Source: a virus
Taxonomy: Duplodnaviria; Caudoviricetes
Length of the DNA stretch: 61,107 nucleotides
Direction: 5' to 3' (one strand)
IMG/VR virus record: IMGVR_UViG_3300043429_000621
Span: 1 to 61,107 of that record
The translations under genes were made by a program, and so were the position numbers. How positions within the stretch are numbered: position 1 is the first letter of the stretch; each line of letters begins with the position of its first letter. Shown here piece by piece: positions 1-61,107 of the stretch. The notes below the pieces were generated by a model, which ran no database searches, was not told the origin of the DNA, and was given only the letters and a program-made list of their open reading frames with translations.

Positions 1-127
1 CGAGCAGCGGCAGGATCATCGCCATGGGGCGCATCGTCAATCTCCTTGCGGGTTCGGGCGTAGCTTTCAGCCTTCTCGGCCCTGTGTTCCGCCTCCACGG
101 CACGCACCGCCGTGCGGGCGACAAGCC
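1..127. repeat. Terminal direct repeat, copy 1 (circular assembly overlap)
   Basis: Bases 1-127 are identical to 60981-61107, and ORFs read through the junction. Confidence 0.97.
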
Positions 128-179
128 ATGTGCCTATCGCCCGCAGGATGCCGAGAAGCGCTGCCAGCCAGCCCGTCAT
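1..179 (-). CDS. Putative i-spanin (Rz-like), 72 aa; continues across the circular junction to a stop at 60941
   Basis: Manual translation MTGWLAALLGILRAIGTWLVARTAVRAVEAEHRAEKAESYARTRKEIDD...RADKP*. N-terminal TM then a charged helix; ATGA overlap with the upstream holin-like gene; overlaps a lipoprotein gene. Confidence 0.65.
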   Translation of the reverse strand, partial: MTGWLAALLGILRAIGTWLVARTAVRAVEAEHRAEKAESYARTRKEIDDAPHGDDPAAA

Positions 180-358
180 GCCTTGCCGACGGGGGTGTTG
201 GTGATCAGGCGCAGGCCGATGTTGACCGCGCCCATGATGATCACCGCCGTGGTCGGGCTGACATGCTGCGACCAGTCGATGCCCGCCGCCCACGACAGCA
301 GCGCCGCAGCCGCGACCATTGCGGCATTCACCGCGAGTGTCCGATACCCCTTCATCAT
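176..358 (-). CDS. Putative holin, about 60 aa with 2 TM segments
   Basis: MMKGYRTLAVNAAMVAAAALLSWAAG...AVIIMGAVNIGLRLITNTPVGKA; GAGGAG RBS; directly downstream of the endolysin. Confidence 0.65.
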   Translation of the reverse strand: MMKGYRTLAVNAAMVAAAALLSWAAGIDWSQHVSPTTAVIIMGAVNIGLRLITNTPVGKA

Positions 359-368
359 CATTCTCCTC

Positions 369-776
369 TCAGGCCGGATATGTCCGGCGGTCCAGTTCAA
401 AGTGGGGGCCATCCTTGAAGGTGCGCCAGTCGCCGCCCCAGACGATAGGCACATTCTCGGCCCGCGCGGCAGCCTTGATCGCATCGGCGATCCGGCGCAT
501 CAGGCGCGGGTTCGACATCTCGACGAATTCGACCCTGCCGTCGACATCAAGGTCGACCCATGCATAGAGGTCTACGGCGTGGCCGGTCAGGTGTCTGCTG
601 TTCAGGGTCTTGGATGCGCCGATGCGGACGAGTTCGCGCTGGCGCTGAAGGGTGCGGAGGCCCTCTGTGACCACGAAGTCGATGGGGCTGTCCTGCAGGG
701 CGCGGTCAAGGACGCGCCGGAGATCGGGGTGAATGCCTGCGAGGTTCCTCAGGCTGCGCTCGGACCACTTTCTCAT
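369..776 (-). CDS. Endolysin, peptidase M15 family (L-Ala-D-Glu peptidase-like)
   Basis: EGLRT..RQ, SRHLTGHAVD, WGGDW and DGPHFEL zinc-peptidase motifs; start moved to MRKWSERS (ATGA overlap). Confidence 0.9.
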   Translation of the reverse strand: MRKWSERSLRNLAGIHPDLRRVLDRALQDSPIDFVVTEGLRTLQRQRELVRIGASKTLNSRHLTGHAVDLYAWVDLDVDGRVEFVEMSNPRLMRRIADAIKAAARAENVPIVWGGDWRTFKDGPHFELDRRTYPA

Positions 777-1045
777 GATCCACCACCGTACTTGGTGATC
801 CATGTGAGGCCCGCGCCCACGACCAGCCAGAACCCCTTGTCGAGCAGGTGGTAGACGACGCCGCGTTGCAAGGTCACTTTCTCGACCGCCCCGACACGAT
901 CCGCCAGTTTGGTTTGGTTCTCGTCGTACTTGTCCATGCGCTTGAAGAGCGTCACCATGCGCTCCTCCATGCGGGCCAAAAGGGTGATTGCCTCGGACAT
1001 TTTGTCCAGCTTGTCCTCTATTCGGGTCAGCCGGTCTTCGCTCAT
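773..1045 (-). CDS. Coiled-coil membrane protein of the lysis cassette (holin/antiholin-like)
   Basis: RLTRIEDKLDK coiled coil plus one C-terminal TM; coupled to the endolysin start. Confidence 0.55.
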   Translation of the reverse strand: MSEDRLTRIEDKLDKMSEAITLLARMEERMVTLFKRMDKYDENQTKLADRVGAVEKVTLQRGVVYHLLDKGFWLVVGAGLTWITKYGGGS

Positions 1046-1149
1046 TCTGCGCCCTCAAGCCCTTGGGTGTTATGTAAATCCACCGCAAGATACATGAGGG
1101 CGATCTATCTGTCACGCTTCGTCAGGAGCAACCATACCATAGGTTGTAG

Positions 1150-1791
1150 TTATTCCCAAGAAGTGCCTGTCCAGTGGCGTACGGGCTTCTGCACCCATGC
1201 CGTGCCGTCCCAGACCTTGATCGGGTAGGTCTGCCACCAGAAGCCGTTCCAGTAAAGGATCGCGCCGGTCGTCGTCACGACCACAAAGCCGACCTGCCCC
1301 GTCGCGGACACGCCGACAGGGAAGACCCGCGACCCAGCCGCGATCTGGACGTCGCCGACCTGCCCGCTGGCTGTCAGGCCGGTCAGGATGACGTTAGCCT
1401 TCCCCATCACGGTTGCCGTGCCGACCGCGCCGGTGCCGGTGACGCCGGTGACATAGACAAGGGTGCCAGTGAAAACGCTGACGGAGTTGACCTGACCGGT
1501 GGCCTGCAGACCGGTCAGGGCGATCTTGGCTCCAGCAGCGACAGTGACGCCGTTGATCGCGCCGGTAGCCTGCAGGCCGGTTATGGAGACGCGCGCACTG
1601 GCCGTGATGGTCACGCTGCCAGTCTGACCGGTCGCAGACACGCCGGTCAGGGTGACGTTGGCTCTGCCTACCACCGCGACAGAACCGACCTGACCCGTGC
1701 CGGACACGCCGGTGACCGTCACGAAGACAGTGCCGCTCAACGGCAGCGCGGCTATCGGCGTCGTGGCGATGGGGGAGGCGGCGATGATCAC
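1150..1791 (-). CDS. Virion structural protein with about 25-aa beta repeats
   Basis: About six repeats of V-x-[LV]-T-G-[VL]-x-[AG]-T-G-x-V-G-x-V; Trp-rich WNG/WDG/WTG tail. Confidence 0.6.
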   Translation of the reverse strand: MIIAASPIATTPIAALPLSGTVFVTVTGVSGTGQVGSVAVVGRANVTLTGVSATGQTGSVTITASARVSITGLQATGAINGVTVAAGAKIALTGLQATGQVNSVSVFTGTLVYVTGVTGTGAVGTATVMGKANVILTGLTASGQVGDVQIAAGSRVFPVGVSATGQVGFVVVTTTGAILYWNGFWWQTYPIKVWDGTAWVQKPVRHWTGTSWE

Positions 1792-1824
1792 GGCAATGCC
1801 TCGCTTCCTGCGGGAATACTCCCC

Positions 1825-2205
1825 TTAGACTGGATCACTGGGGTATGGGAACCGCAGCTTGATTTCGGCTATCTTGCCCAGCCATTCTTCCATCGTGCTT
1901 TCGCCGCGCTGCGCCATGAAGAAAATGGGGTCGGCCTCTTGGGTGTAAGCGGCCTGACGGGCGGCCCGCAGGTCTTCCTTGGTAAGGGGCTGCGGCTCAA
2001 CAACCTCCGGCTCAGGAGCTGGTTCGGGGTCAATGACAACCCAAGCGCCATTTAGGAACTGGGCGCGCTGACCATGGAGCAGGTCGGGAGGGGCCTCTGT
2101 GACGCAGCCAGCGGGGATCAGCCAGTTACCTTCATCAAGAGGGTCGGCGTCGGCGACAGCGGGGCCGACATAGAAGCCGTTGCGGTCTGTTTGGTAAACT
2201 TGCAT
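1825..2205 (-). CDS. Tail fibre assembly chaperone (Tfa-like)
   Basis: YQTD.NGFYVG...DPL...WLIPAGCV..APP motif; follows the tail fibre gene. Confidence 0.75.
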   Translation of the reverse strand: MQVYQTDRNGFYVGPAVADADPLDEGNWLIPAGCVTEAPPDLLHGQRAQFLNGAWVVIDPEPAPEPEVVEPQPLTKEDLRAARQAAYTQEADPIFFMAQRGESTMEEWLGKIAEIKLRFPYPSDPV

Positions 2206-2213
2206 GCCAGACC

Positions 2214-3653
2214 TCAGAACTTGATGCAGGCGAGAAGGGCGACGTTGGTGGGGCGGGTTTCGGATGCAGTGCGGGGTGTGCCGTTAGTCCCATCGGTTAT
2301 CAGGCTCGTCGCAAACGGGAACGGGGTCGCAGGCGCGCCGTCGATACGCATGTTGCTCGTACCGGCTCCACCGCCGCCGTCGGACCCCATCTGCCCGTTC
2401 GTGGACGCAAGATTGTGCCAGTGGCCTTGGAGTGCGTCCGTCTGAGACGAGCCAAACGCGCGGCCACTATCAAGCCCGCGACCGTCATCCCAAGAACGGG
2501 GGAACTGGCCGCGCATGTCCGGCAGGTTGAACGTGGTAGACCCGTCGCCAGCGCCGAACGTGGTGCCAATAGCGGCGAATAGGGCTGCGTATGTCGTACG
2601 GGACACGGCAGCGCCATTGGCCTTGAGGTAGCCGGTGGGCGCGGTGTTTTGCGCGACATAGACAACCGTACCCGCAGGAACTGCCAAAACGGCAATGGCC
2701 TGCGCCACCCGCTGAGGCGTCATCAGCTTGGTCGAGGACGTACCAGCCTCCGCCTCGGCCTGCGTGGCAATAATGGTGCCGCCAACGGTGCCGTCGACCG
2801 TGAGGGTTGCGCTGGGGCTGCTCGTCCCGATGCCGACATTGCCTGCGGGGCTTATGCGCATACGTTCGGCAAGCGTCGATCCAGCGCCGTCCGTTCTTGT
2901 GGTGAACACAAGGGAGCCACCGATGTCGCCGGTACCCGTGACAACGGATGACTGCCCTATAATTTGAGCGGCGACAATCGCGGAGGTTCCGTCGTATGCC
3001 GAGTAGTTGGAGGTGCCAATAATATCTCCGCTGCTGATCACGACCGGAACATCTGTGGTTCCGCGAAACTTTCGGAAGTTGATTGCCGGAGACGTCGTGT
3101 CGTTGGATGACCGAGCGACAATAATGTTCGTGGTGCTGTCCCCACTGACGCGCAGCTGGGCGGAGGTTGCGCTGTAGAGGTCGAGCAGTTGATTTGGACT
3201 GGTATTCCCGATCCCCACGTTGCCTGCAGAGGTGATCCGCATGCGCTCCGACCCGTTGGTCGAGGCAGTGATGACGTTCGCACCTGTCGCCGATAGAGCC
3301 AGCGGCCCAGCATTGGTGACGCCGAACAACGATGCCGTGGTGCCGGTCACGACGAGGTTCGCAAGGTCCGCCGCCGAAACGATGACGGAAACAATGGCGG
3401 TTCCAGAGAGGTTCAGCAGAGACCCAGTCGAGGACTGTACCAGCGTGCGAGACAGCGTGGTTCCTGAAGCGGTATAAGTGCCAGTGCCGATCTCCCACGC
3501 TGAGCCATCTGTGATCAGGTAAGAGACGATGCTGCCGTCAGCGATACCTGCAGCCGCGAACGTCTGGTAGCTGGCCGTGGCGGAGCCAAGGGTGATCGTC
3601 CCCGTCCCAGTCGAGGCGGTGCTGACCTGTACGCGGTTGGCATAGACGGGCAT
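2214..3653 (-). CDS. Tail fibre with phage tail-collar domain
   Basis: [36 protein letters not shown]...FNLPD.RGQF.R collar motif; [10 protein letters not shown]-terminus; two [14 protein letters not shown] repeats. Confidence 0.88.
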
Positions 3654-4111
3654 CAAGCGATCCGGATGATGGCGTTCGTGGCGTCTGCGGTCGGGAAGAT
3701 GATCACGAAGTCGCCGGAGGTCGAGGTTTTGTCCGAACCGAAGTCAAGGATGCAGACCGTCGGATTGGTCAGACCAGCCGAAGACGTCGTGTTCGGCGTG
3801 GTGTTGTAGATCATCGCCCCGCGCGCCGTGATCGTGGCATTGGTAAAGGTCAGGTCGGCGAAGTCCGTGAAGCCGGTGGTGCCGGAGGTGGTCGGCGAGA
3901 TGTTGGTCAGGGTGCCGCCGCCCGCCGCGTAGGAGCCGGACGCGCTCACCTCGTTGGTTGAGGTGTAGGTCGTGGTCGCCGCCGTGAAGCTGGCCGAGTT
4001 GGTGTAGAGCGCCAGCTTGAAGACGTCGCCCGTGGTCAGCGTGAAGTCGTGGCAGCCGCGCAGGAGTTCCCCCTTGAACGACGTCGCCATGAAGTTTCCG
4101 GTGAATGGCAT
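3653..4111 (-). CDS. Virion structural protein
   Basis: [17 protein letters not shown]...FKLALYT...Y.AGG.TL...GAMIYN pattern typical of podophage virion proteins; TGATG-coupled. Confidence 0.6.
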
Positions 4112-4413
4112 CAAAGCCTCCTGATCGTTTCCGCGAGGTCAGGATGCCCTGCATCGCGCAAGATATTGTACACGGTCGTGCGGTCCGAGGCGATAGCCTG
4201 CCGCATGTAGTGGATGATCACCATGCGCATGCGCTCCCGATAGGCGCGGGCCTGTTCGGCAATCTCCGGCGGCGCGGTGTCGGAGATCGAGATCAGCTTC
4301 GCCAATGCCAGATCGGTCACCTCTTCAGGGGTCATACCGCGTCCGGAGGTGGTCATCACCTCGACCTTCGGGGCGGGCAGTTCAAGGGCTGGGGGCCAGT
4401 TGCTCATGTTCAT
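4111..4413 (-). CDS. Hypothetical protein in the virion module
   Basis: 3' part of ORF 4111..4998; start fits the gene chain. Confidence 0.6.
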   Translation of the reverse strand: MNMSNWPPALELPAPKVEVMTTSGRGMTPEEVTDLALAKLISISDTAPPEIAEQARAYRERMRMVIIHYMRQAIASDRTTVYNILRDAGHPDLAETIRRL

Positions 4414-4415
4414 CC

Positions 4416-4766
4416 TCAGTTGGTATCGACCCAGAGATCGCCCACGGCGGGCGACGGCGGCGGCGTTGTCCCGACATGCAGGTTCACCGTTGCGGCGGTG
4501 CCGAGGCCGGTGATGTCGGTGTTCGGGATCGTGGGGCGGCCTTCCAGCGGGGCATCGCCCTGCCCGAAGACGTAGCCGGTCAGGCTCTGCGCGCCGGTCC
4601 CGCCTTGCGCCACAGTGATCACGTTGCCGAAGGCCTCGCTCTCGACATACTGGGCGATCTGCGCCGCCGACAGGCGCACGGACTGTCCAGCTTGAACGCT
4701 TTCGAAGAGTTCGTTGCCGTCGAGCGCGGTGCCTGGCGCGAGTTGTGTGATCTTGACGTCGGCCAT
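4416..4766 (-). CDS. Virion/fibre-associated protein
   Basis: MADVKITQL start, VAQGGTGA repeat motif, GDLWVDT end. Confidence 0.6.
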   Translation of the reverse strand: MADVKITQLAPGTALDGNELFESVQAGQSVRLSAAQIAQYVESEAFGNVITVAQGGTGAQSLTGYVFGQGDAPLEGRPTIPNTDITGLGTAATVNLHVGTTPPPSPAVGDLWVDTN

Positions 4767-4769
4767 GGA

Positions 4770-5156
4770 TCAAGCCCCCGTGATGCGGGTGTTGTCTGCC
4801 TCGGTGACGCGGGTGTCCTCGTTGCCTGGCACCGGAATGCCCTGCACGACCGACACACCCTCGGCGGTCTCGGTGATGCGGTAATCCGTCGTCGCCAGCG
4901 CGTAGGTTTCCGGACGCGGGTTGATCACCGGCGGCGGATCGCCAGGCAGCGTCAGGCTGCGCAGCTGGCTCTGCATCTCGTCGAGGCAGTGCGGGCATAC
5001 CAGCAGGCGCTTGTTCTGGATCGACGCCCCCGCCCAGTCGGTCTGGAACTGCAGGTCGACATGGTTGAAGCGGAAGCCGCAGCGGTCGCAGATCGCGTGG
5101 GCCTGCGGGTTTCGGCTGGAGGTTCTGGCGCGACCGGCGATGGATGCGTAGGCCAT
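4770..5156 (-). CDS. Conserved phage protein with CxxC...CxxC zinc ribbon
   Basis: AICDRCGF and LVCPHCLD; coupled to the adaptor gene. Confidence 0.65.
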   Translation of the reverse strand: MAYASIAGRARTSSRNPQAHAICDRCGFRFNHVDLQFQTDWAGASIQNKRLLVCPHCLDEMQSQLRSLTLPGDPPPVINPRPETYALATTDYRITETAEGVSVVQGIPVPGNEDTRVTEADNTRITGA

Positions 5157-5848
5157 TAGCGGAAATACCCCCCGATCATCGGCGAGATATAGACGTTCGA
5201 CGTCTCGATGTTCTGGGCGGCGGCGATCTGGTAGCTTTCGTCGGCTTGCGCCTTTAGCGCCACCGCCACCTCCGGCTTCCAGATGCGCGCCAGTCGGTAG
5301 GTCAGGCCGTCGGCAAAGGCCTCCAGCCAGAGATACGGCACTTCGACCTGCGCCGCGCCCGCCAGTGCGGCGTCTTGGATGCGGCGCACCCGATAGTAGC
5401 GGATCGAGGTCAGGGTCTGCCCATCCGGCACCGGCCAGAGCGTGAATTTGGGCGAGATCAGGCGGTCGAACCAGTATACCGTAGGCGCTCCCTGCACCGT
5501 CTTTGTCGAGTACGATGCATATTCGGAGCGCGAGATCGGCATGATGGGCCGGTCGATGGGCGGTGAGGTGCCGTCATCGTAGCGGCCATAGACGTCCAGC
5601 AGGACCACGGTGTTCGCGTCCACCTCGTACTCGGCCTGACCGGCGACCAGTGGCACCTCGACCAGATCGACAGCCCAGAGGTTCACGCCTTGGTTCGACC
5701 AGCGGGACAGCATCATGTTCGACGCCATCCGCGCGGCTTCCATGTGTTCCTGCAGCAGCGCCGTCGGGCGGATGCCGATGTTCATGTAGGCGTAGAGGGT
5801 GATCTCGCCGAGGCTGGGGTTGAAGGTGTAGGTTCCGGTCGTGGCCAT
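5156..5848 (-). CDS. Head-tail adaptor / tail tubular protein A-like
   Basis: ISRSEYASY..K..QGAPTVYWFDR...LWPVPD motif. Confidence 0.65.
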   Translation of the reverse strand: MATTGTYTFNPSLGEITLYAYMNIGIRPTALLQEHMEAARMASNMMLSRWSNQGVNLWAVDLVEVPLVAGQAEYEVDANTVVLLDVYGRYDDGTSPPIDRPIMPISRSEYASYSTKTVQGAPTVYWFDRLISPKFTLWPVPDGQTLTSIRYYRVRRIQDAALAGAAQVEVPYLWLEAFADGLTYRLARIWKPEVAVALKAQADESYQIAAAQNIETSNVYISPMIGGYFR

Positions 5849-6594
5849 CAGAGCGCCCCATCATTCTTGATCAAGACGCCCTCCAGCTGGATCGACCCCG
5901 GCGCGGGGTTCGACTGCATCAGCTGCCATTGAACGTCCGTCTTCTCAGCATAACCTCTCGGAATGACCCGCGTCGAGGAATATGACTGGGTGAATGGTGC
6001 GGACAGGACGATAGTGGGTGTCGAGACGCCATTCACAAAGGACCGCGAGTAGACCCGATAAGTGCAGAACTGCGCGCCATTGTTGGTGGTGAAGGCCTGC
6101 GACCGCGTCAGGTAGAAGGTGTATCCCAGCGGCACGGTGTAGATGCTGGCCTGCGACCGGCCCGTGCCGGAGTTGATCTGGGCATAGGTCACGCCGCCAT
6201 TAGTCGCCACCACCGTGTCGGCGGCGGTGCCTTTGACGATCTGCATGTCGTTGATGCGGAAAAAGTCGGCAGTGCCGGAGGTCACGGTGCCGGTAGTGCC
6301 GCCGGAGAAGGTGACGATGGCCGTCTTCACGGCATAATTCGCATCCAGTCCATTGACCCGCATGGTCAGCGTCTCAGCGAGGCTGGAGGTAAAGGCCATG
6401 GTCACCGAGGTCGCGGGGTAGACATAATCGGTATCGTGCGACTTTTCCCAGACCGCGCGGAACGATGTCCCGTGCAGGGGGTTGTAGCCCTGCACGTTGA
6501 CGAGGGAGTGGCCGAAGACCTGCCCGCGACCGACCTGAAGGTCGAACGGTTCAACTCGTCCGTTCTGCGTGATCGAGGGGGTCGTGACCGGCAT
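5848..6594 (-). CDS. Virion structural protein, beta-rich
   Basis: 248-aa ORF in a tightly coupled late operon. Confidence 0.55.
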   Translation of the reverse strand: MPVTTPSITQNGRVEPFDLQVGRGQVFGHSLVNVQGYNPLHGTSFRAVWEKSHDTDYVYPATSVTMAFTSSLAETLTMRVNGLDANYAVKTAIVTFSGGTTGTVTSGTADFFRINDMQIVKGTAADTVVATNGGVTYAQINSGTGRSQASIYTVPLGYTFYLTRSQAFTTNNGAQFCTYRVYSRSFVNGVSTPTIVLSAPFTQSYSSTRVIPRGYAEKTDVQWQLMQSNPAPGSIQLEGVLIKNDGAL

Positions 6595-6858
6595 TTAGCA
6601 ATCCCACTTCCGGAGGCTTTTGTTGATCCGGCTGTCCGGATCGCGCCTCGTCTTTTCACTGGTCAGCTTGGCCTTCACGCCCGACATTCTGGCACAGAAG
6701 GAGGCCTTTCGGCCAGCGTCCGCTTCCGTCTTCGGTTTCGGCACCGGCGGCTTCAGGTTGGCCCCCTGCGCCTTGGCCGAGGCCCTGCCCTTGGCGTTCA
6801 ACCCGCCGTCAGGGTTCTGGCCTTCCTTGCGGGTCCACGCGGGCGACTTAGCCATCAT
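6595..6858 (-). CDS. Small basic conserved phage protein (DUF6321-like)
   Basis: PAWTRKEG.NP.GGLNAKGR...RKASFCARM...SLRKWDC. Confidence 0.7.
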   Translation of the reverse strand: MMAKSPAWTRKEGQNPDGGLNAKGRASAKAQGANLKPPVPKPKTEADAGRKASFCARMSGVKAKLTSEKTRRDPDSRINKSLRKWDC

Positions 6859-7073
6859 TCGGTCTCCTTCGGGGTCAGCCCCATCTCCGCCAGCGCGGCC
6901 AGCCCGTCCATACCCTCGCGGACGAGGATGCGCGGGTCGAGGTCTTCACCCGCCTCGATGTTGCCAGAGGCGACGAGGTACTCGGTGCCGTCAGCGGACA
7001 CCCAGACCGGAGCCGTGTCGGGGTTCACCTCGGGGTGCGTCAGGTCGAGGGGGCAGGCGATGGTTGTGGTCAT
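6855..7073 (-). CDS. Hypothetical protein following the head fibre
   Basis: ATGA-coupled at both ends. Confidence 0.55.
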   Translation of the reverse strand: MTTTIACPLDLTHPEVNPDTAPVWVSADGTEYLVASGNIEAGEDLDPRILVREGMDGLAALAEMGLTPKETE

Positions 7074-8764
7074 GCGATGGTCACTCCCGTCCTGCTCCCG
7101 ACCCACCGCTCCGTGCCGCTGATCGTGCCTGCGTCGAGGCTTGCGCCGAAGCGGATGATCAGGCTGTAGAGTTGGCCGTTGAAGGGCAGCGAGGTGCCGC
7201 CACGGCGACCGATGTAGAGCGGGTAGGCGAGGAAGTTGCCCGTGCCTTGGTCGGCAGTGGATTGAGCAGCTTGGGTGCCGTTGACGCGCAATGTTGCGTT
7301 GTCGCCTGAGATGTTAAGCAGAGAAGTAACAACCTTAGTGGTCGGGGATGGGTATCCGCTTCCAACTTGTGCTTGAGCAAACGCCGACCCGCGAACATTG
7401 GTAGACCAGCCCGCGCTATTAGACACCGCCCCACTTGCGATAAGCGCGAACGACCCATTGTTGAAGTCGTTGCTAGGGGAAAATTCTGCAATAATTGGGA
7501 AGTTGGCATCACTCAGCTTCCGCACCCCCGCGAAGACCTGCGCCTTGTCGATGTTGGGCGTGATGGTGGGCGTGACGAGGAAGTCATCCACCCCGTCGAA
7601 CGACAGATACGACAGCGACTGCACACCAGCTTCGGTCACGTTGTATTGGTCGGTGACGCGCTGGTAGGCGGTGGCGGTGGAGCCTGTTTCGAGTTGTGCG
7701 CCCCAGATGACCACGTTGCCATTGGTATTCCCTAGCCTAACGTTTATCTGCGTGGTTGCTGCGCCAGTTGTAAGCGACACCGAAATCCGCACAAAGCTGC
7801 CGGACAATGCTTGGTCAGTGGAGGGAGTTATCCCTGACCCAGCGTCACGAAGTGTTGCGCGGATTGTCGTGGACCCAGCGCCTGAAACATAGCAGGAAAA
7901 CGTGTAGGTCGTTGAGGGAGAAACATTGACAATTCGTTCCAGCGTGTTCGTGGAAGTGGTTGCGGGGTTTCCCGTCGCGCCGGACATTGTATCAGCAGTG
8001 AGGGTTCCGTTGGGAGCAGTGGTTGTGTTGGCCGAGATAGATGTTGTGCCGATTTGTCTCCAATATGCATCGCTAAACGTCTCTGTCTGCTCCAGCAAAT
8101 TCCGCCGCCCCGTTGCAGGCACAACCCCATAGGTGGGACGGGAAGCAGCAGTGGCTTGTGTGGCGTGGAAACCGGGGAGTTCGCGGACGGAGTGGATAAT
8201 GAAGTCAGACGTTTCGGCGTTTGCCGTATTGGACACAAAAAACGCCGTCTTGGCTGTACCAGATGCGGTGATGCGAACTCGGAACTGCGATCTCGTACCA
8301 GGTACGATAAATGCGGGTGTGTTGTCAACAGTCCCCCCGACAGCGTTATCAACACGCAGGCGGATACTTCCGCTACTTGAGGATGGAACCTCAATGTCGA
8401 TCAGGTAATAGCCAGTCGCTGAGGTTGTGATGCTAACGCCACCAGCGTTTGAGGCGTCGTCCCTCCGAACTCTTCCGACCCCTGTCGTAGTGTTGTAGGT
8501 CGTTGCAACAGAAGGTGCTCCCAAATTTGCGACAGCACCCGACCCACGCAACTCAGGCCCCAGAGCCAGACCCTGAGACTTGTCCAGCACCAGAGCAACA
8601 GACTGCCCCGCAGTGGTCACAGGCGTTGTGCCTGCGGTGTCCTGAAATAGGGTCGTCAGGTCGGAGGGGTCCAGCCACACCATGGCGGTGGAGCCTGCGA
8701 GGAGCGCCGAGGGGCTGAAGACCGCCTGTTCGCCGACGATGGAGATGCCGAGGCCGATGTTCAT
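7070..8764 (-). CDS. Head spike fibre protein with carbohydrate-binding/LamG-like domains
   Basis: N-terminal MNIGLGISI; WLDPSDL.TLFQD; RRNLLEQTE...WGAQLETGSTATAYQ; FDGVDD; directly after the spike-base gene. Confidence 0.75.
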   Translation of the reverse strand: MNIGLGISIVGEQAVFSPSALLAGSTAMVWLDPSDLTTLFQDTAGTTPVTTAGQSVALVLDKSQGLALGPELRGSGAVANLGAPSVATTYNTTTGVGRVRRDDASNAGGVSITTSATGYYLIDIEVPSSSSGSIRLRVDNAVGGTVDNTPAFIVPGTRSQFRVRITASGTAKTAFFVSNTANAETSDFIIHSVRELPGFHATQATAASRPTYGVVPATGRRNLLEQTETFSDAYWRQIGTTSISANTTTAPNGTLTADTMSGATGNPATTSTNTLERIVNVSPSTTYTFSCYVSGAGSTTIRATLRDAGSGITPSTDQALSGSFVRISVSLTTGAATTQINVRLGNTNGNVVIWGAQLETGSTATAYQRVTDQYNVTEAGVQSLSYLSFDGVDDFLVTPTITPNIDKAQVFAGVRKLSDANFPIIAEFSPSNDFNNGSFALIASGAVSNSAGWSTNVRGSAFAQAQVGSGYPSPTTKVVTSLLNISGDNATLRVNGTQAAQSTADQGTGNFLAYPLYIGRRGGTSLPFNGQLYSLIIRFGASLDAGTISGTERWVGSRTGVTIA

Positions 8765-9021
8765 CAGTACAGCGCCAAAAGGTTGGTTGCGGTCGTCGAG
8801 GTGGCATAGATGCGCGTCACCTGCACCGGCAGGATCGTCCCCGCCATCAGGCCCACGAAGATCACCGTGCCGCCGCTGACCATGTCCACCCGCAGGTTCC
8901 CCGCGCCGCCGACATAGATCGCACGGGTCGGCTCGTCATAGACGGTCGTGTCGCTGGTGGTGACGGCTGCTGCGCGGCGCGCTGATACCGTGGCGTCGGC
9001 GGACAGATAGGGTGCAGGCAT
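8764..9021 (-). CDS. Head spike base protein (RcGTA Rcc01079-like)
   Basis: 85 aa: ARRAAAVTTSD...PTRAIYVGGAGNLRV...AGTILPVQVTRIYATSTTATNLLALY. Confidence 0.8.
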   Translation of the reverse strand: MPAPYLSADATVSARRAAAVTTSDTTVYDEPTRAIYVGGAGNLRVDMVSGGTVIFVGLMAGTILPVQVTRIYATSTTATNLLALY

Positions 9022-9043
9022 GTCGTTCTCTCCTGTGGCGGAG

Positions 9044-9067
9044 GAAGGGGCGTTTCCGCCCCTCCCG
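9044..9067 (-). terminator. GC hairpin with GAAA loop (weak terminator or processing stem)
   Basis: Minus strand GGGGCG-GAAA-CGCCCC, followed by a poor U-tract. Confidence 0.4.
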
Positions 9068-9244
9068 TCAGTGCTTCTGCTTGGCGGCAGCCGCCGACAT
9101 CAGGGGCATGCCGTGGACGCCTTTGCCGCCGGACACCGTCTTGTTGCCGGTGGCGCTGTGGGCGCTGTTGTTGCCGGAGGTGATGTTGCCGGTCTTCACC
9201 GTCTTGTTCACCGTCATGGCAGGCTTCTTGTTACCGACGCGCAT
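9068..9244 (-). CDS. Small basic protein, 58 aa
   Basis: Manual translation MRVGNKKPAMTVNKTVKTG...AAKQKH*; GAGG RBS; fills the gap between genes. Confidence 0.6.
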   Translation of the reverse strand: MRVGNKKPAMTVNKTVKTGNITSGNNSAHSATGNKTVSGGKGVHGMPLMSAAAAKQKH

Positions 9245-9252
9245 AGATCACC

Positions 9253-9711
9253 TCACGCCAGCTGGGCATAGACGAGCGTCACGCGGACGTAACCGGCGGA
9301 GGTCGCGCCGGTCGGCGTCACGGTGACCACCACGGGGGCGGTCGTCGGGGCGGCGACGCCCAGCACGGTGACGTTCGACATCGCTGCCAGCTGGGCGGCG
9401 GTGAAGGTCGGGGTGATCCGGCCCGTGGCGGTCTTGACGTCCACGCCGGAGGCATACTGGGTGCCGCCAGCCGTGGTGCCAGCCGACAGCACGGCGGAGG
9501 TCGCCGAGTTGAAGGCGGTCAGGACATCCACAAGGATGTTGACGATCTTTGCCCCTGCGGGGATGTAGAGCGTCGAGGACACCGCGTTGGTGGAGTTCTG
9601 GGTGATGGAGGTTTCCTGCATCAGCGTGACGACGCCGATGTTCGGCCCGCCCGTCTCGCCGGAGGTCTTGTTGCCCGCGCGCACGGGGCCGCTGAAAGTG
9701 GTCGTACCCAT
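9253..9711 (-). CDS. Capsid decoration / minor virion protein
   Basis: MGTTTFSGPVR start; IPAGAKIVNI.VDV..AFN; downstream of the capsid gene; GAGGAG RBS. Confidence 0.65.
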   Translation of the reverse strand: MGTTTFSGPVRAGNKTSGETGGPNIGVVTLMQETSITQNSTNAVSSTLYIPAGAKIVNILVDVLTAFNSATSAVLSAGTTAGGTQYASGVDVKTATGRITPTFTAAQLAAMSNVTVLGVAAPTTAPVVVTVTPTGATSAGYVRVTLVYAQLA

Positions 9712-9717
9712 TGGGTA

Positions 9718-9777
9718 TCTCCTCTGCACTATGTTGCGCCCTGTCTGTGCAGCGTCCGCTGTACGCGGTCAGGGCAG
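9718..9777 (-). ncRNA. Structured RNA downstream of the capsid gene (candidate Mu-gpT-DE-like motif with pseudoknot)
   Basis: GCCCUG/CAGGGC outer stem, CCGC/GCGG inner hairpin, and CUGCAC able to pair with GUGCAG next to the RBS; genomic position matches that motif's described context. Confidence 0.5.
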
Positions 9778-9780
9778 ATG

Positions 9781-9804
9781 AAGAGGAGGCCCGAAGGCCT
9801 CCCC
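9781..9804 (-). terminator. Intrinsic terminator-like hairpin after the capsid gene
   Basis: GGAGGCC-UUCG-GGCCUCC followed by UCUU. Confidence 0.7.
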
Positions 9805-9813
9805 CGTTGTCGC

Positions 9814-10725
9814 TTACGAGGGGAACGAACCCCAGATGGCCCGCCAGTTGTAGTAGGCGAACGAGTAGCGCTCGTAGCCCTTGACCAGCAGGTTATCTGT
9901 CACGAAGTCGACCTGCATGTCCGTTTCGAACTTGACGCGCTCCATGTAGGAGAGGCCGTCGATGTTCGTCAGCAGGAACCAGTTCGCCGCCGAGGTCAGG
10001 AAGTCGTTGACCATGTAGCCTTCCGGCAGGCCACCAGCGGTGGACATGATCGCGTTGACGTCGTTGTCGGCGGTGCCGGGCCGCAGTTCCGTCTTCGTCA
10101 GGCGGATGGCCACGGGTTCCAGCTGCGGCGGGACGATCAGCTTCCGGCCACGGGCGAAGACCTTCAGGCCTGCCTGATCGCGGAAGTTGGTCCGGATCGA
10201 GATCATCCCGTTCAGCAGGGTGGCCTCGTTCAGTTCGGCATCCGTCGTCGGACGGTTCGCCACGGTCCCGCCGTCGATGGGGTGGGCGGTGGAGCAGAGC
10301 GCCACGCCGTCGCCGCCGATGGACGAGTTGTAGGTCGTCGCCGTGTTCAGGATGTTGGCCGCGTAGATTTCCTTGGTCTGCTGGAAGCTTTCAATCAGAC
10401 CGAGGTTCGACGGGGCGAACTGGGTTTTGTAGAGGTTGTCGTCGATGGCCTTGCGCGTGATCGCGTAGCCGAGGCCGATCTCGACATGCTCTTGGTTGTA
10501 GACGTAGCGTTCGCCCGCGTTGTTATCGAACGCGGTCTGGCCGCCTTCGGTTTTCAGCTGGGCGAAGCCGAGGAAACGCATCTCAGCGGTGCGTTCCAGA
10601 GCCATCTTCGACGTATGTTTCGTGAAGATTTTGTCGTACTGAGACGGGATCATCTCGTACTTGCCTTCAACACCACGGAGGCCGGGGAGCAGAAGGTCTT
10701 TGATGGCACTAAGATTGACAGCCAT
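9814..10725 (-). CDS. Major capsid protein (Mu gpT-like family)
   Basis: LLLPGL..., K.EG, GYAITRKAIDDNLY, GGDGVAL.S.AHP, LIVPPQL, ERYSF...WRAIWGS; strongly biased codons. Confidence 0.9.
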   Translation of the reverse strand: MAVNLSAIKDLLLPGLRGVEGKYEMIPSQYDKIFTKHTSKMALERTAEMRFLGFAQLKTEGGQTAFDNNAGERYVYNQEHVEIGLGYAITRKAIDDNLYKTQFAPSNLGLIESFQQTKEIYAANILNTATTYNSSIGGDGVALCSTAHPIDGGTVANRPTTDAELNEATLLNGMISIRTNFRDQAGLKVFARGRKLIVPPQLEPVAIRLTKTELRPGTADNDVNAIMSTAGGLPEGYMVNDFLTSAANWFLLTNIDGLSYMERVKFETDMQVDFVTDNLLVKGYERYSFAYYNWRAIWGSFPS

Positions 10726-10737
10726 TTCCTATGCTCC

Positions 10738-11319
10738 TCAGATACCGGTCAGCTGCTTGGTGCTGACGTTGTTGAAGGCGACGATGACGAGGTTATAGGC
10801 CCCAGCGTCCGTGCCGTTCGTCCCAGGCGGGTCGACGTCCAGTCCCACGATGCGGAAGGGCAGCGTGTTCGTGGTGTTGACGGTGGACATGTCCACGGAT
10901 GCGCCGGAGATGCCCGAAGCCGCATTGCCCGTGCCGATGGCGAAGTTGACGTTCGCGTTGATGTCGGCAGCGGTTGCGCCGGTCGCGCCGGTCTGGGCTA
11001 CGAACTTGGCGTTCGGGTCGTTGATGATGTAACCCTCGACGATGTTCGTCGAAGCCACATCCGAGCCCGGCCAGTAGTTCGACCAGACGGTGCGCTTCTG
11101 CGAGACCGACAGGTACTTGCAGCCTTGGAAGATGCCCGCGATCTGGGTCGTGCCTGGCGAACCGACAACGACATAGCCGTTGGCATCGGGCTGGACGGGG
11201 TCGCCATAGTAGATGGCGGAGGCATTGTACGCGATCCGGACCGGAACCTGTTCATAGGTCGGGGCCGAGCCGGTGCCGCTGTACTGCCGGAAACCGAAAG
11301 GCGCGTTGCTGTTGGGCAT
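10738..11319 (-). CDS. Capsid cement/decoration protein
   Basis: MPNSNAPFGFR start; IYYGDPV; AGIFQGC; immediately upstream of the capsid gene. Confidence 0.65.
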   Translation of the reverse strand: MPNSNAPFGFRQYSGTGSAPTYEQVPVRIAYNASAIYYGDPVQPDANGYVVVGSPGTTQIAGIFQGCKYLSVSQKRTVWSNYWPGSDVASTNIVEGYIINDPNAKFVAQTGATGATAADINANVNFAIGTGNAASGISGASVDMSTVNTTNTLPFRIVGLDVDPPGTNGTDAGAYNLVIVAFNNVSTKQLTGI

Positions 11320-11413
11320 AGCGCGGTTCTCCTTTGCAGGAGGTCCATCATCGCGCGCCGAGGCGATTGTAGAACCGAGGGATGGTGATCGCCCACCGAG
11401 GGCGAATGCCGAT

Positions 11414-11442
11414 ATAGTGGCAGATCACATCCTCGATGTCAA
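11414..11442 (-). promoter_or_regulatory. Sigma70-like promoter for the capsid genes
   Basis: TTGACA-17 nt-CACTAT in the intergenic gap. Confidence 0.5.
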
Positions 11443-11465
11443 AGGGTGGTGTTTGGGGGCAGGGA

Positions 11466-11702
11466 CTACGGTCCCAGCCCCTCAAACTTCGGGCAGGCAA
11501 TGGCCTTGCGGCCCATGAAGGGCTTGCCGATCCTGCCGGTGTGCAGCCTCACCAGAAGGCAGACGTCCGGCTTGAACTCTTTCGGGCTGGGATGCTTGGC
11601 AAGATGCTTGCAGGCCTCGCAGGTTTTGCCCAGTTCAGGCTCCGCCCATGTCACCTGACCTGACACGGTCTTGGCCATCCGCTCTTTCAGTTCGGTCGCC
11701 AT
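11466..11702 (-). CDS. Small Cys-rich hypothetical protein
   Basis: CEACKH...C...C; GGAG upstream. Confidence 0.55.
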   Translation of the reverse strand: MATELKERMAKTVSGQVTWAEPELGKTCEACKHLAKHPSPKEFKPDVCLLVRLHTGRIGKPFMGRKAIACPKFEGLGP

Positions 11703-11841
11703 GATCGCGCTCCGCATTCAGGAAGATCGACACATGCGGCTCCAGCTGATCCCAAGCTTCTTGGACGGCTGGCGTCCCTTCTGCCCTGATCACGCGCCGG
11801 AGCCGCTCGATCTTGTTGATGATCTTGATCGTACGGATCAT
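11635..11841 (-). CDS. Hypothetical protein
   Basis: ATGA-coupled to the upstream gene. Confidence 0.5.
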   Translation of the reverse strand: MIRTIKIINKIERLRRVIRAEGTPAVQEAWDQLEPHVSIFLNAERDHGDRTERADGQDRVRSGDMGGA

Positions 11842-12368
11842 TCTTCGGGGATCGGCATGGCTTCGTAGCCGCGCTTCACCTTGACCAGATCGTTGCCCTT
11901 GTTGGATCGTTCGAACTGGCCAGCGGGTGCCGCCGACAGCTGCTCCTCCTTGGCGCGGACCTGCAGGCGGGCGCGGCGGAGTTCCAGCTGGCGCACCTCT
12001 TCGGTGATCTCCAACGGGCGCTCCATCAGCACCATGCCCTTGCGGGTGATCTCGTTGCCCTTGTGACCGGCGGGCATCATCTGCGGGTGCCGCGACGCAG
12101 GCACCGGCTCCCAGCCGTCACGGGCCAGCTTGACCTGATGGGCAGGGTCTTCCGCGCCAAGGACCGTCTTGGTCTTCCACTCGTAGGTCCAGCCGTCGGG
12201 GATAATGCCGGGCTCAACGAAGAACTCGTCGGTGCCGTCATCCATGTCACCCTGCCGGTGGGCGCGCAGTTCGGCAGCCTTGCGGGCGGCCCGCTCACGC
12301 GGGCTTTCCTCGGTGACAGGGGTTTCAGGACGCATGTTCGGGCGCACCTTCTTGAAATCATCGGTCAT
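11838..12368 (-). CDS. Conserved head-module protein
   Basis: IPDGWTYEWK, GWEPVPA.RHP and GMVLMERP motifs; between scaffold and capsid genes. Confidence 0.65.
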   Translation of the reverse strand: MTDDFKKVRPNMRPETPVTEESPRERAARKAAELRAHRQGDMDDGTDEFFVEPGIIPDGWTYEWKTKTVLGAEDPAHQVKLARDGWEPVPASRHPQMMPAGHKGNEITRKGMVLMERPLEITEEVRQLELRRARLQVRAKEEQLSAAPAGQFERSNKGNDLVKVKRGYEAMPIPEE

Positions 12369-13228
12369 TGCAATTTCCCTTCCTTCTGGAGCGCCAGCTT
12401 GTTCTTGGCGTAGTCTTCCGGCTTCATGCCCATCATCTCGGCCATCTCGCGCTCGGCGGCGGTCAGGCGCACCACGTTGCGGGACGACCCGCCACGGCTG
12501 ACGGGGGCGGCGGCGGGGGCGGCGTCGCGGCGGCTGACCACCTTGGCGGCGCTGGACGTTGCCTCTTCCTCGACCACCTTTGCCTGCGGCTTGATCCGCA
12601 GCGTCTCCTCGATGGCCGTGAAATAGGCGTCGGTGTCCGGCACCAGCCCGTCCGCGACCGCCAGTTCATGCGCCGCGATCATCTTGCGGTTCTTGGCAGG
12701 GTCGGTGACGAACTCCGGATGCGACCGCACCCAGTCGGCGGAACGCGGCGTCAGGCGGGCGGCAAAGGCCTCCACGGGGTTGGCGTTCACCGGCTGCGGC
12801 GGCGGGGTCTTGGGCTTGGCCTTCATGGCCTCCAAGCCGTTGCGCAGCTGCAGCAGCTTGGCGGAGTTGTCGGACATCTCCTCCTGAATTTCCGCCGCCC
12901 TGCGGAAGTCGCCGGTCTGCATGGCGTGGGCGTAGTTGGCCTTCAGGATGTCCGTCTCGCGGTCCAGCGTGTCGATGGCGTTGCTGACCAGCTGGATGTC
13001 GGTGTCTTCCTTGTCCAGTCGGGCAGCATGGGCCTGCTGGGCGGCCTCTGCGGCGCGGCGCTCGGCGTCGGCGCGGCGGGCGCGCTCTTCGTCCAGCTGA
13101 CGCTTCAGGTCGGCAATACCGGCCTCCGGCGGCACCACTGGCGCGTCCGTCTGGACGTCCTCCGGCGTCGCCTCGTCCTCGACCTGTATCTCGATGTCCT
13201 TCAGGTCGTCTTCGTTCTCGTCGCTCAT
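12365..13228 (-). CDS. Capsid scaffolding protein
   Basis: Acidic N-terminus, coiled coil, and VRLTAAEREMAEMMGMKPEDYAK C-terminus. Confidence 0.75.
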   Translation of the reverse strand: MSDENEDDLKDIEIQVEDEATPEDVQTDAPVVPPEAGIADLKRQLDEERARRADAERRAAEAAQQAHAARLDKEDTDIQLVSNAIDTLDRETDILKANYAHAMQTGDFRRAAEIQEEMSDNSAKLLQLRNGLEAMKAKPKTPPPQPVNANPVEAFAARLTPRSADWVRSHPEFVTDPAKNRKMIAAHELAVADGLVPDTDAYFTAIEETLRIKPQAKVVEEEATSSAAKVVSRRDAAPAAAPVSRGGSSRNVVRLTAAEREMAEMMGMKPEDYAKNKLALQKEGKLQ

Positions 13229-13239
13229 GGTCTGGCTCC

Positions 13240-13629
13240 TCACCACACGGCGTCAGGGTGCGGCACCCGACCCTTGATGTTGATGTCGTCGAAGATGCGG
13301 CAGAGGACGCCGTTCACGGTGATCGACCAGCCGTCGGACGGGCGGAAGACCAGCCAGTCGTCCTCTTGGAACTCAAGGCCGTGGAACCAGCTGCCGTCCT
13401 GTTCGAATGCCAGAGGGCCTTTTTTCACCAGCAGACCCACCTTGGACTGGAACCGGTCCTCGTCGGTGTGCGCGTCCGTCAGGTAGAGGCCGGACTTGGT
13501 CTTCTGGGGGCGGATGTAAACCGCCAGCAGGACTTGGTTGTGGAACAGTTCGACGCCGGAGAGATCGCCGAGTTCGGCGCGTATCTTGGCGCGGGGGTCT
13601 TCTTCATGAGCCATCATCATATGGGGCAT
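13240..13629 (-). CDS. GroES/Cpn10-like co-chaperonin
   Basis: NQVLL...KTKSGLYL mobile loop, VG.LVKKGP, DWLVF, RIFDD.NI.G.V. Confidence 0.75.
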   Translation of the reverse strand: MPHMMMAHEEDPRAKIRAELGDLSGVELFHNQVLLAVYIRPQKTKSGLYLTDAHTDEDRFQSKVGLLVKKGPLAFEQDGSWFHGLEFQEDDWLVFRPSDGWSITVNGVLCRIFDDINIKGRVPHPDAVW

Positions 13630-13636
13630 GATCATC

Positions 13637-13840
13637 CTATCTTTTGCTCACGTTGGACGCGGCCTCGCCCATCATTTCCCGAACCTCGTCCAGTTCAGCG
13701 AGGCGACCAACGTACTCACGGTATTGATCGAAAGACGTCACCGCAACCCCCGACACGACATTCTCGGTGAGGGTTTTTCGACGCTCGGCAATGAGGGCTG
13801 AGAGTTCCTGCATGAAAGCATGCATCGTACTTTGCATCAT
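13637..13840 (-). CDS. Small helical head-module protein
   Basis: FDQYREYVGRLAEL pattern; precedes the GroES-like gene. Confidence 0.6.
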   Translation of the reverse strand: MMQSTMHAFMQELSALIAERRKTLTENVVSGVAVTSFDQYREYVGRLAELDEVREMMGEAASNVSKR

Positions 13841-13925
13841 GGTCATCCTGATCGTCATTCTAAGAGCGCGGCCCCCGTGGAACTTGGGGGGGGTGGCGGG
13901 GGCCGCGCGGCCTGACAGGGAGGGG

Positions 13926-15179
13926 TCAGGCGTTCTTGCCGTACTTCTCGGCCTTCTCAAGGCGACCTTCGCCCGATCCGGCCCCGTACTTCATCTTCGG
14001 ATAGACCTTGCCGCCGTCCTTGCGCGCCATGGGCATGGGCGGCATCGGGCCGGACGGGCCACCGGCGGGCGGCATCGGTGCGCCAGCGGCTCCAGCCAGT
14101 GCTGCGCCCAAGCCGGGCGGTGCGCCCACGGGGTGCTGCATCGGCGGCGGGGCTGCGGGCATCGGCGGGCGCGGCATCATCGCGGGCGGCATCGGCGCGG
14201 GCATCGGCGCGGGGGCAGGCATGCCGCCCATCTTGCCGAGGCTGCCGTCGTGATGCGGCGAGATGATGATGTTGATGTTGGTCTTGCCCTTGCCGGTGCG
14301 ACCGCCGTCCTTGCGCGCCATCCGGCCATGCACAGCGCCGCCGCAGGCTTTGCAGGTGCAGCCCTTGTCGTGCTTCTTGTCGGCGGCGGACTTCTCCCAC
14401 TCCTTCATGGTCATGCCATGCTTCTTGGCAAGTGCCTTGTCCTCAGCGACGTCCTTTGCTGACCCTTCGACTGCCCCGCCCTTCTTTTTGGCCATCATCT
14501 GAGGAATGATGCCCAGTGGTGCCATCTTCTTTTCCGCCAGTGCGCCGCCGATGTTCTTGGCCTCGCGGCCACCGCTGTCGGGACCGGCGGAGGTGATGGG
14601 CTGGGCGTTCGACCCCGCCGCGCCACCGCGCTGCTTGGCCACCTTGCCGCCCCGCTTGTGGCCGTCGCCGGAGTTTGCCGCGCTGTCCAGCATGGCCTGA
14701 CCCTTCATCTCCTCCGCCGTCGGGCGGGGCATCGGGCGGCGCGGGCTGTCAGGGCTTTCCGTGGTGCGCGCGGCGCTGTCCAGCTTCTCCTGCGCCATCA
14801 GGTCGTCGGGACGCTTCATCGGACGCGGGGATGTCAGCATGCCGCCGCTGGCCTTCTTGGCCACGCCGCCGGTCTTCAGGCCACCGACATGCTTGGTGCC
14901 TTCGCGCTCCTCGTTGGCGTCTTTCTGGTTCGTGTTCGCCAGTCCAACCTTCTCTTGGAACCCGCGCGGGGTGCGGTCGGCGCGGCGCTCCGTGGCCTCG
15001 CCCTCGACCTTGCCGCCGGTCTTGAAGGCGCGGCGCGAGATCGGGCGCATGCCCGTTTTCACATCGGCGTTCAGCTTCTCGGCGGGGGTGAAGTCGGAAC
15101 TATCGACTTTTTCGGACGAGGCACCGGCAAGGCGCTTGGCCTTTGCCTTCATCGCCTCGCGCAGGCTTTTAGCGTCCAT
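13926..15179 (-). CDS. Basic low-complexity internal virion protein with about 10 xxxGGxV-type motifs
   Basis: 417 aa rich in K/G/A/P/M; repeats include FKTGGKV, HKRGGKV, KKKGGAV and RKDGG twice. Confidence 0.7.
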   Translation of the reverse strand: MDAKSLREAMKAKAKRLAGASSEKVDSSDFTPAEKLNADVKTGMRPISRRAFKTGGKVEGEATERRADRTPRGFQEKVGLANTNQKDANEEREGTKHVGGLKTGGVAKKASGGMLTSPRPMKRPDDLMAQEKLDSAARTTESPDSPRRPMPRPTAEEMKGQAMLDSAANSGDGHKRGGKVAKQRGGAAGSNAQPITSAGPDSGGREAKNIGGALAEKKMAPLGIIPQMMAKKKGGAVEGSAKDVAEDKALAKKHGMTMKEWEKSAADKKHDKGCTCKACGGAVHGRMARKDGGRTGKGKTNINIIISPHHDGSLGKMGGMPAPAPMPAPMPPAMMPRPPMPAAPPPMQHPVGAPPGLGAALAGAAGAPMPPAGGPSGPMPPMPMARKDGGKVYPKMKYGAGSGEGRLEKAEKYGKNA

Positions 15180-17892
15180 TGCGATCTCCTTGGGGGTTGG
15201 ATTGGCGGTCAGTATACTGCGAAGTGAGCGCCAATGCACGGTCCATGTGTCCCTGCCCACGGACGGGCTTCTTGGTGTCCACATGCTTCAGCCACTTCTT
15301 GAACTCCGGCATCGACATCCGCACGACGGCCTTCTGGCGTTCCGGCCCCCTGCCGTCCGAGAAGCCGTCGCAGTACGCCTTGCAGGCGGCCTCGCGCGTC
15401 CGGTAGCCCAGCATGACCTTGTGTTCGTCGAACGCGCCGGTCTTCAGGTCGTGCTGGTCGATGATGAAGACATGGTCGCTTTCGTGGTCCGGACCGATGC
15501 AGACATCGACATGATCGCCGTCCGCGCCCTCGGTGCGCTTGATGTAGCCGTAATCGTACGGCAGCTTGACCGACCACTTCTTGCCGTCGGGATCGGTGCC
15601 GGACCGCACCTGCCCCTTGATGCTCTCCAGCGAGATCGGTAGGCCTTGGAAGCTGATGTGGCGCTTCTGGTAGTTGCCCGCCTTCTTCTGTGCCTCCGTG
15701 GGGTTCGGCAGCACCGCGCCGCCATCCATGAAGCCGTAGCGGCTCTGGCGCTCCGCCCCGCGTCCGACGCTCTCGATCCAGCGCTCGTTGATCGGCTGCA
15801 GCTGCTTCTGCTCCTCAAACATCTTGCGCGCCGTGGAGCGGCCCAGCGGGTCGGCGGAGTAGGGGTGGACCACCTCGCCCTTCTTGGTGGGTTTCTGCAG
15901 CAACTGGGCCGCGACGTCCGGCATGACGTACTGGCGCTGCAGCAACGGCACATCGGCGACATACTTGCCAGCCGAGGCGTCGGTGTAGGTGGAGTGCCGG
16001 AAGCTTTTCTCCTCGGCGCGGTGGGCGTCGGGATCGAATTCGACAATGCGATGGCCAAGCATGTTGCTGGGAACATCACGCACATCCGGATCGGTGATCG
16101 CCACGCGGGTCATACCGACATGCGGGAAGCCACGGTCGCGCCAGTAGCTTTTGTCGATCATGTTCACAACACCGGCGCGGTGCTTGCCAGGCAGCTTGCG
16201 GGCGAACTCCGAAGCCTTCTTGGCGTTCAGGATGCCAGGCCAGTTCTCCATCGCTGTCGCGCCGTTCTGCCGTTCGGCGATTGGCATGTGCATGCCTGCG
16301 CGCAACGCGGCGTCGAACTCGGCGGCGTCTTCCTTGCTGATCGCATCCTTGTCGATCTGGGCCATGACGGCGTCGAACATGTTGTGCGAACTGTCAACCG
16401 CCTGCGGCCCCATGGGGGCATAGATGCCATAGACCGGCCCGCGCTTGGCTGCCTCCCTGATCTTCTTGTTGAAGCCGGTGGTGTGGGCAGCGCTGTTGGC
16501 CCAGACTGCCCCCCTGTTCGGCTCCAGCATGTATTTCGGGCCAGCATGCAGGTCCACCGGCCAGTTCAGCTTCTTGCCGTTGATGTGGGTCAGCCTGCCA
16601 AGGTTCGACCGGTCGCCTCCGACGTTGATCAGGGTGCCGCCCTTGATCTTCTGGTAGACTTGCTCCCAGTCCATCGGGTTGCGCGTCAGCGGTTTGACGT
16701 CTGGAATGTCCGTTATGGTCGCCTTGATGTCTTTGGGGGCGATAGGCTGCTTGACGTTGTAGTAGCTGCCGGTTCCAGTCTCGCCCGCCGTCTTGGTCTT
16801 AAGGGTCGATGCGATCCGCAGCGCCTCCTGCACCTTGGATGGGTCTTCCGAAAATGGCGAATGGATGCGTTGGATCGCCTTTTGCACCTCCGGATGCTCA
16901 ATGGCGGCGTTCGGCATGCCGATTTCGGCCAGAATGCGCGCCAGCGGGTGGTCCAGAACCGATCCGCCATCCGCATAGCCGATCCGACCGCCGTCTGCGG
17001 CATGCCGCATGGCATTTATGACGTCGTCGTGGGTGGTTTCCTCGTTTCCGGCCTTGTCCCAGATCGCGTGGTGGGTCAGGTGCTGGCGGAACGGCTCCAG
17101 ATCGGGGTCCATGCGCGGGTTCAGGGCCGCCTGACGCGCCGCAAGCCGGTCCACGGCGGCATAACCGGCCTTGGCCATCGGCTTTTTGGCCTCGGAAGTC
17201 GGTTTTCCGGTCTGCAGGATGACCTGACGGGCGTCCAGTGTCGGCTGGTCGCCGCGACCAAGCATCGAGGCGACGAAACCAGCCTTTGCGGTGCCGATCC
17301 CGCGCAGGTCTTTGGCGAAAGCGCGCCATTCGTCGGGGTGCGACTGCCCTGTCAGAGCGCGCGCGACCATGTCGGACACCTCTTTGTGGCGCGGACCGAG
17401 GTGGGTGACCGCCCACGGCAGCGCATCCGTCTCCGCGTTCAGGCCGAAGGGCTTCATGACCTGCTGGGCGTGGGCCACGGCCTCTTCATCCACCTTGCCG
17501 CGCTCCGCCATGTCGAGGTAGCGCTGCCCCATCTTGGTGTGCAGCCACTCGCCCATCGCGCCTTCGGGGCGGATCATGCCGCCGGTCTGCGGCAGATCGA
17601 GGCCAGCGGCCCTGACCTTGTCCACGTTCTGGGCGCGGCGCTGGATCGAGGCGCGGGTGATGACGTAGGCCTTGATCAGGTCGCGCGGGGTCAGGCCGCC
17701 CTTGGCCGCGCGGCGCGCGGTTTCGTCCATGAAAGCGCCGAACTTCTCGACATGACTGGGGATTTCCGGCAAGCCGCCCAACTGCTCCTGTACCTTGCGA
17801 AGGGGCTGCCAGTCCCAGCCCTCCATCTTCGGGTGTGGGGCGTCTTGGTAGCCCGACACCAGATCGAGCGCGCGTTTGACGGTGTCGGCCAT
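15169..17892 (-). CDS. Polyvalent protein: HhH-GPD glycosylase-like + unknown domain + InPase-like domain
   Basis: LRGIGTAKAGFVASMLGRGDQPTLDARQ; C-terminal PTEAQKKAGNY...YGYIKRTEGADGDHVDV...DQ...FDEHKVMLG. Confidence 0.75.
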   Translation of the reverse strand: MADTVKRALDLVSGYQDAPHPKMEGWDWQPLRKVQEQLGGLPEIPSHVEKFGAFMDETARRAAKGGLTPRDLIKAYVITRASIQRRAQNVDKVRAAGLDLPQTGGMIRPEGAMGEWLHTKMGQRYLDMAERGKVDEEAVAHAQQVMKPFGLNAETDALPWAVTHLGPRHKEVSDMVARALTGQSHPDEWRAFAKDLRGIGTAKAGFVASMLGRGDQPTLDARQVILQTGKPTSEAKKPMAKAGYAAVDRLAARQAALNPRMDPDLEPFRQHLTHHAIWDKAGNEETTHDDVINAMRHAADGGRIGYADGGSVLDHPLARILAEIGMPNAAIEHPEVQKAIQRIHSPFSEDPSKVQEALRIASTLKTKTAGETGTGSYYNVKQPIAPKDIKATITDIPDVKPLTRNPMDWEQVYQKIKGGTLINVGGDRSNLGRLTHINGKKLNWPVDLHAGPKYMLEPNRGAVWANSAAHTTGFNKKIREAAKRGPVYGIYAPMGPQAVDSSHNMFDAVMAQIDKDAISKEDAAEFDAALRAGMHMPIAERQNGATAMENWPGILNAKKASEFARKLPGKHRAGVVNMIDKSYWRDRGFPHVGMTRVAITDPDVRDVPSNMLGHRIVEFDPDAHRAEEKSFRHSTYTDASAGKYVADVPLLQRQYVMPDVAAQLLQKPTKKGEVVHPYSADPLGRSTARKMFEEQKQLQPINERWIESVGRGAERQSRYGFMDGGAVLPNPTEAQKKAGNYQKRHISFQGLPISLESIKGQVRSGTDPDGKKWSVKLPYDYGYIKRTEGADGDHVDVCIGPDHESDHVFIIDQHDLKTGAFDEHKVMLGYRTREAACKAYCDGFSDGRGPERQKAVVRMSMPEFKKWLKHVDTKKPVRGQGHMDRALALTSQYTDRQSNPQGDRNGR

Positions 17893-17903
17893 GCCTGTCT
17901 CCG

Positions 17904-19739
17904 CTAGGGTTTGAGGCGCATCATAGCACCGGCACCATCTTTGGTGAAGCGGCGCGTGACGGCCAGCGCCCTGTCGACTTTTCCGCCGCGCCGGAAGGCC
18001 GGAAAGCCCTTGTCGAGGACGCTCTGCTTCAGCTGGTCGGTCATCGGCAGGTGGAAGCCCTGATAACCCTCCGGCAGCTGAACCGGCTCGGCGGGCTGGA
18101 TCGACGGATCGTGCTGGCGCGCAAGGTTCATGACGCTTTTTGGCACGATGTTGTCGTAATAGCCCTTCATGCCTTGGCCGCCGACCTTCATGTCGTCGCC
18201 CTGCAGCATGTGGTAGGTCGATCCGTCGAACTCGCTGGTGCGCGCGCTGCTGGGGTGCAGCAGCTTCTCCGACAGTTCCTTCCCGATCAGGCTGGGCAGG
18301 TCTTCCGGATCGACGTCCGGCTTGGCGATGCGTGTGCTGTTTCCCTGCAGCGCAGACAGGGTGCGGTCTTGCGGCCAGTACTTGATGCTGTCCACCTGCT
18401 TCTCCAGCCCGTATCGGTCGGCCTGCGCCTGCCCAGGCGTGAAGACGATGCCGTCATAATTGCCCAGCGCCGCCTCGCGCAGCACGTTCTTCAGCGCCAG
18501 ATCGGTCCAGTGCTGGGTGTTGGTGACGTAGGGGCCGGTAGGCACCTTGCCTTGCTGGTCGATGGTCGCGTCGCGCAGGGCATTCAGCTTGTCTTCCTCG
18601 CCGTGAAACTTGGCCAGATGCCACGGCTCCGCGTTTTCATAGAGCGGGCGGGCAACTTCCTCACGCATGCCCTGATCCAGCAGGCTCTGCCGCATGCGGC
18701 CCCGCATGTCCTCGATGTGGTCCCTGTAGGCCTTCATGGCCGACCCGTCGTTGAACCCCTTGTCGCGGCCCTCCTGCGCCCAGTCGGACTGCAGTTCCTC
18801 GACATGCAGCAGGCGCTTGCCGAGGCCCTTCTTGCCGGTGAACTCGTTCTGCCAGCCCTTGATCTGGGTCAGCGTCGCTGCCTCCTCCGGCGTGATCAGG
18901 CCGTTCTGGACGGCGTACTTGGCCGCGCCGGAACCGAGATCGGCGGGGGTCGTTCCCATGTGATCGGCGATCTTCTGCATCACCGGCATCACCCACTGCT
19001 TGGCCTCGGCAAAGCTGCTGGTGGGGCCGACCTCCCGATCCGACAGCCGGATGTGGGCCAGCACGTTTGGGTGGCCCGACCAGTGGCTGGACTGGTAGGC
19101 GGGGGGCTGTGTGCGCTCCGGCATGGTCGCCAGCTTCCGCCGGAACTCGTTGGCCTGCTCTTCGAACTGCTGTCGTCTGGGGTGACCCTCCGGCCACGCG
19201 CTGGCCATCACTTCGGCCTTGCGCATGGCGTCCTCGTAGGGCTGGCGCAGGTCTTTCGGGCGGTCCAGCTTCAGCAGGCGCTCACGGTAGTTCTTGCCGC
19301 CGGACAGGACATAGTCCCCGTATTCGGTGTCCAGCGGCTCCTCCGCGCCGGTGTCCTCGTCCTCGCGCGTCTGAACGTTCGGGGAGGCGGACACGCGGCG
19401 CTGCAGCCGATCTGCCTCGGCGCGCTCCTCCGGCGTCAACTCCTCGCCGCGATGCGAACGGTTCTGCAGCGCGATCCGCCGCTGGTTCTCGTCGCGCGAC
19501 AGGTAGTTCGGGTTCTCGCCATACTGGTCGATGCGCAGCTTCGGCAGGTTCCGCTCGAAATGCTGCGCCAGTTCTTCGCGGGTGATCTTGCCGGTCGGCG
19601 GCTTGGCATGCGCCAGTTCCGCATCCTTCACGCCCGCCTTCTTGGCGGCGGCGATCATCTGCTCTGCCGTGCCGCGCTCCTGCGGGAACTGGCGGATCAG
19701 CTGGGCTGCCTTGGAATAGAGGCCGGTCTTCGGGTTCAT
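17904..19739 (-). CDS. Large polyvalent-type internal virion protein with SHW...EELQSDW domain
   Basis: NYRERLL, SHWS..PNVLAHIR..DR, VEELQSDWAQ, W.DLALK, GMKGYYD. Confidence 0.65.
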   Translation of the reverse strand: MNPKTGLYSKAAQLIRQFPQERGTAEQMIAAAKKAGVKDAELAHAKPPTGKITREELAQHFERNLPKLRIDQYGENPNYLSRDENQRRIALQNRSHRGEELTPEERAEADRLQRRVSASPNVQTREDEDTGAEEPLDTEYGDYVLSGGKNYRERLLKLDRPKDLRQPYEDAMRKAEVMASAWPEGHPRRQQFEEQANEFRRKLATMPERTQPPAYQSSHWSGHPNVLAHIRLSDREVGPTSSFAEAKQWVMPVMQKIADHMGTTPADLGSGAAKYAVQNGLITPEEAATLTQIKGWQNEFTGKKGLGKRLLHVEELQSDWAQEGRDKGFNDGSAMKAYRDHIEDMRGRMRQSLLDQGMREEVARPLYENAEPWHLAKFHGEEDKLNALRDATIDQQGKVPTGPYVTNTQHWTDLALKNVLREAALGNYDGIVFTPGQAQADRYGLEKQVDSIKYWPQDRTLSALQGNSTRIAKPDVDPEDLPSLIGKELSEKLLHPSSARTSEFDGSTYHMLQGDDMKVGGQGMKGYYDNIVPKSVMNLARQHDPSIQPAEPVQLPEGYQGFHLPMTDQLKQSVLDKGFPAFRRGGKVDRALAVTRRFTKDGAGAMMRLKP

Positions 19740-21646
19740 GTGGTCCTCCGGATCGCAGCCATCGCTGCATCGTACGCTGCACCGCCCGACGCCCGCCGGA
19801 TGCGCGGATCGGTCGGGTCAAAGACCTCGGCCTCCTTGTGCTTGATCGCGTTGGGCTTGAACACGACCACCTCGGTGATCTGGTGCGGGCGTTTGCCGGA
19901 GTGGTCCTTGGTCTTGACCAGTACGCCGTCGTGGCCGCGCTCTTGCATGTGCTGCATGAACTGGTCCATGTCGCGCCCTTCGATAATGTGGTGCGGTTCC
20001 AGCTTGCCCTGTCCCGTCATCAGGCCCATGGACTGTAGGTCGCGCAGGGTGCGGTGGGCGGCGTTGTCTGACGAGGTGTCCCAGATGTATGGGTTCTTCA
20101 GCGCCGCATGCAGCGGGCCGATGACCGTGCCCTCGCCGATCATGTCGGGATCGGCATAGGCGTCGGCCAGTCCCTCTTCCGGTGTCAGGTAATGCCCGCG
20201 CCCGCGCCAGCCGTGATCTGTGTTGCTGCCGATCTTGGCGTCATCGAAGGCCTCAAACTCTTCCGGATGCGGGGTGCCGTGCCAGAGGTCCATCGGCTTG
20301 CCGTCGTCGCCCAGCAGGTCTTCGTGCATGCCCTCGAACATGGCAGGGACCGCGCCCCCAGCGGCAAAGGCCTGACGGCGCGGCAGGTCGGCAGTGCCGG
20401 CGGCGGCGTTGATCTGCTTCACCTCGTCATCGGACAACACGCGGTTGACCTTCATGTGGCCGCCGATCAGCCAGTTGCCGGTCATGTTCGGGTTGGTCTT
20501 GTAGCGGTAGAACCCGCCCAGTGGCACCTGATCGGTGATGTGCGCCTTCACGCCCTTGCCACGGCTGTCGGCCACGCTCTGCCAGTCCTTGTCAGCGGCC
20601 ATCTCGATCTCGGCCCAGACCTGATCGTCGGGCCGGTAGTCTGGCTTCTTCAGATCGGGGCTGGACTTGCCGCCAATATGGGTCGCGATGGGCAGGTCGC
20701 CAGCATGCCAGCCTGGCCGGTAGGCCAGATCGCCCAGCTTGGACTTGACCTTGCCCGCCGTCTTGCCCTGCGGCCCCTCTTCCGCTTCCAGCCACTGGCC
20801 TATCGGCACCGGCTTGTCGGCATGTACGAAAAGCGGCATCAGCTGGGCGCCTTTGCGCCGGAACAGCTTGTAGGCCTTCACGGTGCGCTGCGGGGTGTAG
20901 CCGCCCGCGACCGCGCCGCCGTCGGCGTAGCCGTACCTCTGGTTTGCCCAGTCCCGCGCCCAGTCTGGGATGCTGTCGCGGCTGTAGGACGGCCCCCACG
21001 CGCGCGGGTCGGCGACGTCGAAGTGCAGGGCGTTGTCGTAAAAGCCGATGCCACGAAACCCAGCCTCCCACGCCGCATCGGCCAGTCTCAGCCGGTCCTC
21101 GTAGGACAGGCCGGAGGCGTCGATGTCATAGGCGTTGCCGTGCATGTGCTGGCTGCCCTTGGCCCCACCAACTTCCTCGTTGCGCTTCGGGTCGCGGTAG
21201 GCCGAGTTCACGGTCAGCGGCTGGCCCCACGCATCGGTCAGGCGGCCCCACGCCGCCAGCGCGGCCTCGGACATGCCGCCATGGTCGGCGCTGGGCGCGG
21301 GCTGGGGCGCGGGCGCAGATGCCTTCTCCTCCTCCTTGCCAAAGAGGCCGGTGGCAGTGTCGCCGATCTTGTTGGCCGCGCCCGCGAGGCCCGCCAGCGC
21401 CTCCAGCGCGGTCGGCTGGGCCGATCCGGTCTGCAGCGGTGCGGCAGTCGCAAGGCGGCGCGGCACCGGCAGGTTGGCGGCGGGGACATAGCCGCCGGAA
21501 GCATGCGCCTGACGCGGGACATCGGGCAGATATTTCGACGGGGCGATCTGGCCACCGGCGCGGTCCTTCGCCTCTTTGGCCCTGCGTTTGTCCAGCAGCG
21601 CGCCAAGGGTCAGCTTGGCCGCGCGGATCGCCTTGTCGTCGCTCAT
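19736..21646 (-). CDS. Polyvalent protein: M15 peptidase + unknown (ART-like?) domain + ADP-ribosyltransferase (ART-PolyVal-like)
   Basis: SAYR...N..VGGA.GSQH.HGNAYDI...GIGFY...LHFD; DGKP..LWHGT...GRGHYLT...LKNPY...GHDGV...EVVVF.P..IK. Confidence 0.78.
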   Translation of the reverse strand: MSDDKAIRAAKLTLGALLDKRRAKEAKDRAGGQIAPSKYLPDVPRQAHASGGYVPAANLPVPRRLATAAPLQTGSAQPTALEALAGLAGAANKIGDTATGLFGKEEEKASAPAPQPAPSADHGGMSEAALAAWGRLTDAWGQPLTVNSAYRDPKRNEEVGGAKGSQHMHGNAYDIDASGLSYEDRLRLADAAWEAGFRGIGFYDNALHFDVADPRAWGPSYSRDSIPDWARDWANQRYGYADGGAVAGGYTPQRTVKAYKLFRRKGAQLMPLFVHADKPVPIGQWLEAEEGPQGKTAGKVKSKLGDLAYRPGWHAGDLPIATHIGGKSSPDLKKPDYRPDDQVWAEIEMAADKDWQSVADSRGKGVKAHITDQVPLGGFYRYKTNPNMTGNWLIGGHMKVNRVLSDDEVKQINAAAGTADLPRRQAFAAGGAVPAMFEGMHEDLLGDDGKPMDLWHGTPHPEEFEAFDDAKIGSNTDHGWRGRGHYLTPEEGLADAYADPDMIGEGTVIGPLHAALKNPYIWDTSSDNAAHRTLRDLQSMGLMTGQGKLEPHHIIEGRDMDQFMQHMQERGHDGVLVKTKDHSGKRPHQITEVVVFKPNAIKHKEAEVFDPTDPRIRRASGGAAYDAAMAAIRRTT

Positions 21647-23979
21647 TTCCCGCTGCCCTCACGCTTCTTGGTGGCCTGCACCTGCATCGCCAGCTTGATG
21701 ATGTCTGCCTTATGGTCACGCTGCTGCATGTCGATCTCATGCTGCATCCGCACCGCGTCGTTCATCTGATCGCGGTCCATCTGCATCTGCTCCAGCCGCA
21801 GGTCTTTCTCGCGGTCCAGATCGCGGTTCTCGTCGTTGATCGCGTCCCGACGCATCGCATGCTGCAGCTGCATCTGCTTGGTCTGTTCGCCCATCAGCTT
21901 GGCCTGCAGTTCCAGCGGGTGCGGCCCCTGCGGGCCAGCGGGGCCGTTGGCAGCCTGCGGGTTGTCCTTCTGCGCTTTGACCATGTCGGCCTGCGCCCGC
22001 ATCGTGTCGGCATCGGCCTTTTGCTTGGCGATCTTCAGGTCTTCCACGCCCTTCAGCAGTTCCGGCGACGGCTGGTTGCGCTGGCCTTCCGGCTTGAAGA
22101 ACTGTTCGGGGTTCGACCAGCCGATAGCCCGCAGCGCCGCCGTGTCGATGGCGACCTCGTCGTAGAGCGCGGGGTTGCCCGCCTGCAGCTGCTTCAGCGC
22201 CATGATCTTCATCACGCGCTGGGCGTGGCTGGCGGTGTTGGGGTCGGCCTGCGGCACCAGTTCGACATCCTCCAGCGCCTGCATCAGCAGGTCTGGGTTC
22301 CACTGCACCGTGGGACGCCGGTTGCGTTCCCAGAAGCTTTCGGGGTGTTCGCGGAAGCAGTCGCGCAGCAGGCGGAACTCCTCGGCCTGCGCGGCATGCA
22401 TGCGCTTGTGGACCGAGTTCAGCACCTTGGTGGCCTGCTCGATCATCGCCAGCGTGGTGCCGACCGGCGCGTCGGGCCGCCCCTCGCCGACCTGCAGTTC
22501 CGACGTCCCGCCGACGCGCGCGCCGGTCTGGGCCATGTTCTCGACCAGCGCCATCAGGGCCTGCGACGGCTCCTTGTAGGGCAGCGGCATGACGGCTTGG
22601 CCGATAGGCGCGCCGCCGGTCTTGACCTGCGCGGCCCCGCCGGGCGGGATGCGGAAGATGTTGGTGTTCTGGCGGCTGCCGGTGTCCGAGATCAGGAAGC
22701 CTGGGAAGTTGGCATACATCCCCGCGTCGAGCAGTTCGCGCCACGCGGCGGTGACCGCGTTCGTGGTATTGCCGAGGATGTGCAGCAGGCCGATGTCGTA
22801 GAAGCCAAAGCCCGGCACGAAGGTGTACTTGACGAAGGTCTTGCGCGCCTCCGGCAGTTCCTTGGTCTCTTCGTTGTAGTTCCGTACGATGGACAGGATT
22901 TCGCGGGAGGAGACGTCGATGGTCACGCGGTAGGGGATTTCCAGCCCGCTGATCTTGCCCTTGTACTTGTGTTCGTACCCCTTGATGTCGAGTTCGCAGT
23001 AGACCTCGTAGATTTCGCGGTCGCGGTCGTCGGGGTTCAGCGACTGGGTCGAGATGCCCTGCTGCGCGGCCTTGGCCTCTTGGACGCTGTCCGGCGTGGT
23101 GTCCTGCGGCGTGGCCAGTTCGATGTCGCGGTAGACGCCGAGGATTTGCAGGCGGCGCACCGTCGAGGGCTTCATGTAGACGCGGTGCGTCACGCGGCGG
23201 GCGTTGACCAGATCGGTCGCAGCGTTGTTCACGATCAGGTCATCGGCGTCGACGCTCTCGGACACGGGCCGGTTGCGCAGCGGGCAGAAGTAGACCTTCT
23301 TGAACGCGGTGCCGCCGAAACCCAGCATCAGGAACATGCGGTCGGTGTCGGGGTAGTATTCAGTCGCCGTCGAGGTCAGGTAATGGTTGAAGTCCTTCTG
23401 GAACCCGTCCGCCATCTCGTCGCGCATGGTGGTCGCGCTGTTGGCGTCGTCCCTGATCTTCACCGGCCCGTCGGTCGGCAGCATCTCGGACCGCGCGTTG
23501 GCTTGGAAGCGCAGCACCGCCTCCTGCAGCAGCGGGTGCCGGACCTTCGACATGCCCTCGACCGGCGCGCCGTCGTTCGACCCTTGGATGCCGGGCGTTT
23601 CCAGCTTCAGGCCCAGAAGCTTCATGCCCTGCGCCCGATCCTCGACCCACTCCTTGCGGCTCTGCAGGTCGTCATCGACCGAGCGCAGCAACTCGTCGGC
23701 GATCCGCCCCAGTTCCATATCGTCGATGTCGTCGACGAGGTTGTCGAACCAGCCCTTCGGGCCGCTCTCCTCGCTTTCCGAAATCGGCTTGCCGTCGAGG
23801 CTGACGGTGATCGAACCGTCACCGTGGTCGATCCGCAGGATCGCGCCGTCCTGATCGAATTCGGGAACATCCGCCTCCTCTTCGGCGTTCTCGACCGTCA
23901 CATCCATCGGGCCGATGGCGGCATCCGACGGGTCTTCCTCAAGCCGCACGGCGGGGTTCAGGTCGGGAACGAGGGGCAT
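21643..23979 (-). CDS. Portal protein
   Basis: SRKEW, HPLLQEAV.RFQA, GTAFKKVY, GFGFYDIGL.H, PVGTTLAMIEQ; long coiled-coil barrel at the C-terminus. Confidence 0.9.
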   Translation of the reverse strand: MPLVPDLNPAVRLEEDPSDAAIGPMDVTVENAEEEADVPEFDQDGAILRIDHGDGSITVSLDGKPISESEESGPKGWFDNLVDDIDDMELGRIADELLRSVDDDLQSRKEWVEDRAQGMKLLGLKLETPGIQGSNDGAPVEGMSKVRHPLLQEAVLRFQANARSEMLPTDGPVKIRDDANSATTMRDEMADGFQKDFNHYLTSTATEYYPDTDRMFLMLGFGGTAFKKVYFCPLRNRPVSESVDADDLIVNNAATDLVNARRVTHRVYMKPSTVRRLQILGVYRDIELATPQDTTPDSVQEAKAAQQGISTQSLNPDDRDREIYEVYCELDIKGYEHKYKGKISGLEIPYRVTIDVSSREILSIVRNYNEETKELPEARKTFVKYTFVPGFGFYDIGLLHILGNTTNAVTAAWRELLDAGMYANFPGFLISDTGSRQNTNIFRIPPGGAAQVKTGGAPIGQAVMPLPYKEPSQALMALVENMAQTGARVGGTSELQVGEGRPDAPVGTTLAMIEQATKVLNSVHKRMHAAQAEEFRLLRDCFREHPESFWERNRRPTVQWNPDLLMQALEDVELVPQADPNTASHAQRVMKIMALKQLQAGNPALYDEVAIDTAALRAIGWSNPEQFFKPEGQRNQPSPELLKGVEDLKIAKQKADADTMRAQADMVKAQKDNPQAANGPAGPQGPHPLELQAKLMGEQTKQMQLQHAMRRDAINDENRDLDREKDLRLEQMQMDRDQMNDAVRMQHEIDMQQRDHKADIIKLAMQVQATKKREGSGK

Positions 23980-24018
23980 CAGGATCATCCCTTCAAGGAT
24001 CAGGTTGGCGCGATCCTA

Positions 24019-24363
24019 TCAGGTCGGCCCGTTTTCTTCCAGCAGCAGGTATGCACCGGCGAGGTAGTTGATCGCGCCGAGCAATTCGCGCTTGGCGGCG
24101 TCCGGCTGCATCCGGCTGCTCTCCTGCGCCTTCTTCATGGCCTGACCGAGGCAAAACCCCACCCCGACCATGCGCCCTATCTCCAGCATCGGCTGGCAGT
24201 CGAACGGCAGGCCGTTGGCATGCCGCTCCTTGCCTTTGCCGCCGGACGCCTGCGCCAGAGCCAGATCGAGGACGCGGCGCAGCGAAGCATACTTCACATC
24301 GATCTCAAAGGTTTCGCCAGCGGGCAATCCGATGACGTCGTCCAGATCGCGCCACTTTGCCAT
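24019..24363 (-). CDS. Conserved phage helical protein (GKGKERHA family)
   Basis: QASGGKGKERHAN..PF...GQAMKK...ELLGAINY. Confidence 0.6.
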   Translation of the reverse strand: MAKWRDLDDVIGLPAGETFEIDVKYASLRRVLDLALAQASGGKGKERHANGLPFDCQPMLEIGRMVGVGFCLGQAMKKAQESSRMQPDAAKRELLGAINYLAGAYLLLEENGPT

Positions 24364-24419
24364 CAACGCACCGCCAAGATGAACACGACCAGAAGGGTCA
24401 CCCCGATTACCGCCATCAT
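24363..24419 (-). CDS. Putative 18-aa membrane micropeptide
   Basis: MMAVIGVTLLVVFILAVR*; GGAGG RBS; ATGA and TGATG overlaps. Confidence 0.5.
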   Translation of the reverse strand: MMAVIGVTLLVVFILAVR

Positions 24420-24472
24420 GTCCACCTCCAGATTGCCCACAGCACGATTGCCAGCAGGATTGCCTCAGCCAT
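24416..24472 (-). CDS. Putative 18-aa membrane micropeptide
   Basis: MAEAILLAIVLWAIWRWT*; start overlaps the endonuclease stop. Confidence 0.45.
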   Translation of the reverse strand: MAEAILLAIVLWAIWRWT

Positions 24473-25100
24473 GGATATTCTCCAACATTTCTGCGGCCTT
24501 TCTCAGCCATTCAGGATTGTCGCGGAATGCACCAAGACCCCTGTTGCAGTGCGCGCACAGAATGAAACGCACTTTTCCACTCTTATGACAGTGGTCAGTG
24601 TTCCATCCGGCTTTTGCGTTTGGATGGTCAGAACCACATATCGCGCAGCGGCAGCCCTGCGCCTCAAACATAGCCAGCCACTCCTCCGGCGTCATCCCGT
24701 AGTTGGCTTTGAGCCTCGCCTTGCGCTTGAAGCTGGGGTCGGCGGCATGACGCGCTTTTGCATATTTTCGACCGCGCTCCCTCACCTTTTCAAGGTTGTT
24801 TTGGTAATACCGAAGTGCCTTTTCGCGGTTTCGCGCCAGCCGCTCCTCCTCGCTCATTCTTGGCCTTACCTTACGGCCATCGACCCAATCAGGATCGCGC
24901 CGCTCCCTCCTCCGCTCCACCGTTCTGGCGGTGTGACACGAAACACATGCGGAAAGGTGGCCAGTCTTCATGCGCTCGTTCCTATAAAAACCGCACTCCG
25001 GACCAGCTACACCGCACAGCCTGCATGTCGAAGCAGAATAAACCCTAGCCGAAGATAGCTGGGGTTGGGTCAGTGCTTTGCCCTTGGTACTTTCCGACAT
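24465..25100 (-). CDS. Endonuclease VII-family (homing-type) endonuclease
   Basis: YGMT.EEW..M...Q...CAIC...DHCH.SGKVR..LC..CNRGLG.F.D; N-terminal CxxC pair; start uncertain. Confidence 0.82.
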   Translation of the reverse strand: MSESTKGKALTQPQLSSARVYSASTCRLCGVAGPECGFYRNERMKTGHLSACVSCHTARTVERRRERRDPDWVDGRKVRPRMSEEERLARNREKALRYYQNNLEKVRERGRKYAKARHAADPSFKRKARLKANYGMTPEEWLAMFEAQGCRCAICGSDHPNAKAGWNTDHCHKSGKVRFILCAHCNRGLGAFRDNPEWLRKAAEMLENIHG

Positions 25101-25542
25101 ATTCCGCCTTGCACTCCGTACGATGGAAAACCACTTGAGCGATCCCGCTACCGGCGGGAATGTGAAGAGGTTTAAACCCATGATACACAAGTTCAAGGGT
25201 AAGTCCACCTTTGAAACCGTTTTCAATGACCGTATTAAAAACGGAAAGACCCTGTCTTGCCCATGTCGACTTGTCATGCACGATGCCCACCAGATCGTAG
25301 GGCATGTCGAACTCCTCCATGGCCGAGGCGATGACGAAGGTCGAGGGGTGATGCCGCCCGTCGACATAGGTCTCAGGGAACTGCATAGCCACGTTCGGCG
25401 GGTGAAACAGCACCTCCTGCTTGATGCGGATGTCGTAGCCCGCTTCCGACAGGCCGTGGCTGGTCAGGTGGCCGCGCACCTTGCGGTCCAGCATGCCCTT
25501 GATCGGCCCCGCCTGCAGCAGGGCGCGTCCGTTGACGATCAT
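25045..25542 (-). CDS. dcd: dCTP deaminase
   Basis: GLS.AGYDIR, HDKSTWARQG, NTVIE.GFKG.LTLEL, IAQVVF, Y.GKYQGQ. Confidence 0.85.
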   Translation of the reverse strand: MIVNGRALLQAGPIKGMLDRKVRGHLTSHGLSEAGYDIRIKQEVLFHPPNVAMQFPETYVDGRHHPSTFVIASAMEEFDMPYDLVGIVHDKSTWARQGLSVFNTVIENGFKGGLTLELVYHGFKPLHIPAGSGIAQVVFHRTECKAEYVGKYQGQSTDPTPAIFG

Positions 25543-25868
25543 TGCATCGTCTCCCGCTGCATGTCGCGGGCGATCCAGCCGGTCTCCACCGCGTGATTGA
25601 TCACCATCATGATCATGCTGATAAGCCTTTCTGTCGCCTCATAGTTGTCAAGGAACACCACGGTGCCGTGCCTGCCGAAGACGTCCAGCGTCTTCTGGAC
25701 CTCGTCATCGGTCTCGCACTCTTCCGCCGTGGCGCTCATATCGAGTTCCGCCGCCGCCCTGTCGGCATCCGCGAAGGCGAAGAACGGCAGGGATGCGCCG
25801 CGCTGCGGGCAGGGGCCGACGCCGACCGTGAAGGCGCACCTGCCGGTGCCGACGACGAAGACGGTCAT
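25539..25868 (-). CDS. Hypothetical protein
   Basis: ATGA-coupled at both ends. Confidence 0.6.
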   Translation of the reverse strand: MTVFVVGTGRCAFTVGVGPCPQRGASLPFFAFADADRAAAELDMSATAEECETDDEVQKTLDVFGRHGTVVFLDNYEATERLISMIMMVINHAVETGWIARDMQRETMQ

Positions 25869-26050
25869 GCGTCACCGCCCATCTCGCGCACGAAGCGCCG
25901 GATGCCGTCGCGCGCCGCCACATCCTCTGTGGTGGCCTTCACGGTGTAGACCTTCACATTGCCTTCATGGTCGCCGCGACCCTGCAGCGTGACTTGGAAG
26001 GTCTTCGGCCCAAGCCGGTCGACCGTGGCATCGCACAACACCCGTTTCAT
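25865..26050 (-). CDS. Hypothetical protein
   Basis: ATGA-coupled at both ends. Confidence 0.6.
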   Translation of the reverse strand: MKRVLCDATVDRLGPKTFQVTLQGRGDHEGNVKVYTVKATTEDVAARDGIRRFVREMGGDA

Positions 26051-26589
26051 TCCAACTTTCTCCGCCCGTGATTTTCGTGAAAACCCATTTCGATAGCAGC
26101 TGCGCGCCTTGCCTCAGCGGCCTTTTCCAAATCAGTGAAGTAGCCAACAAACCTTTTTCCGGCACGGACCATCCACTTCTTTCGGAGGGCATTCCATGTA
26201 ACGCCTACCTCTCCAGAGGTATTGTTTCGGTGCATGGGGTGATTTCTCGCATTCCCAGCAGCATCGACCTCTCGCAGGTTCTCGATCCTGTTGTCTGAAC
26301 GATCACCGTTGATATGGTCGATCTGCCCCCTTGGCCACTCACCGTGATGCATTGCCCAGATAACCCGATGGGCAAGAACTTTTCTGCCATTCACGGACCC
26401 GCGCATGTATCCAAAATCGCTTTTTCGAAACGCGACCTGCCCCGCCCACCGGCTGTTCCAAGAGTGCCTGCGATTACCTTGGGAGAACATATCCTTGGTG
26501 CGTTCTTTCCAAGTCAGGATGCCCGTATCCGGATCGTAATCCAGAACTTTTCGAAGATATTGTGGCGTCGGAAGTTCTCGGTGCTGCAT
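26047..26589 (-). CDS. HNH homing endonuclease
   Basis: YDPDTG.LTW, AHRVIW, IDHINGDRSDNRIENLR, N.SG..GV.W; lower GC than flanks. Confidence 0.9.
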   Translation of the reverse strand: MQHRELPTPQYLRKVLDYDPDTGILTWKERTKDMFSQGNRRHSWNSRWAGQVAFRKSDFGYMRGSVNGRKVLAHRVIWAMHHGEWPRGQIDHINGDRSDNRIENLREVDAAGNARNHPMHRNNTSGEVGVTWNALRKKWMVRAGKRFVGYFTDLEKAAEARRAAAIEMGFHENHGRRKLE

Positions 26590-26623
26590 GATGTGACTTT
26601 GATTTCACATCCGTGCTGTTTGT

Positions 26624-28264
26624 TCAAGTGTTATAAAGCGGTGCATCTCCAGAATTTCCTGTGAACCTCTGCGCTTCTTCCAGTTCAGCAAGACGTTCCG
26701 CAGCGCGCGTCAACATACCTGTGGATCGCAAATGATTGAGGCTCATACTGACCGTATCGACGAGGTCGTCGTTCTTGCCCTTCGGGAAGACGCTGCACTG
26801 CCGGATCACCTGCTCGGCCCAGTCCTTGTCCGGCGCATAAACCATGCCCTCGGCGAAGATGTGCTGCACCGAGTAGAGCCGCGCGGTCTTGTCCAGCGTC
26901 TTCGGGTCGTACATCTGCACCGCGAAGGCCTCGGCCCCGAACAGCCGCCTGATCTCCTGCGCCACCGAGTGACCGGCGGCCTTGTTCTCGATCAGCAGCC
27001 GGTCGACGCGCATCCGGCTGCAGGTGGCGGCGACCTTCTCGGCCAGTTCGTGCAGTTCCAGCTTCACCTGCCACGCATACATCAGCATGACCTTTGGCAC
27101 CGGCCCCAGCATCTCGGACTGGTAGCTGGTGCGCAACTCGATGGTGCGCCCGTAGCGGTCGACCGACCGCGTCGCCTGCCCCTCGCTGGGCGCGGAGAAC
27201 ACGCCCCAGACCGTCAGGGCGCTGAAGTCATTCTCGGCCTTGGTGGTGTAGGCGGTGTCGAGGCTGGCCACGATGAACTCGATGGGCGGGTATTCCGGCT
27301 TGTCCCAGAGTTGCCACCAGTGGTCCTTGATGATCCCGCCGCCGCGCGGCTCCGGCTGCTGCTGGAACTGACCGGCGGTCGCGTATGGCCCCATCGCCTT
27401 CTCGTCGCGCTCCACCACCTCGATGGGGAAGCGGTCGGGGAACAGCAACTCGCCCTCCTCCTCGCGTGGGTCGGCATAACCCAGCTTCGTGGGGTAGGCG
27501 CGCGCGGGGTCGTAGCGCATGGGCAGCATGATGTGGTCATAGCCCAGTCCGCGCGACAGGATCACGCCGGAGACGTCCTCCTCATGCAGGCGCTGCATCA
27601 CCACCACGATGGCCGAGCGGTCGGGGTTGTTGACGCGGGTCGGCACGGCCTCCAGAAACCATGTCAGGGTGGATTGGCGCTGCTGGTCGCTGTTCGCGCC
27701 GTCGACCGAATGCGGGTCGTCGATGATCACGCGGTCGCCGCGCGCGCCGGTGATCGAACCGGCGGCGGTGGCCTGCCGAAAGCCGGTGGCGGTGTTTTCG
27801 AACTTGGTCTTCTGGTTCTGGTCGCCGGTCAGCTGAACGATGTCGCCCCAGTGGCCCTGATACCAGTCGGAAGTGACGAGGCGGCGCATCCGCAGGCCGT
27901 CGCGGATGGCGAGGTCTTGGCTGTGGGCGGCGCAGACGTAGCGCATGTGCGGCATGGCGCGCGGTCCCCACTCCCACGCGGGCCAGAACACGCCGATCAG
28001 CAGGGATTTCATGGTACCAGGCGGGACGTTCACCAGCAGGCGGTTGTAGAGGTCGCCGTTGTCCAGCACCACCTCGTCGGTGATCGCCTCCAGATGGGCG
28101 CAGATGAAGTCGATGTGCCAGCCGTGGACGTAGGGCTGGCCGGGCTCGATCACCCGCCATGCGTGGCGCACGAACTCGGCCAGCGACAGTTCGCACTTGC
28201 GCTTCTCGATGGCCTGCAGCAGCGCCGCAGGGTCGATGGCAAAGGGGAGATCAATCTTTCCCAA
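26624..28264 (-). CDS. terL: Terminase large subunit
   Basis: NVPPGTMKS (Walker A variant), TGARGD.VIIDDP (Walker B), VMQRLHE.D, SLDTA, IENKAAG, FPKGKNDDLVD; TTG start inferred. Confidence 0.93.
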   Translation of the reverse strand: MGKIDLPFAIDPAALLQAIEKRKCELSLAEFVRHAWRVIEPGQPYVHGWHIDFICAHLEAITDEVVLDNGDLYNRLLVNVPPGTMKSLLIGVFWPAWEWGPRAMPHMRYVCAAHSQDLAIRDGLRMRRLVTSDWYQGHWGDIVQLTGDQNQKTKFENTATGFRQATAAGSITGARGDRVIIDDPHSVDGANSDQQRQSTLTWFLEAVPTRVNNPDRSAIVVVMQRLHEEDVSGVILSRGLGYDHIMLPMRYDPARAYPTKLGYADPREEEGELLFPDRFPIEVVERDEKAMGPYATAGQFQQQPEPRGGGIIKDHWWQLWDKPEYPPIEFIVASLDTAYTTKAENDFSALTVWGVFSAPSEGQATRSVDRYGRTIELRTSYQSEMLGPVPKVMLMYAWQVKLELHELAEKVAATCSRMRVDRLLIENKAAGHSVAQEIRRLFGAEAFAVQMYDPKTLDKTARLYSVQHIFAEGMVYAPDKDWAEQVIRQCSVFPKGKNDDLVDTVSMSLNHLRSTGMLTRAAERLAELEEAQRFTGNSGDAPLYNT

Positions 28265-28715
28265 GGGACTTCTGCAGCGCCGCGCCCAGCGCCTCCAGTT
28301 CCTCCAGCGACAGGTTCGACACATCAAGCTGCGTCGTGGTGCGGATCGGCTCCATGTCGGCGGAGCCGCCCACCATCATCTTCTCGCCATAGACCTTTGG
28401 CTTGCGCTTGCCCGCCGCCCATTTGTAGGCGTCGATGGCCACGCGCGCGGCATGCGGATCGACCTTGCCCTGCACCACCTGCTCGGCGATGTCGCCGATC
28501 TTGTCGGCGTCGTGGTCGGCCTGATCCTCGCGCGCGCGCGTATAATTCGCCGCGAATTCGGGGTACAACCGCAACCATTTCATCACGGTCGTGTAGCTGG
28601 GCAGTTCGTCGTCCTCTTTCAGGATCGACACCAGACTGTTGCCTTCCGCGATCCCGTGCAGGATGCGGTCGGCGATCTCTTCGGTAAATTCCATCGGCGG
28701 GCGACCAGCGGGCAT
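28251..28715 (-). CDS. terS: Terminase small subunit (Sf6/P22-like)
   Basis: GRP..FTEEIADRI...IAEG.SL..I...LPS..TV.KWL...F...Y.RARE...KW.A.K..PKVYG. Confidence 0.88.
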   Translation of the reverse strand: MPAGRPPMEFTEEIADRILHGIAEGNSLVSILKEDDELPSYTTVMKWLRLYPEFAANYTRAREDQADHDADKIGDIAEQVVQGKVDPHAARVAIDAYKWAAGKRKPKVYGEKMMVGGSADMEPIRTTTQLDVSNLSLEELEALGAALQKSLGKD

Positions 28716-28755
28716 ATCATGGGCCTCTCATGTTGATGCCCACAAGATAGCCCTT

Positions 28756-28893
28756 TCAGAACGGGATGTCACCGTTGGGATACCAGTGGCCGGTCTTCGG
28801 CATCAGGAACACCGGCGGCGGTGGAGGCGGTGCCTTCGCAGGCACCACCCCGATCTCGCGCAACGCCCAGTCCATGTGCGGGGGCAGGGTCAT
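28756..28893 (-). CDS. 45-aa Pro-rich peptide ending in GDIPF
   Basis: Manual translation MTLPPHMDWALREIGVVPAKAPPPPPPVFLMPKTGHWYPNGDIPF*; GAGGAGG RBS; ATGA overlap. Confidence 0.65.
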   Translation of the reverse strand: MTLPPHMDWALREIGVVPAKAPPPPPPVFLMPKTGHWYPNGDIPF

Positions 28894-29438
28894 GCGTCCT
28901 CCTCGATCATCAACTCGTCGCAGTCGCCGCAGATCACGCGCATGCCCTGTTTGGCATCATATGACATAGTTTCGTGGTATTTTTTCTTGGCGTTCAGGTA
29001 GGCAGCTTCAGCTTCCTCCTTGGTTGCAAACGAGCCGAGAGAAATGAACTTTTTCCCAACCGTAATTGACGCGCGCCACCTTCCGTATTTTCGCTTGGTG
29101 ACCCCAACAACGCCAGTCGTGTTTCTTGAAGACATCTTTCGGTTTTGCTGGTTCAGGCTATTGCTGGCCTCGCGCAAATTTTCGATCCGGTTATCCGAGC
29201 GATCACCATTGATGTGGTCCAGCATTCCGGTCGGAATGAAGCCGCACTCGTACAGCCACGCCAGCCTATGGGCCAGATGCTTGACCCCGTCCAACCGGAT
29301 CGTGACATACCCATCTGATCTAATGCAGCCAGCGGAAGAACCCGCTTTTGCCCTATTGCTGTTCGTTACACGCCACCGAAATCCTCCGGTGGCTCGATCA
29401 AATTCCAGCAAATCTTTTAGTCTGGCCTGATCCATCAT
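28890..29438 (-). CDS. HNH-AP2 homing endonuclease
   Basis: AHRLAWLY, DHINGDRSDNRIENLRE, AP2-like GV...WRA.I...LGSF.T.EEA..AY; AT-richer than flanks. Confidence 0.9.
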   Translation of the reverse strand: MMDQARLKDLLEFDRATGGFRWRVTNSNRAKAGSSAGCIRSDGYVTIRLDGVKHLAHRLAWLYECGFIPTGMLDHINGDRSDNRIENLREASNSLNQQNRKMSSRNTTGVVGVTKRKYGRWRASITVGKKFISLGSFATKEEAEAAYLNAKKKYHETMSYDAKQGMRVICGDCDELMIEEDA

Positions 29439-30070
29439 TCCTCCTGAACCATGAGTTCGTCGCAATCCGCGCAAACAATCCTCATGCCCTGCTTGCACCA
29501 TGCCTTAGCGCCACAGCACGGGCAAGAGGTTTTCACCTTGGACAGGTCGCGCTTCTTGGCTGCCGCCTCGCGGGGCTTGGTGAAGTAGGGCAGGTCGAAG
29601 CCCTTGTCGGTCAGTTCGGCCAGCGCATCGACGAACGGCCCTTCGGGGTCGATGTAGTGGGTCATCTGCCGACCGGTTTGCTTCCCGCCGGGCTCACCGG
29701 TGTTCGACGGGATCAAACCGACGCGCTCCATCAGCTTGACCCATTCCTTGTTGTGGTGGCCCTTCTTGCTGGGCTTGCCGAACTCCTGCTGCTCCAGATG
29801 GGTCATCTCATGCACCAGCGTGGACAGCACGGCCTCCAGTGTCCGGTCCATGGTCGCGGGGTTCATGGCGATCTCATGCGTGGTGTCGCCATCCTCGCGG
29901 TGGGTGAACTGTTCGGCCCAGAAGTAGCCGTGGGCCTTGCGCCCAGCGCGCAGGGTGAACAGCACCGGCGGCAGGCGGTTTTCGAACAGCCGGTCGTTGA
30001 AGTGGTTGAAGGCCGTCTCCAGCCCGTCATAGGTTTCCTTGGTGGGGGTCTGCCAGTTGCTCATGGTCAT
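29435..30070 (-). CDS. SprT-like zinc metalloprotease
   Basis: FN..LF...LP, TLVHEMTH, H.KEW...M..VGLIPS, C-terminal CPCC/CxxC. Confidence 0.85.
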   Translation of the reverse strand: MTMSNWQTPTKETYDGLETAFNHFNDRLFENRLPPVLFTLRAGRKAHGYFWAEQFTHREDGDTTHEIAMNPATMDRTLEAVLSTLVHEMTHLEQQEFGKPSKKGHHNKEWVKLMERVGLIPSNTGEPGGKQTGRQMTHYIDPEGPFVDALAELTDKGFDLPYFTKPREAAAKKRDLSKVKTSCPCCGAKAWCKQGMRIVCADCDELMVQEE

Positions 30071-30078
30071 ATCTCCTC

Positions 30079-30237
30079 TTAAATCCAACCATCCGTGATC
30101 TCGACGCCGTTCACGACGCGCCCGAACTTCCAGCCATAGGCGCTGTGCTTGCGGACATAGGCATCGCGCTTGGCCTCGCTGCGGAACAGGTAGAACTCGC
30201 AATCGTCATCGACGTTCTGGGCGAAATATTCGGTCAT
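30079..30237 (-). CDS. Hypothetical protein, 52 aa
   Basis: Manual translation MTEYFAQNVDDDCEFYLF...GWI*. Confidence 0.55.
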   Translation of the reverse strand: MTEYFAQNVDDDCEFYLFRSEAKRDAYVRKHSAYGWKFGRVVNGVEITDGWI

Positions 30238-30238
30238 C

Positions 30239-30430
30239 TCAGCACAGCCCCATCAGCTTGTCTTCCAGCAGCAGGATCGCGCTGGGGGTCGGGACGATGT
30301 CCGCGCTCGACAGCAGGTCATCGCAGAACAGGTACTTTTCCTCGGTCGCGTGGTAAGCGGCCTTGTTTTCTTCGGTGATCAGGTCCGCGATGCGGGCGGC
30401 GCTGGTTTTCTTCTGGTCGGTCATGGTCAT
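30239..30430 (-). CDS. Hypothetical protein
   Basis: GGAG RBS; first gene after a promoter. Confidence 0.6.
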   Translation of the reverse strand: MTMTDQKKTSAARIADLITEENKAAYHATEEKYLFCDDLLSSADIVPTPSAILLLEDKLMGLC

Positions 30431-30450
30431 CTCCGTTCATCTCAACTGAA

Positions 30451-30482
30451 GACACCGTACATCGTACGATGCACGGTGTCAA
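30451..30482 (-). promoter_or_regulatory. Sigma70-like promoter embedded in a 30-bp palindrome
   Basis: TTGACA-17-TACGGT; the palindrome GACACCGTaCATCGTACGATGcACGGTGTC has one mismatch. Confidence 0.7.
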
Positions 30483-30485
30483 CAA

Positions 30486-30722
30486 TCAGATTGTGGAAAT
30501 ATCGACACCCTGCGCTGCCTGCAGCATCTGCTCGGCATAGGTGATGCAGCCGACCCCGATGATGCCCTCCGGCGGGTTTCTCTCCGCGTCAAGGTAGACA
30601 TGGGCCAGTTCCGCCATCCGCTGCAGTTCAGGGTCTTCCTTGATCTGCTCCGGCGTCTCCATGTCCTTCATGCGATCAGCGATGGCCCTGCACAGGTCAT
30701 CGAACGTGCGGTATTCGGCCAT
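30486..30722 (-). CDS. Hypothetical protein
   Basis: GGAGG RBS; TGATG coupling. Confidence 0.6.
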   Translation of the reverse strand: MAEYRTFDDLCRAIADRMKDMETPEQIKEDPELQRMAELAHVYLDAERNPPEGIIGVGCITYAEQMLQAAQGVDISTI

Positions 30723-31015
30723 CACAGCACCTCCCCATAGAGTTCCAGAAGCGTGTCGTGGATCGACATCGTGGTCTTGAACACCTCGTCCAGTTCGACC
30801 GTGAGGTGCAGCGCCTCCAGCAAACACTTCTGCTGGTCCACGAGGCGCGCGACGTCCATGGCCTTCATGAACACCTCGCTGTCGCTCTTCACATAGCCAG
30901 CGACCTCGACAGAACCGCAGATGTCCTTGCCGGTCCAAAGCATGATCGAGACGGACATGTGCTTCACATCGTTGTGCATGAAGGTGTTTGCATACAGGGT
31001 GATGCGGATCGTCAT
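30722..31015 (-). CDS. Hypothetical protein
   Basis: AAGGAGG RBS. Confidence 0.6.
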   Translation of the reverse strand: MTIRITLYANTFMHNDVKHMSVSIMLWTGKDICGSVEVAGYVKSDSEVFMKAMDVARLVDQQKCLLEALHLTVELDEVFKTTMSIHDTLLELYGEVL

Positions 31016-31037
31016 GATGGCCTCCTTGCCAAAGAAC

Positions 31038-31074
31038 ATGCCCACATCCTACATCGAGAATGTGGGCATTGCAA
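31038..31074 (-). promoter_or_regulatory. Sigma70-like promoter overlapped by an inverted repeat
   Basis: TTGCAA-17-TAGGAT; ATGCCCACAT-N12-ATGTGGGCAT. Confidence 0.6.
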
Positions 31075-31077
31075 CAT

Positions 31078-31251
31078 CTATGTTGTGTAATCATCGACCA
31101 CGGCGATCAGCCGCCGCGCGTCATCCACGGCCATCTCGACCAAGTCCTCCGGAGACCACTCGTACTTCATCTGATACGGGATCAAGGCTGCCATCATCTG
31201 CGTGGCGACCTGCAGCAACTCCGCGCGCTTCTCCAGCTGGCTCCGCATCAT
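31078..31251 (-). CDS. Hypothetical protein, 57 aa
   Basis: Manual translation MMRSQLEKRAELLQVATQMMAAL...; ATGA overlap. Confidence 0.55.
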   Translation of the reverse strand: MMRSQLEKRAELLQVATQMMAALIPYQMKYEWSPEDLVEMAVDDARRLIAVVDDYTT

Positions 31252-31502
31252 TCCGCGTCCCTCCGCAGCGTCGGGGCCAGTTCGGTGACGGCGATCACCG
31301 GCACCAGCTGGTCGAGGTTGCCCACGACGAACTGGCAGGTGTCCTCGTCATAGATCGCGGTGTCCTTCATGCGGGACGCGCCGATCAGGAACGCGGTGTA
31401 CAGCCGCTCGTCATAGAACTCCGACACGATCTTCCCCAAGGGGGTCATGATCTGGATGACCTTGGCCGTCGGAACGCGGACGGTGCGCTTGTGCAACTTC
31501 AT
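31248..31502 (-). CDS. Hypothetical protein
   Basis: AAGGAG RBS. Confidence 0.6.
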   Translation of the reverse strand: MKLHKRTVRVPTAKVIQIMTPLGKIVSEFYDERLYTAFLIGASRMKDTAIYDEDTCQFVVGNLDQLVPVIAVTELAPTLRRDAE

Positions 31503-31529
31503 GGCAATCTCCTTCTCTCTGCCGCCTTC

Positions 31530-31601
31530 ACCCTACATCACAAACGAAATGTCGGTCAACCAACATTTTCCTGTTGACTGCATCGTACGATGCTGTATAC
31601 C
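31530..31601. promoter_or_regulatory. Divergent promoter pair with palindromic operator
   Basis: Minus TTGACC-18-TAGGGT; plus TTGACT-16-TATACC with GCATCGTACGATGC in the spacer. Confidence 0.6.
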
Positions 31602-31645
31602 GGTCCTACCAGCCAACGACGGCTGGCTGTTTCTTGGAGATCACC

Positions 31646-31930
31646 ATGACCATCATGTCCCCCATCCCGCTGGCCGACCGCTACGCCGCCGCCAAGCTGG
31701 CCTTCGACGCCGCCAAGGAAGCCCTCGACGCCCTCAAGGAGGAGGTCAAGGAACTCGGCATGGAGCGCCTGTCCGGCGTGACCTGCGACCTCACCCTCTC
31801 GCTCTCCGAGCAGATGCGCCTCGACCAGAAGAAGGTCGCCCAGCTGCTGACCGCCGAGCAGATCGAGGCCTGCAAGTCGCCGGTCCTCGTCGAGACCATC
31901 CGCGTCAAGGCGAAAGGGGTGGCAGCATGA
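31646..31930 (+). CDS. Hypothetical early protein
   Basis: GGAG RBS; strongly biased codons. Confidence 0.7.
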   Translation: MTIMSPIPLADRYAAAKLAFDAAKEALDALKEEVKELGMERLSGVTCDLTLSLSEQMRLDQKKVAQLLTAEQIEACKSPVLVETIRVKAKGVAA

Positions 31931-32148
31931 TCCGCCACATGATCACCGAGAGCGGCAACCACATGGTAGGCCCCAGCGTTGTTGGGGTCCACCGAGACGC
32001 TGCCGATGCCAGCAGGCACTTCGAAAGCATCCGACGCAACTTCCAGAGAGACGGATACACCGTGGCCGACAACTACCTTGGCTGCTTCACCGTCAACCGA
32101 GGCGAGGAAACCTGCACCTTCGCCCTGCAGGCGATCCAGTTCGACTGA
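31927..32148 (+). CDS. Hypothetical protein
   Basis: ATGA-coupled. Confidence 0.55.
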   Translation: MIRHMITESGNHMVGPSVVGVHRDAADASRHFESIRRNFQRDGYTVADNYLGCFTVNRGEETCTFALQAIQFD

Positions 32149-32500
32149 TCCGCCGGTCTAGGGGGTGCATAGCAGGCTGAATAGTCTGGATATGCACCCC
32201 CTCTACTAAGCACTAAGCCATTGAACCTGAACGGAAATTCACCCCTTTTGGGGGTGCTTAGCAGAATAGTTGCCCTTGAGATACAGATACTAGGTAGTTA
32301 GCCACCCTCTGGACACCCCTTTCATTTCCTAAATCTAATAAACAATAGCCCTTAGGGCTGGTTTGAATATTTTGTATAAGTACCCCCCTTGGGGTTCCCT
32401 TTAGTTATTAGATTTCAGTGCCTTGCATTTCTCGATGTGCTTATTCCAACATCCACTATGTTGCACTATGTTGACTAGGCTCTGCTAGGCACCCCGCCCA
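32149..32500. other. AT-rich non-coding region with repeats; candidate replication origin
   Basis: Longest ORF-free stretch; AGGGGGTGCATA...TATGCACCCCCT inverted repeat, GGGGTGC[AT]TAGCAG twice, CACTATGTTG twice in tandem, AT-rich core. Confidence 0.5.
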
Positions 32501-32568
32501 CCCATTGACCGGTCCGTCGTTCCGGTTTACTTACTAACAATCATCAGCATGAAGGAGGATTTTACGAC

Positions 32569-32931
32569 ATGAGCATCTGGGATAACGATGAAGACTATTT
32601 CTCTCCGACAGCAGCCTCGCGGAGCAGGGATGTCACCAAGTTCGGTATCCGCGCGCCGAAACTGAAGGGCATGAACGGTCGGCTCTACATCCCCGCGCGC
32701 CTGAATGCGCAGGTCGGCCAGTATGTCCGGTATGTCAAAGTGCCGGAGGGTATGGCGTTTCGGGTCGGCGAGAAGGGCGACTACAAGGTCTGCGCCCAGA
32801 ATTCCGGAACGGCGATCCTGTTTGCGCAGGCTCCGTATGAACTCTGCCGGTTCGCCAAGAACAGGACGATCAGCATCGAGGTCGAGGACTTCAACGGCGG
32901 CTACCTCTGCCGCTACAGCCAGTTCGAATGA
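32569..32931 (+). CDS. Hypothetical protein (possible AbrB-like fold; resembles 47597..47950)
   Basis: AAGGAGG RBS; upstream TTGACC; followed by its own terminator. Confidence 0.65.
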   Translation: MSIWDNDEDYFSPTAASRSRDVTKFGIRAPKLKGMNGRLYIPARLNAQVGQYVRYVKVPEGMAFRVGEKGDYKVCAQNSGTAILFAQAPYELCRFAKNRTISIEVEDFNGGYLCRYSQFE

Positions 32932-32932
32932 A

Positions 32933-32957
32933 GAAGGGGGCCTCGCGGCCCCCTTTC
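32933..32957. terminator. Bidirectional intrinsic terminator
   Basis: GAAGGGGGCC-TCGC-GGCCCCCTTTC between convergent genes. Confidence 0.75.
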
Positions 32958-32961
32958 GGTG

Positions 32962-33552
32962 TCAACCGGCGGAGACGCCGAGCGTTCGCCTGATGACCTC
33001 GATGTCCTTGGCGTAGACAACGTGTGACGCCCTCTCCTGATCCATGGATTGGAACAGCCGCGCCGAGGCGATCTCGCCGGTCTTGTGCTTCCACCACAGC
33101 CAGCTGGAGGCTTGGTTCATCGACATTTCCAGCCGGTCCGCTGCCCGCCTTGCGCTCCACACCCTGTCCTCGTCCAGCAGCGCCCTGATGCGCGCTCCTG
33201 CGTCGCCTTGGGTCACCACCACCGGCAATGCGTACACGACCTCCTGCGGGGCCTCCTGCGTGGCCTGCGCGGGCGCGGCAGCCGCGACCGGCTTGAACCG
33301 CTCCTGCACCTCGACGCGGATCGCGCGCCAGCGGGCGGAATACTTGGCGTAGCCCTCGCCGTCACGGTAGTTGTCGACGCAGTAGGCGAAGAGCATGTCG
33401 CCCACCTCGACCCCGACGGCGTCGACGATCTTGGTGGAGATGAACACCTTCTCGCCGTTCTCGCAGATCGCAAAGGCGGAGCCGCCCTTGGTCGTGCCGT
33501 CCACGGTGCAGATGCGGGTGCTGATGTCGGAGGGTTTGAAGAAGCCAGTCAT
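32962..33552 (-). CDS. Putative nucleic-acid-binding protein (OB-like + winged helix)
   Basis: GSAFA...GEKVFI N-domain and a C-terminal HTH-like segment. Confidence 0.5.
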   Translation of the reverse strand: MTGFFKPSDISTRICTVDGTTKGGSAFAICENGEKVFISTKIVDAVGVEVGDMLFAYCVDNYRDGEGYAKYSARWRAIRVEVQERFKPVAAAAPAQATQEAPQEVVYALPVVVTQGDAGARIRALLDEDRVWSARRAADRLEMSMNQASSWLWWKHKTGEIASARLFQSMDQERASHVVYAKDIEVIRRTLGVSAG

Positions 33553-33560
33553 GATGATCC

Positions 33561-33785
33561 TCAAGGGTTATGGCGTTTCCATGCCAATTCGATCTGCTCC
33601 TCCCGTGAGAGAGGGGCATTGTTCGCTTCCGTACGGATACGGTTCACTTCATCGGCGTACTGCCCCACCATGTACGAAATCAGGTCCAAGTCCTCTGCCT
33701 TGACCCACCAGCGCGGCAGGGGCCTGAAACCGGCCTCCCGCAGCGCCCGCGCGCCCTTGCTCTTCAACTCGGACCCGCCACTCAT
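33561..33785 (-). CDS. Hypothetical protein
   Basis: LREAGFRPLPRWWV; coupled ORF. Confidence 0.6.
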   Translation of the reverse strand: MSGGSELKSKGARALREAGFRPLPRWWVKAEDLDLISYMVGQYADEVNRIRTEANNAPLSREEQIELAWKRHNP

Positions 33786-33925
33786 TTCCGGACCTCGATC
33801 CTGACGACGCCCTTCGTGGTCGGGAACTCGATCTTGGCCGCGCGCAGATCGGCCTCTGCCACCGCCTTGATGATGGTCAAGATATCCCGCGTCTCCTGCA
33901 CCCAGTGCTGCTGCGCTGTGTTCAT
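33782..33925 (-). CDS. Hypothetical protein
   Basis: ATGA-coupled; GAGGAGG RBS. Confidence 0.55.
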   Translation of the reverse strand: MNTAQQHWVQETRDILTIIKAVAEADLRAAKIEFPTTKGVVRIEVRK

Positions 33926-34278
33926 CCCTTCCTCCTCATGACGAGCGCCAGCACCCGCTCTGGGTGGTGACGCAGGTTGATGCTCAGTTGCCGCCGCCCG
34001 ACGCCCAGATCGCGCGCCATGTGCGAGATCGAGGGCCAGTTGTGCGGGCCGACGGCGACCGGCTTGCGGTGGTTTGCCTTGCCGGAGCCAGGCACGATGC
34101 CCTTGCGGGTGCCGCACTTCTCCGCGTGGCCGTGTTTGTGCAGGCTCTGGTAGACCGACTGGCGCTTGATCCCCAGCGCATCTGCCAGCGCCTGCGGGCA
34201 GCGGTAAACGACACCGGCGCGGGACACCCGCAGGCACTGCCGCCCGCTGCAGGCCTTGGTGCAGGCGACCTCGGTCAC
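33922..34278 (-). CDS. Double-HTH (NUMOD1-like) DNA-binding protein
   Basis: GVVYRCPQALADALGI...V and WPSISHMARDLGV...L. Confidence 0.55.
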   Translation of the reverse strand: MTEVACTKACSGRQCLRVSRAGVVYRCPQALADALGIKRQSVYQSLHKHGHAEKCGTRKGIVPGSGKANHRKPVAVGPHNWPSISHMARDLGVGRRQLSINLRHHPERVLALVMRRKG

Positions 34279-34763
34279 TTCAGCTTCTCCTTGGCCGCCT
34301 TCACCCGCGCCCACTGGTCCTTCTTGGCGAGGACGAGCGGGCCGTAGTCGATGATGTCCGAATAGGCGTCGATCAGTTCCTGCATGGCCGCCTCCCGCAC
34401 CCGTGCGGCGTCCGTGGTGGCGGGTTCCAGCGCGGCGCGGTTCTTTGTGACGGCCATTTCCAAAGCCGTGCAGATCAGGTCGCGCCCGATAACCACGCCC
34501 TCGGACGCCTTCATGGAGCGGATCATGTCCAGCGCGGCTTCCATCCCGCGAACGTATGCGGCCTGTTCCCCCACCCCACGCGCAGGGAGCGCGGTGATGG
34601 CGGCGCGTGCAAACTTCGTCCACCTTGCGCGGATGTAGTCGGATTGATCATCGAAGGCTTCCGGCGTCCTTCCGTCAGCGACGGATTGGGGTGTGCCTGC
34701 GTCAACCGCTTCCGCCTTCCACATCGCAGCGGCAACGCGCCGGATCAGGTCATCGTCAGTCAT
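34275..34763 (-). CDS. Hypothetical protein
   Basis: Part of a coupled ORF chain. Confidence 0.55.
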   Translation of the reverse strand: MTDDDLIRRVAAAMWKAEAVDAGTPQSVADGRTPEAFDDQSDYIRARWTKFARAAITALPARGVGEQAAYVRGMEAALDMIRSMKASEGVVIGRDLICTALEMAVTKNRAALEPATTDAARVREAAMQELIDAYSDIIDYGPLVLAKKDQWARVKAAKEKLK

Positions 34764-35007
34764 TGGAGTTCTCCAAAGCAAATGTGTCGATGTCAGGCGG
34801 GGCAGCGCGGCGGTTCCATGCGGCGATGGCTTCGGCGCGGGTGCGGCCTGCGGCTCCGATGCACATGCAGCGGCTGCACCCAATCGCCAGCATCCCGCTG
34901 CTGGATTTGCAGAAGTAGGCGTCGTGGTCTAGGTCGCCGTGGTCGTCCTGTTCCGCCCCGCAGAACGGGCAGGGCAGAAGCGCCTCGGCCTTGTCGATCA
35001 AAGTCAT
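34756..35007 (-). CDS. Lar-family restriction-alleviation-like zinc protein
   Basis: LLPCPFCG...CSRC...AEAIAAWNRRA. Confidence 0.75.
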   Translation of the reverse strand: MTLIDKAEALLPCPFCGAEQDDHGDLDHDAYFCKSSSGMLAIGCSRCMCIGAAGRTRAEAIAAWNRRAAPPDIDTFALENSND

Positions 35008-35261
35008 CTTTCCTCTCCGTCGTCTTGCAGGTCGATCATGTCCAGTTTGATCTTGGCGATTTCCTGCGCTGCGGCCTGCATGAAGGCCCAAAGGCCGTGC
35101 AGGTTGTTCGTGTAAGCGCGGTTGCTGCACTTCGGGCATCGGGCCGTTGCTGCAAGCCCGTTTTCGTCCTCCCGTTGCAGAACGAAAGCGGTGGACGTTT
35201 GCCCGCACGACATGCAGGAAACGAGTGCTTCGACTTTCTTGCGGCGCGGCGCGTCACCCAT
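35004..35261 (-). CDS. Zinc-ribbon hypothetical protein
   Basis: CMSCG and CPKC. Confidence 0.55.
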   Translation of the reverse strand: MGDAPRRKKVEALVSCMSCGQTSTAFVLQREDENGLAATARCPKCSNRAYTNNLHGLWAFMQAAAQEIAKIKLDMIDLQDDGEER

Positions 35262-35688
35262 TGTCGGCCTCCGTGGTGAGGGCGGCGCGGGCAATGTCCT
35301 GCGGCTTCGGCAGGCGATAGTCCGGCATATCGGCGATTTTTTGTAGCACCGCTTCCAGCCGCTCGGTGCGGGCCTCGGCGGCGGTGAGACGGTCTTCCAG
35401 CTTTGCGCCGCTCACGTTCAAAGTGCGATGCCCGCGAAGAAGGCTATCCCGCTCCGCCCGCAGCGCGGCGTTCTGGGCGAGGAGGGCGGTGATCAGGTCG
35501 GCGGCGTCATCCCTGTTCCACAGGCGCAGGCTTTCGATCGCCTCCCCCGCCCGTTCCGCCAGATCGGCGTCGAGGTGCGCGGATAGGGCGGCTAGGACGT
35601 CGCTTTCGTGAAGCAGGCGGTCGCCGTTGACGGGCTGGTATCGTGTCGGAACATCCCGCAGAAGCGCGGCGGCGAGGTCGGTGGTCAT
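35254..35688 (-). CDS. Hypothetical coiled-coil protein
   Basis: ATGA-coupled to the CmoA-like gene. Confidence 0.55.
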   Translation of the reverse strand: MTTDLAAALLRDVPTRYQPVNGDRLLHESDVLAALSAHLDADLAERAGEAIESLRLWNRDDAADLITALLAQNAALRAERDSLLRGHRTLNVSGAKLEDRLTAAEARTERLEAVLQKIADMPDYRLPKPQDIARAALTTEADNG

Positions 35689-36338
35689 GCCTTCACTCCC
35701 ACCTTGCAGGTGAACTGACCGTGCGCCCAGATCGTGCTGACGGTGTCGAAGTTGTTCCGCATGACCTTGGCCAGATCGTACTGGGACATGCGGCGCATCG
35801 ACCCGCGCAGCTGGGCGGATTTGTTCAGCACCTCCTTGTCGTCGAAGTTGCTGCGCTTCCACTCGATCAGGTCGCGCTCGATCACCTCGGCCAGACCGGC
35901 GTCGGCCAGATGTGTCTTCTCGGCGATGATCATCGCGCCGCCGGACACCAGTCCCTCGGCGGCCCGCTCGATCACCTCGACGCGGGCGTTGTAGGGCAGG
36001 AACTGCAGCGTGAAGAGCGACAGGATCACGCTGGTGTTGTTTAGCATGCCGTCCCGCGCCGCCGCCACGATGTCGAGGGTCAGGAAGGTGGTCTGCGATG
36101 CCACCTCGCGCTTCCAGACAGCGCGGTCGAGGCCGACATACTCGACCCCCAGACGCTTCGTCGCGTCGATCAGGAACTTGCCGGTGGAGCAGCCCAGATC
36201 GACCACGGCGGTGCCTTCCTGCGCGAAGGCATAGGTCACCTCATGGCAGAGCCGATACATCTCCTCGACCATGGGGATCGACCGGCGGATGTGATCGTCG
36301 AAGTTGTGGACCTTGGTAAAGTCAAACGAGTTTTTCAT
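35685..36338 (-). CDS. CmoA-like SAM-dependent enzyme (putative carboxy-SAM synthase)
   Basis: Collinear CmoA motifs: FDDHIRRSIP, DLGCSTG, FTLQF, GL..GG..I.AEK, WKR, E...K...L...M. Confidence 0.8.
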   Translation of the reverse strand: MKNSFDFTKVHNFDDHIRRSIPMVEEMYRLCHEVTYAFAQEGTAVVDLGCSTGKFLIDATKRLGVEYVGLDRAVWKREVASQTTFLTLDIVAAARDGMLNNTSVILSLFTLQFLPYNARVEVIERAAEGLVSGGAMIIAEKTHLADAGLAEVIERDLIEWKRSNFDDKEVLNKSAQLRGSMRRMSQYDLAKVMRNNFDTVSTIWAHGQFTCKVGVKA

Positions 36339-37209
36339 GGATCAGGTTTCCAATGTGGGAGACGACCGGCACGGACATGCCGTTGAGCCGGAACTGTTCG
36401 GCGATGGTCAGGCCAAGCCCTTCCAGCCAATCTTCGGGGAAGCCCTGCAGGCGCATCCTCTCGCGCGGCATCACGCGCCGGACGGTTCCGTCTGGGTGGA
36501 TGACGAGGTCGGTGTAGGATTTGTGGTCGCGCTTTGCGAGGGTTCCGCTGACTGCGCTGCCTGCAAAGACGTCAGAGCGGAGGCGAGAGCAATAGGCAAG
36601 GGATTGCCGCTCTCCCGCGATCTCCGCAAGATGGCGCTCACGGCGTTGCTGGAGATCGCGGACCGCGCGGGCGGCTTCGTATCCAGAACGTCTTGCACAG
36701 TCGAATAGATCGGTTCCGGCGGGCATTCCATCGCGGACGGCCACGATGTAAACTCGGCGTCGACGCTGGGGGAGGCCAAAGAACTGGGTGTCGAAGAGCG
36801 TCCAAGCCGCATCATACCCGATGCAGGCCAAGTCGCCGAGGACGCGATGCAGTCCACGGGACCGAAGAGCGAATACGTTTTCCACAATCGCAAATCGGGG
36901 TCGTACTGCATCAATTGCGTCTCGGTAGAAGGTCCAAAGACCTGATTTTTCACCATCAATTCCATTGTTCTTTCCAGCGATGCTGATGTCTTGGCAGGGG
37001 AACCCGCCGGTGAGGATGTCGGCCCCGATCTGGGCCAAGGCGCGGGTGTCGCGGACATCGTCGATCAGCGGAACGTCCGGCCAGTGCTTGGCGATCACCT
37101 TGCGGCTGGCCGGATCGTTCTCGCAGAACGCCACGGTCCGGTAGTGTCCTGTACGTTCAAGGCCGAGGGAGAACCCACCGATGCCGGAGAATAGGTCCAT
37201 GACCCTCAA
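36322..37209 (-). CDS. DNA cytosine-C5 methyltransferase-family enzyme
   Basis: Motifs I DLFSGIGG, IV GGFPCQD, VI ENV, VIII PQRRRRVY, IX ERMRLQGFP and an atypical X (FRLNGMSVPVV); TTG start inferred. Confidence 0.88.
   Translation of the reverse strand: MRVMDLFSGIGGFSLGLERTGHYRTVAFCENDPASRKVIAKHWPDVPLIDDVRDTRALAQIGADILTGGFPCQDISIAGKNNGIDGEKSGLWTFYRDAIDAVRPRFAIVENVFALRSRGLHRVLGDLACIGYDAAWTLFDTQFFGLPQRRRRVYIVAVRDGMPAGTDLFDCARRSGYEAARAVRDLQQRRERHLAEIAGERQSLAYCSRLRSDVFAGSAVSGTLAKRDHKSYTDLVIHPDGTVRRVMPRERMRLQGFPEDWLEGLGLTIAEQFRLNGMSVPVVSHIGNLIHEKLV
36471..36965 (-). CDS. Nested alternative-frame ORF, putative methyltransferase beta-subunit
   Basis: TWPASGMM...STVQDVLD...ISSNAVSAILRRSRESGNPLP..L..AL; purine-rich stretch before the ATG; lies entirely within the MTase gene. 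Confidence 0.55.
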   Translation of the reverse strand: MELMVKNQVFGPSTETQLMQYDPDLRLWKTYSLFGPVDCIASSATWPASGMMRLGRSSTPSSLASPSVDAEFTSWPSAMECPPEPIYSTVQDVLDTKPPARSAISSNAVSAILRRSRESGNPLPIALASALTSLQAAQSAEPSQSATTNPTPTSSSTQTEPSGA

Positions 37210-37412
37210 TTTGCGGGCCTCGGACGGGGCCTGATCGACGACGACGGCAGCGCTGTCTCGTCGCAGATCACGGTGAAGTCGTACGTCATCTGCGCCGTGA
37301 CCGGCTGGATCGACGTCTCGCAGGCCTCCAGCGAGGGATACACCACCCCTGAAGTCGAACCCTCCAGCGGGCCGCTCAGGATGGTTACCCAGAGGACGGT
37401 GAAGTAGGTCAT
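37206..37412 (-). CDS. Small hypothetical protein with a hydrophobic N-terminus
   Basis: AAGGAG RBS; YPSLEAC...C...RPRPRP. Confidence 0.6.
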   Translation of the reverse strand: MTYFTVLWVTILSGPLEGSTSGVVYPSLEACETSIQPVTAQMTYDFTVICDETALPSSSIRPRPRPAN

Positions 37413-37532
37413 GCTTCTCTCCTTCAGTTTGCTCCCACGGAGCCTTGGACACGGAAACCGGCACCTTCGGGAGGTGACCGTCTGCCGAACTGGTGTAGGA
37501 CCGGTTCGGCACAAGGATCGTCTTCTTTGCCA

Positions 37533-38351
37533 TCAGAACCCCCACTTCTGGGCGCAGATCGGGCCGATGCCAGCCTCGATGCTGGTGTGGTTGGTCAGTT
37601 CGCGCCCGCAGCAGGAGCAGGTGCCGGTGCGCTGGCCGTAGCGGATCGCCGCACCCTTGGGATCGGCAGCGATGGCCTGCAGGCGGGCCAGCGTGTCGGC
37701 GCGGGCCTCGCGCACAGCCTTGAAGGTCACGGCCTCGATCTTGCCCTGATAGGCGTCATCCTCGATCTCGACGACGTAGAGGCAGCCCGCGTTGCGGCCC
37801 ATGGGCGAGGCGAGGCTGATCTTCAGCCCCTCGGCGCGGTAGCAGGGCTTCTTGTAGCCGGACGCCACGGCGGTATCGAACATCTCGCGGATGCGGTCGA
37901 GGTTCACGTACGCGCTCCGCGCCGCGATGGCGGCTTGGCGCTTCTCCCAGCCGCGCTGCCATGCGCCAATCTGGTTGGCGGTCAGCTGGCCGCGCGTGGT
38001 CAGCTGGTGATACAGGGACGCCGTGAACTCAGTCTTCTGGTTCACCAAATCGGCCCACATCTCTGGGTAGTTCTCGGCGAACTCCTTCACCATGCGGCGG
38101 ACGCGCTGCTCCTCCTCGGCCCGCTTGGCCTGCACGGCGGCGCGGCGCTTGGCGCGGAATTCCGGCGAGGTGGTAAAGTAGCCGCGACCGCCGCAGGCGA
38201 GGCAGTAGCTGTTGCCGTGGCGGTTGGTGCCGCCCGACCACTTGCCCGTGCCGCCGCACTGACCGCAGGGAAAGCGCTGTTCGACCTTCTGGGCGCGGTG
38301 ACCTTCGATCTCGGTGGGCAGGCCGTTGATGAAGTCGTCGAAGTCGGACAT
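37533..38351 (-). CDS. DUF6011-domain zinc-finger protein
   Basis: Two CxxCxGxG motifs; C-terminal CSCCGRELT...SIEAGIGPICA. Confidence 0.75.
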   Translation of the reverse strand: MSDFDDFINGLPTEIEGHRAQKVEQRFPCGQCGGTGKWSGGTNRHGNSYCLACGGRGYFTTSPEFRAKRRAAVQAKRAEEEQRVRRMVKEFAENYPEMWADLVNQKTEFTASLYHQLTTRGQLTANQIGAWQRGWEKRQAAIAARSAYVNLDRIREMFDTAVASGYKKPCYRAEGLKISLASPMGRNAGCLYVVEIEDDAYQGKIEAVTFKAVREARADTLARLQAIAADPKGAAIRYGQRTGTCSCCGRELTNHTSIEAGIGPICAQKWGF

Positions 38352-38407
38352 CTGGATCACTCCAAGAAACATGATGTGGATATACCTACACCCACGTTGT
38401 TGGTTCG

Positions 38408-40699
38408 TCAATCCCCGCCGACAAACCTGTATCGTACGATGGACTTCTTGTTGTAGGGGTGGACGCTCTCCTCGGTGACGATCTCGCCGCGCGCGACCAT
38501 CTTGCTCAGGCAGGTCTCGATGTCCTCCTTCTTGAACTTCCGCAGCCGGTTGACGATCACGCCCAAGGTCTCGCCGGTTTCGCCGCCGGTGATCAGGGAC
38601 AGGCGCATCTTCAAGGCCAATGCGGGCGCGTCGGCCTCGCGGTCGTTGGCGGTGACGAGGCGCATCTTGGTGTCAAGGTCGTGCCGGACCAGTGCGAAAG
38701 CGTAGCGCACATGCTCCACGGTGCGGATGCCCTCCGGCACGGCAAGGATCAGGCTCAGTTTGCTGACCAGTTCGTAGCCCCGCATCATCAGGGCTTCTAG
38801 ACCGCTCTGTTCCTTGTGTTCCTGCGCCATGCGGTCGAAGTACTGGATGATGCTGTCCAGCAAGCCAGCGGCCACCGTCTCGGTCGGGATCACGATGCGG
38901 TCGCCGTAATATTCGACCCGCGCGTTCGGCGGCACGGTCATGTCGAAACTGCCCGCCATGGCGATCTGCTGCAGCGCGATCTTGAGGTCTTCGGGCAGGT
39001 TGGGCCGGATGTGGCGGGGCCGCGTCGGCGGGGCGGTGTCCGGCTCGATGCAGAGAATGGAACGCCCGATGAAGCCGTTGGCCGCCGCCTCGTAGTCCAC
39101 CAGTTCATCGAAGTTCTTGCCGGTGGTGAAGCCGATCAGGGAGAGGAGCGGGCGGTCGAGGCCCTGATCGAGGGTCTGGAGCATGTGGACGATGGCGTCC
39201 TGCCGGTTCAAGAGGAAGGGCTTCTGGCCGACATCCTCGATCTGCTTCTCGATCTTGGCCAGATCGCGCTGCAGTTCGCGCTTGATGTCTTCCCGCATGT
39301 CGCCGGAGATCGGCAGACGGCCATCGGCCTTTGAATAGGCCGACATCAGCAGCCCGACGATGCCCTCCATGTAGACCGCGCCGCCGCGCTTCTGGGCCGA
39401 CTTGATCTTCTGCAGTAGGAAGCCGATTTCGTCGACCAGATAGAAGGCGGCTTGGTTCCGCGTCAGGTTGCGCGTGATCTCCTGCTCGGACTTGATGGTG
39501 CCGTGGGTGGCGGGGGCGAGGCCGCAGGCGACATGGACCTCGATGATCGACTGGACGATGGCCTCTTTGCCGGTGCCGGACCCCGCGACGTTGAAGACGA
39601 AGAGGTTGGTGGTGGCGCGGTCAAGGTCGTCGGTGTAGCGCAGACCGGCGACATTCCCCATGGTGTAGATCGCGGCCATGGCGGCGAGGTGTTCGCGCGG
39701 GCGGCGGCCCCGCTGATTGATCCACTCCGCCAGCTTGCCGGTCAGCCCAGGTGGTCGCAGCAGGTCGACCCCGCGCACATCCAGCAGATCGACCGTCTTT
39801 TCCTCGACCACGGGGAAGTCGAACTCGACGTCTGGCCGGAACGTCACCGGCTGCTTCCAGCCGCCCTGCTCGGCGTAATGGACGAGGGTGCCGAGGGTCA
39901 CAGGGTTGGCGGACTTGCCGAAGCTGTGCCACTTCCGCGCCATCTCCTCGGCCTTGTACTTCGCCGACTGCTGTGACCATGCGTCCCAGACGTCCAGCGC
40001 GGTGCCACCAGAGGCGTGGTGCAGCGCCATGCCGACCCGCACCCATGTCTCGTAATCATCGACGTCCGCAACATGGCGCACCATGTCCTGCAGGTCGTCA
40101 TGGCTGACATCGACCGTCTGGCCGCCCAGTTCGGCACGGTGTCGCTCCGGCTTCTTCAGCTTGGCCAGCAACGCCTCCGGCGCATCCTCGATGTCGTCGG
40201 GAGTGCCGACCACGACCTCGTAGCGCTTTCCGCTGGCATGCAGGCTGCCCGCGCCCACGACGTAAGCCGCGCCAGACTTGAAGTCGATGCCGGGGTATTC
40301 CGACAGCTTCACGCAGAGCGCGAGGCCTTCCGGCACCCTGAAGAAATAGTGCCGTGACCCGCCGCCGGAGCCGGTGTTCACGATCAGACCAGCCCCAGCA
40401 ATCGCGGGGATGTCTTCCAGAAGCTTCTGCAGGCTGGCAAGGCCACCGTTGCGGGCGTCGATGTCCACCACAAGCAGGCCGCGCAGCAGGACGCCGTAGC
40501 CGGTGTCGAACTGGCCCATCTGCTCCATCGTCTCCAGCTGCTCCTCCGACCAGTGCGGGGTGTGCTGCCAGTTGGAGACCAGCGGGTGCTTCAGCACCGC
40601 CTTGCAGGTCGGGTCGCCGCAGGCGCAGTGACCGTCAGGGGTAGCGCCATGGAGACCGAAGACGAGATGTCCGGCCCCCCAGAAGGAGCGATGTGTCAT
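38408..40699 (-). CDS. Primase-polymerase with PriCT-2 and helicase-like (DUF3987-like) domains
   Basis: VVDIDARNGG, TGSGG..RHY, DYETWVRVGMALH, W..WS..S.KY, AGSGTGKE, LVDEIG. Confidence 0.85.
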   Translation of the reverse strand: MTHRSFWGAGHLVFGLHGATPDGHCACGDPTCKAVLKHPLVSNWQHTPHWSEEQLETMEQMGQFDTGYGVLLRGLLVVDIDARNGGLASLQKLLEDIPAIAGAGLIVNTGSGGGSRHYFFRVPEGLALCVKLSEYPGIDFKSGAAYVVGAGSLHASGKRYEVVVGTPDDIEDAPEALLAKLKKPERHRAELGGQTVDVSHDDLQDMVRHVADVDDYETWVRVGMALHHASGGTALDVWDAWSQQSAKYKAEEMARKWHSFGKSANPVTLGTLVHYAEQGGWKQPVTFRPDVEFDFPVVEEKTVDLLDVRGVDLLRPPGLTGKLAEWINQRGRRPREHLAAMAAIYTMGNVAGLRYTDDLDRATTNLFVFNVAGSGTGKEAIVQSIIEVHVACGLAPATHGTIKSEQEITRNLTRNQAAFYLVDEIGFLLQKIKSAQKRGGAVYMEGIVGLLMSAYSKADGRLPISGDMREDIKRELQRDLAKIEKQIEDVGQKPFLLNRQDAIVHMLQTLDQGLDRPLLSLIGFTTGKNFDELVDYEAAANGFIGRSILCIEPDTAPPTRPRHIRPNLPEDLKIALQQIAMAGSFDMTVPPNARVEYYGDRIVIPTETVAAGLLDSIIQYFDRMAQEHKEQSGLEALMMRGYELVSKLSLILAVPEGIRTVEHVRYAFALVRHDLDTKMRLVTANDREADAPALALKMRLSLITGGETGETLGVIVNRLRKFKKEDIETCLSKMVARGEIVTEESVHPYNKKSIVRYRFVGGD

Positions 40700-40707
40700 G
40701 ATGATGT

Positions 40708-40932
40708 TCAGCCGAACAGGTAGTTGCCAAGCTTCTCGATGGTCGTCAGGGTAGGCGTCTCGCCGCGCCCCTTGGCGATGTTTCGTACCGTGTTTTCGTG
40801 CAGGCCCGTGGCCGCTGCCACCTTGGACAGGTTGCGGTCGTCCAGCGCCATCCGGATGCGGACAAGCTGCTCGTCGATGGTCGCCTTGATGACGTCAGCG
40901 GGTTTCTCCTGCTTTTCGGGGGTGTCCGACAT
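40708..40932 (-). CDS. HTH (Cro/XRE-like) transcriptional regulator
   Basis: NLSKVAAATGLHENTVRNIAKG...PTLTTIEKL. Confidence 0.8.
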   Translation of the reverse strand: MSDTPEKQEKPADVIKATIDEQLVRIRMALDDRNLSKVAAATGLHENTVRNIAKGRGETPTLTTIEKLGNYLFG

Positions 40933-40963
40933 TGTTGTTGTCTCCTGTGTCACAAAATGCGTG

Positions 40964-40996
40964 TTGACATTCGCACAGTGCGCCGCGTAACGTCAA
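40964..40996. promoter_or_regulatory. Divergent promoter region between the HTH/primase and recombination operons
   Basis: Plus TTGACA-18-TAACGT; minus TTGACG facing the HTH gene. Confidence 0.5.
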
Positions 40997-41024
40997 CCCG
41001 TTGAGCGAAGAGAAAGGAGCGAGA

Positions 41025-41807
41025 ATGAGTATTCTCGAAACGATCAGCAAGCCGAAGAACCGGCCTGTCGTTGCCACCATCTTGGGTGACGCGGGCCTCG
41101 GCAAGACGAGCCTTGCCGCCACCTTCCCGAAACCGATCTTCATTCGCGCCGAGGATGGCCTGTCGTCCATCCCTGAGAGCCAGCGGCCTGACGCCTTCCC
41201 GCGTCTGCATTCGGTCGTCGATCTCTGGGAGCAGCTGGCCGCTCTGGTGAAAGAGGATCACGGGTACAGCACGGTCGTCATCGACAGTGTCACGGCGCTG
41301 GAGGTCATGTTCGTGGACCATGTCATCGAAAGTGACCCGAGGAACCCGAAGGGCATCCAGCAGGCCCACGGGGGATACGGTGCGGGCCGTGACATGGTGT
41401 CCTCCATGCACCGCCGCGTCCGCAAGGCCGCAGAGATGCTGGTGGATCGTGGCGTGAACGTGGTGTTCGTGGCCCATGCCGATACCGTGCGGATCGAGCC
41501 GCCGGACGCCGACCCCTACACGAAGTTCTCCATGCGGCTGCACGAAAAGTCGATGCAGCCCTATGTGGACAACGTCGATCTGGTCGGCTTCCTCCGGCTG
41601 GAGACGTTCGTGACCGGCGACGGCGAAAGGAAGAAGGCGATCTCGGATGGCACCCGACAGCTTGTCTGTCACGCCGTGGCGTCCAACGTGTCGAAGAACC
41701 GCTTCGGCATCACGGAACCCATCGAGGTCAAGTACGGGGAAAACCCCCTCGCGGCCTTCATCCCGCAACTGCAAACGAAACCCACCACCAAGGCGAAAGG
41801 TGAATAA
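41025..41807 (+). CDS. Sak4-like AAA ATPase / single-strand annealing protein
   Basis: GDAGLGKTS, TVVIDS, GGYGAG, FVAH, SKNRF; followed by an SSB gene. Confidence 0.85.
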   Translation: MSILETISKPKNRPVVATILGDAGLGKTSLAATFPKPIFIRAEDGLSSIPESQRPDAFPRLHSVVDLWEQLAALVKEDHGYSTVVIDSVTALEVMFVDHVIESDPRNPKGIQQAHGGYGAGRDMVSSMHRRVRKAAEMLVDRGVNVVFVAHADTVRIEPPDADPYTKFSMRLHEKSMQPYVDNVDLVGFLRLETFVTGDGERKKAISDGTRQLVCHAVASNVSKNRFGITEPIEVKYGENPLAAFIPQLQTKPTTKAKGE

Positions 41808-41809
41808 CG

Positions 41810-42424
41810 ATGTCCTTCTGGAACCTCTCTGACGGCGAAGACGTCAAGTCCAACACCACCGGCGAATTCGATCAGGGCGGCGGTCGCATGGAAGTCATCC
41901 CCGACAATACGTCGGTGCTGGCGGCCATCGACGAGGCCAAGTGGGATCGTACGCAGGATCAGGACCGGTTCATCTCCCTGCGCTGGACCGTCCTCGCGCC
42001 GGAAGAGTTCAAGAACCGGAAAATCTTCCAGAAGGTCTGGGTGCTGGACCCCAAGCCCAACACCAAGCCGGAGAAGGTCGATCAGGTCCGCGACAAGGCC
42101 AAGCGCATGCTGGCGGCCATCGACATGAACGCGGGCGGCAAGCTGCTGGCCAAGGGCGAGATGCCCACGGACGAGAGCCTGACGGCCTGCCTCACCAACA
42201 AGCCCATGGTCATCAAGGTCATGGTCTGGGAAATGCCGGATCGCCAGAACGGCGGCACGGCGCAGGGCAACTGGGTTGGCGCGGTGTCGCCGAAATCCTC
42301 GCCTGTCTCCTCGCAGGAGGAGATCGAGAAGAATGCCGCAGCCATGGCCAAGCGGCCTCCGGCGACCGGCGGCGGGATGGGCGGCGGTCGGCGTGTTGAT
42401 GATGACGACGCCATTCCATTCTAA
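41810..42424 (+). CDS. Single-stranded DNA-binding protein (DUF669-like)
   Basis: Gly-rich linker and acidic DDDDAIPF tail; adjacent to Sak4. Confidence 0.8.
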   Translation: MSFWNLSDGEDVKSNTTGEFDQGGGRMEVIPDNTSVLAAIDEAKWDRTQDQDRFISLRWTVLAPEEFKNRKIFQKVWVLDPKPNTKPEKVDQVRDKAKRMLAAIDMNAGGKLLAKGEMPTDESLTACLTNKPMVIKVMVWEMPDRQNGGTAQGNWVGAVSPKSSPVSSQEEIEKNAAAMAKRPPATGGGMGGGRRVDDDDAIPF

Positions 42425-42433
42425 CGGGATGTC

Positions 42434-42462
42434 TTGACATATACCGTTATGGCCCCTTAACT
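42434..42462 (+). promoter_or_regulatory. Sigma70-like promoter of the endonuclease gene
   Basis: TTGACA-17-TTAACT immediately before the ATG (near-leaderless). Confidence 0.5.
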
Positions 42463-42468
42463 GGGGCC

Positions 42469-42921
42469 ATGACACATACCTGCAAAATATGCGGCGCAAC
42501 CAGTGACGTCTCCGAATTTTACAGGGGCATCAATACGCGCTGCAAAGAGTGCCACAAAGCCGCTGTTAAACAAAACAGGCTGAAGAATGCCGATCAGTAT
42601 CGCGCATATGATGCCAAACGGTTTCAGAGCGATCCGAAGGTTCGGGAGAGGCACCGCCGGTATCAAAAAACCCCAGCTGGCAAGGCGTCCGTCGATGCCA
42701 GCAGGAAAAGATGGATGGCAATGTCGCCAGAGAAAAGGGCGGCGCATGTCATCCTTGGGAATGCGGTTCGGGACGGCAGGATCAAGAAGCCAGACGCATG
42801 CGAAAGATGCGGCAAGGTGGAGGAGAAAAGCCGGAACATCCACGGTCATCATGATGACTATGCATTCCCCCTGAGTGTAATCTGGCTGTGTGCGACTTGC
42901 CACAAAGCTGAACACAAGTGA
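42469..42921 (+). CDS. HNH-type zinc endonuclease
   Basis: CKIC...CKEC, CERCG, HGHHDDY..PL.V.WLC..CH; AT-richer than flanks. Confidence 0.75.
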   Translation: MTHTCKICGATSDVSEFYRGINTRCKECHKAAVKQNRLKNADQYRAYDAKRFQSDPKVRERHRRYQKTPAGKASVDASRKRWMAMSPEKRAAHVILGNAVRDGRIKKPDACERCGKVEEKSRNIHGHHDDYAFPLSVIWLCATCHKAEHK

Positions 42922-42927
42922 GCAACC

Positions 42928-42951
42928 GGTGGGGGCGTTCGCGCCCCCGCC
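42928..42951 (+). terminator. GC hairpin with UUCG loop
   Basis: GGTGGGGGCG-TTCG-CGCCCCCGCC; no U-tract. Confidence 0.4.
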
Positions 42952-42975
42952 ACCCTATGACCCTTTGCATTGAGC

Positions 42976-43542
42976 ATGACCATGACCCGATTGACCAAGG
43001 ACGCCCGCGAGACGCTGTATCGCCAGATCATGTGCGGTATCCCGAACATCGACTACCTCGCCAAGATCAAGAAGATCGGCGAGGAGGAGATCATCCGCTT
43101 CGCGCCAAAGGCGGTGCAGGCGGCCTATGCCGACGAGACCAGTCGGCGCTACCTGCGGACCGAGAACTTCTGCCTCCGGCGCGGCAACCATTCGCTGTTC
43201 TGGCACCGCTGCCACGGGCTGACAGAAGACCTCATCCTGCGGATGGACGAAAACGTGACGGCCTACCTCAGGGAAGGCACCGTGCATCACGCGATTGCCA
43301 CGCGGATCGGTGCCGACAACCTGCTGAACAAGTACCTGCAGCAGGAGGCCCTGCGGGAAAGCGTGTCGAAGCGGCTGAAGGCCAACCTTGAGGCTGCCAA
43401 AACGATCAAGCAGCTTTACGAGACGCTGGAGCCGGAATTGCACCGCTTCATCCCGAAGGAGCCGGAGGCGGTGAAGAAGGTGAACCTGCCCGCGACCGTC
43501 GCGCCGGTCGTGGATGATCTGAAGAAGCTGGGATTTGCGTAA
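42976..43542 (+). CDS. Nmad5-like (nucleotide-modification-associated) protein
   Basis: TRLTKDARE.L start; TIKQL....PEL..FIP...NLPA end. Confidence 0.55.
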   Translation: MTMTRLTKDARETLYRQIMCGIPNIDYLAKIKKIGEEEIIRFAPKAVQAAYADETSRRYLRTENFCLRRGNHSLFWHRCHGLTEDLILRMDENVTAYLREGTVHHAIATRIGADNLLNKYLQQEALRESVSKRLKANLEAAKTIKQLYETLEPELHRFIPKEPEAVKKVNLPATVAPVVDDLKKLGFA

Positions 43543-43640
43543 TGGACAAAGACCTGAAACTGATCGGCATTATCTGCCTCACGATCATCATTTGCGTGGC
43601 GCTGATGACCAGCTGCGCCAAGGTCACGGGGTTTTCCTGA
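43542..43640 (+). CDS. Small membrane peptide, 32 aa
   Basis: MDKDLKLIGIICLTIIICVALMTSCAKVTGFS*; TAATG and TGATG coupling. Confidence 0.55.
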   Translation: MDKDLKLIGIICLTIIICVALMTSCAKVTGFS

Positions 43641-44512
43641 TGGAACAACGCTCTCCTGAATGGTTCGCTGCCCGCAAGGGCCGCGTGACTGGGTCCGCCA
43701 TCGGCGCGATCCTAGGCCTCGATCCGAACCGCACCCGCGAGGAGGTGCTGCGCGAGATGGTGCGGACCTATCATGCCGCGCCGCGCGAGTTCCAAGGCAA
43801 CATCGCCACCCAGTGGGGCGTGACGCATGAGCCGGAGGCGATGCAGGACTTCGAACACGCCACCGGCGCGGAGGTGCAGCGGGCGTCCTTCTGCATCCAC
43901 GACACCATCCCGTGGCTGGGGGCAAGCCCTGACGGCTTCGTGGGCGACGACGCGCTGCTGGAGATCAAATGCCCCTTCGGACTGCGCGACAAGCCTGCGC
44001 CGGTGCCGTTCAAGACGGCCAAGGAACAGCCGCATTACTATGCCCAGATGCAGGTGCAGATGTATGTGACATATCGGTCCGCATGCTTCTTCTGGCAGTG
44101 GACGCCCAACGACAGCAAGCTGGAAACAGTGGAGTACGACGGCGATTACATCGCCGAAATCTTCCCGCAGCTGCAGGACTTCTACAACGAGTTCCTTGCC
44201 GCCATCGACGCGCCGGAGGCCTATCTGGAGGAACCGCGCAAGGTGATCGACACGCCGCGCGCGCTGCAGATGCTGGCAGAGTATGACGACCTGACCACGG
44301 CCATCGAACAGGCCGAGGCCCGCAAGAAGGAACTGCTGGCCGAGATCGTGAAGATGGCGGGCGAGAAGAACGCCGTCTTCGGCGGGCGCAAGCTGACCAA
44401 GGTCGAGAAGGCGGGGTCGATCTCCTACGCCGCCGCGATCAAGGTGCTGGCCCCGAACGCCAATCTGGAGCCGTGGCGCGGCAAGCCCTCCAGCTTCTGG
44501 AAGCTGTCGTGA
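43640..44512 (+). CDS. YqaJ / lambda-exonuclease family nuclease
   Basis: EQRSPEWF.AR.G.VTGS, G..HE, GASPDG, LEIKCP, YYAQMQ.Q. Confidence 0.9.
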   Translation: MEQRSPEWFAARKGRVTGSAIGAILGLDPNRTREEVLREMVRTYHAAPREFQGNIATQWGVTHEPEAMQDFEHATGAEVQRASFCIHDTIPWLGASPDGFVGDDALLEIKCPFGLRDKPAPVPFKTAKEQPHYYAQMQVQMYVTYRSACFFWQWTPNDSKLETVEYDGDYIAEIFPQLQDFYNEFLAAIDAPEAYLEEPRKVIDTPRALQMLAEYDDLTTAIEQAEARKKELLAEIVKMAGEKNAVFGGRKLTKVEKAGSISYAAAIKVLAPNANLEPWRGKPSSFWKLS

Positions 44513-44715
44513 TGGACTGGAAGAACCCCATCTTCAAGGCGCTGGACGAGACCGGCATGCCTTGGCAGGTGACCAACGGCAACGGTCACAAGAAGATCAT
44601 CCTCTCCGGCCATCTGGTCGGGGTGATGTCGGCGCGGAAGGACCGCCATGACCCACGGGCGATGCACAACGTCGTCCACCAGATCAGGCGGAAGGCGCGG
44701 GAGTTGCGGTCGTGA
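44512..44715 (+). CDS. Small HicA-like-fold protein
   Basis: W.V..GNGH.KI...D.RA..N....IRR. Confidence 0.45.
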   Translation: MDWKNPIFKALDETGMPWQVTNGNGHKKIILSGHLVGVMSARKDRHDPRAMHNVVHQIRRKARELRS

Positions 44716-44954
44716 CGGACAGGGAGATGGAACTGGAGCATGAGGTGGCGCGTCTGCGGATGCATGCCCGCGACCTGCAGCGTCGTCTGGAGCGCGCCCG
44801 CCGCGACGCGCTCCTTTACGCCGCCAGCTTCTGCGAGGATCATGAAATGGGTCTGGATCGCGGCAAGTACGTCTGCAGCCCCGCGCATAAGGACCGCAAG
44901 TACACCCACGCCGGTGACGGCTACGCGGCCAAGCTGAGGGAGATCGCCAAGTGA
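44712..44954 (+). CDS. Hypothetical protein
   Basis: Coupled ORF. Confidence 0.55.
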   Translation: MTDREMELEHEVARLRMHARDLQRRLERARRDALLYAASFCEDHEMGLDRGKYVCSPAHKDRKYTHAGDGYAAKLREIAK

Positions 44955-46837
44955 CCCTCCGCCCTTACCAGCAGGACAGCCACGACGCGGTCGTGGCGTG
45001 GATCAAGAAGAACCGCGCGCCCTGCCTGATCGAGGCAGCCACCGGCGCGGGCAAGAGCCACATCATCGCGGCGCTGGCCGAGACGGTGCATGCGATCTCC
45101 AATGGCAAGCATGTGCTGGTCCTCCAGCCCTCCGCCGAACTGGTGGAGCAGAACGCCGAGAAGTATCGGGCCACCGGCGCGAAGTGTTCGATCTTCTCGG
45201 CGTCTGCAGGGGAGAAGAGCCTTCGGTATCCCGTGGTTTTCGGCACCCCCCTGACGGTGAAAAACCGCATCTCGCGCTTTGGTTCCCAGTTCGCGGTCGT
45301 GATCGTCGACGAGTGCCACGTGATCACGCCGACGGTGCTGTCGATCATCGAGGCGATGAAGGAGGCCAACCCCAATCTGCGCGTCGTCGGCCTCTCGGCC
45401 ACGCCCTACCGCATGGGGACCGGCTACATCTTCGCCCAGTGGCCGGACGGTAAGCCGGTGCGCGAAGACGAGACGCGGGAACCCTATTTCGGGGCCTGCG
45501 TCTACCGCATCCGCGCCCGCGCCCTGATCGACATGGGCTACCTGACGCCGCCGGTCGTCGGCAGCATCGGCGTTGCATCGTACGAAACACTGAACATGCA
45601 GCTGAACGCGCGGGGACAGTTCGACGCCGCCGACATCGACCGCGCCTTCCATGGGCAGGGCCGGAAGACCGCCGAGATCATCGCCGACATCGTCGGCCAA
45701 TCACGCAACCGGCAGGGCGTGATGATCTTCGCGGCCACGGTGCGCCACGCCGAGGAATGCATGGCCAGCCTGCCGCCCAGCCTGTCGGCGCTGGTCACCG
45801 GCGAGACCAAGAAGGCGGAGCGCAAGCGCATCCTCGCCGCGTTCAAGGCCCGCAAGATCAAGTATCTGGTCAACGTCTCGGTCCTGACCACCGGCTTCGA
45901 CGCGCCGCATGTGGACGTCATCGCCATGCTGCGCGCGACCGAAAGCGTTGGCCTGCTGCAGCAGATCATCGGGCGCGGCCTGCGCCTCGATGCAGGCAAG
46001 ACCAACTGCATGGTGCTGGACTACGCCCAGAACATCGACCGGCACTGCCCTGACGGCGACATCTTCTCGCCGGAGGTGAAGGTGAAAGGCGGCGACAAGG
46101 AGGCGGGCATCCTGCCCTGCACATGCCCCACCTGCGGGGTCGTGAACGAGTTCTCCCCGCGCCCGAATGACGACGGTTACGAGGTGGACGAGAACGGCTA
46201 CTTCCTCGACCTCGACGGCAACCGGATCGACACCGAATGGGGCGCGATGCCCGCGCATTTCGGGCGGCGCTGCCTCGGCATGTCGACGGTCGCCGGTGAT
46301 CTGGTGCGCTGCGATTATCGCTGGACCTCCAAGCCCTGCCCGTCCTGCGAAGCCCCGAACGACATCGCGGCGCGCTACTGCACCGAGTGCAAGGGCGAGA
46401 TCGTGGACCCGAACGAGAAGCTGCGCCTCGACTTCAAGGCCCTGAAGCGCGACCCTACGCGCGCCCAGACCGATGTGGTGATCAGCTGGAAGATCGTGCC
46501 GTCGATCTCGCGCACCGGCAAGGAAACGGACAGGGTTGACGTCGTCACCCCGTATCGGTCATTTTCCTTCTGGGTACTGCGCGTTCCGACGTTCAGCCGC
46601 GCCATGAAGGACAGGGCCGCGCTGGATGCTCTGGGCGGGCAGCCGCCGATGACCATTACTTATCAGAAGGACGCGGAAACCGGCTTCTACCGCGCCCTCG
46701 CATATAACAGGACAGCAGATGCGGCTCCCGCAGGACATCCCGATCTGGGGAAATCCCGACTTCAGAGGCAAATGCCCAGCGGAGACGCTGGAGCAGGTGA
46801 CCTTTTTCGCGCGGCTCAGGCGGGATTTTCCCGATAG
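44951..46837 (+). CDS. SF2 helicase (RadD/YejH-like) with zinc fingers
   Basis: LRPYQ, ATGAGKS, DECH, SATP, TTGFD.P, QIIGRGLR, CxxC motifs. Confidence 0.92.
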   Translation: MTLRPYQQDSHDAVVAWIKKNRAPCLIEAATGAGKSHIIAALAETVHAISNGKHVLVLQPSAELVEQNAEKYRATGAKCSIFSASAGEKSLRYPVVFGTPLTVKNRISRFGSQFAVVIVDECHVITPTVLSIIEAMKEANPNLRVVGLSATPYRMGTGYIFAQWPDGKPVREDETREPYFGACVYRIRARALIDMGYLTPPVVGSIGVASYETLNMQLNARGQFDAADIDRAFHGQGRKTAEIIADIVGQSRNRQGVMIFAATVRHAEECMASLPPSLSALVTGETKKAERKRILAAFKARKIKYLVNVSVLTTGFDAPHVDVIAMLRATESVGLLQQIIGRGLRLDAGKTNCMVLDYAQNIDRHCPDGDIFSPEVKVKGGDKEAGILPCTCPTCGVVNEFSPRPNDDGYEVDENGYFLDLDGNRIDTEWGAMPAHFGRRCLGMSTVAGDLVRCDYRWTSKPCPSCEAPNDIAARYCTECKGEIVDPNEKLRLDFKALKRDPTRAQTDVVISWKIVPSISRTGKETDRVDVVTPYRSFSFWVLRVPTFSRAMKDRAALDALGGQPPMTITYQKDAETGFYRALAYNRTADAAPAGHPDLGKSRLQRQMPSGDAGAGDLFRAAQAGFSR

Positions 46838-47135
46838 CTACGGCCTCCTCGCGCTGCACCCGCGCAACGAGGGCAAGCGCACCCACCTGCAAGCCGCCAA
46901 AGAGAAGAGCGAGGGCATGGTGACGGGGGCGACGGACATCGTCATCCCCGCCCGCGTCGCCTTCGTCTGCGAACTGAAGCGGCGCGACCACACCCAGAGC
47001 AAGATCGCCGAGGAGCAGCTGGCATACCTGCGGGCCGCCAAGGCCGCCGGTGCCTATGCCTGCGTCGCGCTAGGCTGTGACGCCGCGTGGGAGGCGTTCC
47101 ACCATTGGCGGGGGCTGCTGCATGTGGAAACCTGA
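46719..47135 (+). CDS. VRR-NUC domain nuclease
   Basis: E..EQ, HPRNEGKR, EGM..G.TD, ELKR, Q..YL. Confidence 0.8.
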   Translation: MRLPQDIPIWGNPDFRGKCPAETLEQVTFFARLRRDFPDSYGLLALHPRNEGKRTHLQAAKEKSEGMVTGATDIVIPARVAFVCELKRRDHTQSKIAEEQLAYLRAAKAAGAYACVALGCDAAWEAFHHWRGLLHVET

Positions 47136-47370
47136 ACAGCGGCCCAGCGTTCGTGTCCAGCGCGTCCTGCGGGGCGAGGTGCGGCTGCAGGACGAGGACG
47201 CCTCGATCCAGTCGGTCTGCTCGTTCTACATCTACGAGGGCGCGAGGGAGTTGCTGGCGATCCCGAACAAGGAGGCGCGCCGTCGCGCGCTGCAAAAGGT
47301 GCCGGAGTTGATCCGGCCCCACATCGAGAAAGAAGCATGGCGGATATACGACCAAAGTCGGAGCCGGTGA
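47122..47370 (+). CDS. Hypothetical protein
   Basis: Coupled ORF starting MWKPEQRPS. Confidence 0.55.
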   Translation: MWKPEQRPSVRVQRVLRGEVRLQDEDASIQSVCSFYIYEGARELLAIPNKEARRRALQKVPELIRPHIEKEAWRIYDQSRSR

Positions 47371-47600
47371 AGTTCTTCTTCACCATGAACATGCAGAGCC
47401 GCAGCGGCAATCCGACCCATCAGGTGGTCGGGTCTGCGCGTCATGTGAACAGCTTGGGCGATCTGGTGGAACTGATGCAGCATCGGGACTTCATCATCGT
47501 CGAGGAATTCTACAAGAACCCCGATGGCAGCTATTATAGCCGTGGCGACACGATCCTGAACACCGCGCACATCGGCAAGGTGAAGGTGAACGCGCCGTGA
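47367..47600 (+). CDS. Hypothetical protein
   Basis: GTGA-coupled; GGAG RBS. Confidence 0.55.
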   Translation: MKFFFTMNMQSRSGNPTHQVVGSARHVNSLGDLVELMQHRDFIIVEEFYKNPDGSYYSRGDTILNTAHIGKVKVNAP

Positions 47601-47950
47601 CATGGGAGAAGCTGCGCAATGGGTCTTCCGAGAACGCGGCCAAGCTGCGGCGGGACAGGCCATGTGTGTCGCGCAGCAGGGAGCGTCCGGAGGAGGCCTA
47701 CCTGATGCTGCCGAGCAGCATGGCGGATGGGGAGCGCGTGTCGATCTACGCGGACGAAAGGGGCCGGATCGCGTTCGAATTCGACATCGCCGGTGATTAT
47801 GCCGTCCGCGCCACCAGTCGGACCAGTCGGACGCGGCGGATCAACATCCCGAAGCGGCTGGCCCCCGCGATCCCGTTCGGTCTGCATGACGTCGATCTGC
47901 AGCGCACCGCCGAGGGCTGGCTGGTCCTTGACCCTCAGGCCTTGGCGTAG
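47597..47950 (+). CDS. Hypothetical protein (resembles 32569..32931)
   Basis: GTGA-coupled; shares the AF.....GDY.V motif. Confidence 0.55.
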   Translation: MTWEKLRNGSSENAAKLRRDRPCVSRSRERPEEAYLMLPSSMADGERVSIYADERGRIAFEFDIAGDYAVRATSRTSRTRRINIPKRLAPAIPFGLHDVDLQRTAEGWLVLDPQALA

Positions 47951-48393
47951 GTCCGGAAGAAGTCGTCGATCTCGCCCTTGGAGCGCCCCTGCGCCAGTGC
48001 CATCATCTCCACCAAGGGGTCGCTGCGCATGACCTCGGAGGGCCGCGCGGCGCGGGCTTTGGCGGCGAACCGCTGGTCGGCAGGCAGCAGCTGGATCGTG
48101 GTCAGGACGGCGTTCGGCAACACGCCTTGCAGCCACGCCTCGCCCTCGGCCTCGGTGATCCATTGCTGCGCCACCAGACCGATCAGAAGCTGGGCGAAGC
48201 TGATCGACGAGGGGACGAACACCTCTTCTGGGGCAGGATCGGGTTCCGGTTCCACGGGTGCCTCTGAGAGCAGGTATTCCCCGCTCGACCACCCCGCATA
48301 GGCTGGCGACACGACGTCTCCGTTCGGCAGGGTAAACTGGCCGGAGGGGGCGACGTTCTTGATGACTTGGCCGTTCTTCGTCAGGACTAGCAT
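47935..48393 (-). CDS. Tail fibre-associated chaperone-like protein
   Basis: VPSSIS.AQ...L...R.DPLV...IDDFF; follows the fibre genes. Confidence 0.6.
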   Translation of the reverse strand: MLVLTKNGQVIKNVAPSGQFTLPNGDVVSPAYAGWSSGEYLLSEAPVEPEPDPAPEEVFVPSSISFAQLLIGLVAQQWITEAEGEAWLQGVLPNAVLTTIQLLPADQRFAAKARAARPSEVMRSDPLVEMMALAQGRSKGEIDDFFRTYAKA

Positions 48394-48400
48394 GTTTTCC

Positions 48401-49300
48401 TCAGGATGATCTTAGGACGGTGCCGTTGTTGCCGGTGACTATAAGGACGCCGTTATATCCAGCGGCACCGTACAGGTCTTGGGTCGTCCCGCTGCTTCTG
48501 GCAGTCCAAGTGATGCCGTTGGGCGAAGTGTAAATCTTACCAGCTGACCCGACGGCGACGAACTGGTTCTCGCACCAAGAGACCCCATACATGTTGGCCG
48601 CAGATACGCGAAGCGTCCATGAGGTGAGGTTCGTCGAGGAATAAATGCCGCTCGGTCCAGTCACCACGCCGATAGAGTTCCCCCACGCGACGTCGGTGAT
48701 CCGTCCGGACAGCCCTGTAGGGGTTCCGGTCCACGACGTCGAGGATGTGGGGATGGCGTTGACGTATTTGTATTGGGTGCCACCAGCGAAGGTGCGGTTC
48801 AGGGAGGAGACGTAAATCCCGCATTCGACCGAGTTCGCGCCGACCGCACCCTGCGGGCCATACGTCCAGCTGGTGCCGTTGGCAGAGGCATAGATATATC
48901 CATCTCCGCCGCCAGTGCCGGAGCCGATAACGAAGTACCCGTCGTTGTACTTTGCCCGCCAGTTGTCACGCGAAGCGCTTGCGCGCAGCGTCCAAGAGGA
49001 GCCATCCGAGGACGAGTAGATGCCGTTTCCACCATCGTCCGTGATCACGAACAGACCGTTGCCGAAAGCGCTCCCGAAGCTTTGGTCGGACGAACCGGTC
49101 GAAACAGAAGACCAAGTCGTTCCATAGTCCACAGACCGGAACACCGTCCCCGTAAAGCCCGAACTGGCAGCGATAAACACCCCAGTAGAACTCACGGACA
49201 GTTGCCGCAGCTCCGCAAACGTAGAGACGGAACCCACCGCCTGCCAATTCGCCCCTGCGGTCGACGTCGGCACAGCGACTGGCATCAGCGGGAAGGTCAT
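48401..49300 (-). CDS. Beta-propeller (BNR/Asp-box) receptor-binding-type protein
   Basis: Repeated S.DG..WT / S.NG..WT motifs. Confidence 0.7.
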   Translation of the reverse strand: MTFPLMPVAVPTSTAGANWQAVGSVSTFAELRQLSVSSTGVFIAASSGFTGTVFRSVDYGTTWSSVSTGSSDQSFGSAFGNGLFVITDDGGNGIYSSSDGSSWTLRASASRDNWRAKYNDGYFVIGSGTGGGDGYIYASANGTSWTYGPQGAVGANSVECGIYVSSLNRTFAGGTQYKYVNAIPTSSTSWTGTPTGLSGRITDVAWGNSIGVVTGPSGIYSSTNLTSWTLRVSAANMYGVSWCENQFVAVGSAGKIYTSPNGITWTARSSGTTQDLYGAAGYNGVLIVTGNNGTVLRSS

Positions 49301-50424
49301 TGCAACGCCACCGTGTTGGCCAAGGTGAACCCGTTGCACTTCGTGATGTAGACGAAGAAGTCATGTCCGTTCGTCGTGGTGAACGGGTTCCCTGCGGTCC
49401 GGCTGAACCCAGACAGCGTGATGGCACCGGCGGACGCGCCATTGGTGATCTGGATGACGAGGGTGTAGTCGCCTGCGGCGGACGGAGCCGCCAAGGTGAA
49501 GGCCCCGTTGTTGACGATCCGCTTCATGTTCCCGCCCACCGGCGTGGGGGTATAGGTTCCGGACGACTGTGTGCCGTCATCATCCGCCGTCGTGGTGATC
49601 CCAGCGTAGTCGAGGGCCTGCACGGGCGTTCCGGTCGCCAGCCTGCCGGTGATGACCGTGTCGCCCGCCAAGGTCATGGCACCGGTCGAGGTGATGCGAG
49701 CCACCTCGGATGCGGCGGCACCGCCAGCCATCAGCGCGAGGACGAAATCAAAGTCCTCCGACCCAGAAGAAACATCCGTGGCAATCGCGGAGACCGTCAT
49801 GCCAACCTCGGTGTTGCCGACCGCCGTCTCTGCCGCGAAACCCATGGTGGTTCCGATGCCAGCGGCAGGTGTCCCGCTCGACTGGCTGTCGATACGCAAC
49901 GCCTCCGTGGCCGTGTTCGTGGCGGCAGTGCCGGCCTGAATGGTCAGGCGCGTCCCGTTGTAGGTCAGGCCCGCCGTGCCTATAAGGGTTCCGCCGCTGT
50001 TGTAGGCGACAGTCCCGTCACTTCCGACCGACCCGACGCTGCTGTCGACGGTGTAAATGTTGGTTCCGTCCGAGTAGACCGAGCGGCGCGTCCCAGACGC
50101 GACTGTGGTGGAAGCGCCTCCGGCGACGTTACCGATGGTGAGGGTAAAGCTGCCGGTGGTGTTGTTGGACACGATCCACTCGCCGCCGACGCCGGACGGA
50201 ACCTGATAGGTCACGTTCGACGTCAGGACGCCGGTGAAGTTCAAGATCAGCTTCTGGTATTCCGAAGCGGTCAGGACCACGGGGGACGCGCCGACGCCGG
50301 TGACGCTTTTCGTGGTCACGCCGCCCAGTGCGGCGTCCAGAACGCCGAAGTTGGTGTTCAGCGGCGTGTTCCAGTTGGTGGCGTTCAGGGCGGGTTGCTC
50401 TAGGCCCTTGTTTGCTGTTGCCAT
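49297..50424 (-). CDS. Tail fibre/spike protein
   Basis: WN.PLNTNF..LD N-terminal anchor; VYSDGTN; T/G/S-rich. Confidence 0.7.
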   Translation of the reverse strand: MATANKGLEQPALNATNWNTPLNTNFGVLDAALGGVTTKSVTGVGASPVVLTASEYQKLILNFTGVLTSNVTYQVPSGVGGEWIVSNNTTGSFTLTIGNVAGGASTTVASGTRRSVYSDGTNIYTVDSSVGSVGSDGTVAYNSGGTLIGTAGLTYNGTRLTIQAGTAATNTATEALRIDSQSSGTPAAGIGTTMGFAAETAVGNTEVGMTVSAIATDVSSGSEDFDFVLALMAGGAAASEVARITSTGAMTLAGDTVITGRLATGTPVQALDYAGITTTADDDGTQSSGTYTPTPVGGNMKRIVNNGAFTLAAPSAAGDYTLVIQITNGASAGAITLSGFSRTAGNPFTTTNGHDFFVYITKCNGFTLANTVALQ

Positions 50425-52388
50425 CAGATGCTCCTGTTCGCCACTTCAAGGGCATGCGCGATGTGATCATCATGCACATCCAGCAGGGCTTCGGTTCCCT
50501 TGCTGATCCCCTTCTTAGCACGTTCCGCCGCGACCACCAACTGGTCCGCAAGGCTGTCGTGGTTGACACCCACGCGGCCACCGGACTTCCTGCCAGCGCG
50601 CTCCATGACACTGGGGACCGAGGATGCGCCGCCTATTGCTCCTGCGGCAGTTCCGGTCAGGCCACTGGTCGAGTTGACCAGCTGGTTCCCCAGATACCGC
50701 TGCACCATCGGGTTCATCGCGGTTCCGCGAAGGGCGTCCTTGCCGAACTCGTACAGCGGACGCCCGATGGCGGCACCCGTGGCGATGCCGGTCATCAGGG
50801 GGCCTGCGCCGAGGAACTGCGCCCCCTGAAGCGCGCCGAAGCCAGCGCCTGCAGCCGTGGCCAGCGGGCCAGCCTTCCGCACGACGCTGTCAACAAGTCC
50901 GTGCCGGACGGTCTTCGGGAGAGGGTTCAGCATGGAAAGGGCGTTTCCTGCAAACTCTCCGATCTCACCGCGCCGACCGGTGACAATGCCAGCCTTGTCC
51001 TGCTTCGCCAGTGCGGCCATCAGGTCTTTGGGCGTGATGATGCCTTCCACACCAGCAGCTTTCGTCATCTTGAGCGCGTCCTGCACCGCGAGGAAGTTGC
51101 GGTACTGGTCGCGCGCCTCCTGCCACGCCTTGATGCGCTCCGGCTGCCCCATGGCCCGCATGGAGTTCTCCAGTGCCTCGTCGATGGCCTCGCGCAGCAT
51201 GAAGGAGGTGCCGCGGATACCCTCGCTGTCGCTGTAAAGAAGCTTTCCGAGGCTCGACCGCCACGACGCAAGCTGGTCTCCGGCAATAGGGGTTCCGGAG
51301 TTCATCGACTGGTTGATGCGATCCAAGATGCCACGGATCAGCGGGATGCGCTGCGCATCAGGCGTCATGTCATCGTAGAACTTCGCAGCATCAGCCGCTT
51401 TCAGGGCAAGCGGCATGCTTGGCGGCACATCGACGCCCGCGACCGAGGACCGCAGCTGAGATGTGATCCGCTGCTCCGCTGCCGCCATGGCCTGCGGGGT
51501 GGCGAGGTCATCGGCGGAACCGAGGAAGCGCATGCTGGCCGAGGTGAATGCCTTGGCCTGCTGGCTGTCTGGCGCGGCCCCAGCGATCATCTGGCCCAAC
51601 GGCGTGTCCGCTTCTGCATTCAGCACGGAACGGCTGCCGGTGGCCTGTCCCGCCGTCACCGGAACACCCCGCGCGCGCATTTCGGCAGCTGCAGCAATGC
51701 GGGCCGGATCAGCGCCGCCGGTCGGAGAAATAATGCCGCGCACAAGGTTTTCCGCCTTGTTGGCCGCGACACCGCCGAGGATCGCGCCCGCGAGGCGCGC
51801 CGCCGGTTCCATGTATGGGTTGGATGACCTCTCTGCCAGCTGACCGGCGAACTCACTGGCAATGGCGGGAGCGACCGCGCCGCGCAAAACGGTGGGGAGG
51901 ACGGATGTGCCGCCGGTCAGCGCCGTGGCTGCGGCGCTTGGCACAAACTCCCCAATGGTTCCAGCGTATCGCCCGATCTGCGTCTGTGGCTCGTAGCCCA
52001 TCACGGACGGCAGTTCGCGCGTCACGGTGTCGGTGGCCCGCTCCCCGCTGACGGCTCTGCCCATCGCGCCGGGCATAACCGCCATGGCCCCACGCTCCAT
52101 CCACTCCGGAATGTCTTTGCCGGTCAGGTACTCCGCCGCGCGGAAGCCGCCGGAAACGATGTCCCCAGGCATATCTGCCAGTGCCGCCGTGCCTTTGACG
52201 ATGCCAGAACCGAGAGACTTTGCGGCATCCATGAAGGTGTCCCCCATGGATGGCTCCTGACCGACAGCCTTGAGGAGTTCTGCGTCACTGGGGCCGCTGG
52301 GCGCAGGCTTTCCCTGCGCCGACGAAGGGGCCTGAAGCGACCGGAGAAGTTCCTCGTCGCTCACGCCGCTAAGATCAGAACCCGCCAT
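50424..52388 (-). CDS. Ejection (DNA transfer / internal virion) protein
   Basis: A/G-rich and helical; DLSGVSDEELL start; GVPVTAGQATG motif; follows the SLT-bearing ejection protein. Confidence 0.7.
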   Translation of the reverse strand: MAGSDLSGVSDEELLRSLQAPSSAQGKPAPSGPSDAELLKAVGQEPSMGDTFMDAAKSLGSGIVKGTAALADMPGDIVSGGFRAAEYLTGKDIPEWMERGAMAVMPGAMGRAVSGERATDTVTRELPSVMGYEPQTQIGRYAGTIGEFVPSAAATALTGGTSVLPTVLRGAVAPAIASEFAGQLAERSSNPYMEPAARLAGAILGGVAANKAENLVRGIISPTGGADPARIAAAAEMRARGVPVTAGQATGSRSVLNAEADTPLGQMIAGAAPDSQQAKAFTSASMRFLGSADDLATPQAMAAAEQRITSQLRSSVAGVDVPPSMPLALKAADAAKFYDDMTPDAQRIPLIRGILDRINQSMNSGTPIAGDQLASWRSSLGKLLYSDSEGIRGTSFMLREAIDEALENSMRAMGQPERIKAWQEARDQYRNFLAVQDALKMTKAAGVEGIITPKDLMAALAKQDKAGIVTGRRGEIGEFAGNALSMLNPLPKTVRHGLVDSVVRKAGPLATAAGAGFGALQGAQFLGAGPLMTGIATGAAIGRPLYEFGKDALRGTAMNPMVQRYLGNQLVNSTSGLTGTAAGAIGGASSVPSVMERAGRKSGGRVGVNHDSLADQLVVAAERAKKGISKGTEALLDVHDDHIAHALEVANRSI

Positions 52389-52400
52389 TTTGCGCCTCCC

Positions 52401-55400
52401 TTACGGCTGTGACGGAGGGGCAAAAGTCCCATCCGGCCTCTTGGTGTACCCGCGCCTCAACAGTTCCGCCTCCGCCGAGGCGGGGTCGATGGCCTCTCCA
52501 GCGAAGCGCGGCATGCGGGCATAGCTGTCGTCGACATACTGCTGGAACCGCTTCCCGCCATCGGCGAACGCCTTCTGATAGGAGAAGATGTCTGTGCCGT
52601 GGATCGCGGGGTCGTAGCTGTTGTAGAGGTCCATCTTGTAGCGGGCCTCGGCCTCGGCGATGGCCAGAAGCTTCTTGATTGCCTCCGGCTGCATGTCTGG
52701 GCCAGGCGTGATGGTCTGCAGAAACTCGATGGAGGCCGCAGGTGCGCCGCCAGGCAAGGCTGACAAGCGCGCTGACATGATTTCGCCGGTCCCCTTCAGC
52801 GCGATCTGGTACTGCGCGGGGTCGGTCAGATCGTACGACTGCCAGCCGGTCATGTTGTTCGGGTCGATGGCGGACAAAAGCGCGCCAGCCTGCGCGCCGA
52901 GGCCTGCCAGCGATCCCGCCTCCATCTTCTGGTACACGCCCTTCATCTGGGCGATGGCCGAAATTTGCCGAGCCGAGGCATCCATCACCTCAGGCGCTTC
53001 AGCGCGGAAAGCTGCAGTGGCTTCTCGGTTTGCAGCAGCTTGGGCCTGCGTGTCGCCCACGGAGACGTAGCCTGGTATCTGGAACTGTTCGCCAGTCCGC
53101 GCATCCACGGTCATGCCGCCGCTGGCGTTGATCTCGTCCAGTCGTGCCTTGGCGGCCTGCACCTGACGCCCAATCGGCGTGTCGGGTCCGTAGAAGTTGT
53201 TGTCCTGAATGAACCGTTGCAGGGAGACCGGATCATCCTGCATGCGGACGGTGCGGCCTCCGATGTCCACGCTGCCGTTTTGGAACGTACGATAATCCAG
53301 CTTCTCCAAGCCGGTCTCAGTGGTTGGGGTATATGCGCCCGACAGGATGTCCTGCGCCGTTGCCGTTTCAGGAAACTGCAGGGTAATGCCGTTCATGCGG
53401 GCGTACTGGGCGGGGGTCAGGTTGGTGCCGTTCAGTTCGTTCCACTGCATCGTGTCCATGGCCACGGCGCGCATGTTTTCGAGGTTCTTGGCCCCGATGT
53501 CCGCGCGGCGCTGCTCCAGTGCGCTGTAGGTGTTGGCGAAGCCGCCAAGGCCCTGCAGGATGGCAGAACCGAGATACAGCGACGGCGAGGACGCCATGGT
53601 GCCGAGGCCGGACAGGGCCGACAGGACGAAGTCCTTGTTCAGGCGACCATCCTTGTCATAGGCCATCTGGCCGAGGCGGCTGCGCTCCTCGTAGGGCTTG
53701 TCCGAGGTCAGCATGCCCGCGCCAAGGCCGCGCTCGTCACGCGCAGCCGGTGCGCCGCCACCCACGCCCGCACCGCCAGAGGGGACGCCACCAGCGGTGG
53801 ACAGGACGTAGTTTTGGGTCTCTTCGGGCAGATAATCGAGGTAGTTGCCGCCCAGCGCCGTGGCGCGGTCCAGTGCGGAAGACAGCGCGCTCGGCCCCGC
53901 ATTGTAGGCAGCCGCCGCCTTGTCGAGGCTGCCGAAGCGCCGATACTGCTCAAGGAAGTAGGCCTCACCGATAGCAGCATTGTACTCCGGATCGTTGAGC
54001 CAGCGGTCGCGGTCCCACTCCAGTCCGGCCAGTTTGGCCGCTTCCGGACCGGTGGCCTCCATGACCTGACCGATCCCGACCGCGCCCTTGGGCGACGTCA
54101 GGGGATTTCCGTTCTCGTCAAACTGGCGATACCCGCTTTCCTGCTTCAGGATTTGGGTGCGGTAGAAGGTCGAGGGATCGGCTCCGGCGACGCCAGTGGG
54201 CGCGCGAGGTGCGGGCGACTGCCCAACCGTTCCGTCCGCAACTCCGCCCGCCAGAGGGGTCGGCTGTCCTGCGGCAGGGACTACCGGCGGCCCCTGAACC
54301 TCCGGCGCGGGAACCAATCCCGCCGGACGGGGTTGGGGACGCGGGGAGGTTGCCATGGGCGGCACATCCTGCGGAACAGGAGGCATCTCAACAGCAGACA
54401 AGCCGGTGCCAGCGGTCATCGGCATCGGCGTCGGAGCGGGGCGCTCCGGCGGCACGACACCGCCAGCGGGAACTGGCGCGGGCGAGGCTTCTGTTGCGTT
54501 GAAGCGGTCCCGCGCAGCCTGCGGCATGTTCCCTTCTGCGGCAGCTGCCAGAAGTTCGGCAGCCGTCATGCGGCGCTCTTCCTCCGGTGCGCCGCCGTCA
54601 GCATAGGCAGGCCGCACAAGGCCGCCCTGATAGAACTTGTGCGCTTGGCTGTAGTCGACGCGCTTCATGCCGTCGGGGCCGGTCATCACGGCGTTCGGAT
54701 GGCGATCTTCCACCTCGTCTGCCATGAAGCCGATATGGGTCTGTTCGCGGTCGTCGCCCTTGTACTTGAAGCTGTAGATCGGCAGGCCGTGATCCGTACG
54801 ACCGATGCGGCGGATGTCGTGCTTCATCCGGCGGTCGGAGAAGATCGTCGAACCCAGTTTGATGATGCTGGCAATCGAGCCTGCGGCGTCGCCGATCTGC
54901 CCCAAGGTGCTTTGCGGTGCGCTTGGCGTACCCCCGCTGGGGGTCATGACGCCCTTGTCTTTCTCGTCCTCCTGCGCCTTCAGGGTGTCGGAAAGGTAGG
55001 TCTCGCGCCCGACAGGCTGGTCAAGCTTGTCTTTTTGCAGGTAGGCAGCGCCACCGGTGGCGCGGGCGACGCCCCCACGGTAATTGGGGTTGCGGTCGAA
55101 GATGTCCCAGAAGTCCCCGCCTTTGCCGAAGGTTTCCTTCAGGTTGACCATGTTCTCACCGAAGCGGGATGCCGCATCCAGTTGTTGCGCCAGATTGCGC
55201 TGCGAGTTGTCGAGGCCAGCGCTGTCTGCCACCATCAGTTCGCCGACCGGCAGGACGGCCTGCGGCACATACCCAGCGCCATAGGGGTTCTCGGAGCCGA
55301 AAGACGCGCCGTACGGACCGGCGACGCCGCCGCCGTTGGCCTTGGTGGCGCGGTCGTAGTCCACGGTCTTGTAGCCGCCGGAAACGCCAACGGCCTCCGG

Positions 55401-56369
55401 CTTAACCTCTTCCACCTCGTCTGCCATGAAGCCGATATGGGTCTGGTGGCTATCGTCGCCCTTGTACTTGAACTTGTAGATCGGCAGGCCGTCGTCGGTG
55501 TGACCAATCCGGCGCACATCCTCCTTCAGGCGGCGATCCGAGAAGAACGGCGCGGGCTGCGTCGTGGTCGTGGTCGATCCGGACAGCGCGCCGGTCCCCA
55601 TGGCGATGTTCGCAAGGAACTGCGCGACTTGGAACGGGTAGGCCTGCTGCTGCATGAACTGGTTGTAGAGTGCCGACAGGCCAGCCTGTTCGGTCTGCTG
55701 GCCTAGCGTTCCGGCGTTGATCATCGCCTCGCCGCCCTGAATTCCGGCCTGCTGCGCCGCCTGACCGAGGCCCGCGTAGAACTGGCCGCCCTGCATCAGG
55801 CGGGCAAGATCGGCCTGTGTCGCGCCCAGCTGGACGCCCTGCTGCTGCTGGGCGGCCTCCAGTGCCTGCTGGTAGTTCTGGGCGTTCAGCCCAGCCAGCG
55901 TGGACCCCATGGCAAGGCCCTGCTGGTTGGCAAGGTTGGCCGCCGCGATGCCAGCGCGGTCTCCGCCAAAGGCCCCAGACGAAATCGCGGTCCCCAGCGC
56001 GCCAGACTGGGCCTGCTCGTTCGCCTGACCCATCTGGCGCATGGTCGCGTCGATGACTTGGCTTTGGTAGGGGTTCAGGAACCGCTCGATGTCGAGGTTT
56101 TGCGGCTGGGCCGACTGCATGCCTTGCGCGAAGGTCGGGGCTGCCCGATCAAAATAAGGCTGGTACGCCCCCGCTGCGCTGTTGATCCGGTCAATCCCCG
56201 CGCCCTGCTGTGCGTTCAGCTGGGCTACGAAGTCAGACGGGTTGGTCGAGTAAATCTGAAATGGCGTACCCGCCACCCCCTCCGCGCGCGCATTGACGGC
56301 CCTGTATCGCGCCATGACCTCCGGCGGGATCGTTACCTTCTGCGTCGTGGTAGAGGATTTGCCGCCCAT
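52401..56369 (-). CDS. Large ejection protein with two internal peptidase-S74 domains and a lytic transglycosylase domain
   Basis: Q/A/G-rich N-terminus (GAFGGDR); SDRRLK...GFMADEVE...VDY twice; QESG...GAVGIGQVM...AAYNAGP...ETQNYV. Confidence 0.85.
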   Translation of the reverse strand: MGGKSSTTTQKVTIPPEVMARYRAVNARAEGVAGTPFQIYSTNPSDFVAQLNAQQGAGIDRINSAAGAYQPYFDRAAPTFAQGMQSAQPQNLDIERFLNPYQSQVIDATMRQMGQANEQAQSGALGTAISSGAFGGDRAGIAAANLANQQGLAMGSTLAGLNAQNYQQALEAAQQQQGVQLGATQADLARLMQGGQFYAGLGQAAQQAGIQGGEAMINAGTLGQQTEQAGLSALYNQFMQQQAYPFQVAQFLANIAMGTGALSGSTTTTTQPAPFFSDRRLKEDVRRIGHTDDGLPIYKFKYKGDDSHQTHIGFMADEVEEVKPEAVGVSGGYKTVDYDRATKANGGGVAGPYGASFGSENPYGAGYVPQAVLPVGELMVADSAGLDNSQRNLAQQLDAASRFGENMVNLKETFGKGGDFWDIFDRNPNYRGGVARATGGAAYLQKDKLDQPVGRETYLSDTLKAQEDEKDKGVMTPSGGTPSAPQSTLGQIGDAAGSIASIIKLGSTIFSDRRMKHDIRRIGRTDHGLPIYSFKYKGDDREQTHIGFMADEVEDRHPNAVMTGPDGMKRVDYSQAHKFYQGGLVRPAYADGGAPEEERRMTAAELLAAAAEGNMPQAARDRFNATEASPAPVPAGGVVPPERPAPTPMPMTAGTGLSAVEMPPVPQDVPPMATSPRPQPRPAGLVPAPEVQGPPVVPAAGQPTPLAGGVADGTVGQSPAPRAPTGVAGADPSTFYRTQILKQESGYRQFDENGNPLTSPKGAVGIGQVMEATGPEAAKLAGLEWDRDRWLNDPEYNAAIGEAYFLEQYRRFGSLDKAAAAYNAGPSALSSALDRATALGGNYLDYLPEETQNYVLSTAGGVPSGGAGVGGGAPAARDERGLGAGMLTSDKPYEERSRLGQMAYDKDGRLNKDFVLSALSGLGTMASSPSLYLGSAILQGLGGFANTYSALEQRRADIGAKNLENMRAVAMDTMQWNELNGTNLTPAQYARMNGITLQFPETATAQDILSGAYTPTTETGLEKLDYRTFQNGSVDIGGRTVRMQDDPVSLQRFIQDNNFYGPDTPIGRQVQAAKARLDEINASGGMTVDARTGEQFQIPGYVSVGDTQAQAAANREATAAFRAEAPEVMDASARQISAIAQMKGVYQKMEAGSLAGLGAQAGALLSAIDPNNMTGWQSYDLTDPAQYQIALKGTGEIMSARLSALPGGAPAASIEFLQTITPGPDMQPEAIKKLLAIAEAEARYKMDLYNSYDPAIHGTDIFSYQKAFADGGKRFQQYVDDSYARMPRFAGEAIDPASAEAELLRRGYTKRPDGTFAPPSQP
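54651..55541 (-). repeat. Internal duplication of the S74 coding unit (about 55356-55541 and 54651-54839)
   Basis: Near-identical DNA blocks, e.g. TTCCACCTCGTCTGCCATGAAGCCGATATGGGTCTG in both copies. Confidence 0.85.
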
Positions 56370-56866
56370 CAGGAGCCTCCTTCAGCCCCGTCGGAGAGGC
56401 CTGTTTTTGCGCCGTAGAGGAAGTATACACCAGCCGGTGCGCCGAAGACACGCTCATAAAGCCGGATTTTCGCCTCCGTACGAGACGAAGAAAGAACCCC
56501 GATAGCCAGCGGGAGTTCAAGCGCGTTCGCCGTCATCTTTGCAAACTCGGCCAGTTTCCTCGCCCTTCCACCTTTCGCCGCCCTGTATTCTGGGTCAACG
56601 AAGATTGCTTTTTCTTCCAGTATCAGTTCCTTGCTGTACCACATCTCGCCCATGGATAGAAGGACCATGCCCTCCAGCTTTCCACCCACGGGTCCGATCA
56701 CGCCGCAAATGCCGGTCTGCCGCGTCAGCGAACCCCAGATCGTCAGGGCCAGCTTTTCGATGTCAGGGGCCACCACTGCGTTCTCGCGCGTCGCCGCCAA
56801 AGAGATGTCCATCATCCCGTTGAAATCCGCCTCGACGCCCGTGCGAACAACCACATCATCCATCAT
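56369..56866 (-). CDS. GNAT-fold acetyltransferase-like protein
   Basis: IFVDPEYRAAKGG.A.KL...A...LYERVFG. Confidence 0.65.
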   Translation of the reverse strand: MMDDVVVRTGVEADFNGMMDISLAATRENAVVAPDIEKLALTIWGSLTRQTGICGVIGPVGGKLEGMVLLSMGEMWYSKELILEEKAIFVDPEYRAAKGGRARKLAEFAKMTANALELPLAIGVLSSSRTEAKIRLYERVFGAPAGVYFLYGAKTGLSDGAEGGS

Positions 56867-56867
56867 G

Positions 56868-57377
56868 CTAATCTTTCTTTGGACCCGGCAGGGATTGCAG
56901 GGTTCTGATGGTCTTTTTTCGCATCTTTTTCACGAAAGCATCAAGGATTTTGTGTCCGTCCTCCATAGAGCCACCACCGATATGGACGACCTCCTCCGGA
57001 GAGATGACGTACTCTCCGCCCGCCGCAACGATGGGGACTGCATCCGTTTCGCCGCCCGCCGCCTTGTGCGGCGCGGGCTGGCCGTAGGGCATTTCACCGC
57101 CGCCGTAGGGCATCGTGCTGGTGCTGTGATCGTACGGACCCTTGATCGAGAAGATCGACTGCGCGACCTTGAAGCCCGCCATCGAGTTCCCCTCGCCCAT
57201 GGCCGAGATGATGTCGGCGGGGATGACGTAGGAGCCGGAGGCGACATGCATCGGCAGGTGGTCTGTGCGGCCTGCCACGGTGGAGTGGATCGGCCCCTTG
57301 TGAACCTTGGTCTTCTTCTTCGGGCGCGGCCCCTTTGCGGCGTCGACGGCCTGCTGGATGACGGGATCGGTGTCCAT
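56868..57377 (-). CDS. Protein of two tandem TD..P.....G[SE]YVI modules
   Basis: GRTDHLPMHVASGSYVIPADIISAMGEGNSMAG and GETDAVPIVAAGGEYVISPEEVVHIGGGSMEDG. Confidence 0.75.
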   Translation of the reverse strand: MDTDPVIQQAVDAAKGPRPKKKTKVHKGPIHSTVAGRTDHLPMHVASGSYVIPADIISAMGEGNSMAGFKVAQSIFSIKGPYDHSTSTMPYGGGEMPYGQPAPHKAAGGETDAVPIVAAGGEYVISPEEVVHIGGGSMEDGHKILDAFVKKMRKKTIRTLQSLPGPKKD

Positions 57378-57385
57378 GCTGCGCC

Positions 57386-57727
57386 TCACGAATAGCTGAT
57401 GGCGATGGTCTGGCCGGTGCCAGGCGCGACCACGATGCCGTTGTTGACAGGAAGGTTGATCTCGGTGACCCCGACCGTGGTCGGCAGGACCGCGATCTGG
57501 TTGGTCGTGGACGAGGCGGTGGTGGCGTCATAGATCGCCCCCGCCGCGCTGCCAGCGACCACCACCGAGACGCGGGCCACACGGCCCTGACCGGCCTGCA
57601 CCAAGGTCGCTGCGGTGATGCCGGACGCCATCTTCGCGCCCTCGACCTGCAGGTAGGTCTGCCCCAGCTGGTTCAGCGCCGTGACGATGTTCTTGGAGGC
57701 GGTCAGGATGTCGGTCAGAGAAGCCAT
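57386..57727 (-). CDS. Small virion protein
   Basis: Helical N-terminus plus a beta domain; TGATG-coupled to the nozzle gene. Confidence 0.6.
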   Translation of the reverse strand: MASLTDILTASKNIVTALNQLGQTYLQVEGAKMASGITAATLVQAGQGRVARVSVVVAGSAAGAIYDATTASSTTNQIAVLPTTVGVTEINLPVNNGIVVAPGTGQTIAISYS

Positions 57728-60021
57728 CAGAATTTCCCGTCGGACTGGAGGCGGTAGCGGATGTTGCCCAAGCGCCAGAACGAGCCTGTGTCGTTGCTCT
57801 CGATGCGGATCGACACAAGGCGGCCCCGCAGGCGCGGCGTGATGTAGGTCGTGGCCTCCGTCACCGTATAGGGGCCATGAACGCGCGGCGTCTGGCTAGG
57901 ATAATCGGCGACGTAGAAGGTGATCATGACGTTGGCCCCTTGGGAGCCGCCGTAATAACCCCACTTCATGTCCGGCCAAACCTGATCAACGAAGACTTTC
58001 ACATCCCCGTCTTCCAGCGCGAACCAGCCGGTCTGGACGTAGGCGTTGATCGGCTGGCCGTCCGCATCTGTCGAGGTTTCGTGCTGGTAGATCACGTTGT
58101 CCCCGCCAGCGCCTATGGGTGCGCCGAGAACCGACTGGTCGATCCATGCGGTGCGCGTCAGGGTTCCGAAGTCCCAGCTGCCGGTCTGGGGGCTGAACTT
58201 GACGTATTTGGTCGGGATGCCGCCGGAACCGATGGTCGGATAGTACCAGATGACCTCCCCGAAACGGGCGTTCGTGGCGCAGCGGATGCGCTCGACGTAA
58301 TCCATGTCGATATCTTGGAAGATCACATCCCAGACGGGGCAGGTGATCGTCTGAACCCCGCCGCCGGACAGGGAGAAGAACTGGCTTTGCGACATCCAGT
58401 ACACCTCGCCGTTCAGCGTCGCCGCAGCGCGCCGCCCGATCAGGCCACAGCCGGTGCCGATCTCGTTGAAGGACCAGACCAGCGGCAGGTTGATGTACTG
58501 CATCGACCAAATGCCGATGTCGGTCCACAGCAAGCCCTGCTGCGGACCCTGCAGGCCGCCCACGATGCGAGACCCCTTCGGAATACGGAACGAGCCAGCC
58601 TGATTGGTGACCGTTCCAATCCAAGAGGTGAAATTGGCGATGTCGCACCAGCGGACCAGAAGCGGGTCTTGGATGCCGGTGAAGGTCGAGCCGTAGGCGA
58701 TGATCTGGCGCTCCGGCATGGCCACGAAGCAGCCTTCATTTACCGTCGGGGCGTTGGGAACCACCACCGCATACGTTCCGCCATCCGACGGGTTCCAGTA
58801 ATAGATTTCGCCACCCTCTGGGTTTGCAATCAGGTATTCGCCCCAGTTGTCCAGAGACCAGTCGGTTGTGCCGCCGAAAGCCCAGACGTTCACGCTCAGC
58901 GTTCCGGCGACGGTCTGCGCCGTCAGGGTGGACGGCACGGTAAAGCTGACCGTGGACGTCGCTCCACTGGTGTAGGCGGACACGGTCCATGTGCCGTTGT
59001 AGCCGGACGGCGTCACCCCAGACACGGTGATCTGAGACCCGACCCGAACGGCATATTCTCCGGAGAAGCTGACCGTGGCGGTCGTGCCGGTGCAGGTGGC
59101 GTTCGTCGTCGCAAAGGTCCGTCCACCCGCCGCCGTGACGCCAGTACCGTAGCCGCCCGCACCATACCCGCCCGCGCCGTACCCCGTGGAAGGTGGCAGG
59201 GACGTTTGCCCGACGTAATAGGTGATCTGCGGCTTTCCGCCGTTTATGGAAACGGTGGCAGCGCTGGTCGCGCTGTTCTCAGCCGCGATCACGAAGACGC
59301 TGGCGGTTGTGACCGACTGGACGAGGTAGTTGCCGTAGAGGGTGATGCCGCCAACCGTCGTGGGGACGAGGACGGGGAAGGTGGAACCTACGGAGTACCC
59401 GTGGTTGGCCAAGGTTACAGAGACCGAGGAGGAGCCGCTCGTCGTGGTGAACGAAGCCACGGCACCGCCCGCTGCGACGGTGGACGTTGCAAGCGCAGGA
59501 AGCCCGATGGCGTTCTTGGCAAAGACCGAGTAGCGGTTGGATGTCGCGGCTTCGCAGGTGTAAAACCCGAACAGAACCAAGCCGCCGACGGACACATGCG
59601 TCGCCAGAAAGATGCTGTCGAAGCTGGAAACGTTCGACCCCGTGTCGTCGATTTCAACCTCGCTCTGCCCGCTCGTCGTGTTGAACGAAAGGGTGGGGCT
59701 GGCGACGTATTTCTGCGGAGACCGCGCGGACAACTGGCGGGACGCCACGGTCGCCCCTTCGATGGTGTAGAGGCCGTTCTCACTGCCGATGCCGAGATAG
59801 GCATTGGAGTTGGTGTCAGCCCAAGCCCAAAGCGCGCGCACCACCGCCGTCATGGGCTGATTGAAGTACCGCGTCCAGCCGCCTATTTTCTGCGGCAGCG
59901 CGAGGCCCTGCCGGTCCGGCACAAAGCGGATCAGGTTGCTGTCGGAGATAGCCGCTTCGTTCAGCGCCGGAGTGCGGTTCTGATCGACGCCTGGCACCAG
60001 CTTGAGGGAGGCGTGAGGCAT
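57727..60021 (-). CDS. Tail nozzle / head-closure protein (P22 gp10 / tubular B-like) with inserted beta domains
   Basis: PQKIGGW, WSLDNWGE.L, DPLLVRWCD, LLWTD, F.EV.W.YP, RTAW.D, RLRGR, WRLG..R. Confidence 0.75.
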   Translation of the reverse strand: MPHASLKLVPGVDQNRTPALNEAAISDSNLIRFVPDRQGLALPQKIGGWTRYFNQPMTAVVRALWAWADTNSNAYLGIGSENGLYTIEGATVASRQLSARSPQKYVASPTLSFNTTSGQSEVEIDDTGSNVSSFDSIFLATHVSVGGLVLFGFYTCEAATSNRYSVFAKNAIGLPALATSTVAAGGAVASFTTTSGSSSVSVTLANHGYSVGSTFPVLVPTTVGGITLYGNYLVQSVTTASVFVIAAENSATSAATVSINGGKPQITYYVGQTSLPPSTGYGAGGYGAGGYGTGVTAAGGRTFATTNATCTGTTATVSFSGEYAVRVGSQITVSGVTPSGYNGTWTVSAYTSGATSTVSFTVPSTLTAQTVAGTLSVNVWAFGGTTDWSLDNWGEYLIANPEGGEIYYWNPSDGGTYAVVVPNAPTVNEGCFVAMPERQIIAYGSTFTGIQDPLLVRWCDIANFTSWIGTVTNQAGSFRIPKGSRIVGGLQGPQQGLLWTDIGIWSMQYINLPLVWSFNEIGTGCGLIGRRAAATLNGEVYWMSQSQFFSLSGGGVQTITCPVWDVIFQDIDMDYVERIRCATNARFGEVIWYYPTIGSGGIPTKYVKFSPQTGSWDFGTLTRTAWIDQSVLGAPIGAGGDNVIYQHETSTDADGQPINAYVQTGWFALEDGDVKVFVDQVWPDMKWGYYGGSQGANVMITFYVADYPSQTPRVHGPYTVTEATTYITPRLRGRLVSIRIESNDTGSFWRLGNIRYRLQSDGKF

Positions 60022-60024
60022 ATC

Positions 60025-60774
60025 TTACCCCCGCGTCGGCGATGCGATGGGCGCGGGCGACTGCGACGACCAGCCTGCGCTTTCGAACTTCTTCCGCATC
60101 TCCTCGACCGACGCACCCTTCAGCAGGGCTTGGTATTGGCTCTCGTAGGACTGCGCCATCTGCGGGTCGTCCGACTGCCGCCCGAAGTTCCGCTGGTAGG
60201 CCGAGATGTAGACCATGGACGCCATGATCAGCAAATCAGGCAGGTACTGGCTGATGAAGGTTGTCGGGTTGACAGCCGACATGGCGTTCGGGCGGTAAGT
60301 GCCGACCACCTCGACATAGTAGGTCTGGTCGGGGACCGGACCCACGAAGAACAGGTTCTCGTTGAACGGCGCGAAGTATTGCGGCTGCCCCCTGCTGGCC
60401 ACGGCATTCGACCCGTACACCATGTCGAGGAATTCCTTGGTGGTCGGCAGCAGGGTGACGCGTTGGGCAGACCCTTCATCCGGATTGGTTTCACCGGCAG
60501 GCAGGATCAGGTTCAGCTGCTCGGTGACCACGATGGTGCCGGAGCCGTCCGGCAGCGTCATCGGGAAGTCCAGATTGCGGTTGCCCGCGTCCAGCTTGAT
60601 CGACGGGCCATGGAACGCCGTCGAGGTGTTCATCAGGTCCAGATCGCGGTAAATGCGCAGCTCTGCGTAGTCGATCATGGCCGGAAGGATCGCCAAGAAG
60701 TTGACGTCGTCCGGAGCCACAACCGCCATCTCGGCGATCTGGGTCACATAGGTGTTGTAGGTCAATCCGGCCAC
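60025..60774 (-). CDS. Head-tail adaptor / tail tubular protein A-like
   Basis: I.YAE.RIYRDL, GQPQYFA, GPVPD..Y.VE, PDLL..AS, YE.QYQ. Confidence 0.72.
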   Translation of the reverse strand: MAGLTYNTYVTQIAEMAVVAPDDVNFLAILPAMIDYAELRIYRDLDLMNTSTAFHGPSIKLDAGNRNLDFPMTLPDGSGTIVVTEQLNLILPAGETNPDEGSAQRVTLLPTTKEFLDMVYGSNAVASRGQPQYFAPFNENLFFVGPVPDQTYYVEVVGTYRPNAMSAVNPTTFISQYLPDLLIMASMVYISAYQRNFGRQSDDPQMAQSYESQYQALLKGASVEEMRKKFESAGWSSQSPAPIASPTRG

Positions 60775-60801
60775 GGCACCACCTTCTGGGTTTTGGCGAT
60801 G

Positions 60802-61014
60802 CTACATCATAGCGCAAGCCGCGTCGATCTGCGAGATCAGCCGCGCGCCCGTGACCACGGAAGCATCGCCGCCATCCTCCGCCAGTGCCGCCGCATGGTC
60901 CGTACGCGCAGTCTTCGTGCCATCGCAGATCGCTCTCCCGTCAGGGTTTGTCGGCGCGGCTCCGTTCATGCAGCCAGCGACGAGCAGCGGCAGGATCATC
61001 GCCATGGGGCGCAT
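60802..61014 (-). CDS. Putative o-spanin lipoprotein (Rz1-like), 70 aa
   Basis: MRPMAMILPLLVAG-C lipobox; AAGGAG RBS; overlaps the 3' end of the i-spanin in another frame; two further Cys. Confidence 0.7.
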   Translation of the reverse strand: MRPMAMILPLLVAGCMNGAAPTNPDGRAICDGTKTARTDHAAALAEDGGDASVVTGARLISQIDAACAMM

Positions 61015-61107
61015 CGTCAATCTCCTTGCGGGTTCGGGCGTAGCTTTCAGCCTTCTCGGCCCTGTGTTCCGCCTCCACGGCACGCACCGCCGTGCGGGCG
61101 ACAAGCC
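60981..61107. repeat. Terminal direct repeat, copy 2
   Basis: Identical to 1-127. Confidence 0.97.

Follow-up and report, generated by a model that had tools for sequence, protein, structure and literature searches.

Can a phage in which the gene for a C5-cytosine DNA methyltransferase overlaps that for a CmoA-like protein make its own carboxy-SAM and mark its DNA with it? The expected product, 5-carboxymethylcytosine (5cxmC), was regarded as unnatural before December 2025; its known natural writers are all defined by one arginine. In Synechococcus phage S-B43, a phage CmoA and the methyltransferase homologue CmoX have been reported to make this base (PMC12783734; Nat Commun, Dec 2025), so the route from carboxy-SAM via a C5-methyltransferase to 5cxmC, which an earlier note had proposed for the present locus, is sound but no longer new. 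The coupling of the two genes on which that proposal built is strongly supported below; the idea of a CmoA plus C5-methyltransferase modification was already in print (PMC12783734), and what is new here is the methyltransferase lineage. A literature search for natural arginine-less carboxymethyltransferases, covering the main text of the S-B43 paper, returned only that system and engineering papers; the same paper tabulates 5,615 CmoX and 4,257 CmoA proteins.

An overlapping gene pair in a replication module

The window, i.e. the whole stretch of DNA analysed (61,107 bp), is classed by IMG/VR as complete with direct terminal repeats. Both ORFs lie on the minus strand within the replication module of this 61-kb phage genome (Table 1). 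As the earlier note had read it, the methyltransferase gene overlaps a gene collinear with CmoA (17 nt; TIGR00740 match over residues 5–215) and is accompanied by neither a CmoB-like gene nor a tRNA, with no CmoB match at E<=1 and no tRNA gene in the whole 61,107-bp record. The genome thereby differs from the setting of E. coli CmoA and resembles S-B43, where a phage CmoA homologue likewise adjoins a C5-methyltransferase homologue without CmoB, in a neighbourhood of DNA replication and modification genes. The gene order differs, however, being methyltransferase before CmoA with an overlap here and CmoA, CmoY, CmoX in S-B43. Unlike S-B43, moreover, the present genome lacks a CmoY/asparagine-synthetase-like ligase: across the complete record of 61 kb, neither SpCmoY nor PF00733 found a match (E<=1), and the PF00733 search was positive in 14/14 control genomes.

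Table 1. Features of the gene pair, in coordinates of the window
Feature	Position	Strand	Remarks
C5-cytosine DNA methyltransferase, "GM-type" lineage (P0002)	36322..37209	-	295 aa; PF00145 E 9e-48
Ends of the methyltransferase gene		-	TTG start at 37209, alternative ATG at 37200; TGA stop at 36324-36322
Methyltransferase motif IV, G-F-P-C-Q	36991..37005	-	predicted catalytic Cys72
Methyltransferase motif X, F-R-L-N-G-M-S-V-P	36367..36393	-	Asn276 codon 36382-36384
Conserved 195-codon ORF, +1 frame, inside the methyltransferase gene	36471..37058	-	candidate overlapping gene
Overlap of methyltransferase stop and CmoA-like start	36322..36338	-	17 nt, read from sequence; presumed translational coupling
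CmoA-like putative carboxy-SAM synthase (P0001)	35685..36338	-	217 aa; ATG at 36338-36336
SAM-binding motif D-L-G-C-S-T-G of the CmoA-like protein	36180..36200	-	
CmoA-family motif F-T-L-Q-F	36000..36014	-	invariant in 16/16 (alignment A2, including E. coli and S-B43 CmoA)

The methyltransferase is the sole C5-methyltransferase of the genome. Its pairing with the CmoA-like gene is not due to chance, because the same pair was seen again in dozens of unrelated contigs. No methyltransferase–CmoA fusions were found among longer proteins, for which the search tool yields weak evidence, and a complex prediction for the two proteins, run without controls, scored 0.00 and speaks neither for nor against an association. 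The conserved +1-frame ORF is a possible further member of the module.

Folds and motifs of the two proteins

The best NCBIfam match of the CmoA-like protein is TIGR00740 CmoA (E 4.3e-20), covering profile positions 17–238 of 239; the score of 72.4 bits lies far below the equivalog cut-off of 193.3 bits, and the NF011995 cut-off was not reached either (55.6 vs. 285 bits). The protein further matches phrog_4752 (E 1.2e-37) and the PDB entry of CmoA, 4gek (E 1.9e-15). Over residues 4–216 of 217, i.e. at full length, it shares 29% identity (BLASTP E 9e-31) with the validated CmoA of S-B43 (SpCmoA), equal to the 29% identity between S-B43 CmoA and E. coli CmoA (YecO; 4GEK/4IWN), the tRNA cmo5U carboxy-SAM synthase; its own identity to the E. 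coli enzyme is 26%. Close relatives did not emerge from a single-sequence IMG/VR search, and an alignment query was needed. The AF2 model (pLDDT 92) adopts the full-length CmoA fold, a Rossmann core plus C-terminal helices, and best matches E. coli CmoA 4gek (Z 27.4, rmsd 1.8 Å over 211/217 residues), followed by 1im8 (Z 27.1) and, ~2.5 Z below CmoA, by MM_2633 (Z 25.0) and CysG/BelI (Z 24.9).

The protein keeps every family invariant found in both the E. coli enzyme and active S-B43 CmoA, among them DxGCSxG, FTLQF, EK and Lys198, with D47, G49, C50, S51, T52 and G53 of the SAM-binding motif invariant in alignment A1. The exception among the residues considered is the column of E. coli Arg199, which salt-bridges the carboxylate (PMC3663124) and is Ser174 here. 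The earlier caution about an altered catalytic Arg region was thus justified, but it loses force because Glu occupies this column in S-B43 CmoA, whose activity has been demonstrated by experiment; Arg199 is therefore not universal for activity.

In profile searches, the methyltransferase matched TIGR00675 (E 8e-44) in addition to PF00145. Its AF2 model (pLDDT 80.1) found its best solved-structure match by VIA-align in M.HhaI (Z 27.2, rmsd 2.6, 248 aligned) and shares the fold of the CmoX structure 8YF3 (Z 22.7, rmsd 2.5, 226 aligned). Motifs I, IV (PC), VI (ENV, residues 110–112) and VIII (QRRRR, residues 148–152) of canonical SAM-dependent C5-methyltransferases are present, so that the enzyme combines the fold, motif IV Cys, ENV and QxRxR seen in CmoX. 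Its identity to SpCmoX, however, is ~25% and confined to the N-terminal half. This catalytic half is 50–62% identical to CmoA-less phage methyltransferases with a canonical Q-L-G-N-A-V and revealed no distinguishing features, the R-G after ENV also being as in canonical phage enzymes.

Motif X, by contrast, departs from the canonical form, as the earlier note had pointed out: it reads EQFRLNGMSVPVV, with L-N-G-M-S in place of the G-N-[AS]-V of canonical enzymes, from which the engineered carboxymethylating variants M.MpeI N374K and M.MedI N377K derive. Across 26 family members, Gly277 and Met278 are invariant and Asn276 occurs in at least 90%. Together with a motif IV of GFPC, not SPPC, a motif X of [N/C/S]-G-M marks the lineage that we call GM-type.

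Which residue stands at the diagnostic position, i.e. that of SpCmoX Arg350 and HhaI Asn304? The motif register against Arg-type partner methyltransferases (those with the CmoX arginine) gave Asn276, in line with the earlier remark that the motif-X Asn is retained, and the VIA-align ranges follow the same register (methyltransferase 295 = HhaI 323 = 8yf3 369; offsets 28 and 74). Hhalign put Gly277 there, in a low-confidence gapped stretch, and a gapless reading against SpCmoX that would place Met278 at this position was dropped, as the other two registers agree on Asn276. Arg or Lys was found in no register tried. With Asn276 where CmoX has its diagnostic Arg350, the methyltransferase therefore fails the published CmoX test; the SPPC motif IV that served as a CmoX filter (PMC12783734) is likewise replaced by G-F-P-C. 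Other motif-X columns agree between the two types (R-A-M-S-I-N-V-M-E-W-L-G or R-T-I-T-I-P-V-V-E-A-I-G in Arg-type vs. N-G-M-S-V-P-V-V-S-H-I-G in GM-type enzymes), the key residue excepted.

Arg274, two residues upstream of Asn276 in F-R-L-N, had been flagged in the earlier note and is indeed present. As a stand-in carboxylate ligand it was rejected as a general rule, because the position is R or K in only 40/63 CmoA-linked members among the matches listed; relatives read FEWNGM, FTCNGM, YSCNGM or FMYNGM. The Asn276 site itself is Cys or Ser in 11/63 of the linked members among the matches listed, residues that a canonical motif X seldom has there.

Linkage of GM-type methyltransferases to CmoA-like genes

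The earlier note had called for a survey of gene co-occurrence, and large scans, whose counts represent samples and no census, revealed a near-obligate linkage. Seeding IMG/VR with the methyltransferase C-terminus, all 29 of 29 full-length GM-type enzymes among the matches listed adjoined a CmoA-like ORF. Metagenome and genome scans returned 67 GM-type loci among the matches listed, 57 with such an ORF, two without (L274 and L285, both metagenomic) and eight uninformative; after duplicate removal, 63 of 65 informative loci among the matches listed carried the CmoA-like gene. Loci with other motif-X types, drawn as controls from the same scans, had none (0/51 and 0/78 among the matches listed).

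The reverse search gave a consistent picture, with an adjacent methyltransferase at 73 of 80 CmoA-seeded loci among the matches listed: 67 Arg-type, five GM-type and one truncated, and a canonical G-N-[AS]-V enzyme at none (0/73). The median distance between the bounds of the two ORFs was 25 nt (73 CmoA-first loci, among the matches listed). GM-type enzymes are almost absent from prokaryotic species genomes, unlike canonical C5-methyltransferases, with one true relative among the matches listed for 185,579 such genomes. Named Vibrio phages encode a long form at 49–53% identity, and none of the three records, searched as a whole, contained a CmoA-like gene. The GM-type methyltransferase represents a lineage of its own, restricted to phages, and is no CmoX in the published sense; it differs from canonical enzymes also in its tie to a CmoA-like gene.

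In a quick FastTree of 115 CmoA-like proteins, which has long branches, GM-partnered and Arg-partnered sequences are interleaved. The protein of the window falls into a GM-only clade of 16 rows (support 99) nested in a larger one of 68 rows (support 98), of which 33 are Arg-partnered. This interleaving suggests that GM-type and Arg-type partners yield the same product.

Candidate products and cofactors

On balance, we lean towards reading the gene pair as a module of the CmoA–CmoX kind, in which an arginine-independent carboxymethyltransferase draws on a dedicated carboxy-SAM synthase. The CmoA-like enzyme would convert SAM and prephenate to carboxy-SAM, and the translationally coupled methyltransferase, with Cys72 as nucleophile, would place the carboxymethyl group on cytosine C5 in the phage DNA; the resulting 5cxmC may shield that DNA from host nucleases. 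The mark would stay as 5cxmC, without an amide form, because no amide ligase is encoded. The cofactor carboxylate may be bound by Asn276, by backbone amides exposed by Gly277 or by basic residues of the recognition domain. This reading is supported by the 17-nt overlap, the GM-type linkage, the want of canonical partners (0/73 among the matches listed), the CmoA tree, the kept CmoA invariants and fold, the matching motif-X columns and the published biochemistry of Arg-type enzymes (PMC12783734). Against it stand Asn276 at the diagnostic position, with the arginine not replaced by any conserved basic residue, as well as the CmoA-less Vibrio phages, L274 and L285, and, on the side of the synthase, the low family score, the absent Arg199 and the long-branched quick tree. 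In SpCmoX, Arg350 binds the carboxymethyl group and the R350N variant took neither cofactor (PMC12783734), and wild-type Asn enzymes are poor with carboxy-SAM, M.MedI-WT having a kcat/KM of 0.04 vs. 14.52 for N377K (PMC12015181).

These mutational data, in which Asn disfavours carboxy-SAM (PMC12783734, PMC12015181), fit an ordinary SAM-dependent 5mC enzyme beside a CmoA-like protein with another role, such as draining host SAM against SAM-dependent defences or providing carboxy-SAM for a different acceptor. For this alternative, which we consider rather unlikely, speak the Asn kept as in M.HhaI, the close resemblance of the catalytic half to enzymes of CmoA-less phages, the same methyltransferase type in Vibrio phages without CmoA, and SAM depletion having been raised as a possible CmoA role (PMC12783734). 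It leaves unexplained, however, why CmoA-like genes stand beside Arg- and GM-type enzymes only (canonical 0/73, 0/51 and 0/78 among the matches listed), why the overlapping gene is kept in 63/65 GM-type cases among the matches listed, and why Cys or Ser replaces Asn276 in 11/63 linked members among the matches listed; a SAM drain would, moreover, starve the co-translated SAM-dependent methyltransferase. An enzyme taking both cofactors, with a mixture of 5mC and 5cxmC whose ratio is set by carboxy-SAM from the partner or the host CmoA, seems improbable to us. Some activity with either cofactor is seen in engineered enzymes and even in wild-type Asn ones (PMC12015181), and hosts of the Vibrio phages with the CmoA-less long form could supply carboxy-SAM, in the way that E. 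coli CmoA provided it to SpCmoX in vivo, but SpCmoX is strictly carboxy-SAM specific (PMC12783734). Lastly, the family score, the missing Arg199 and the proximity of MM_2633 and CysG/BelI behind CmoA would suit a plain methyltransferase or a maker of a different SAM derivative; we deem this very improbable, given that the validated S-B43 CmoA likewise lacks Arg199 and is as distant from E. coli CmoA as from the present protein, that all family invariants are kept, and that CmoA is the best fold match over nearly all residues.

Returning to the carboxymethyltransferase module, we tentatively propose, just short of an even call, that the GM-type represents a second, independently evolved natural lineage of 5cxmC writers without a motif-X Arg or Lys, a branch that the Arg350/SPPC filter would miss and that may bring along its own +1-frame accessory protein. 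Should the enzyme make plain 5mC instead, the near-constant company of a CmoA-like gene would suggest that carboxy-SAM synthesis has some other, unexplained function during infection. If an arginine-free lineage exists, residue-based database filters would under-count 5cxmC systems, a second structural solution for carboxy-SAM binding would become available that may be useful for engineering carboxymethyltransferases for sequencing methods, and 5cxmC would be spread more widely in phages than is known.

The gene pair and the published CmoA–CmoX system

The mechanism proposed in the earlier note, a phage carboxy-SAM synthase feeding a C5-methyltransferase, has already been published for Synechococcus phage S-B43 (PMC12783734, Nat Commun, Dec 2025), so the question becomes whether the window's gene pair belongs to that system. 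That paper describes a phage CmoA that makes carboxy-SAM, a C5-methyltransferase homologue, CmoX (PDB 8YF3), that writes 5-carboxymethylcytosine (5cxmC) from it, and a ligase, CmoY, that then adds glycine. CmoX Arg350, in place of HhaI Asn304, contacts the carboxymethyl group, and with an R350N substitution the enzyme takes neither cofactor; the accompanying database survey retained sequences with an SPPC motif and Arg350.

IMG/VR classes the 61,107-bp window (G+C about 63%) as a complete virus with direct terminal repeats. The two genes overlap by 17 nt, from the CmoA-like start codon (ATG, 36338-36336) to the end of the methyltransferase stop codon (36324-36322). The pair sits in the replication module, which has a primase and a phrog_4046 protein upstream of the pair and also includes a single-strand-binding protein gene. 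Neither tRNA genes nor a CmoB match are present anywhere in the complete 61-kb window; both these absences and the overlap agree with what the earlier note had read from the sequence. A second C5-methyltransferase is likewise missing from the window genome.

Two ORFs flank the pair, each lacking a PHROG match. One, a small ORF, fills the space from the phrog_4046 gene to the methyltransferase gene, whose first 4 nt it overlaps; it may be genuine or may have arisen by chance in GC-rich sequence. The other, encoding a coiled-coil protein, is the next gene after the CmoA-like gene, whose stop it overlaps by ATGA. Within 33000-41000, nucleotide matches to the phage collection are confined to positions 35252-35684 (78–81% identity to two 'Microcystis phage' records; 60 nt at 100% to a 'Nostoc phage' record).

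Features of the gene pair and its surroundings in the window
Feature	Position	Strand	Basis or remark
C5-cytosine methyltransferase, 295 aa	36322-37209	-	PF00145 E 9e-48; TIGR00675 E 8e-44
CmoA-like protein, 217 aa	35685-36338	-	best curated match TIGR00740 (CmoA) E 4.3e-20
+1-frame ORF, 195 codons	36471-37058	-	ORF clustering; other copies at L171:3510-4055 (a fetched locus) and 29 more loci
Primase	38408-40699		upstream of pair
Single-strand-binding protein gene	41810-42424
Small ORF, 67 aa from internal ATG	37206-37409	-
Coiled-coil ORF, 144 aa	35254-35688

The TIGR00740 match is collinear (profile positions 17-238 of 239) and, at 72.4 bits, far below the cut-off of 193.3. The protein is 29% identical over its whole length to the validated S-B43 CmoA (E 9e-31), the same distance that separates the latter from E. 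coli CmoA, and in a 16-sequence alignment including both enzymes it keeps all family invariants (DxGCSxG, FTLQF, the Arg after FTLQF, EK and two Lys). Its AlphaFold2 model (pLDDT 92) best matches E. coli CmoA (4gek; Z 27.4, rmsd 1.8 Å, 211 residues), followed by other small-molecule methyltransferases at Z 25. Arg199, the carboxylate ligand in the E. coli CmoA crystal structure (PMC3663124), is replaced by Ser174 in the window protein. An initial doubt about the catalytic Arg was thus justified as to its absence, but the loss is not disqualifying, because the active S-B43 enzyme has Glu in this column.

Linkage across phage genomes

A CmoA-seeded scan of IMG/VR (family alignment A1) was evaluated for the best 80 of 259 relatives; in 73 of these, the CmoA-like gene neighbors a methyltransferase ORF, and the remaining seven genes lay ≤1.3 kb from a contig end. 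By motif X, these 73 neighbors comprised 67 Arg-type enzymes (Arg at the CmoX Arg350 position), five of the window enzyme's GM-type ([N/C/S]-G-M) and one truncated ORF, with the canonical G-N-[AS]-V in none. Motif IV of the Arg-type enzymes read GTPC (45), GFPC (13) or SPPC (7), with two unmatched; a strict SPPC filter, as given in the survey passage of PMC12783734, would also drop the Arg-bearing GTPC and GFPC enzymes, the majority of this sample (L008-L083).

Scans seeded with methyltransferase patterns gave a matching picture. Among the 80 loci listed for an N-terminal pattern, both full-length GM-type genes had a CmoA-like gene directly downstream and the other 78 loci had none; among those listed for a C-terminal pattern, all 29 full-length GM-type loci carried a CmoA-like ORF (one truncated), compared with 0 of 51 others. 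Metagenome and species-genome scans added at least 67 GM-type genes (57 linked, i.e. with a CmoA-like ORF beside the gene; 8 uninformative; 2 unlinked with ≥700 nt available on both sides). After duplicate removal, 63 of 65 informative sequences among the matches listed were linked, and the co-occurrence survey suggested at the outset has thereby found linkage.

Among the matches listed from 185,579 prokaryotic species (one genome each), a single true GM-type C-terminal relative was found, on a 3.8-kb MAG contig that also has a CmoA-like ORF. The family therefore looks phage-restricted, and seems to occur in free phage genomes only, not in prophages or the restriction–modification systems of hosts.

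Some findings run counter to a simple reading. GM-type enzymes at 49–53% identity occur in four named Vibrio phage records, and a profile search of three of them found no CmoA-like gene (0/3). These belong, like the unlinked metagenome loci, to a long form (about 345–363 aa, ~70 extra C-terminal residues; L245-L247, from Vibrio phages 1.233.A, 1.052.A and S4-7, and L271, L273, L274, L285, L286). Among the matches listed, one of six long-tail genes was linked vs. 85 of 90 short-tail genes, and some linked members share the long-form motif X, F-T-C-N-G-M. One idea that would reconcile these findings is that the hosts might supply the carboxy-SAM, by analogy with E. coli for SpCmoX in the experiments described in PMC12783734.

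An open +1 frame inside the methyltransferase gene

When ORFs from 30 non-redundant GM-type loci were clustered, a third family emerged at all 30, read in the +1 frame within the methyltransferase gene. This frame is stop-free for 119–197 codons in 31/31 GM-type genes and still open in those of 33–40% G+C, where the +2 frame reaches only 18–46 codons. Synonymous-codon shuffles matched the observed run in ≤4/1000 trials for 11 of 18 genes; for the window gene they did so in 267/1000, its high GC making it uninformative. Pairwise +1-frame similarity exceeded 200/200 shuffles in 6/6 pairs, and the product keeps the blocks T-x-P-x-S-G-x-M-R-L, E-S-P-x-x-P and L-P-x-x-L.

The +1 product matches two database proteins, P0168 (E 4e-13) and P0270, and in the latter the same domain shares its reading frame with motifs IX and X of a C5-methyltransferase; the L171 copy matches phrog_1008 (E 1.2e-7). 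By sequence, the product thus resembles a domain that other phage methyltransferase-like proteins carry in frame. In a 213-aa database protein, P0171, the GM-type frame-0 N-terminus (PF00145 positions 1-96) is joined directly to the +1 sequence; this may reflect frameshifting in nature or an error in sequencing. Overall, the ORF is a candidate for an overlapping gene or for the product of a programmed frameshift.

Motif X and the predicted product

Besides motif IV G-F-P-C-Q-D-I-S, ENV and Q-R-R-R-R, the window methyltransferase has a motif X, F-R-L-N-G-M-S-V-P, that is unusual; it lacks both SPPC and Arg350, the two features by which the published survey selected CmoX. The [N]-G-M-[ST] form recurs in 120/120 top database relatives, and an alignment of 26 sequences shows no variation at Gly277 or Met278. 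Lining up segments from the key residue across every collected methyltransferase type placed Asn276 in the Arg350/Asn304 column.

Motif X segments starting at the key residue
Type	Segment
Canonical	N-A-V-V-P-Q-I-P-E-L-I-G
Arg types	R-A-M-S-I-N-V-M-E-W-L-G; R-T-I-T-I-P-V-V-E-A-I-G
SPPC type	R-M-V-P-P-L-M-M-K-A-I-A
GM-type	N-G-M-S-V-P-V-V-S-H-I-G

In an AlphaFold2 model (pLDDT 80.1), residues 1..295 align to HhaI 12..323 (Z 27.2) and 8yf3 19..369 (Z 22.7). Asn276 then falls on Asn304 (offset 28) and Arg350 (offset 74), assuming a gapless last helix. The earlier caution that the motif-X Asn is retained was therefore right. Two other assignments, Met278 (gapless match to SpCmoX) and Gly277 (hhalign), were overruled by the motif register and structural alignment ranges. 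Among the matches listed, the position of Asn276 is Cys in 8/63 and Ser in 3/63 linked GM-type members.

The coupling of the two genes is as strong as genomic context allows and specific to two non-canonical motif-X classes, and we therefore lean towards the window methyltransferase transferring carboxymethyl by an arginine-independent route. That it makes plain 5mC is a less probable reading, kept alive by the reported effects of mutations at the position of this Asn, e.g. CmoX R350N as described in PMC12783734. A mixed output of 5mC and 5cxmC is improbable, and it is more doubtful still that the CmoA-like partner has a non-CmoA activity.

In a FastTree of 115 CmoA-like proteins, GM-partnered members are spread over several clades and mixed with Arg-partnered ones; the window protein belongs to a clade of 16 that is GM-only (support 99) and lies within a clade of 68 (support 98), 33 rows of which are Arg-partnered. 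This interleaving suggests one product common to both systems, with the caveat of a quick tree method and long branches. SpCmoY-like ligases occur in 12 of 321 fetched loci (ORF set L005-L244, L248, L250-L329), all Arg-type. Given carboxymethyl transfer, and since the window genome encodes no CmoY or asparagine-synthetase-like ligase, the mark would stop at 5cxmC in this phage.

Follow-up and report, generated by a model that had tools for sequence, protein, structure and literature searches.

A putative ejection-type podophage protein with two internal S74 domains and a predicted self-cleavage into three fragments

The window analysed here, 61,107 nt in length, represents a complete 61-kb uncultured podophage and encodes a 1322-aa protein with two short Peptidase_S74/ICA domains in its interior. 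Judged by its gene order, its SLT domain and the names of the families it matches, this product is probably an ejection-type protein, and comparative analysis makes it reasonably probable that it cleaves itself before S277 and S511 in a manner similar to MYRF, yielding three predicted fragments. The gene, its parts and its neighbours are as follows.

52401..56369, minus strand: whole gene in one open frame, stop codon included; fused internal-virion protein of 1322 aa, probably ejection-type
55542..56369, minus strand: module 1, residues 1-276, Gln/Ala-rich and helical
55338..55541, minus strand: S74 domain 1, residues 277-344, found by Pfam and by the genome search; proposed cut F276/S277
55311..55337, minus strand: GG motif 1, residues 345-353 (NGGGVAGPY), apparent start of module 2
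54840..55337, minus strand: module 2, residues 345-510, family-specific middle module
54633..54839, minus strand: S74 domain 2, residues 511-579, found by the genome search; proposed cut F510/S511
54585..54632, minus strand: GG motif 2, residues 580-595 (YQGGLVRPAYADGGAP), predicted disordered
Residues about 596-735: Pro-rich linker leading into the SLT domain
53853..54155, minus strand: SLT lytic transglycosylase domain, residues 739-839 (Pfam PF01464, E 2.1e-12)
52404..53852, minus strand: C-terminal region, residues 840-1322, no family match
56369..56866, minus strand: upstream neighbour, 165-aa GNAT-like protein in the IVP-A position (phrog_1249; Acetyltransf_7 at E 0.0039, weak and below cut-off)
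50424..52388, minus strand: downstream neighbour, 654-aa protein in the position of the last large internal virion protein; no family match, syntenic
57727-60021: tubeB-like gene
60025-60774: tubeA-like gene
2214-3656: separate tail-fibre gene

Peptidase_S74 (PF13884) matches two stretches of the protein (whole-protein E 9.1e-23), the better of which, residues 277-327, covers profile positions 1-57 of 58. When the 61,107-base record was searched in all six frames, exactly two S74 matches emerged, one of 47.7 bits at 55389-55541 and one of 43.2 bits at 54687-54839; both exceed the curated PF13884 cut-off of 22 bits, which confirms the two internal domains proposed by the first-pass annotation, together with its motifs S277-D-R-R-L-K282 and S511-D-R-R-M-K516, and makes them the only two in the genome. 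Its description of the copies as near-identical was too strong, given a protein identity of 70% and a DNA identity of 80% across 163 nt, in frame and at a spacing of 702 nt; by sequence, they are diverged copies. The Ser and Lys that lie five residues apart form the catalytic pair of ICA domains (PMC3742443), and of the 295 S74 copies in all proteins collected, 293 retain both the Ser at the first position and the Lys at the sixth. Among 54 aligned two-domain relatives, S277, D278, R279, R280, L281 and K282 are invariant in the first domain and S511, D512, R514 and K516 in the second. Within the first 620 residues, conservation is highest in the two S74 stretches, whose mean majority-residue fraction is 0.84 and 0.83, compared to 0.76 in module 1 and 0.57 in module 2.

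In the AlphaFold2 model both domains (about 280-345 and 512-578) form blocks with a pLDDT of 84-90, while residues 345-391 and 582-601 fall below 50 and contain no helix. The C-terminal helical part of the canonical ICA domain, its zipper or coiled coil, thus appears to be absent after both copies, in agreement with the earlier remark that the long C-terminal coiled coil is lacking; the proteins of cultured relatives also stop 62-72 residues after the Ser. Solved ICA chains comprise 120-147 residues, compared to about 68 for the short S74 here. When the isolated domain was modelled (mean pLDDT 70.5), the first three Foldseek ranks were chains B, C and A of the MyRF ICA structure 7dc3 (probability 0.93-0.97; E 0.034-0.082, weak in being above 0.001), and VIA-align against 48,161 chains ranked 7dc3_A first (Z 3.4, rmsd 2.6, 58 aligned), K1F 3gw6_A second (Z 3.2, rmsd 4.4, 62 aligned) and 3gud_B third (Z 3.0, rmsd 3.2, 58 aligned), all with weak scores. 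Structural matches at Z 3.0-3.4 and Foldseek E above 0.001 are weak in absolute terms, and sequence searches of the PDB gave nothing at E<=1.

The regions around the two domains differ in composition. Module 1 is modelled with helices at 16-33, 53-84, 100-176 and 184-256, and ends in a weakly hydrophobic Gly/Ala stretch at 246-264 (hydropathy 0.94) followed by TTTTTQPAPFF. Module 2 consists of a conserved N-terminal peptide reaching to about 382, helices at 386-414, 419-425 and 460-468, internal GG pairs at 432-433 and 439-440, and an end (492-510) that is the most hydrophobic 19-mer of the whole 1322-aa protein. At E<=5, Pfam gives nothing for modules 1 and 2 beyond one chance-level match; it finds no further family outside S74 and SLT, leaving the C-terminal 840-1322 blank, and NCBIfam lytic transglycosylase families match the SLT region below their cut-offs. 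Two PHROG families of 392 positions match across the joints, phrog_6121 ‘virion structural protein’ at residues 103-344 (profile positions 173-390) and phrog_4287 ‘DNA ejection protein’ at residues 485-576 (positions 292-386), and in both of them S74 forms the C-terminal end. In total, 2310 of 8000 scored candidates are homologues of the 1322-aa protein at E<=1e-3, and the type of lysin varies among the relatives, in which Phage_lysozyme2 or PF05838 may take the place of SLT.

Podophage internal virion proteins are encoded after the tail tube and IVP-A genes (PMC10386132), and the 1322-aa gene occupies this place, following tail tube A/B and IVP-A genes in an order shared with Brucella phage Tb, Sulfitobacter phage pCB2047-C and Rhizobium phage RHph_N2. 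Of 19 related viral loci compared, some of them truncated at contig ends, all that are long enough show the order tubeB-p113-p173-GNAT-1322-aa gene-p654-p375, and pCB2047-C and RHph_N2 each encode a protein of about 670 aa that corresponds to the 654-aa downstream one. Moreover, the cell-wall hydrolase domain of large internal proteins is present here as the SLT at 739-839. The designation ‘ejection protein’ in the first-pass annotation is supported by gene position, the SLT domain and family names; homology to P22 gp7 and gp20 is undetectable (hhalign probability 0.08% and 1.2%, respectively).

Relatives of the protein differ in how many S74 cassettes they carry. An HMM built here counted two in 75 and one in 46 of 121 proteins from independent assemblies, namely the query and its 120 best homologues, S74-2 being absent from those 46; a motif scan gave 73 and 48. 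Among representatives, P0256, P0258 and P0262 lack S74 altogether, P0260 is without S74-1, and a tree of 119 module-1 sequences requires at least 14 changes of S74-2 state. The cassettes are optional, with none, one and two all occurring, and hence cutting into three pieces is no fixed requirement of the protein family and separation of the modules cannot be essential. As for the suspicion that the second S74 arose as a duplication in assembly, it is ruled out by the 20% of bases at which the copies differ and by the two copies in 75 of the 121 independent relatives; the duplication is genuine.

Cultured phages provide a view of the first joint as a gene boundary. Tb gp23, pCB2047-C gp9 and RHph_N2 gp12 are separate genes of 328-339 aa ending in a short S74, with 62-72 residues from Ser to stop; each is preceded by an acyltransferase gene and followed by a lysin/large-protein gene; in Tb a 138-aa gene intervenes, while in pCB2047-C and RHph_N2 the two genes are adjacent. 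Since module 1 with its S74 stands alone as a gene in these podophages, the first joint corresponds to a gene boundary elsewhere. On the other hand, only 44 representatives among 1.84 billion match module 2 at E<=1e-3; all full-length matches follow module 1 in a long fused protein, and none of the 44 has it as a stand-alone gene. The earlier suggestion that relatives might encode these segments as separate genes thus applies to the first joint and not to module 2.

An internal position is not unprecedented for the domain. In MYRF, an internal ICA domain cuts the protein into two oligomers and remains on the C-terminal fragment (PMC3742443), a case overlooked by the previous statement that S74 normally occurs once, at the C-terminus. 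In the phage protein, a short S74/ICA domain of about 68 residues sits exactly at each joint of the three modules, helical (1-276), family-specific (345-510) and cell-wall-cutting with SLT (596-1322), and this placement suggests that the protein is probably produced as a single chain that then cuts itself apart. According to this scenario, chains would associate, probably as trimers, after which each S74 would fold and its own Ser and Lys (S277/K282 and S511/K516) would cut the bond just before the Ser, as occurs in phage endosialidases and in MYRF, giving products 1-276, 277-510 and 511-1322, with each S74 staying on the N-terminus of the downstream fragment as in MYRF. Because zero, one or two cassettes are found in close relatives, such self-cleavage may permit phages to fuse or separate ejection modules at little cost.

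Several other readings have to be weighed against self-cleavage into three fragments. It is highly improbable that the protein is not internal or ejected but a tail fibre or spike, where S74 is usually found; several PHROG families named tail fibre do match, and a fragmentary relative is called ‘tail fiber domain-containing protein’ in one public source, but those PHROG matches are confined to the S74 stretch, the gene lies after tubeA/tubeB and the acyltransferase, where podophages keep internal virion proteins (PMC10386132), the protein has a cell-wall lysin domain and long helices, and the phage has a separate tail-fibre gene. A more serious challenge, although we regard it as unlikely, is that the short domains do not cut, acting only as small modules for oligomerisation or folding, or as conserved linkers for recombination, so that the 1322-aa chain stays whole in the virion. 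Processing of MYRF is blocked by the leucine-zipper point mutation L683A or by deletion of 662-752 (PMC3742443), and the short S74, which amounts to only half a canonical ICA domain, might not cut without the zipper helix that it lacks. Relatives also work with zero or one cassette, indicating that fused modules are functional, and cassette state and lysin type (SLT, Phage_lysozyme2 or PF05838) vary among close relatives, as fits module exchange around conserved S74 DNA. Against this, a domain needed only for its fold would hardly explain the retention of both Ser and Lys in all but two of the 295 copies, and in cultured phages the short domain lies at the extreme C-terminus of separate genes, which is where canonical S74 removes itself.

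The GG motifs bear on a further reading, in which each S74 would be removed by a pair of cuts, one that it makes itself at the Ser and another made at the GG by a host or phage protease, leaving clean ejection proteins like those made from separate genes in other phages. The motifs noted behind each S74 are real: GG motif 1 is G346-G348 (KANGGGVAG) and GG motif 2 is G582-G583 (FYQGGLVRP), with a further GG at 592-593, and among the 54 aligned two-domain relatives G347, Y353, G582 and G583 are invariant, while G346, G348, V349, A350, G351, P352 and G593 are kept in at least 90%. Such invariance, the AlphaFold2 prediction of disorder for both stretches, and the removal of 20 N-terminal residues from P22 gp7 by host protease OpdA (P22 RefSeq record), a precedent for ejection-protein trimming, are in favour of excision, as is the fact that the downstream genes of pCB2047-C and RHph_N2 begin a few residues before their GG, such that a cut there would mimic the separate product. 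In its fullest form every ejected module would start with the GG peptide, S74 would free the module upstream, and the protease would cut at the GG and discard S74, one frame yielding the set that other podophages make from three genes; both the excision and this extension of it seem to us quite doubtful, and a weaker version takes the GG peptide as a shared packaging or ejection signal heading every module. The motif, however, is present where no S74 precedes it, and is thus not tied to S74 removal: GG motif 1 persists in relatives without S74-1 and GG motif 2 in relatives without S74-2, e.g., P0002, the joints of the S74-less P0256, P0258 and P0262 retain it, and the invariant pair G432/G433 inside module 2 has no S74 directly ahead. 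No evidence was found for the GG cut proposed by the first-pass annotation. From these joints, and from the GG near the N-terminus of the downstream gene in pCB2047-C and RHph_N2, two of the three phages with split genes, the motif seems by sequence comparison to open the next module rather than to close S74. In Tb gp24, the first GG comes only at the C-terminal end, and MYRF demonstrates that the domain can simply remain on the downstream fragment (PMC3742443), as is predicted under self-cleavage at the Ser alone.

Little is understood of how short-tailed phages assemble, count and mature their ejection proteins. If S74 cuts itself in the 1322-aa protein, a large family would gain a built-in, protease-free maturation step, which would explain the free fusion and splitting of ejection genes, and the released modules would probably be trimeric, whereas trimers are not described for T7 ejection proteins in the accessible parts of PMC8954989. 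A full-text literature search returned no description of S74 in proteins of the internal virion or ejection type; in one genome survey, ‘chaperone of endosialidase’ appears beside acetyltransferase and lysozyme among the shared gene families, with no comment in the accessible text (PMC10783043). For annotation, it matters that some family names, and a name from at least one public source, equate S74 in internal-virion-type proteins with ‘tail fibre’.

Compared to known systems, the phage protein takes the same place in gene order, after tail tube and IVP-A genes, as T7 gp14/gp15/gp16 and P22 gp7/gp20/gp16 (PMC10386132), and T7 gp16 likewise brings a peptidoglycan-cutting domain to one ejection protein (PMC8954989), but those proteins come from separate genes without S74 (sequence comparison covered P22 gp7 and gp20 only). 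Tb gp23, pCB2047-C gp9 and RHph_N2 gp12, of the phrog_6121 type, have the same short S74 and the same neighbours, with tail tube genes and an acyltransferase ahead of the gene and a lysin-bearing protein and another of 500-675 aa behind it; they show no BLAST-level similarity to the 1322-aa protein outside the S74 stretch, and their genes stop at S74, whereas here the frame continues into two more modules and a second S74. The chaperone domains of endosialidase K1F (3gw6), the ‘novel intramolecular chaperon’ 3gud and the T5 L-shaped tail fibre (4uw8) belong to the same Pfam family (structural ranks 2, 3 and 41) and use Ser-Lys self-cleavage chemistry (PMC3742443), but they are single, C-terminal, longer and helical, and reside in receptor-binding fibres or spikes, in contrast to the internal domains of an internal-virion-type carrier; the fibre gene of the 61-kb phage has no S74 in the six-frame search. 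MYRF differs as a eukaryotic membrane-bound transcription factor with one ICA copy, as opposed to two in one phage chain, and with a leucine-zipper helix needed for processing (PMC3742443), the phage domain being about half as long and without that helix. It is the top-ranked structural match to the S74 model (7dc3), with weak scores, and its ICA is internal, with Ser and Lys five residues apart at the domain start, and its cleavage releases the N-terminal part while the domain stays C-terminal (PMC3742443), as is predicted for the protein described here.

The 61,107-base window bears direct terminal repeats, the virus record being complete, and codes for terminase, portal, primase, helicase and tail-fibre genes. 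The gene block around its 1322-aa ejection-type protein is common to the related viral contigs examined, wherever these are long enough (19 loci).

Gene block around the ejection-type protein gene, in window coordinates where given
60025-60774, minus strand: tail-tube-A-like gene, upstream of the 1322-aa gene
upstream of the 1322-aa gene, minus strand: tail-tube-B-like gene, 764 aa (phrog_3287, E 2.7e-69)
upstream of the 1322-aa gene, minus strand: two small genes
upstream of the 1322-aa gene, minus strand: GNAT-like gene, 165 aa
52401..56369, minus strand: ejection-type protein gene, single open frame, 1322 aa
downstream of the 1322-aa gene: 654-aa and 375-aa genes, no family match

Elsewhere in the window, a 907-aa protein encoded close to the head genes (15169-17892, minus strand) matches many PHROG families with its last ~150 residues (728-878; best E 2.2e-49), under the names DarB-like antirestriction, minor head protein, endolysin and virion structural protein, and this C-terminal part may be a packaged effector domain. 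Adjoining the portal gene, a 636-aa protein (19736-21646, minus strand) contains a peptidase/endolysin-like stretch (136-224) and a phrog_30118 domain (256-427), and is a possible second candidate for a cell-wall enzyme of the virion module.

By Pfam, the 1322-aa protein has two matches to Peptidase_S74 and one to SLT, in agreement with the two S74 domains recognized in the first-pass annotation, and a six-frame search of the whole genome gives exactly two S74 matches, both above cut-off. Read in translation, domain 1 (residues 277-344) starts with SDRRLK and domain 2 (residues 511-579) with SDRRMK. Both lie at module joints, the first between module 1 (residues 1-276) and module 2 (345-510) and the second between module 2 and the lysin module (596-1322). 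The copies, spaced 702 nt apart, had been called near-identical, which proved too strong, their identity being 70% at the protein level and, over 163 nt, 80% at the DNA level; the duplication is not one of assembly, and the copies are old and diverged. Concerted evolution between them was considered and set aside, the signal being small: copies within one protein share 73.5% identity, against 71.3% for domain 1 with domain 2 and 79.5% for domain 1 with domain 1 between proteins.

The catalytic motif is strongly conserved. When the query is aligned with 53 two-domain relatives, S277, D278, R279, R280, L281 and K282 of domain 1 and S511, D512, R514 and K516 of domain 2 are invariant, and the S74 stretches are the most conserved parts of residues 1-620, with majority-residue fractions of 0.84 and 0.83, where module 1 reaches 0.76 and module 2 0.57. 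Of 295 S74 copies, 293 retain both the Ser and the Lys that lies five residues on; the two exceptions, the second copy of homologue P0091 (Ser to Phe) and homologue P0169 (Lys to Glu), may be either inactive copies or the result of sequencing errors.

An AlphaFold2 model of residues 1-620 has a mean pLDDT of 61.1, with both S74 domains modelled as confident strand-rich units (block pLDDT 84-90). The stretches 345-391 and 582-601 fall below 50, indicating no long helix behind the domains and bearing out the earlier remark that the long C-terminal coiled coil is absent. Since Foldseek with the 620-residue model returned only long-helix look-alikes at E above 0.2, the domain was folded alone (residues 268-352, pLDDT 70.5), and with this model ICA structures top both structure searches. 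Chains of the MyRF ICA structure 7dc3 take Foldseek ranks 1-3 (E 0.034-0.082, probability 0.93-0.97), and the best of 48,161 chains in VIA-align is 7dc3_A (Z 3.4, rmsd 2.6, 58 aligned), followed by 3gw6_A of K1F (Z 3.2, rmsd 4.4, 62 aligned) and 3gud_B (Z 3.0, rmsd 3.2, 58 aligned), with T5 4uw8 at rank 41 (Z 2.1). These ranks are specific, the scores low. Sequence searches of the PDB gave no match at E<=1, either with residues 254-610 alone or with a 54-sequence profile.

The first-pass annotation had suggested looking for relatives that encode the segments as separate genes, and these were found for joint 1 and not for joint 2. Residues 1-620, compared with 50,697 phage records in a translated search, have matches in 63 of them, among which only MW202675.1 covers at least 80% of the query; in nearly all other listed records the match is confined to the stretch bounded by the two S74 copies. 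In all three records examined, the gene behind an acyltransferase gene codes for 328-339 aa and has the same short S74 at its end.

Split-gene counterparts of joint 1
Brucella phage Tb: gp23 S74-ended, 65 residues from Ser to stop; then a 138-aa gene, a Phage_lysozyme2 protein (729 aa) and a 500-aa protein
Sulfitobacter phage pCB2047-C: gp9 S74-ended, 66 residues from Ser to stop; then a protein annotated 'endolysin' (643 aa) and a 670-aa protein
Rhizobium phage RHph_N2: gp12 S74-ended, 72 residues from Ser to stop; then a 744-aa and a 675-aa protein

Module 2 was not found as a stand-alone gene among the 44 representatives (of 1.84 billion) that match it; every full-length one carries it within a long fused protein, and two proteins that begin inside it, P0247 and P0259, may be truncated where their contigs stop. 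Short homologues were also considered as split genes, and many of the 25 inspected (contigs of at least 14.8 kb) have tails that look out of frame; these were read as frameshift artefacts and left out of the tally of split genes. On long contigs, many of the short homologues P0123-P0240 carry Arg/Trp/Cys-rich tails, typical of GC-rich DNA read out of frame, and apparent split genes of this family in metagenome assemblies are often such artefacts. Internal translation starts were looked for at the joints; none occurs at joint 1. Just behind the second GG motif, M601 (54567-54569, minus strand) is an in-frame ATG with GGAGG upstream at a plausible distance, and was rejected as a start, the Met being missing in the homologues compared and the GGAGG being part of Glu-rich coding sequence.

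The homologue search, in which 8000 candidates were scored, yielded 2310 proteins at E<=1e-3, with lengths of 727-2314 residues. By an HMM made from the S74 copies themselves, 75 of 121 proteins (the query and the best 120 of the 2310) have two copies and 46 have one, a plain motif scan giving 73 and 48; among the 44 module-2 representatives, a few of them truncated, 17 have two, 24 one and three none. In P0256, P0258 and P0262, which have no cassette, a short spacer containing GG links the end of module 1 directly to the conserved GGGVAGPYG peptide; the cassette is present in P0263, which over its first 60 residues matches P0256 at all but one position. Of the two cassettes P0260 has only the second, and the second is cleanly missing from P0002 (GenBank MW202675.1). 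On a maximum-likelihood tree of module 1 (119 rows, the N-terminally truncated P0041 and P0087 left out), the one-or-two state requires at least 14 changes, at least nine of them forced by well-supported branches; shuffled labels average 37.8 changes, and in 500 shuffles the number never came down to the observed 14. The C-terminal lysin also differs among close relatives, being SLT, Phage_lysozyme2 or PF05838. Taken together, the cassettes are both optional and labile, and the protein as a whole is a mosaic. In three of the related viral contigs the modules between cassettes differ greatly in length, as the first S74-like match lies ~1,186 codons from the gene start in L024 and L025 (3001-6903), and two matches lie ~730 codons apart in L023 (3001-6960).

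A GG does follow each S74 domain within a few residues (346-348 and 582-583), as had been pointed out, and G347, G582 and G583 are invariant in the 54-sequence alignment. This motif is conserved and not S74-specific. It is retained where the cassette is missing, a pair inside module 2 (G432/G433) is also invariant, and pCB2047-C and RHph_N2 have GG within the first 11 residues of the downstream gene (Tb gp24 has none there), so that we read it from the sequences as the probable head of the next module. The peptide running from GGGVAGPYG to YVPQA.LPVGELM (residues 345-382; 55261-55337, minus strand) is highly conserved, with Y353, V368, P369 and L373 invariant, and is predicted to be disordered in the monomer model despite this conservation; it may act as a binding peptide or become folded only in an oligomer.

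According to Li et al. (2013; PMC3742443), ICA domains have this Ser-Lys pair as their catalytic dyad, the oxyanion is stabilised by an Arg, and cleavage requires trimerisation. The internal ICA domain of MYRF splits the chain into two oligomers and remains on the C-terminal one, and processing is blocked by the leucine-zipper mutant L683A or by deletion of 662-752 (PMC3742443). By analogy, the likeliest mechanism, which we hold to be fairly probable, is MYRF-like self-cleavage before S277 and before S511, which would give fragments 1-276, 277-510 and 511-1322 and leave each S74 domain on the downstream piece. The main argument against activity is that the phage domain, unlike MYRF as described there, is without the leucine-zipper helix that MYRF needs. 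We infer that the 1322-aa protein oligomerises, is cleaved, resides in the virion and is ejected.

In a full-text literature search, no paper treated S74 as a part of internal virion or ejection proteins, and searches within a review of ejection proteins (PMC8954989) turned up nothing on self-cleaving or fused ones. P22 gp7 (gene 7, 1370-2059 of the P22 locus) loses its first 20 residues to the host protease OpdA according to its RefSeq record, which shows only that such trimming occurs in ejection proteins. Profile comparison with P22 gp7 and gp20 found no homology to the window protein. PHROG profiles of 392 positions with S74 at the C-terminal end do match it, namely phrog_6121 ('virion structural protein') and phrog_4287 ('DNA ejection protein'). 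Searches of the main text of Hardies et al. (2023; PMC10386132) met no mention of cleavage or S74. These authors label as IVPA a gene homologous to P22 gene 14, and place internal virion protein genes generally after the core tail genes in these lineages. By position alone, we identify the IVPA gene with the acyltransferase gene here. Judged from gene order, module 1 would then take the place of P22 gp7 or T7 gp14, and the lysin module that of the next large internal protein.

Follow-up and report, generated by a model that had tools for sequence, protein, structure and literature searches.

The tandem-module gene

What does a small protein built around two copies of one module do in a short-tailed phage, at a locus where tail genes give way to the genes of internal virion proteins, and how is it related to the tape measure proteins of siphophages? 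The question is raised by IMGVR_UViG_3300043429_000621, the record of a complete virus that spans 61,107 bp and has direct terminal repeats, referred to here in full as the window. Its tandem-module gene occupies positions 56868..57377 on the minus strand, including the stop codon (56868-56870), within an enclosing ORF at 56868-57389 on the same strand. The ATG at 57377, which lies at the same position as the starts of homologues and has GAGG 8 nt 5' of it, gives a protein of 169 aa, here called P0001. A first-pass annotation of the sequence had described tandem repeats of the type G-x-T-D...G-[SE]-Y-V-I, the second directly after HKAAGG, and this description fits exactly: both repeats (residues 36-68 and 109-141) match the full pattern proposed there, with x4 in each where its last spacing was left variable, and HKAAGG (residues 104-109) is located immediately N-terminal to repeat 2. 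The two repeats are identical at 12 of 33 positions in an ungapped alignment, and when its two parts (residues 22-72 and 100-150), each aligned over 51 family members, were compared by hhalign, the probability was 93% and the E-value 3.1e-7 over 42 columns; the tandem repeat is more than a product of chance.

Starting from the N-terminal side, module copy 1 and the segment ahead of it (57174..57302, minus strand; residues 26-68) consist of HKGPIHSTVAG and then GRTDHLP...GSYVIP...G. It is followed by a variable PYG/Gly-rich linker (57069..57149, minus strand; residues 77-103), a region of alignment gaps and insertions, where the inserts of relatives can be as long as about 340 aa. Next comes module copy 2, which includes HKAAGG (56955..57068, minus strand; residues 104-141) and continues with GETDAVP...GGEYVIS...G, and the protein is completed by a predicted terminal helix with a conserved ...LPGPKKD end (56871..56954, minus strand; residues 142-169). 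Both repeats carry the core G-x-[ST]-D-x-[VIL]-P ... G-E-[YF]-V ... G-x-G, with Ser for Glu in repeat 1, and where the A.GG motif would stand repeat 1 shows a divergent equivalent, HKGPIHSTVAG. Invariant among 76 representatives of the family are G28, G36, R37, T38, D39, N64, G68, A119, G120, E122, G141 and D146.

Genomic neighbourhood

The gene had been described as heading the ejection-protein genes, and the surrounding ORFs, all of them on the minus strand, bear this out. Upstream lie an adaptor protein (60025..60774; PF24175 SU10_adaptor, E 1.4e-15), a nozzle-like virion protein of 764 aa (57727..60021; phrog_3287, E 2.7e-69) and, between the nozzle and the P0001 gene, an ORF of 113 aa without a Pfam or PHROG family match (57386..57727). 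Downstream, a GNAT-like ORF of 165 aa (56369..56866; phrog_1249 acetyltransferase, E 9.3e-5, with Pfam GNAT matches under the curated cut-offs) begins 1 nt past the stop codon of the P0001 gene and precedes an internal virion protein of 1322 aa (52401..56369), which contains an SLT domain and two Peptidase_S74 domains, each with A.GG motifs behind it. Behind the portal (PF23899 SU10_portal), in another part of the genome, come three large proteins of 636 aa, 611 aa and 907 aa, the last with an InPase domain. The 636-aa protein (19736..21646, minus strand), to which the first-pass annotation had referred as motif-rich, combines a Peptidase_M15 domain (residues 127-217), phrog_30118 (residues 256-427) and an ART-PolyVal domain (residues 447-604). 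All three belong with the 'polyvalent proteins' of Iyer et al. 2017, as characterized in the available text of that paper (PMC5512222).

This gene order is strictly maintained. Adaptor, nozzle, 113-aa ORF (where present), target gene, GNAT and internal virion protein follow one another in 80 of 80 related IMG/VR loci, as far as the contigs extend. The nozzle is present in all 80 and the adaptor in 76, the other four being cut by the contig end; GNAT is located directly downstream of the target in 78, and the remaining two loci stop at most 142 nt from it. The 113-aa ORF was detected in 61 of the 80 loci by tblastn. Within 58 of 79 loci the target is the most conserved gene, a figure that is biased because the loci were picked by their similarity to the target itself. 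An identical order is found in MW202675.1, in which the homologue of the 764-aa nozzle is annotated as 'phage stabilization protein', and the context is related in Pag-Yong1, a Planktothrix/Synechococcus phage, in which a module protein (UMO76003.1) is encoded between needle-head genes and an S74-domain protein, with a hypothetical gene after the needle-head protein and no GNAT annotated.

Portal and adaptor of the genome are of the SU10 type, and the P0001 gene, which follows the nozzle and precedes the large internal proteins, has the same place as gp13, gp14, gp6.7 and gp7.3 in T7 and gp18-24 in SU10. This T7 gp13/gp14 position between nozzle and internal proteins, together with the strict synteny with tail genes, is consistent with an assembly factor, i.e. 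with a protein that, like T7 gp7.3 or gp13, helps to connect the nozzle, the tail channel and the ejection proteins while the particle is being built, and that is not itself delivered; T7 gp7.3 is described as a small scaffold aiding the assembly of the nozzle onto the adaptor (PMC11784390, in the part of the text available). However, an HMM of the P0001 family showed no similarity to T7 gp13-16, gp6.7 and gp7.3 or to SU10 gp18-24 (best E 0.14), and P0001 has neither similarity to T7 gp13-gp16 nor the membrane-spanning elements of gp14 and gp16. In addition, the fusion of relatives to ART-PolyVal, NUDIX and SLT domains fits a delivered protein better, and the homology described below is to the tape measure, an ejected protein. 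We consider a role restricted to assembly unlikely.

A large family with fused relatives

P0001 belongs to a family that is large yet almost without cultured members. Homologue searches yielded 3358 proteins of near-identical length and 1101 longer ones, and a profile search recovered 2899 representatives (50% identity) at E<=1e-3, of which 686 at E<=1e-30. Among 50,697 GenBank phage records, only two match the family at E<=1e-3, both of them metagenome-assembled, and the only labels in the homologue lists are 'hypothetical protein' and 'uncharacterized protein'.

The tandem domain occupies the C-terminal end of its proteins. The family match stops at most 5 aa from the C-terminus in 385 of 386 proteins, and GGEYV sits 40-52 aa before the C-terminus in the family representatives. 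A strict repeat-1 motif was recognized in 131 of 150 representatives (50% identity), the two repeats being separated by 59-342 aa, and A.GG is found 6-26 aa upstream of GGEYV in 98 of 126 representatives examined. The N-terminal side is far more variable. A small MPLxxG... domain, which is probably phrog_2423 (matched by 21 of 51 family members), opens 61 of the 150 representatives, and in nine long relatives that were scanned we recognized ART-PolyVal in three, SLT in one and NUDIX in one, with nothing recognizable in the other four; PF18760 was found in 2 of 120 longer homologues, among the matches listed. The first-pass annotation had called the protein standalone, which is correct for this genome and does not extend to the family: about half of the members have extra N-terminal parts, and at least 150 residues (at most 1365) precede the repeat-1 motif in 77 of the 131 representatives. 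P0001 represents the minimal, free form of a conserved C-terminal tandem domain.

Phage polyvalent proteins are predicted to be packaged in the head and injected, according to the available text of PMC5512222, and relatives of P0001 likewise fuse their domain to ART-PolyVal, NUDIX and SLT. With at least two effector-type domains per polypeptide these fused relatives are polyvalent proteins in the sense of that paper, whereas P0001, in a genome that itself encodes three polyvalent proteins after the portal, has a single domain.

Homology to the tape measure module

The first-pass annotation had stated that siphophage tape measures carry a pattern of [FY]AxGG followed by a GTSD...GE[FY]V core near their C-terminus, and had likened it to the repeats of P0001. 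The pattern is real, as we found it in Stenotrophomonas phage DLP_5, Arthrobacter phage TripleJ, Gordonia phage GordTnk2 and lambda gpH, and it is homologous to the P0001 repeats, both by comparison of profile with profile and by an HMM built from tape measures only. Using the last 162 residues of the DLP_5 tape measure as query, we collected 98 tape-measure-like proteins, which carry PF10145, PF20155, PF06791 or SLT domains, and the 112 module copies taken from them were combined in a profile with the consensus A.GG-x-I-x-GPGTGTSDSVP-I-x-ASNGEYV-x-x-A-x-x-V-x-KYG-x-x-F-L-D-x-x-N. The module occurs once or a few times per protein, after A.GG and usually 50-100 residues from the C-terminus, and is often followed by another [FY]A.GG.

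Against this profile, repeat 2 of the P0001 family aligned with a probability of 95.9% (E 5.6e-9) and repeat 1 with 82% (E 1.1e-5) in hhalign. When the tape-measure-only HMM was run against the six frames of the whole 61-kb window, the P0001 ORF came out on top with both its repeats (E 3.8e-6), the next match having an E-value of 0.23. The same HMM matches the podophage protein of Pag-Yong1 (E 7.5e-8), which in turn matches the P0001 family with a probability of 95% (E 2e-8), and, among five sequences, residues 753-799 of lambda gpH (E 4.2e-6). The link to lambda rests on this HMM because gpH as a single sequence compares weakly with the family profile (P 0.0099, 4% probability). Other searches gave marginal matches: PHROG tape measure families were found in a minority of family members (phrog_934 in 15 of 51, best E 0.069), and a tblastn search (E<=10) that used the last 69 aa as query gave 14 tape measure records at E 1-6, which are not significant alone. 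The 31 mycobacteriophage esterase/lipase records returned by the same search (E 2-10) were taken as chance matches.

P0001 and the C-proximal module of siphophage tape measures with PF10145, PF20155 or PF06791 thus share the core, an upstream A.GG and a place near the C-terminus. P0001 differs in that its copies are duplicated in tandem and end the protein, and in that repeat 1 has Ser for Glu and HKGPIHSTVAG for A.GG-x-I-x-GPG. Furthermore, it is a protein of 169 aa from a short-tailed phage, without a long helical ruler, without a Pfam family at E<=0.1 and without a match to TIGR01541, encoded in a podophage genome with portal, adaptor and nozzle, and is not in itself a tape measure protein.

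Neither in 51 members of the P0001 family nor in tape measure C-termini did Pfam cover the module, and the lambda-specific TIGR01541, which includes the lambda copy, is the only NCBIfam model overlapping it. A literature search with four motif strings of the module yielded no matching paper, and the literature searched, including the available part of a review of ejection proteins (PMC8954989), described neither the domain nor its tape measure homology nor the common motif syntax. Podophage internal proteins are known as a kind; the module domain, its tape measure homology and the motif syntax are new to Pfam, and to NCBIfam beyond that one lambda-specific model.

Three module-bearing tape measures are represented by solved structures, i.e. 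lambda gpH, Douge gp16 (modules at residues 966-1019 and 1414-1469) and JBD30 gp46 (module at residues 1021-1066), and in each of them the module falls within the invisible part. It is absent from these structures because it lies outside the residues that were built, which comprise only the last 32-42 of each protein: according to the structure descriptions available, residues 818-849 in lambda, with about 690-817 unresolved (PMC12617516), the last 33 residues in JBD30 and residues 1658-1699 in Douge.

Predicted structure

From an alignment of 76 diverse representatives, AlphaFold reached a mean pLDDT of 83.9 and a pTM of 0.70; from 51 close homologues the mean pLDDT was 57, and because of this low value the latter model was left out of fold searches. 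The confidently predicted fold of P0001 is compact, each module forming a beta-hairpin and a helix, with a long terminal helix at the end. Strands are predicted at residues 44-46 and 50-52 with a helix at 54-60 in module 1, and at 113-115 and 123-125 with a helix at 127-133 in module 2; further predicted helices span residues 65-76 and 138-162. Values of pLDDT are 84-97 in the module 1 region and 93-98 in helix 138-162, and drop to 48-54 in the linker, with residues 89-96 below 50 and a mean of 54 for the block 101-110, which includes HKAAGG. The tandem form would be a convenient handle for probing the role of the tape measure module, including the cleavage of lambda gpH, because it is predicted to fold confidently alone.

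No solved structure was found to resemble the predicted fold. Foldseek against the PDB produced no match at E<=0.001 (17 matches, all at E 3.3 or worse), VIA-align against 48,161 chains reached a best Z of 3.4, which is below the usual noise level, and a search of PDB sequences with the family profile gave a levansucrase as best match (E 0.12). In BFVD only uncharacterized proteins of uncultured phages were found, four of them at E<=0.001, and the ESM Atlas returned hypothetical viral clusters only, the nearest named one being crAss_CARG1 at 0.84, a score that counts as a lead only. Small domains such as LysM score low in fold searches. At the sequence level, Pfam had no match for P0001 at E<=0.1 and gave five unrelated families, with one member each, for 51 members at E<=1, and no peptidase family of NCBIfam matched P0001. 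A prediction for three copies of P0001 as a homotrimer, run without controls, scored 0.00 with a mark of 0.42, which speaks neither for nor against oligomerization.

The order of strand, helix and helix and the spacing GEYV...KYG...L...N of the module may resemble those of LysM. This would suit an envelope anchor, i.e. a module that after ejection binds peptidoglycan or another envelope component in the periplasm and thereby fixes the channel or a fused enzyme in place. A hydrophobic stretch is located directly before the module in the four closest DLP_5-group tape measures (P0388-P0391) and in P0392, in lambda gpH such a stretch precedes the module by about 30 aa, and in T5 a muralytic domain is found at the equivalent position (PMC10038345, available part). 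Pfam, however, detected neither LysM (PF01476) nor another binding domain among 51 family members at E<=1, the tape measure C-termini gave no such match either, and among the fold matches, none of which exceeded Z 3.4, LysM was absent. An anchoring function in the envelope is in our opinion highly improbable. P0001 itself has no hydrophobic segment (maximum KD19 1.00, no window >=1.6), unlike T7 gp14-type ejection proteins, which are described as having one in the available text of PMC8954989; this counts against an ejection-type reading of the protein.

A possible docking or delivery domain

Tape measure proteins travel down the tail channel and exit the virion ahead of the DNA. The reading that fits the data best, which we regard as quite possible, if somewhat short of probable, is that P0001 is a virion-internal, tape-measure-like docking or delivery domain. 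We infer its presence in the virion, its location in the channel, its ejection and any partner because the tandem module, the homology to tape measures, the C-terminal position, the fusions to enzymes of the injected type, the synteny and the fold all point in this direction. The docking site of the domain would be within or close to the portal-nozzle channel, or at the front of the stack of ejection proteins, and the domain would be delivered together with these proteins. In related podophages, whose longer, polyvalent-type proteins carry enzymes and end in the tandem domain, it might serve as a handle for the transport of these enzymes; in the present genome, where it is free, it possibly acts with the product of the GNAT gene that always follows. 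A docking role is proposed by analogy, as the module is unseen in solved structures, and the tape measures of lambda (PMC12617516, available part), JBD30 and Douge are described as docking via a terminal coiled coil and not via the module.

The [FY]AxGG motif and its proposed role in protein processing

The claim of the first-pass annotation that AxGG is spread over cargo-type proteins found support. In the window, [FY]A.GG occurs five times in the 4303 aa of six internal and polyvalent proteins (shuffle mean 0.38, maximum 3 in 200 shuffles) and once in the remaining 13,630 aa. A broader version of the motif gives 11 occurrences against one, with the reservation that its pattern was picked after seeing the data. 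Across the 80 related loci, many of which are incomplete, internal proteins contain 107 copies compared to a shuffle mean of 10.4 (maximum 19), with at least one motif in 46 loci, whereas adaptor and nozzle of the same loci show no enrichment (6 observed, shuffle mean 6.3). The 98 tape measures contain 161 copies, with a shuffle mean of 8.4 and a maximum of 15. Overall, the motif is enriched about 10 to 19 times in the internal proteins and the module-bearing tape measures.

In the 636-aa protein, A.GG motifs are located at residue 49 near the N-terminus, at residues 241 and 428 between domains and at residue 619 behind the last domain, and in the tape measures 98 of 112 module copies have x.GG at most 22 aa ahead of them, while a further ..GG follows within about 60 aa in 88 of 112. 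If P0001 is a docking or delivery domain, [FY]AxGG may form the flexible N-terminal edge of the module and may recur as linker punctuation between the domains of proteins that have to pass the channel. The homologous module and the common [FY]AxGG punctuation tie siphophage tape measures to the internal and polyvalent proteins of podophages, two classes that are usually kept apart. The available text of PMC5512222 mentions neither the domain nor Gly-Gly linkers and contains neither the word 'linker' nor 'glycine'.

The GNAT-like ORF also has one 'A.GG', located in a Gly-rich stretch which may correspond to the acetyl-CoA-binding loop of GNAT enzymes, and this copy is probably unrelated to the motif. 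The sequence IVAAGGE was considered as a self-cleavage site, given what we presume to be a resemblance to the Ala-Gly site of LexA; this reading was dropped because Ala-Gly is missing at that position in the tape measure modules.

A different role for the motif had been proposed at the outset, namely that the module recognizes [FY]AxGG, which tape measures would supply in cis and the present phage in trans, and either cleaves nearby, with the invariant Asp and Glu residues as catalysts, or gathers cargo at the portal. The flanking of tape measure modules by x.GG and ..GG and the invariance of D39, E122 and D146 in the 76 representatives are in line with this proposal, and so is what is known of tape measure processing. 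Lambda gpH is cut in a Gly-rich region to release a fragment of about 14 kDa, the protease and the site being unknown (PMC12617516, available part), and from its size this fragment would start near residues 710-720. In this part of gpH we find three A.GG at 710-725, FATGG at 736-740, GEFV at 752 and YATGGYV at 781-787; the cut would thus coincide with the three A.GG motifs, 20-30 aa upstream of the module, and the lambda copy of the module lies inside the gpHC fragment. In JBD30, the cut proposed by its authors at residue 1066, in the part of their report available, is the last residue of the module match.

Several observations nevertheless argue against a reader or protease acting in trans. 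There is no similarity to peptidases in sequence or fold (Pfam, NCBIfam, PDB sequences, Foldseek and VIA-align), although a new catalytic fold would escape such comparisons; nothing is left open for a strand provided in trans because each of the two P0001 modules has its own upstream segment in cis, and HKAAGG is placed in the low-confidence linker of the model and not in any of the predicted strands. Usually the domain comes fused to cargo and not free, and the 1322-aa protein already has its own self-cleaving S74 domains. Moreover, one tape measure cleavage that has been mapped, in T5, occurs after R1127 and not at Gly-Gly (PMC10038345, available part). Complementation of a strand in trans with cleavage of the cargo is not borne out by these data, and we judge the reader or protease proposal as a whole to be quite unlikely.

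A modified version, which we likewise hold to be very improbable, is that the module is a self-contained processing element, with A.GG directing the cleavage of proteins in transit through the channel, and that the free tandem form processes or marshals polyvalent cargo in trans. If true, this would explain the cut from gpH to gpH* in the run of A.GG 20-30 residues upstream of the module. Zincin-like peptidases have been proposed for the processing of polyvalent proteins (PMC5512222, available text), and none was found among the scanned proteins of the window. Nor was a head protease able to cut at A.GG detected by PHROG protease or Pfam peptidase matches in scans of ten ORFs each, taken from around the capsid gene in the stretch that separates the polyvalent genes from the tail-fibre end.

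Module and motif occur together in a small sample of three phages. Pag-Yong1 has both, with three motifs compared to a shuffle mean of 0.10; the whole genome of T7 and the first 45 kb of SU10 lack the module, and their internal proteins have no [FY]A.GG. This co-occurrence in three of three phages is compatible with recognition of the motif by the module. UMO76003.1 of Pag-Yong1 (294 aa) has YAEGG before its homologous module, and differs from P0001 by its single module, by a Gly/Ala-rich hydrophobic N-terminal part and by the 24 residues that follow the match. A literature search on Pag-Yong1, MinM2 and Pra-JY27 returned unrelated papers only. Sister records of UMO76003.1 are annotated as 'extracellular solute-binding protein' or 'calcium-binding protein'.

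Tape measure proteins and relatives of the target

In phage lambda gpH (residues 705-790 of L008), the tape measure module is flanked by the motifs FATGG and YATGGYV. Upstream of the module, at a distance of 20-30 residues, is a glycine-rich region with three overlapping A.GG motifs (residues 710-725); gpH is reported to be cut in this glycine-rich region (PMC12617516). The DLP_5-type tape measures (P0388-P0392) show a clear hydrophobic, transmembrane-like stretch that ends only a few residues ahead of A.GG and the module, and the module would therefore directly adjoin a membrane-inserting segment in these proteins.

Among relatives of the 169-aa tandem-module protein, many, among them P0023, P0038 and P0070, start with a small conserved domain (MPLxxGxS...QA.AAAL..AR), which was found in 61 of 150 family representatives, and it is probably this domain that accounts for the matches of 21 out of 51 family members to phrog_2423. 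In some relatives another short conserved segment, GLYANI.AKR.RI..G...MRKPG, comes next, and both the domain and this segment end in A.GG. A second architecture, in which the tandem domain is N-terminal, may exist as well, since three uncultured-phage proteins in BFVD (A0A6J7WQC2, A0A6J5PWS9 and A0A6J5S8K4; 533-680 aa) match the whole tandem-domain model at approximately 20% identity, and since positions 9-52 of the 678-position profile phrog_11341 match repeat 1.

Internal proteins and neighbouring genes

The 1322-aa internal protein (52401-56369, minus strand) combines two Peptidase_S74 domains (residues ~277-340 and ~508-579) with an SLT domain (residues 739-839), and an A.GG-type motif follows each S74 domain (residues 344 and 590). 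Peptidase_S74 is a self-cleaving intramolecular chaperone domain, and the 1322-aa protein probably cuts itself into pieces. Three large polyvalent-type proteins are encoded directly after the portal gene (15169-21646, minus strand): a 636-aa protein with Peptidase_M15, phrog_30118 and ART-PolyVal matches, a 611-aa protein for which no match was obtained, and a 907-aa protein with an InPase domain at residues 733-869. In a six-frame search of the window, the tape-measure module HMM gave weak matches in the 636-aa protein, which were placed exactly on its A.GG sites.

The target is followed by a GNAT-like ORF (56369-56866, minus strand) starting 1 nt past its stop codon. This ORF lies directly after the target in 78 of the 80 related loci, the other two ending at a contig edge. 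The putative acetyltransferase holds a fixed place within the tail and ejection gene block; it could be cargo itself, or modify a neighbour.

Two further minus-strand ORFs were noted. One, located among the head genes (13240-13635; 131 aa), weakly resembles GroES/Cpn10 (PF00166, E 6e-4, narrowly below the cut-off; phrog_3188, E 1e-5). The other, a dCTP deaminase/dUTPase-like ORF (25045-25542; PF22769, E 4.5e-18), is situated between the portal and terminase genes.
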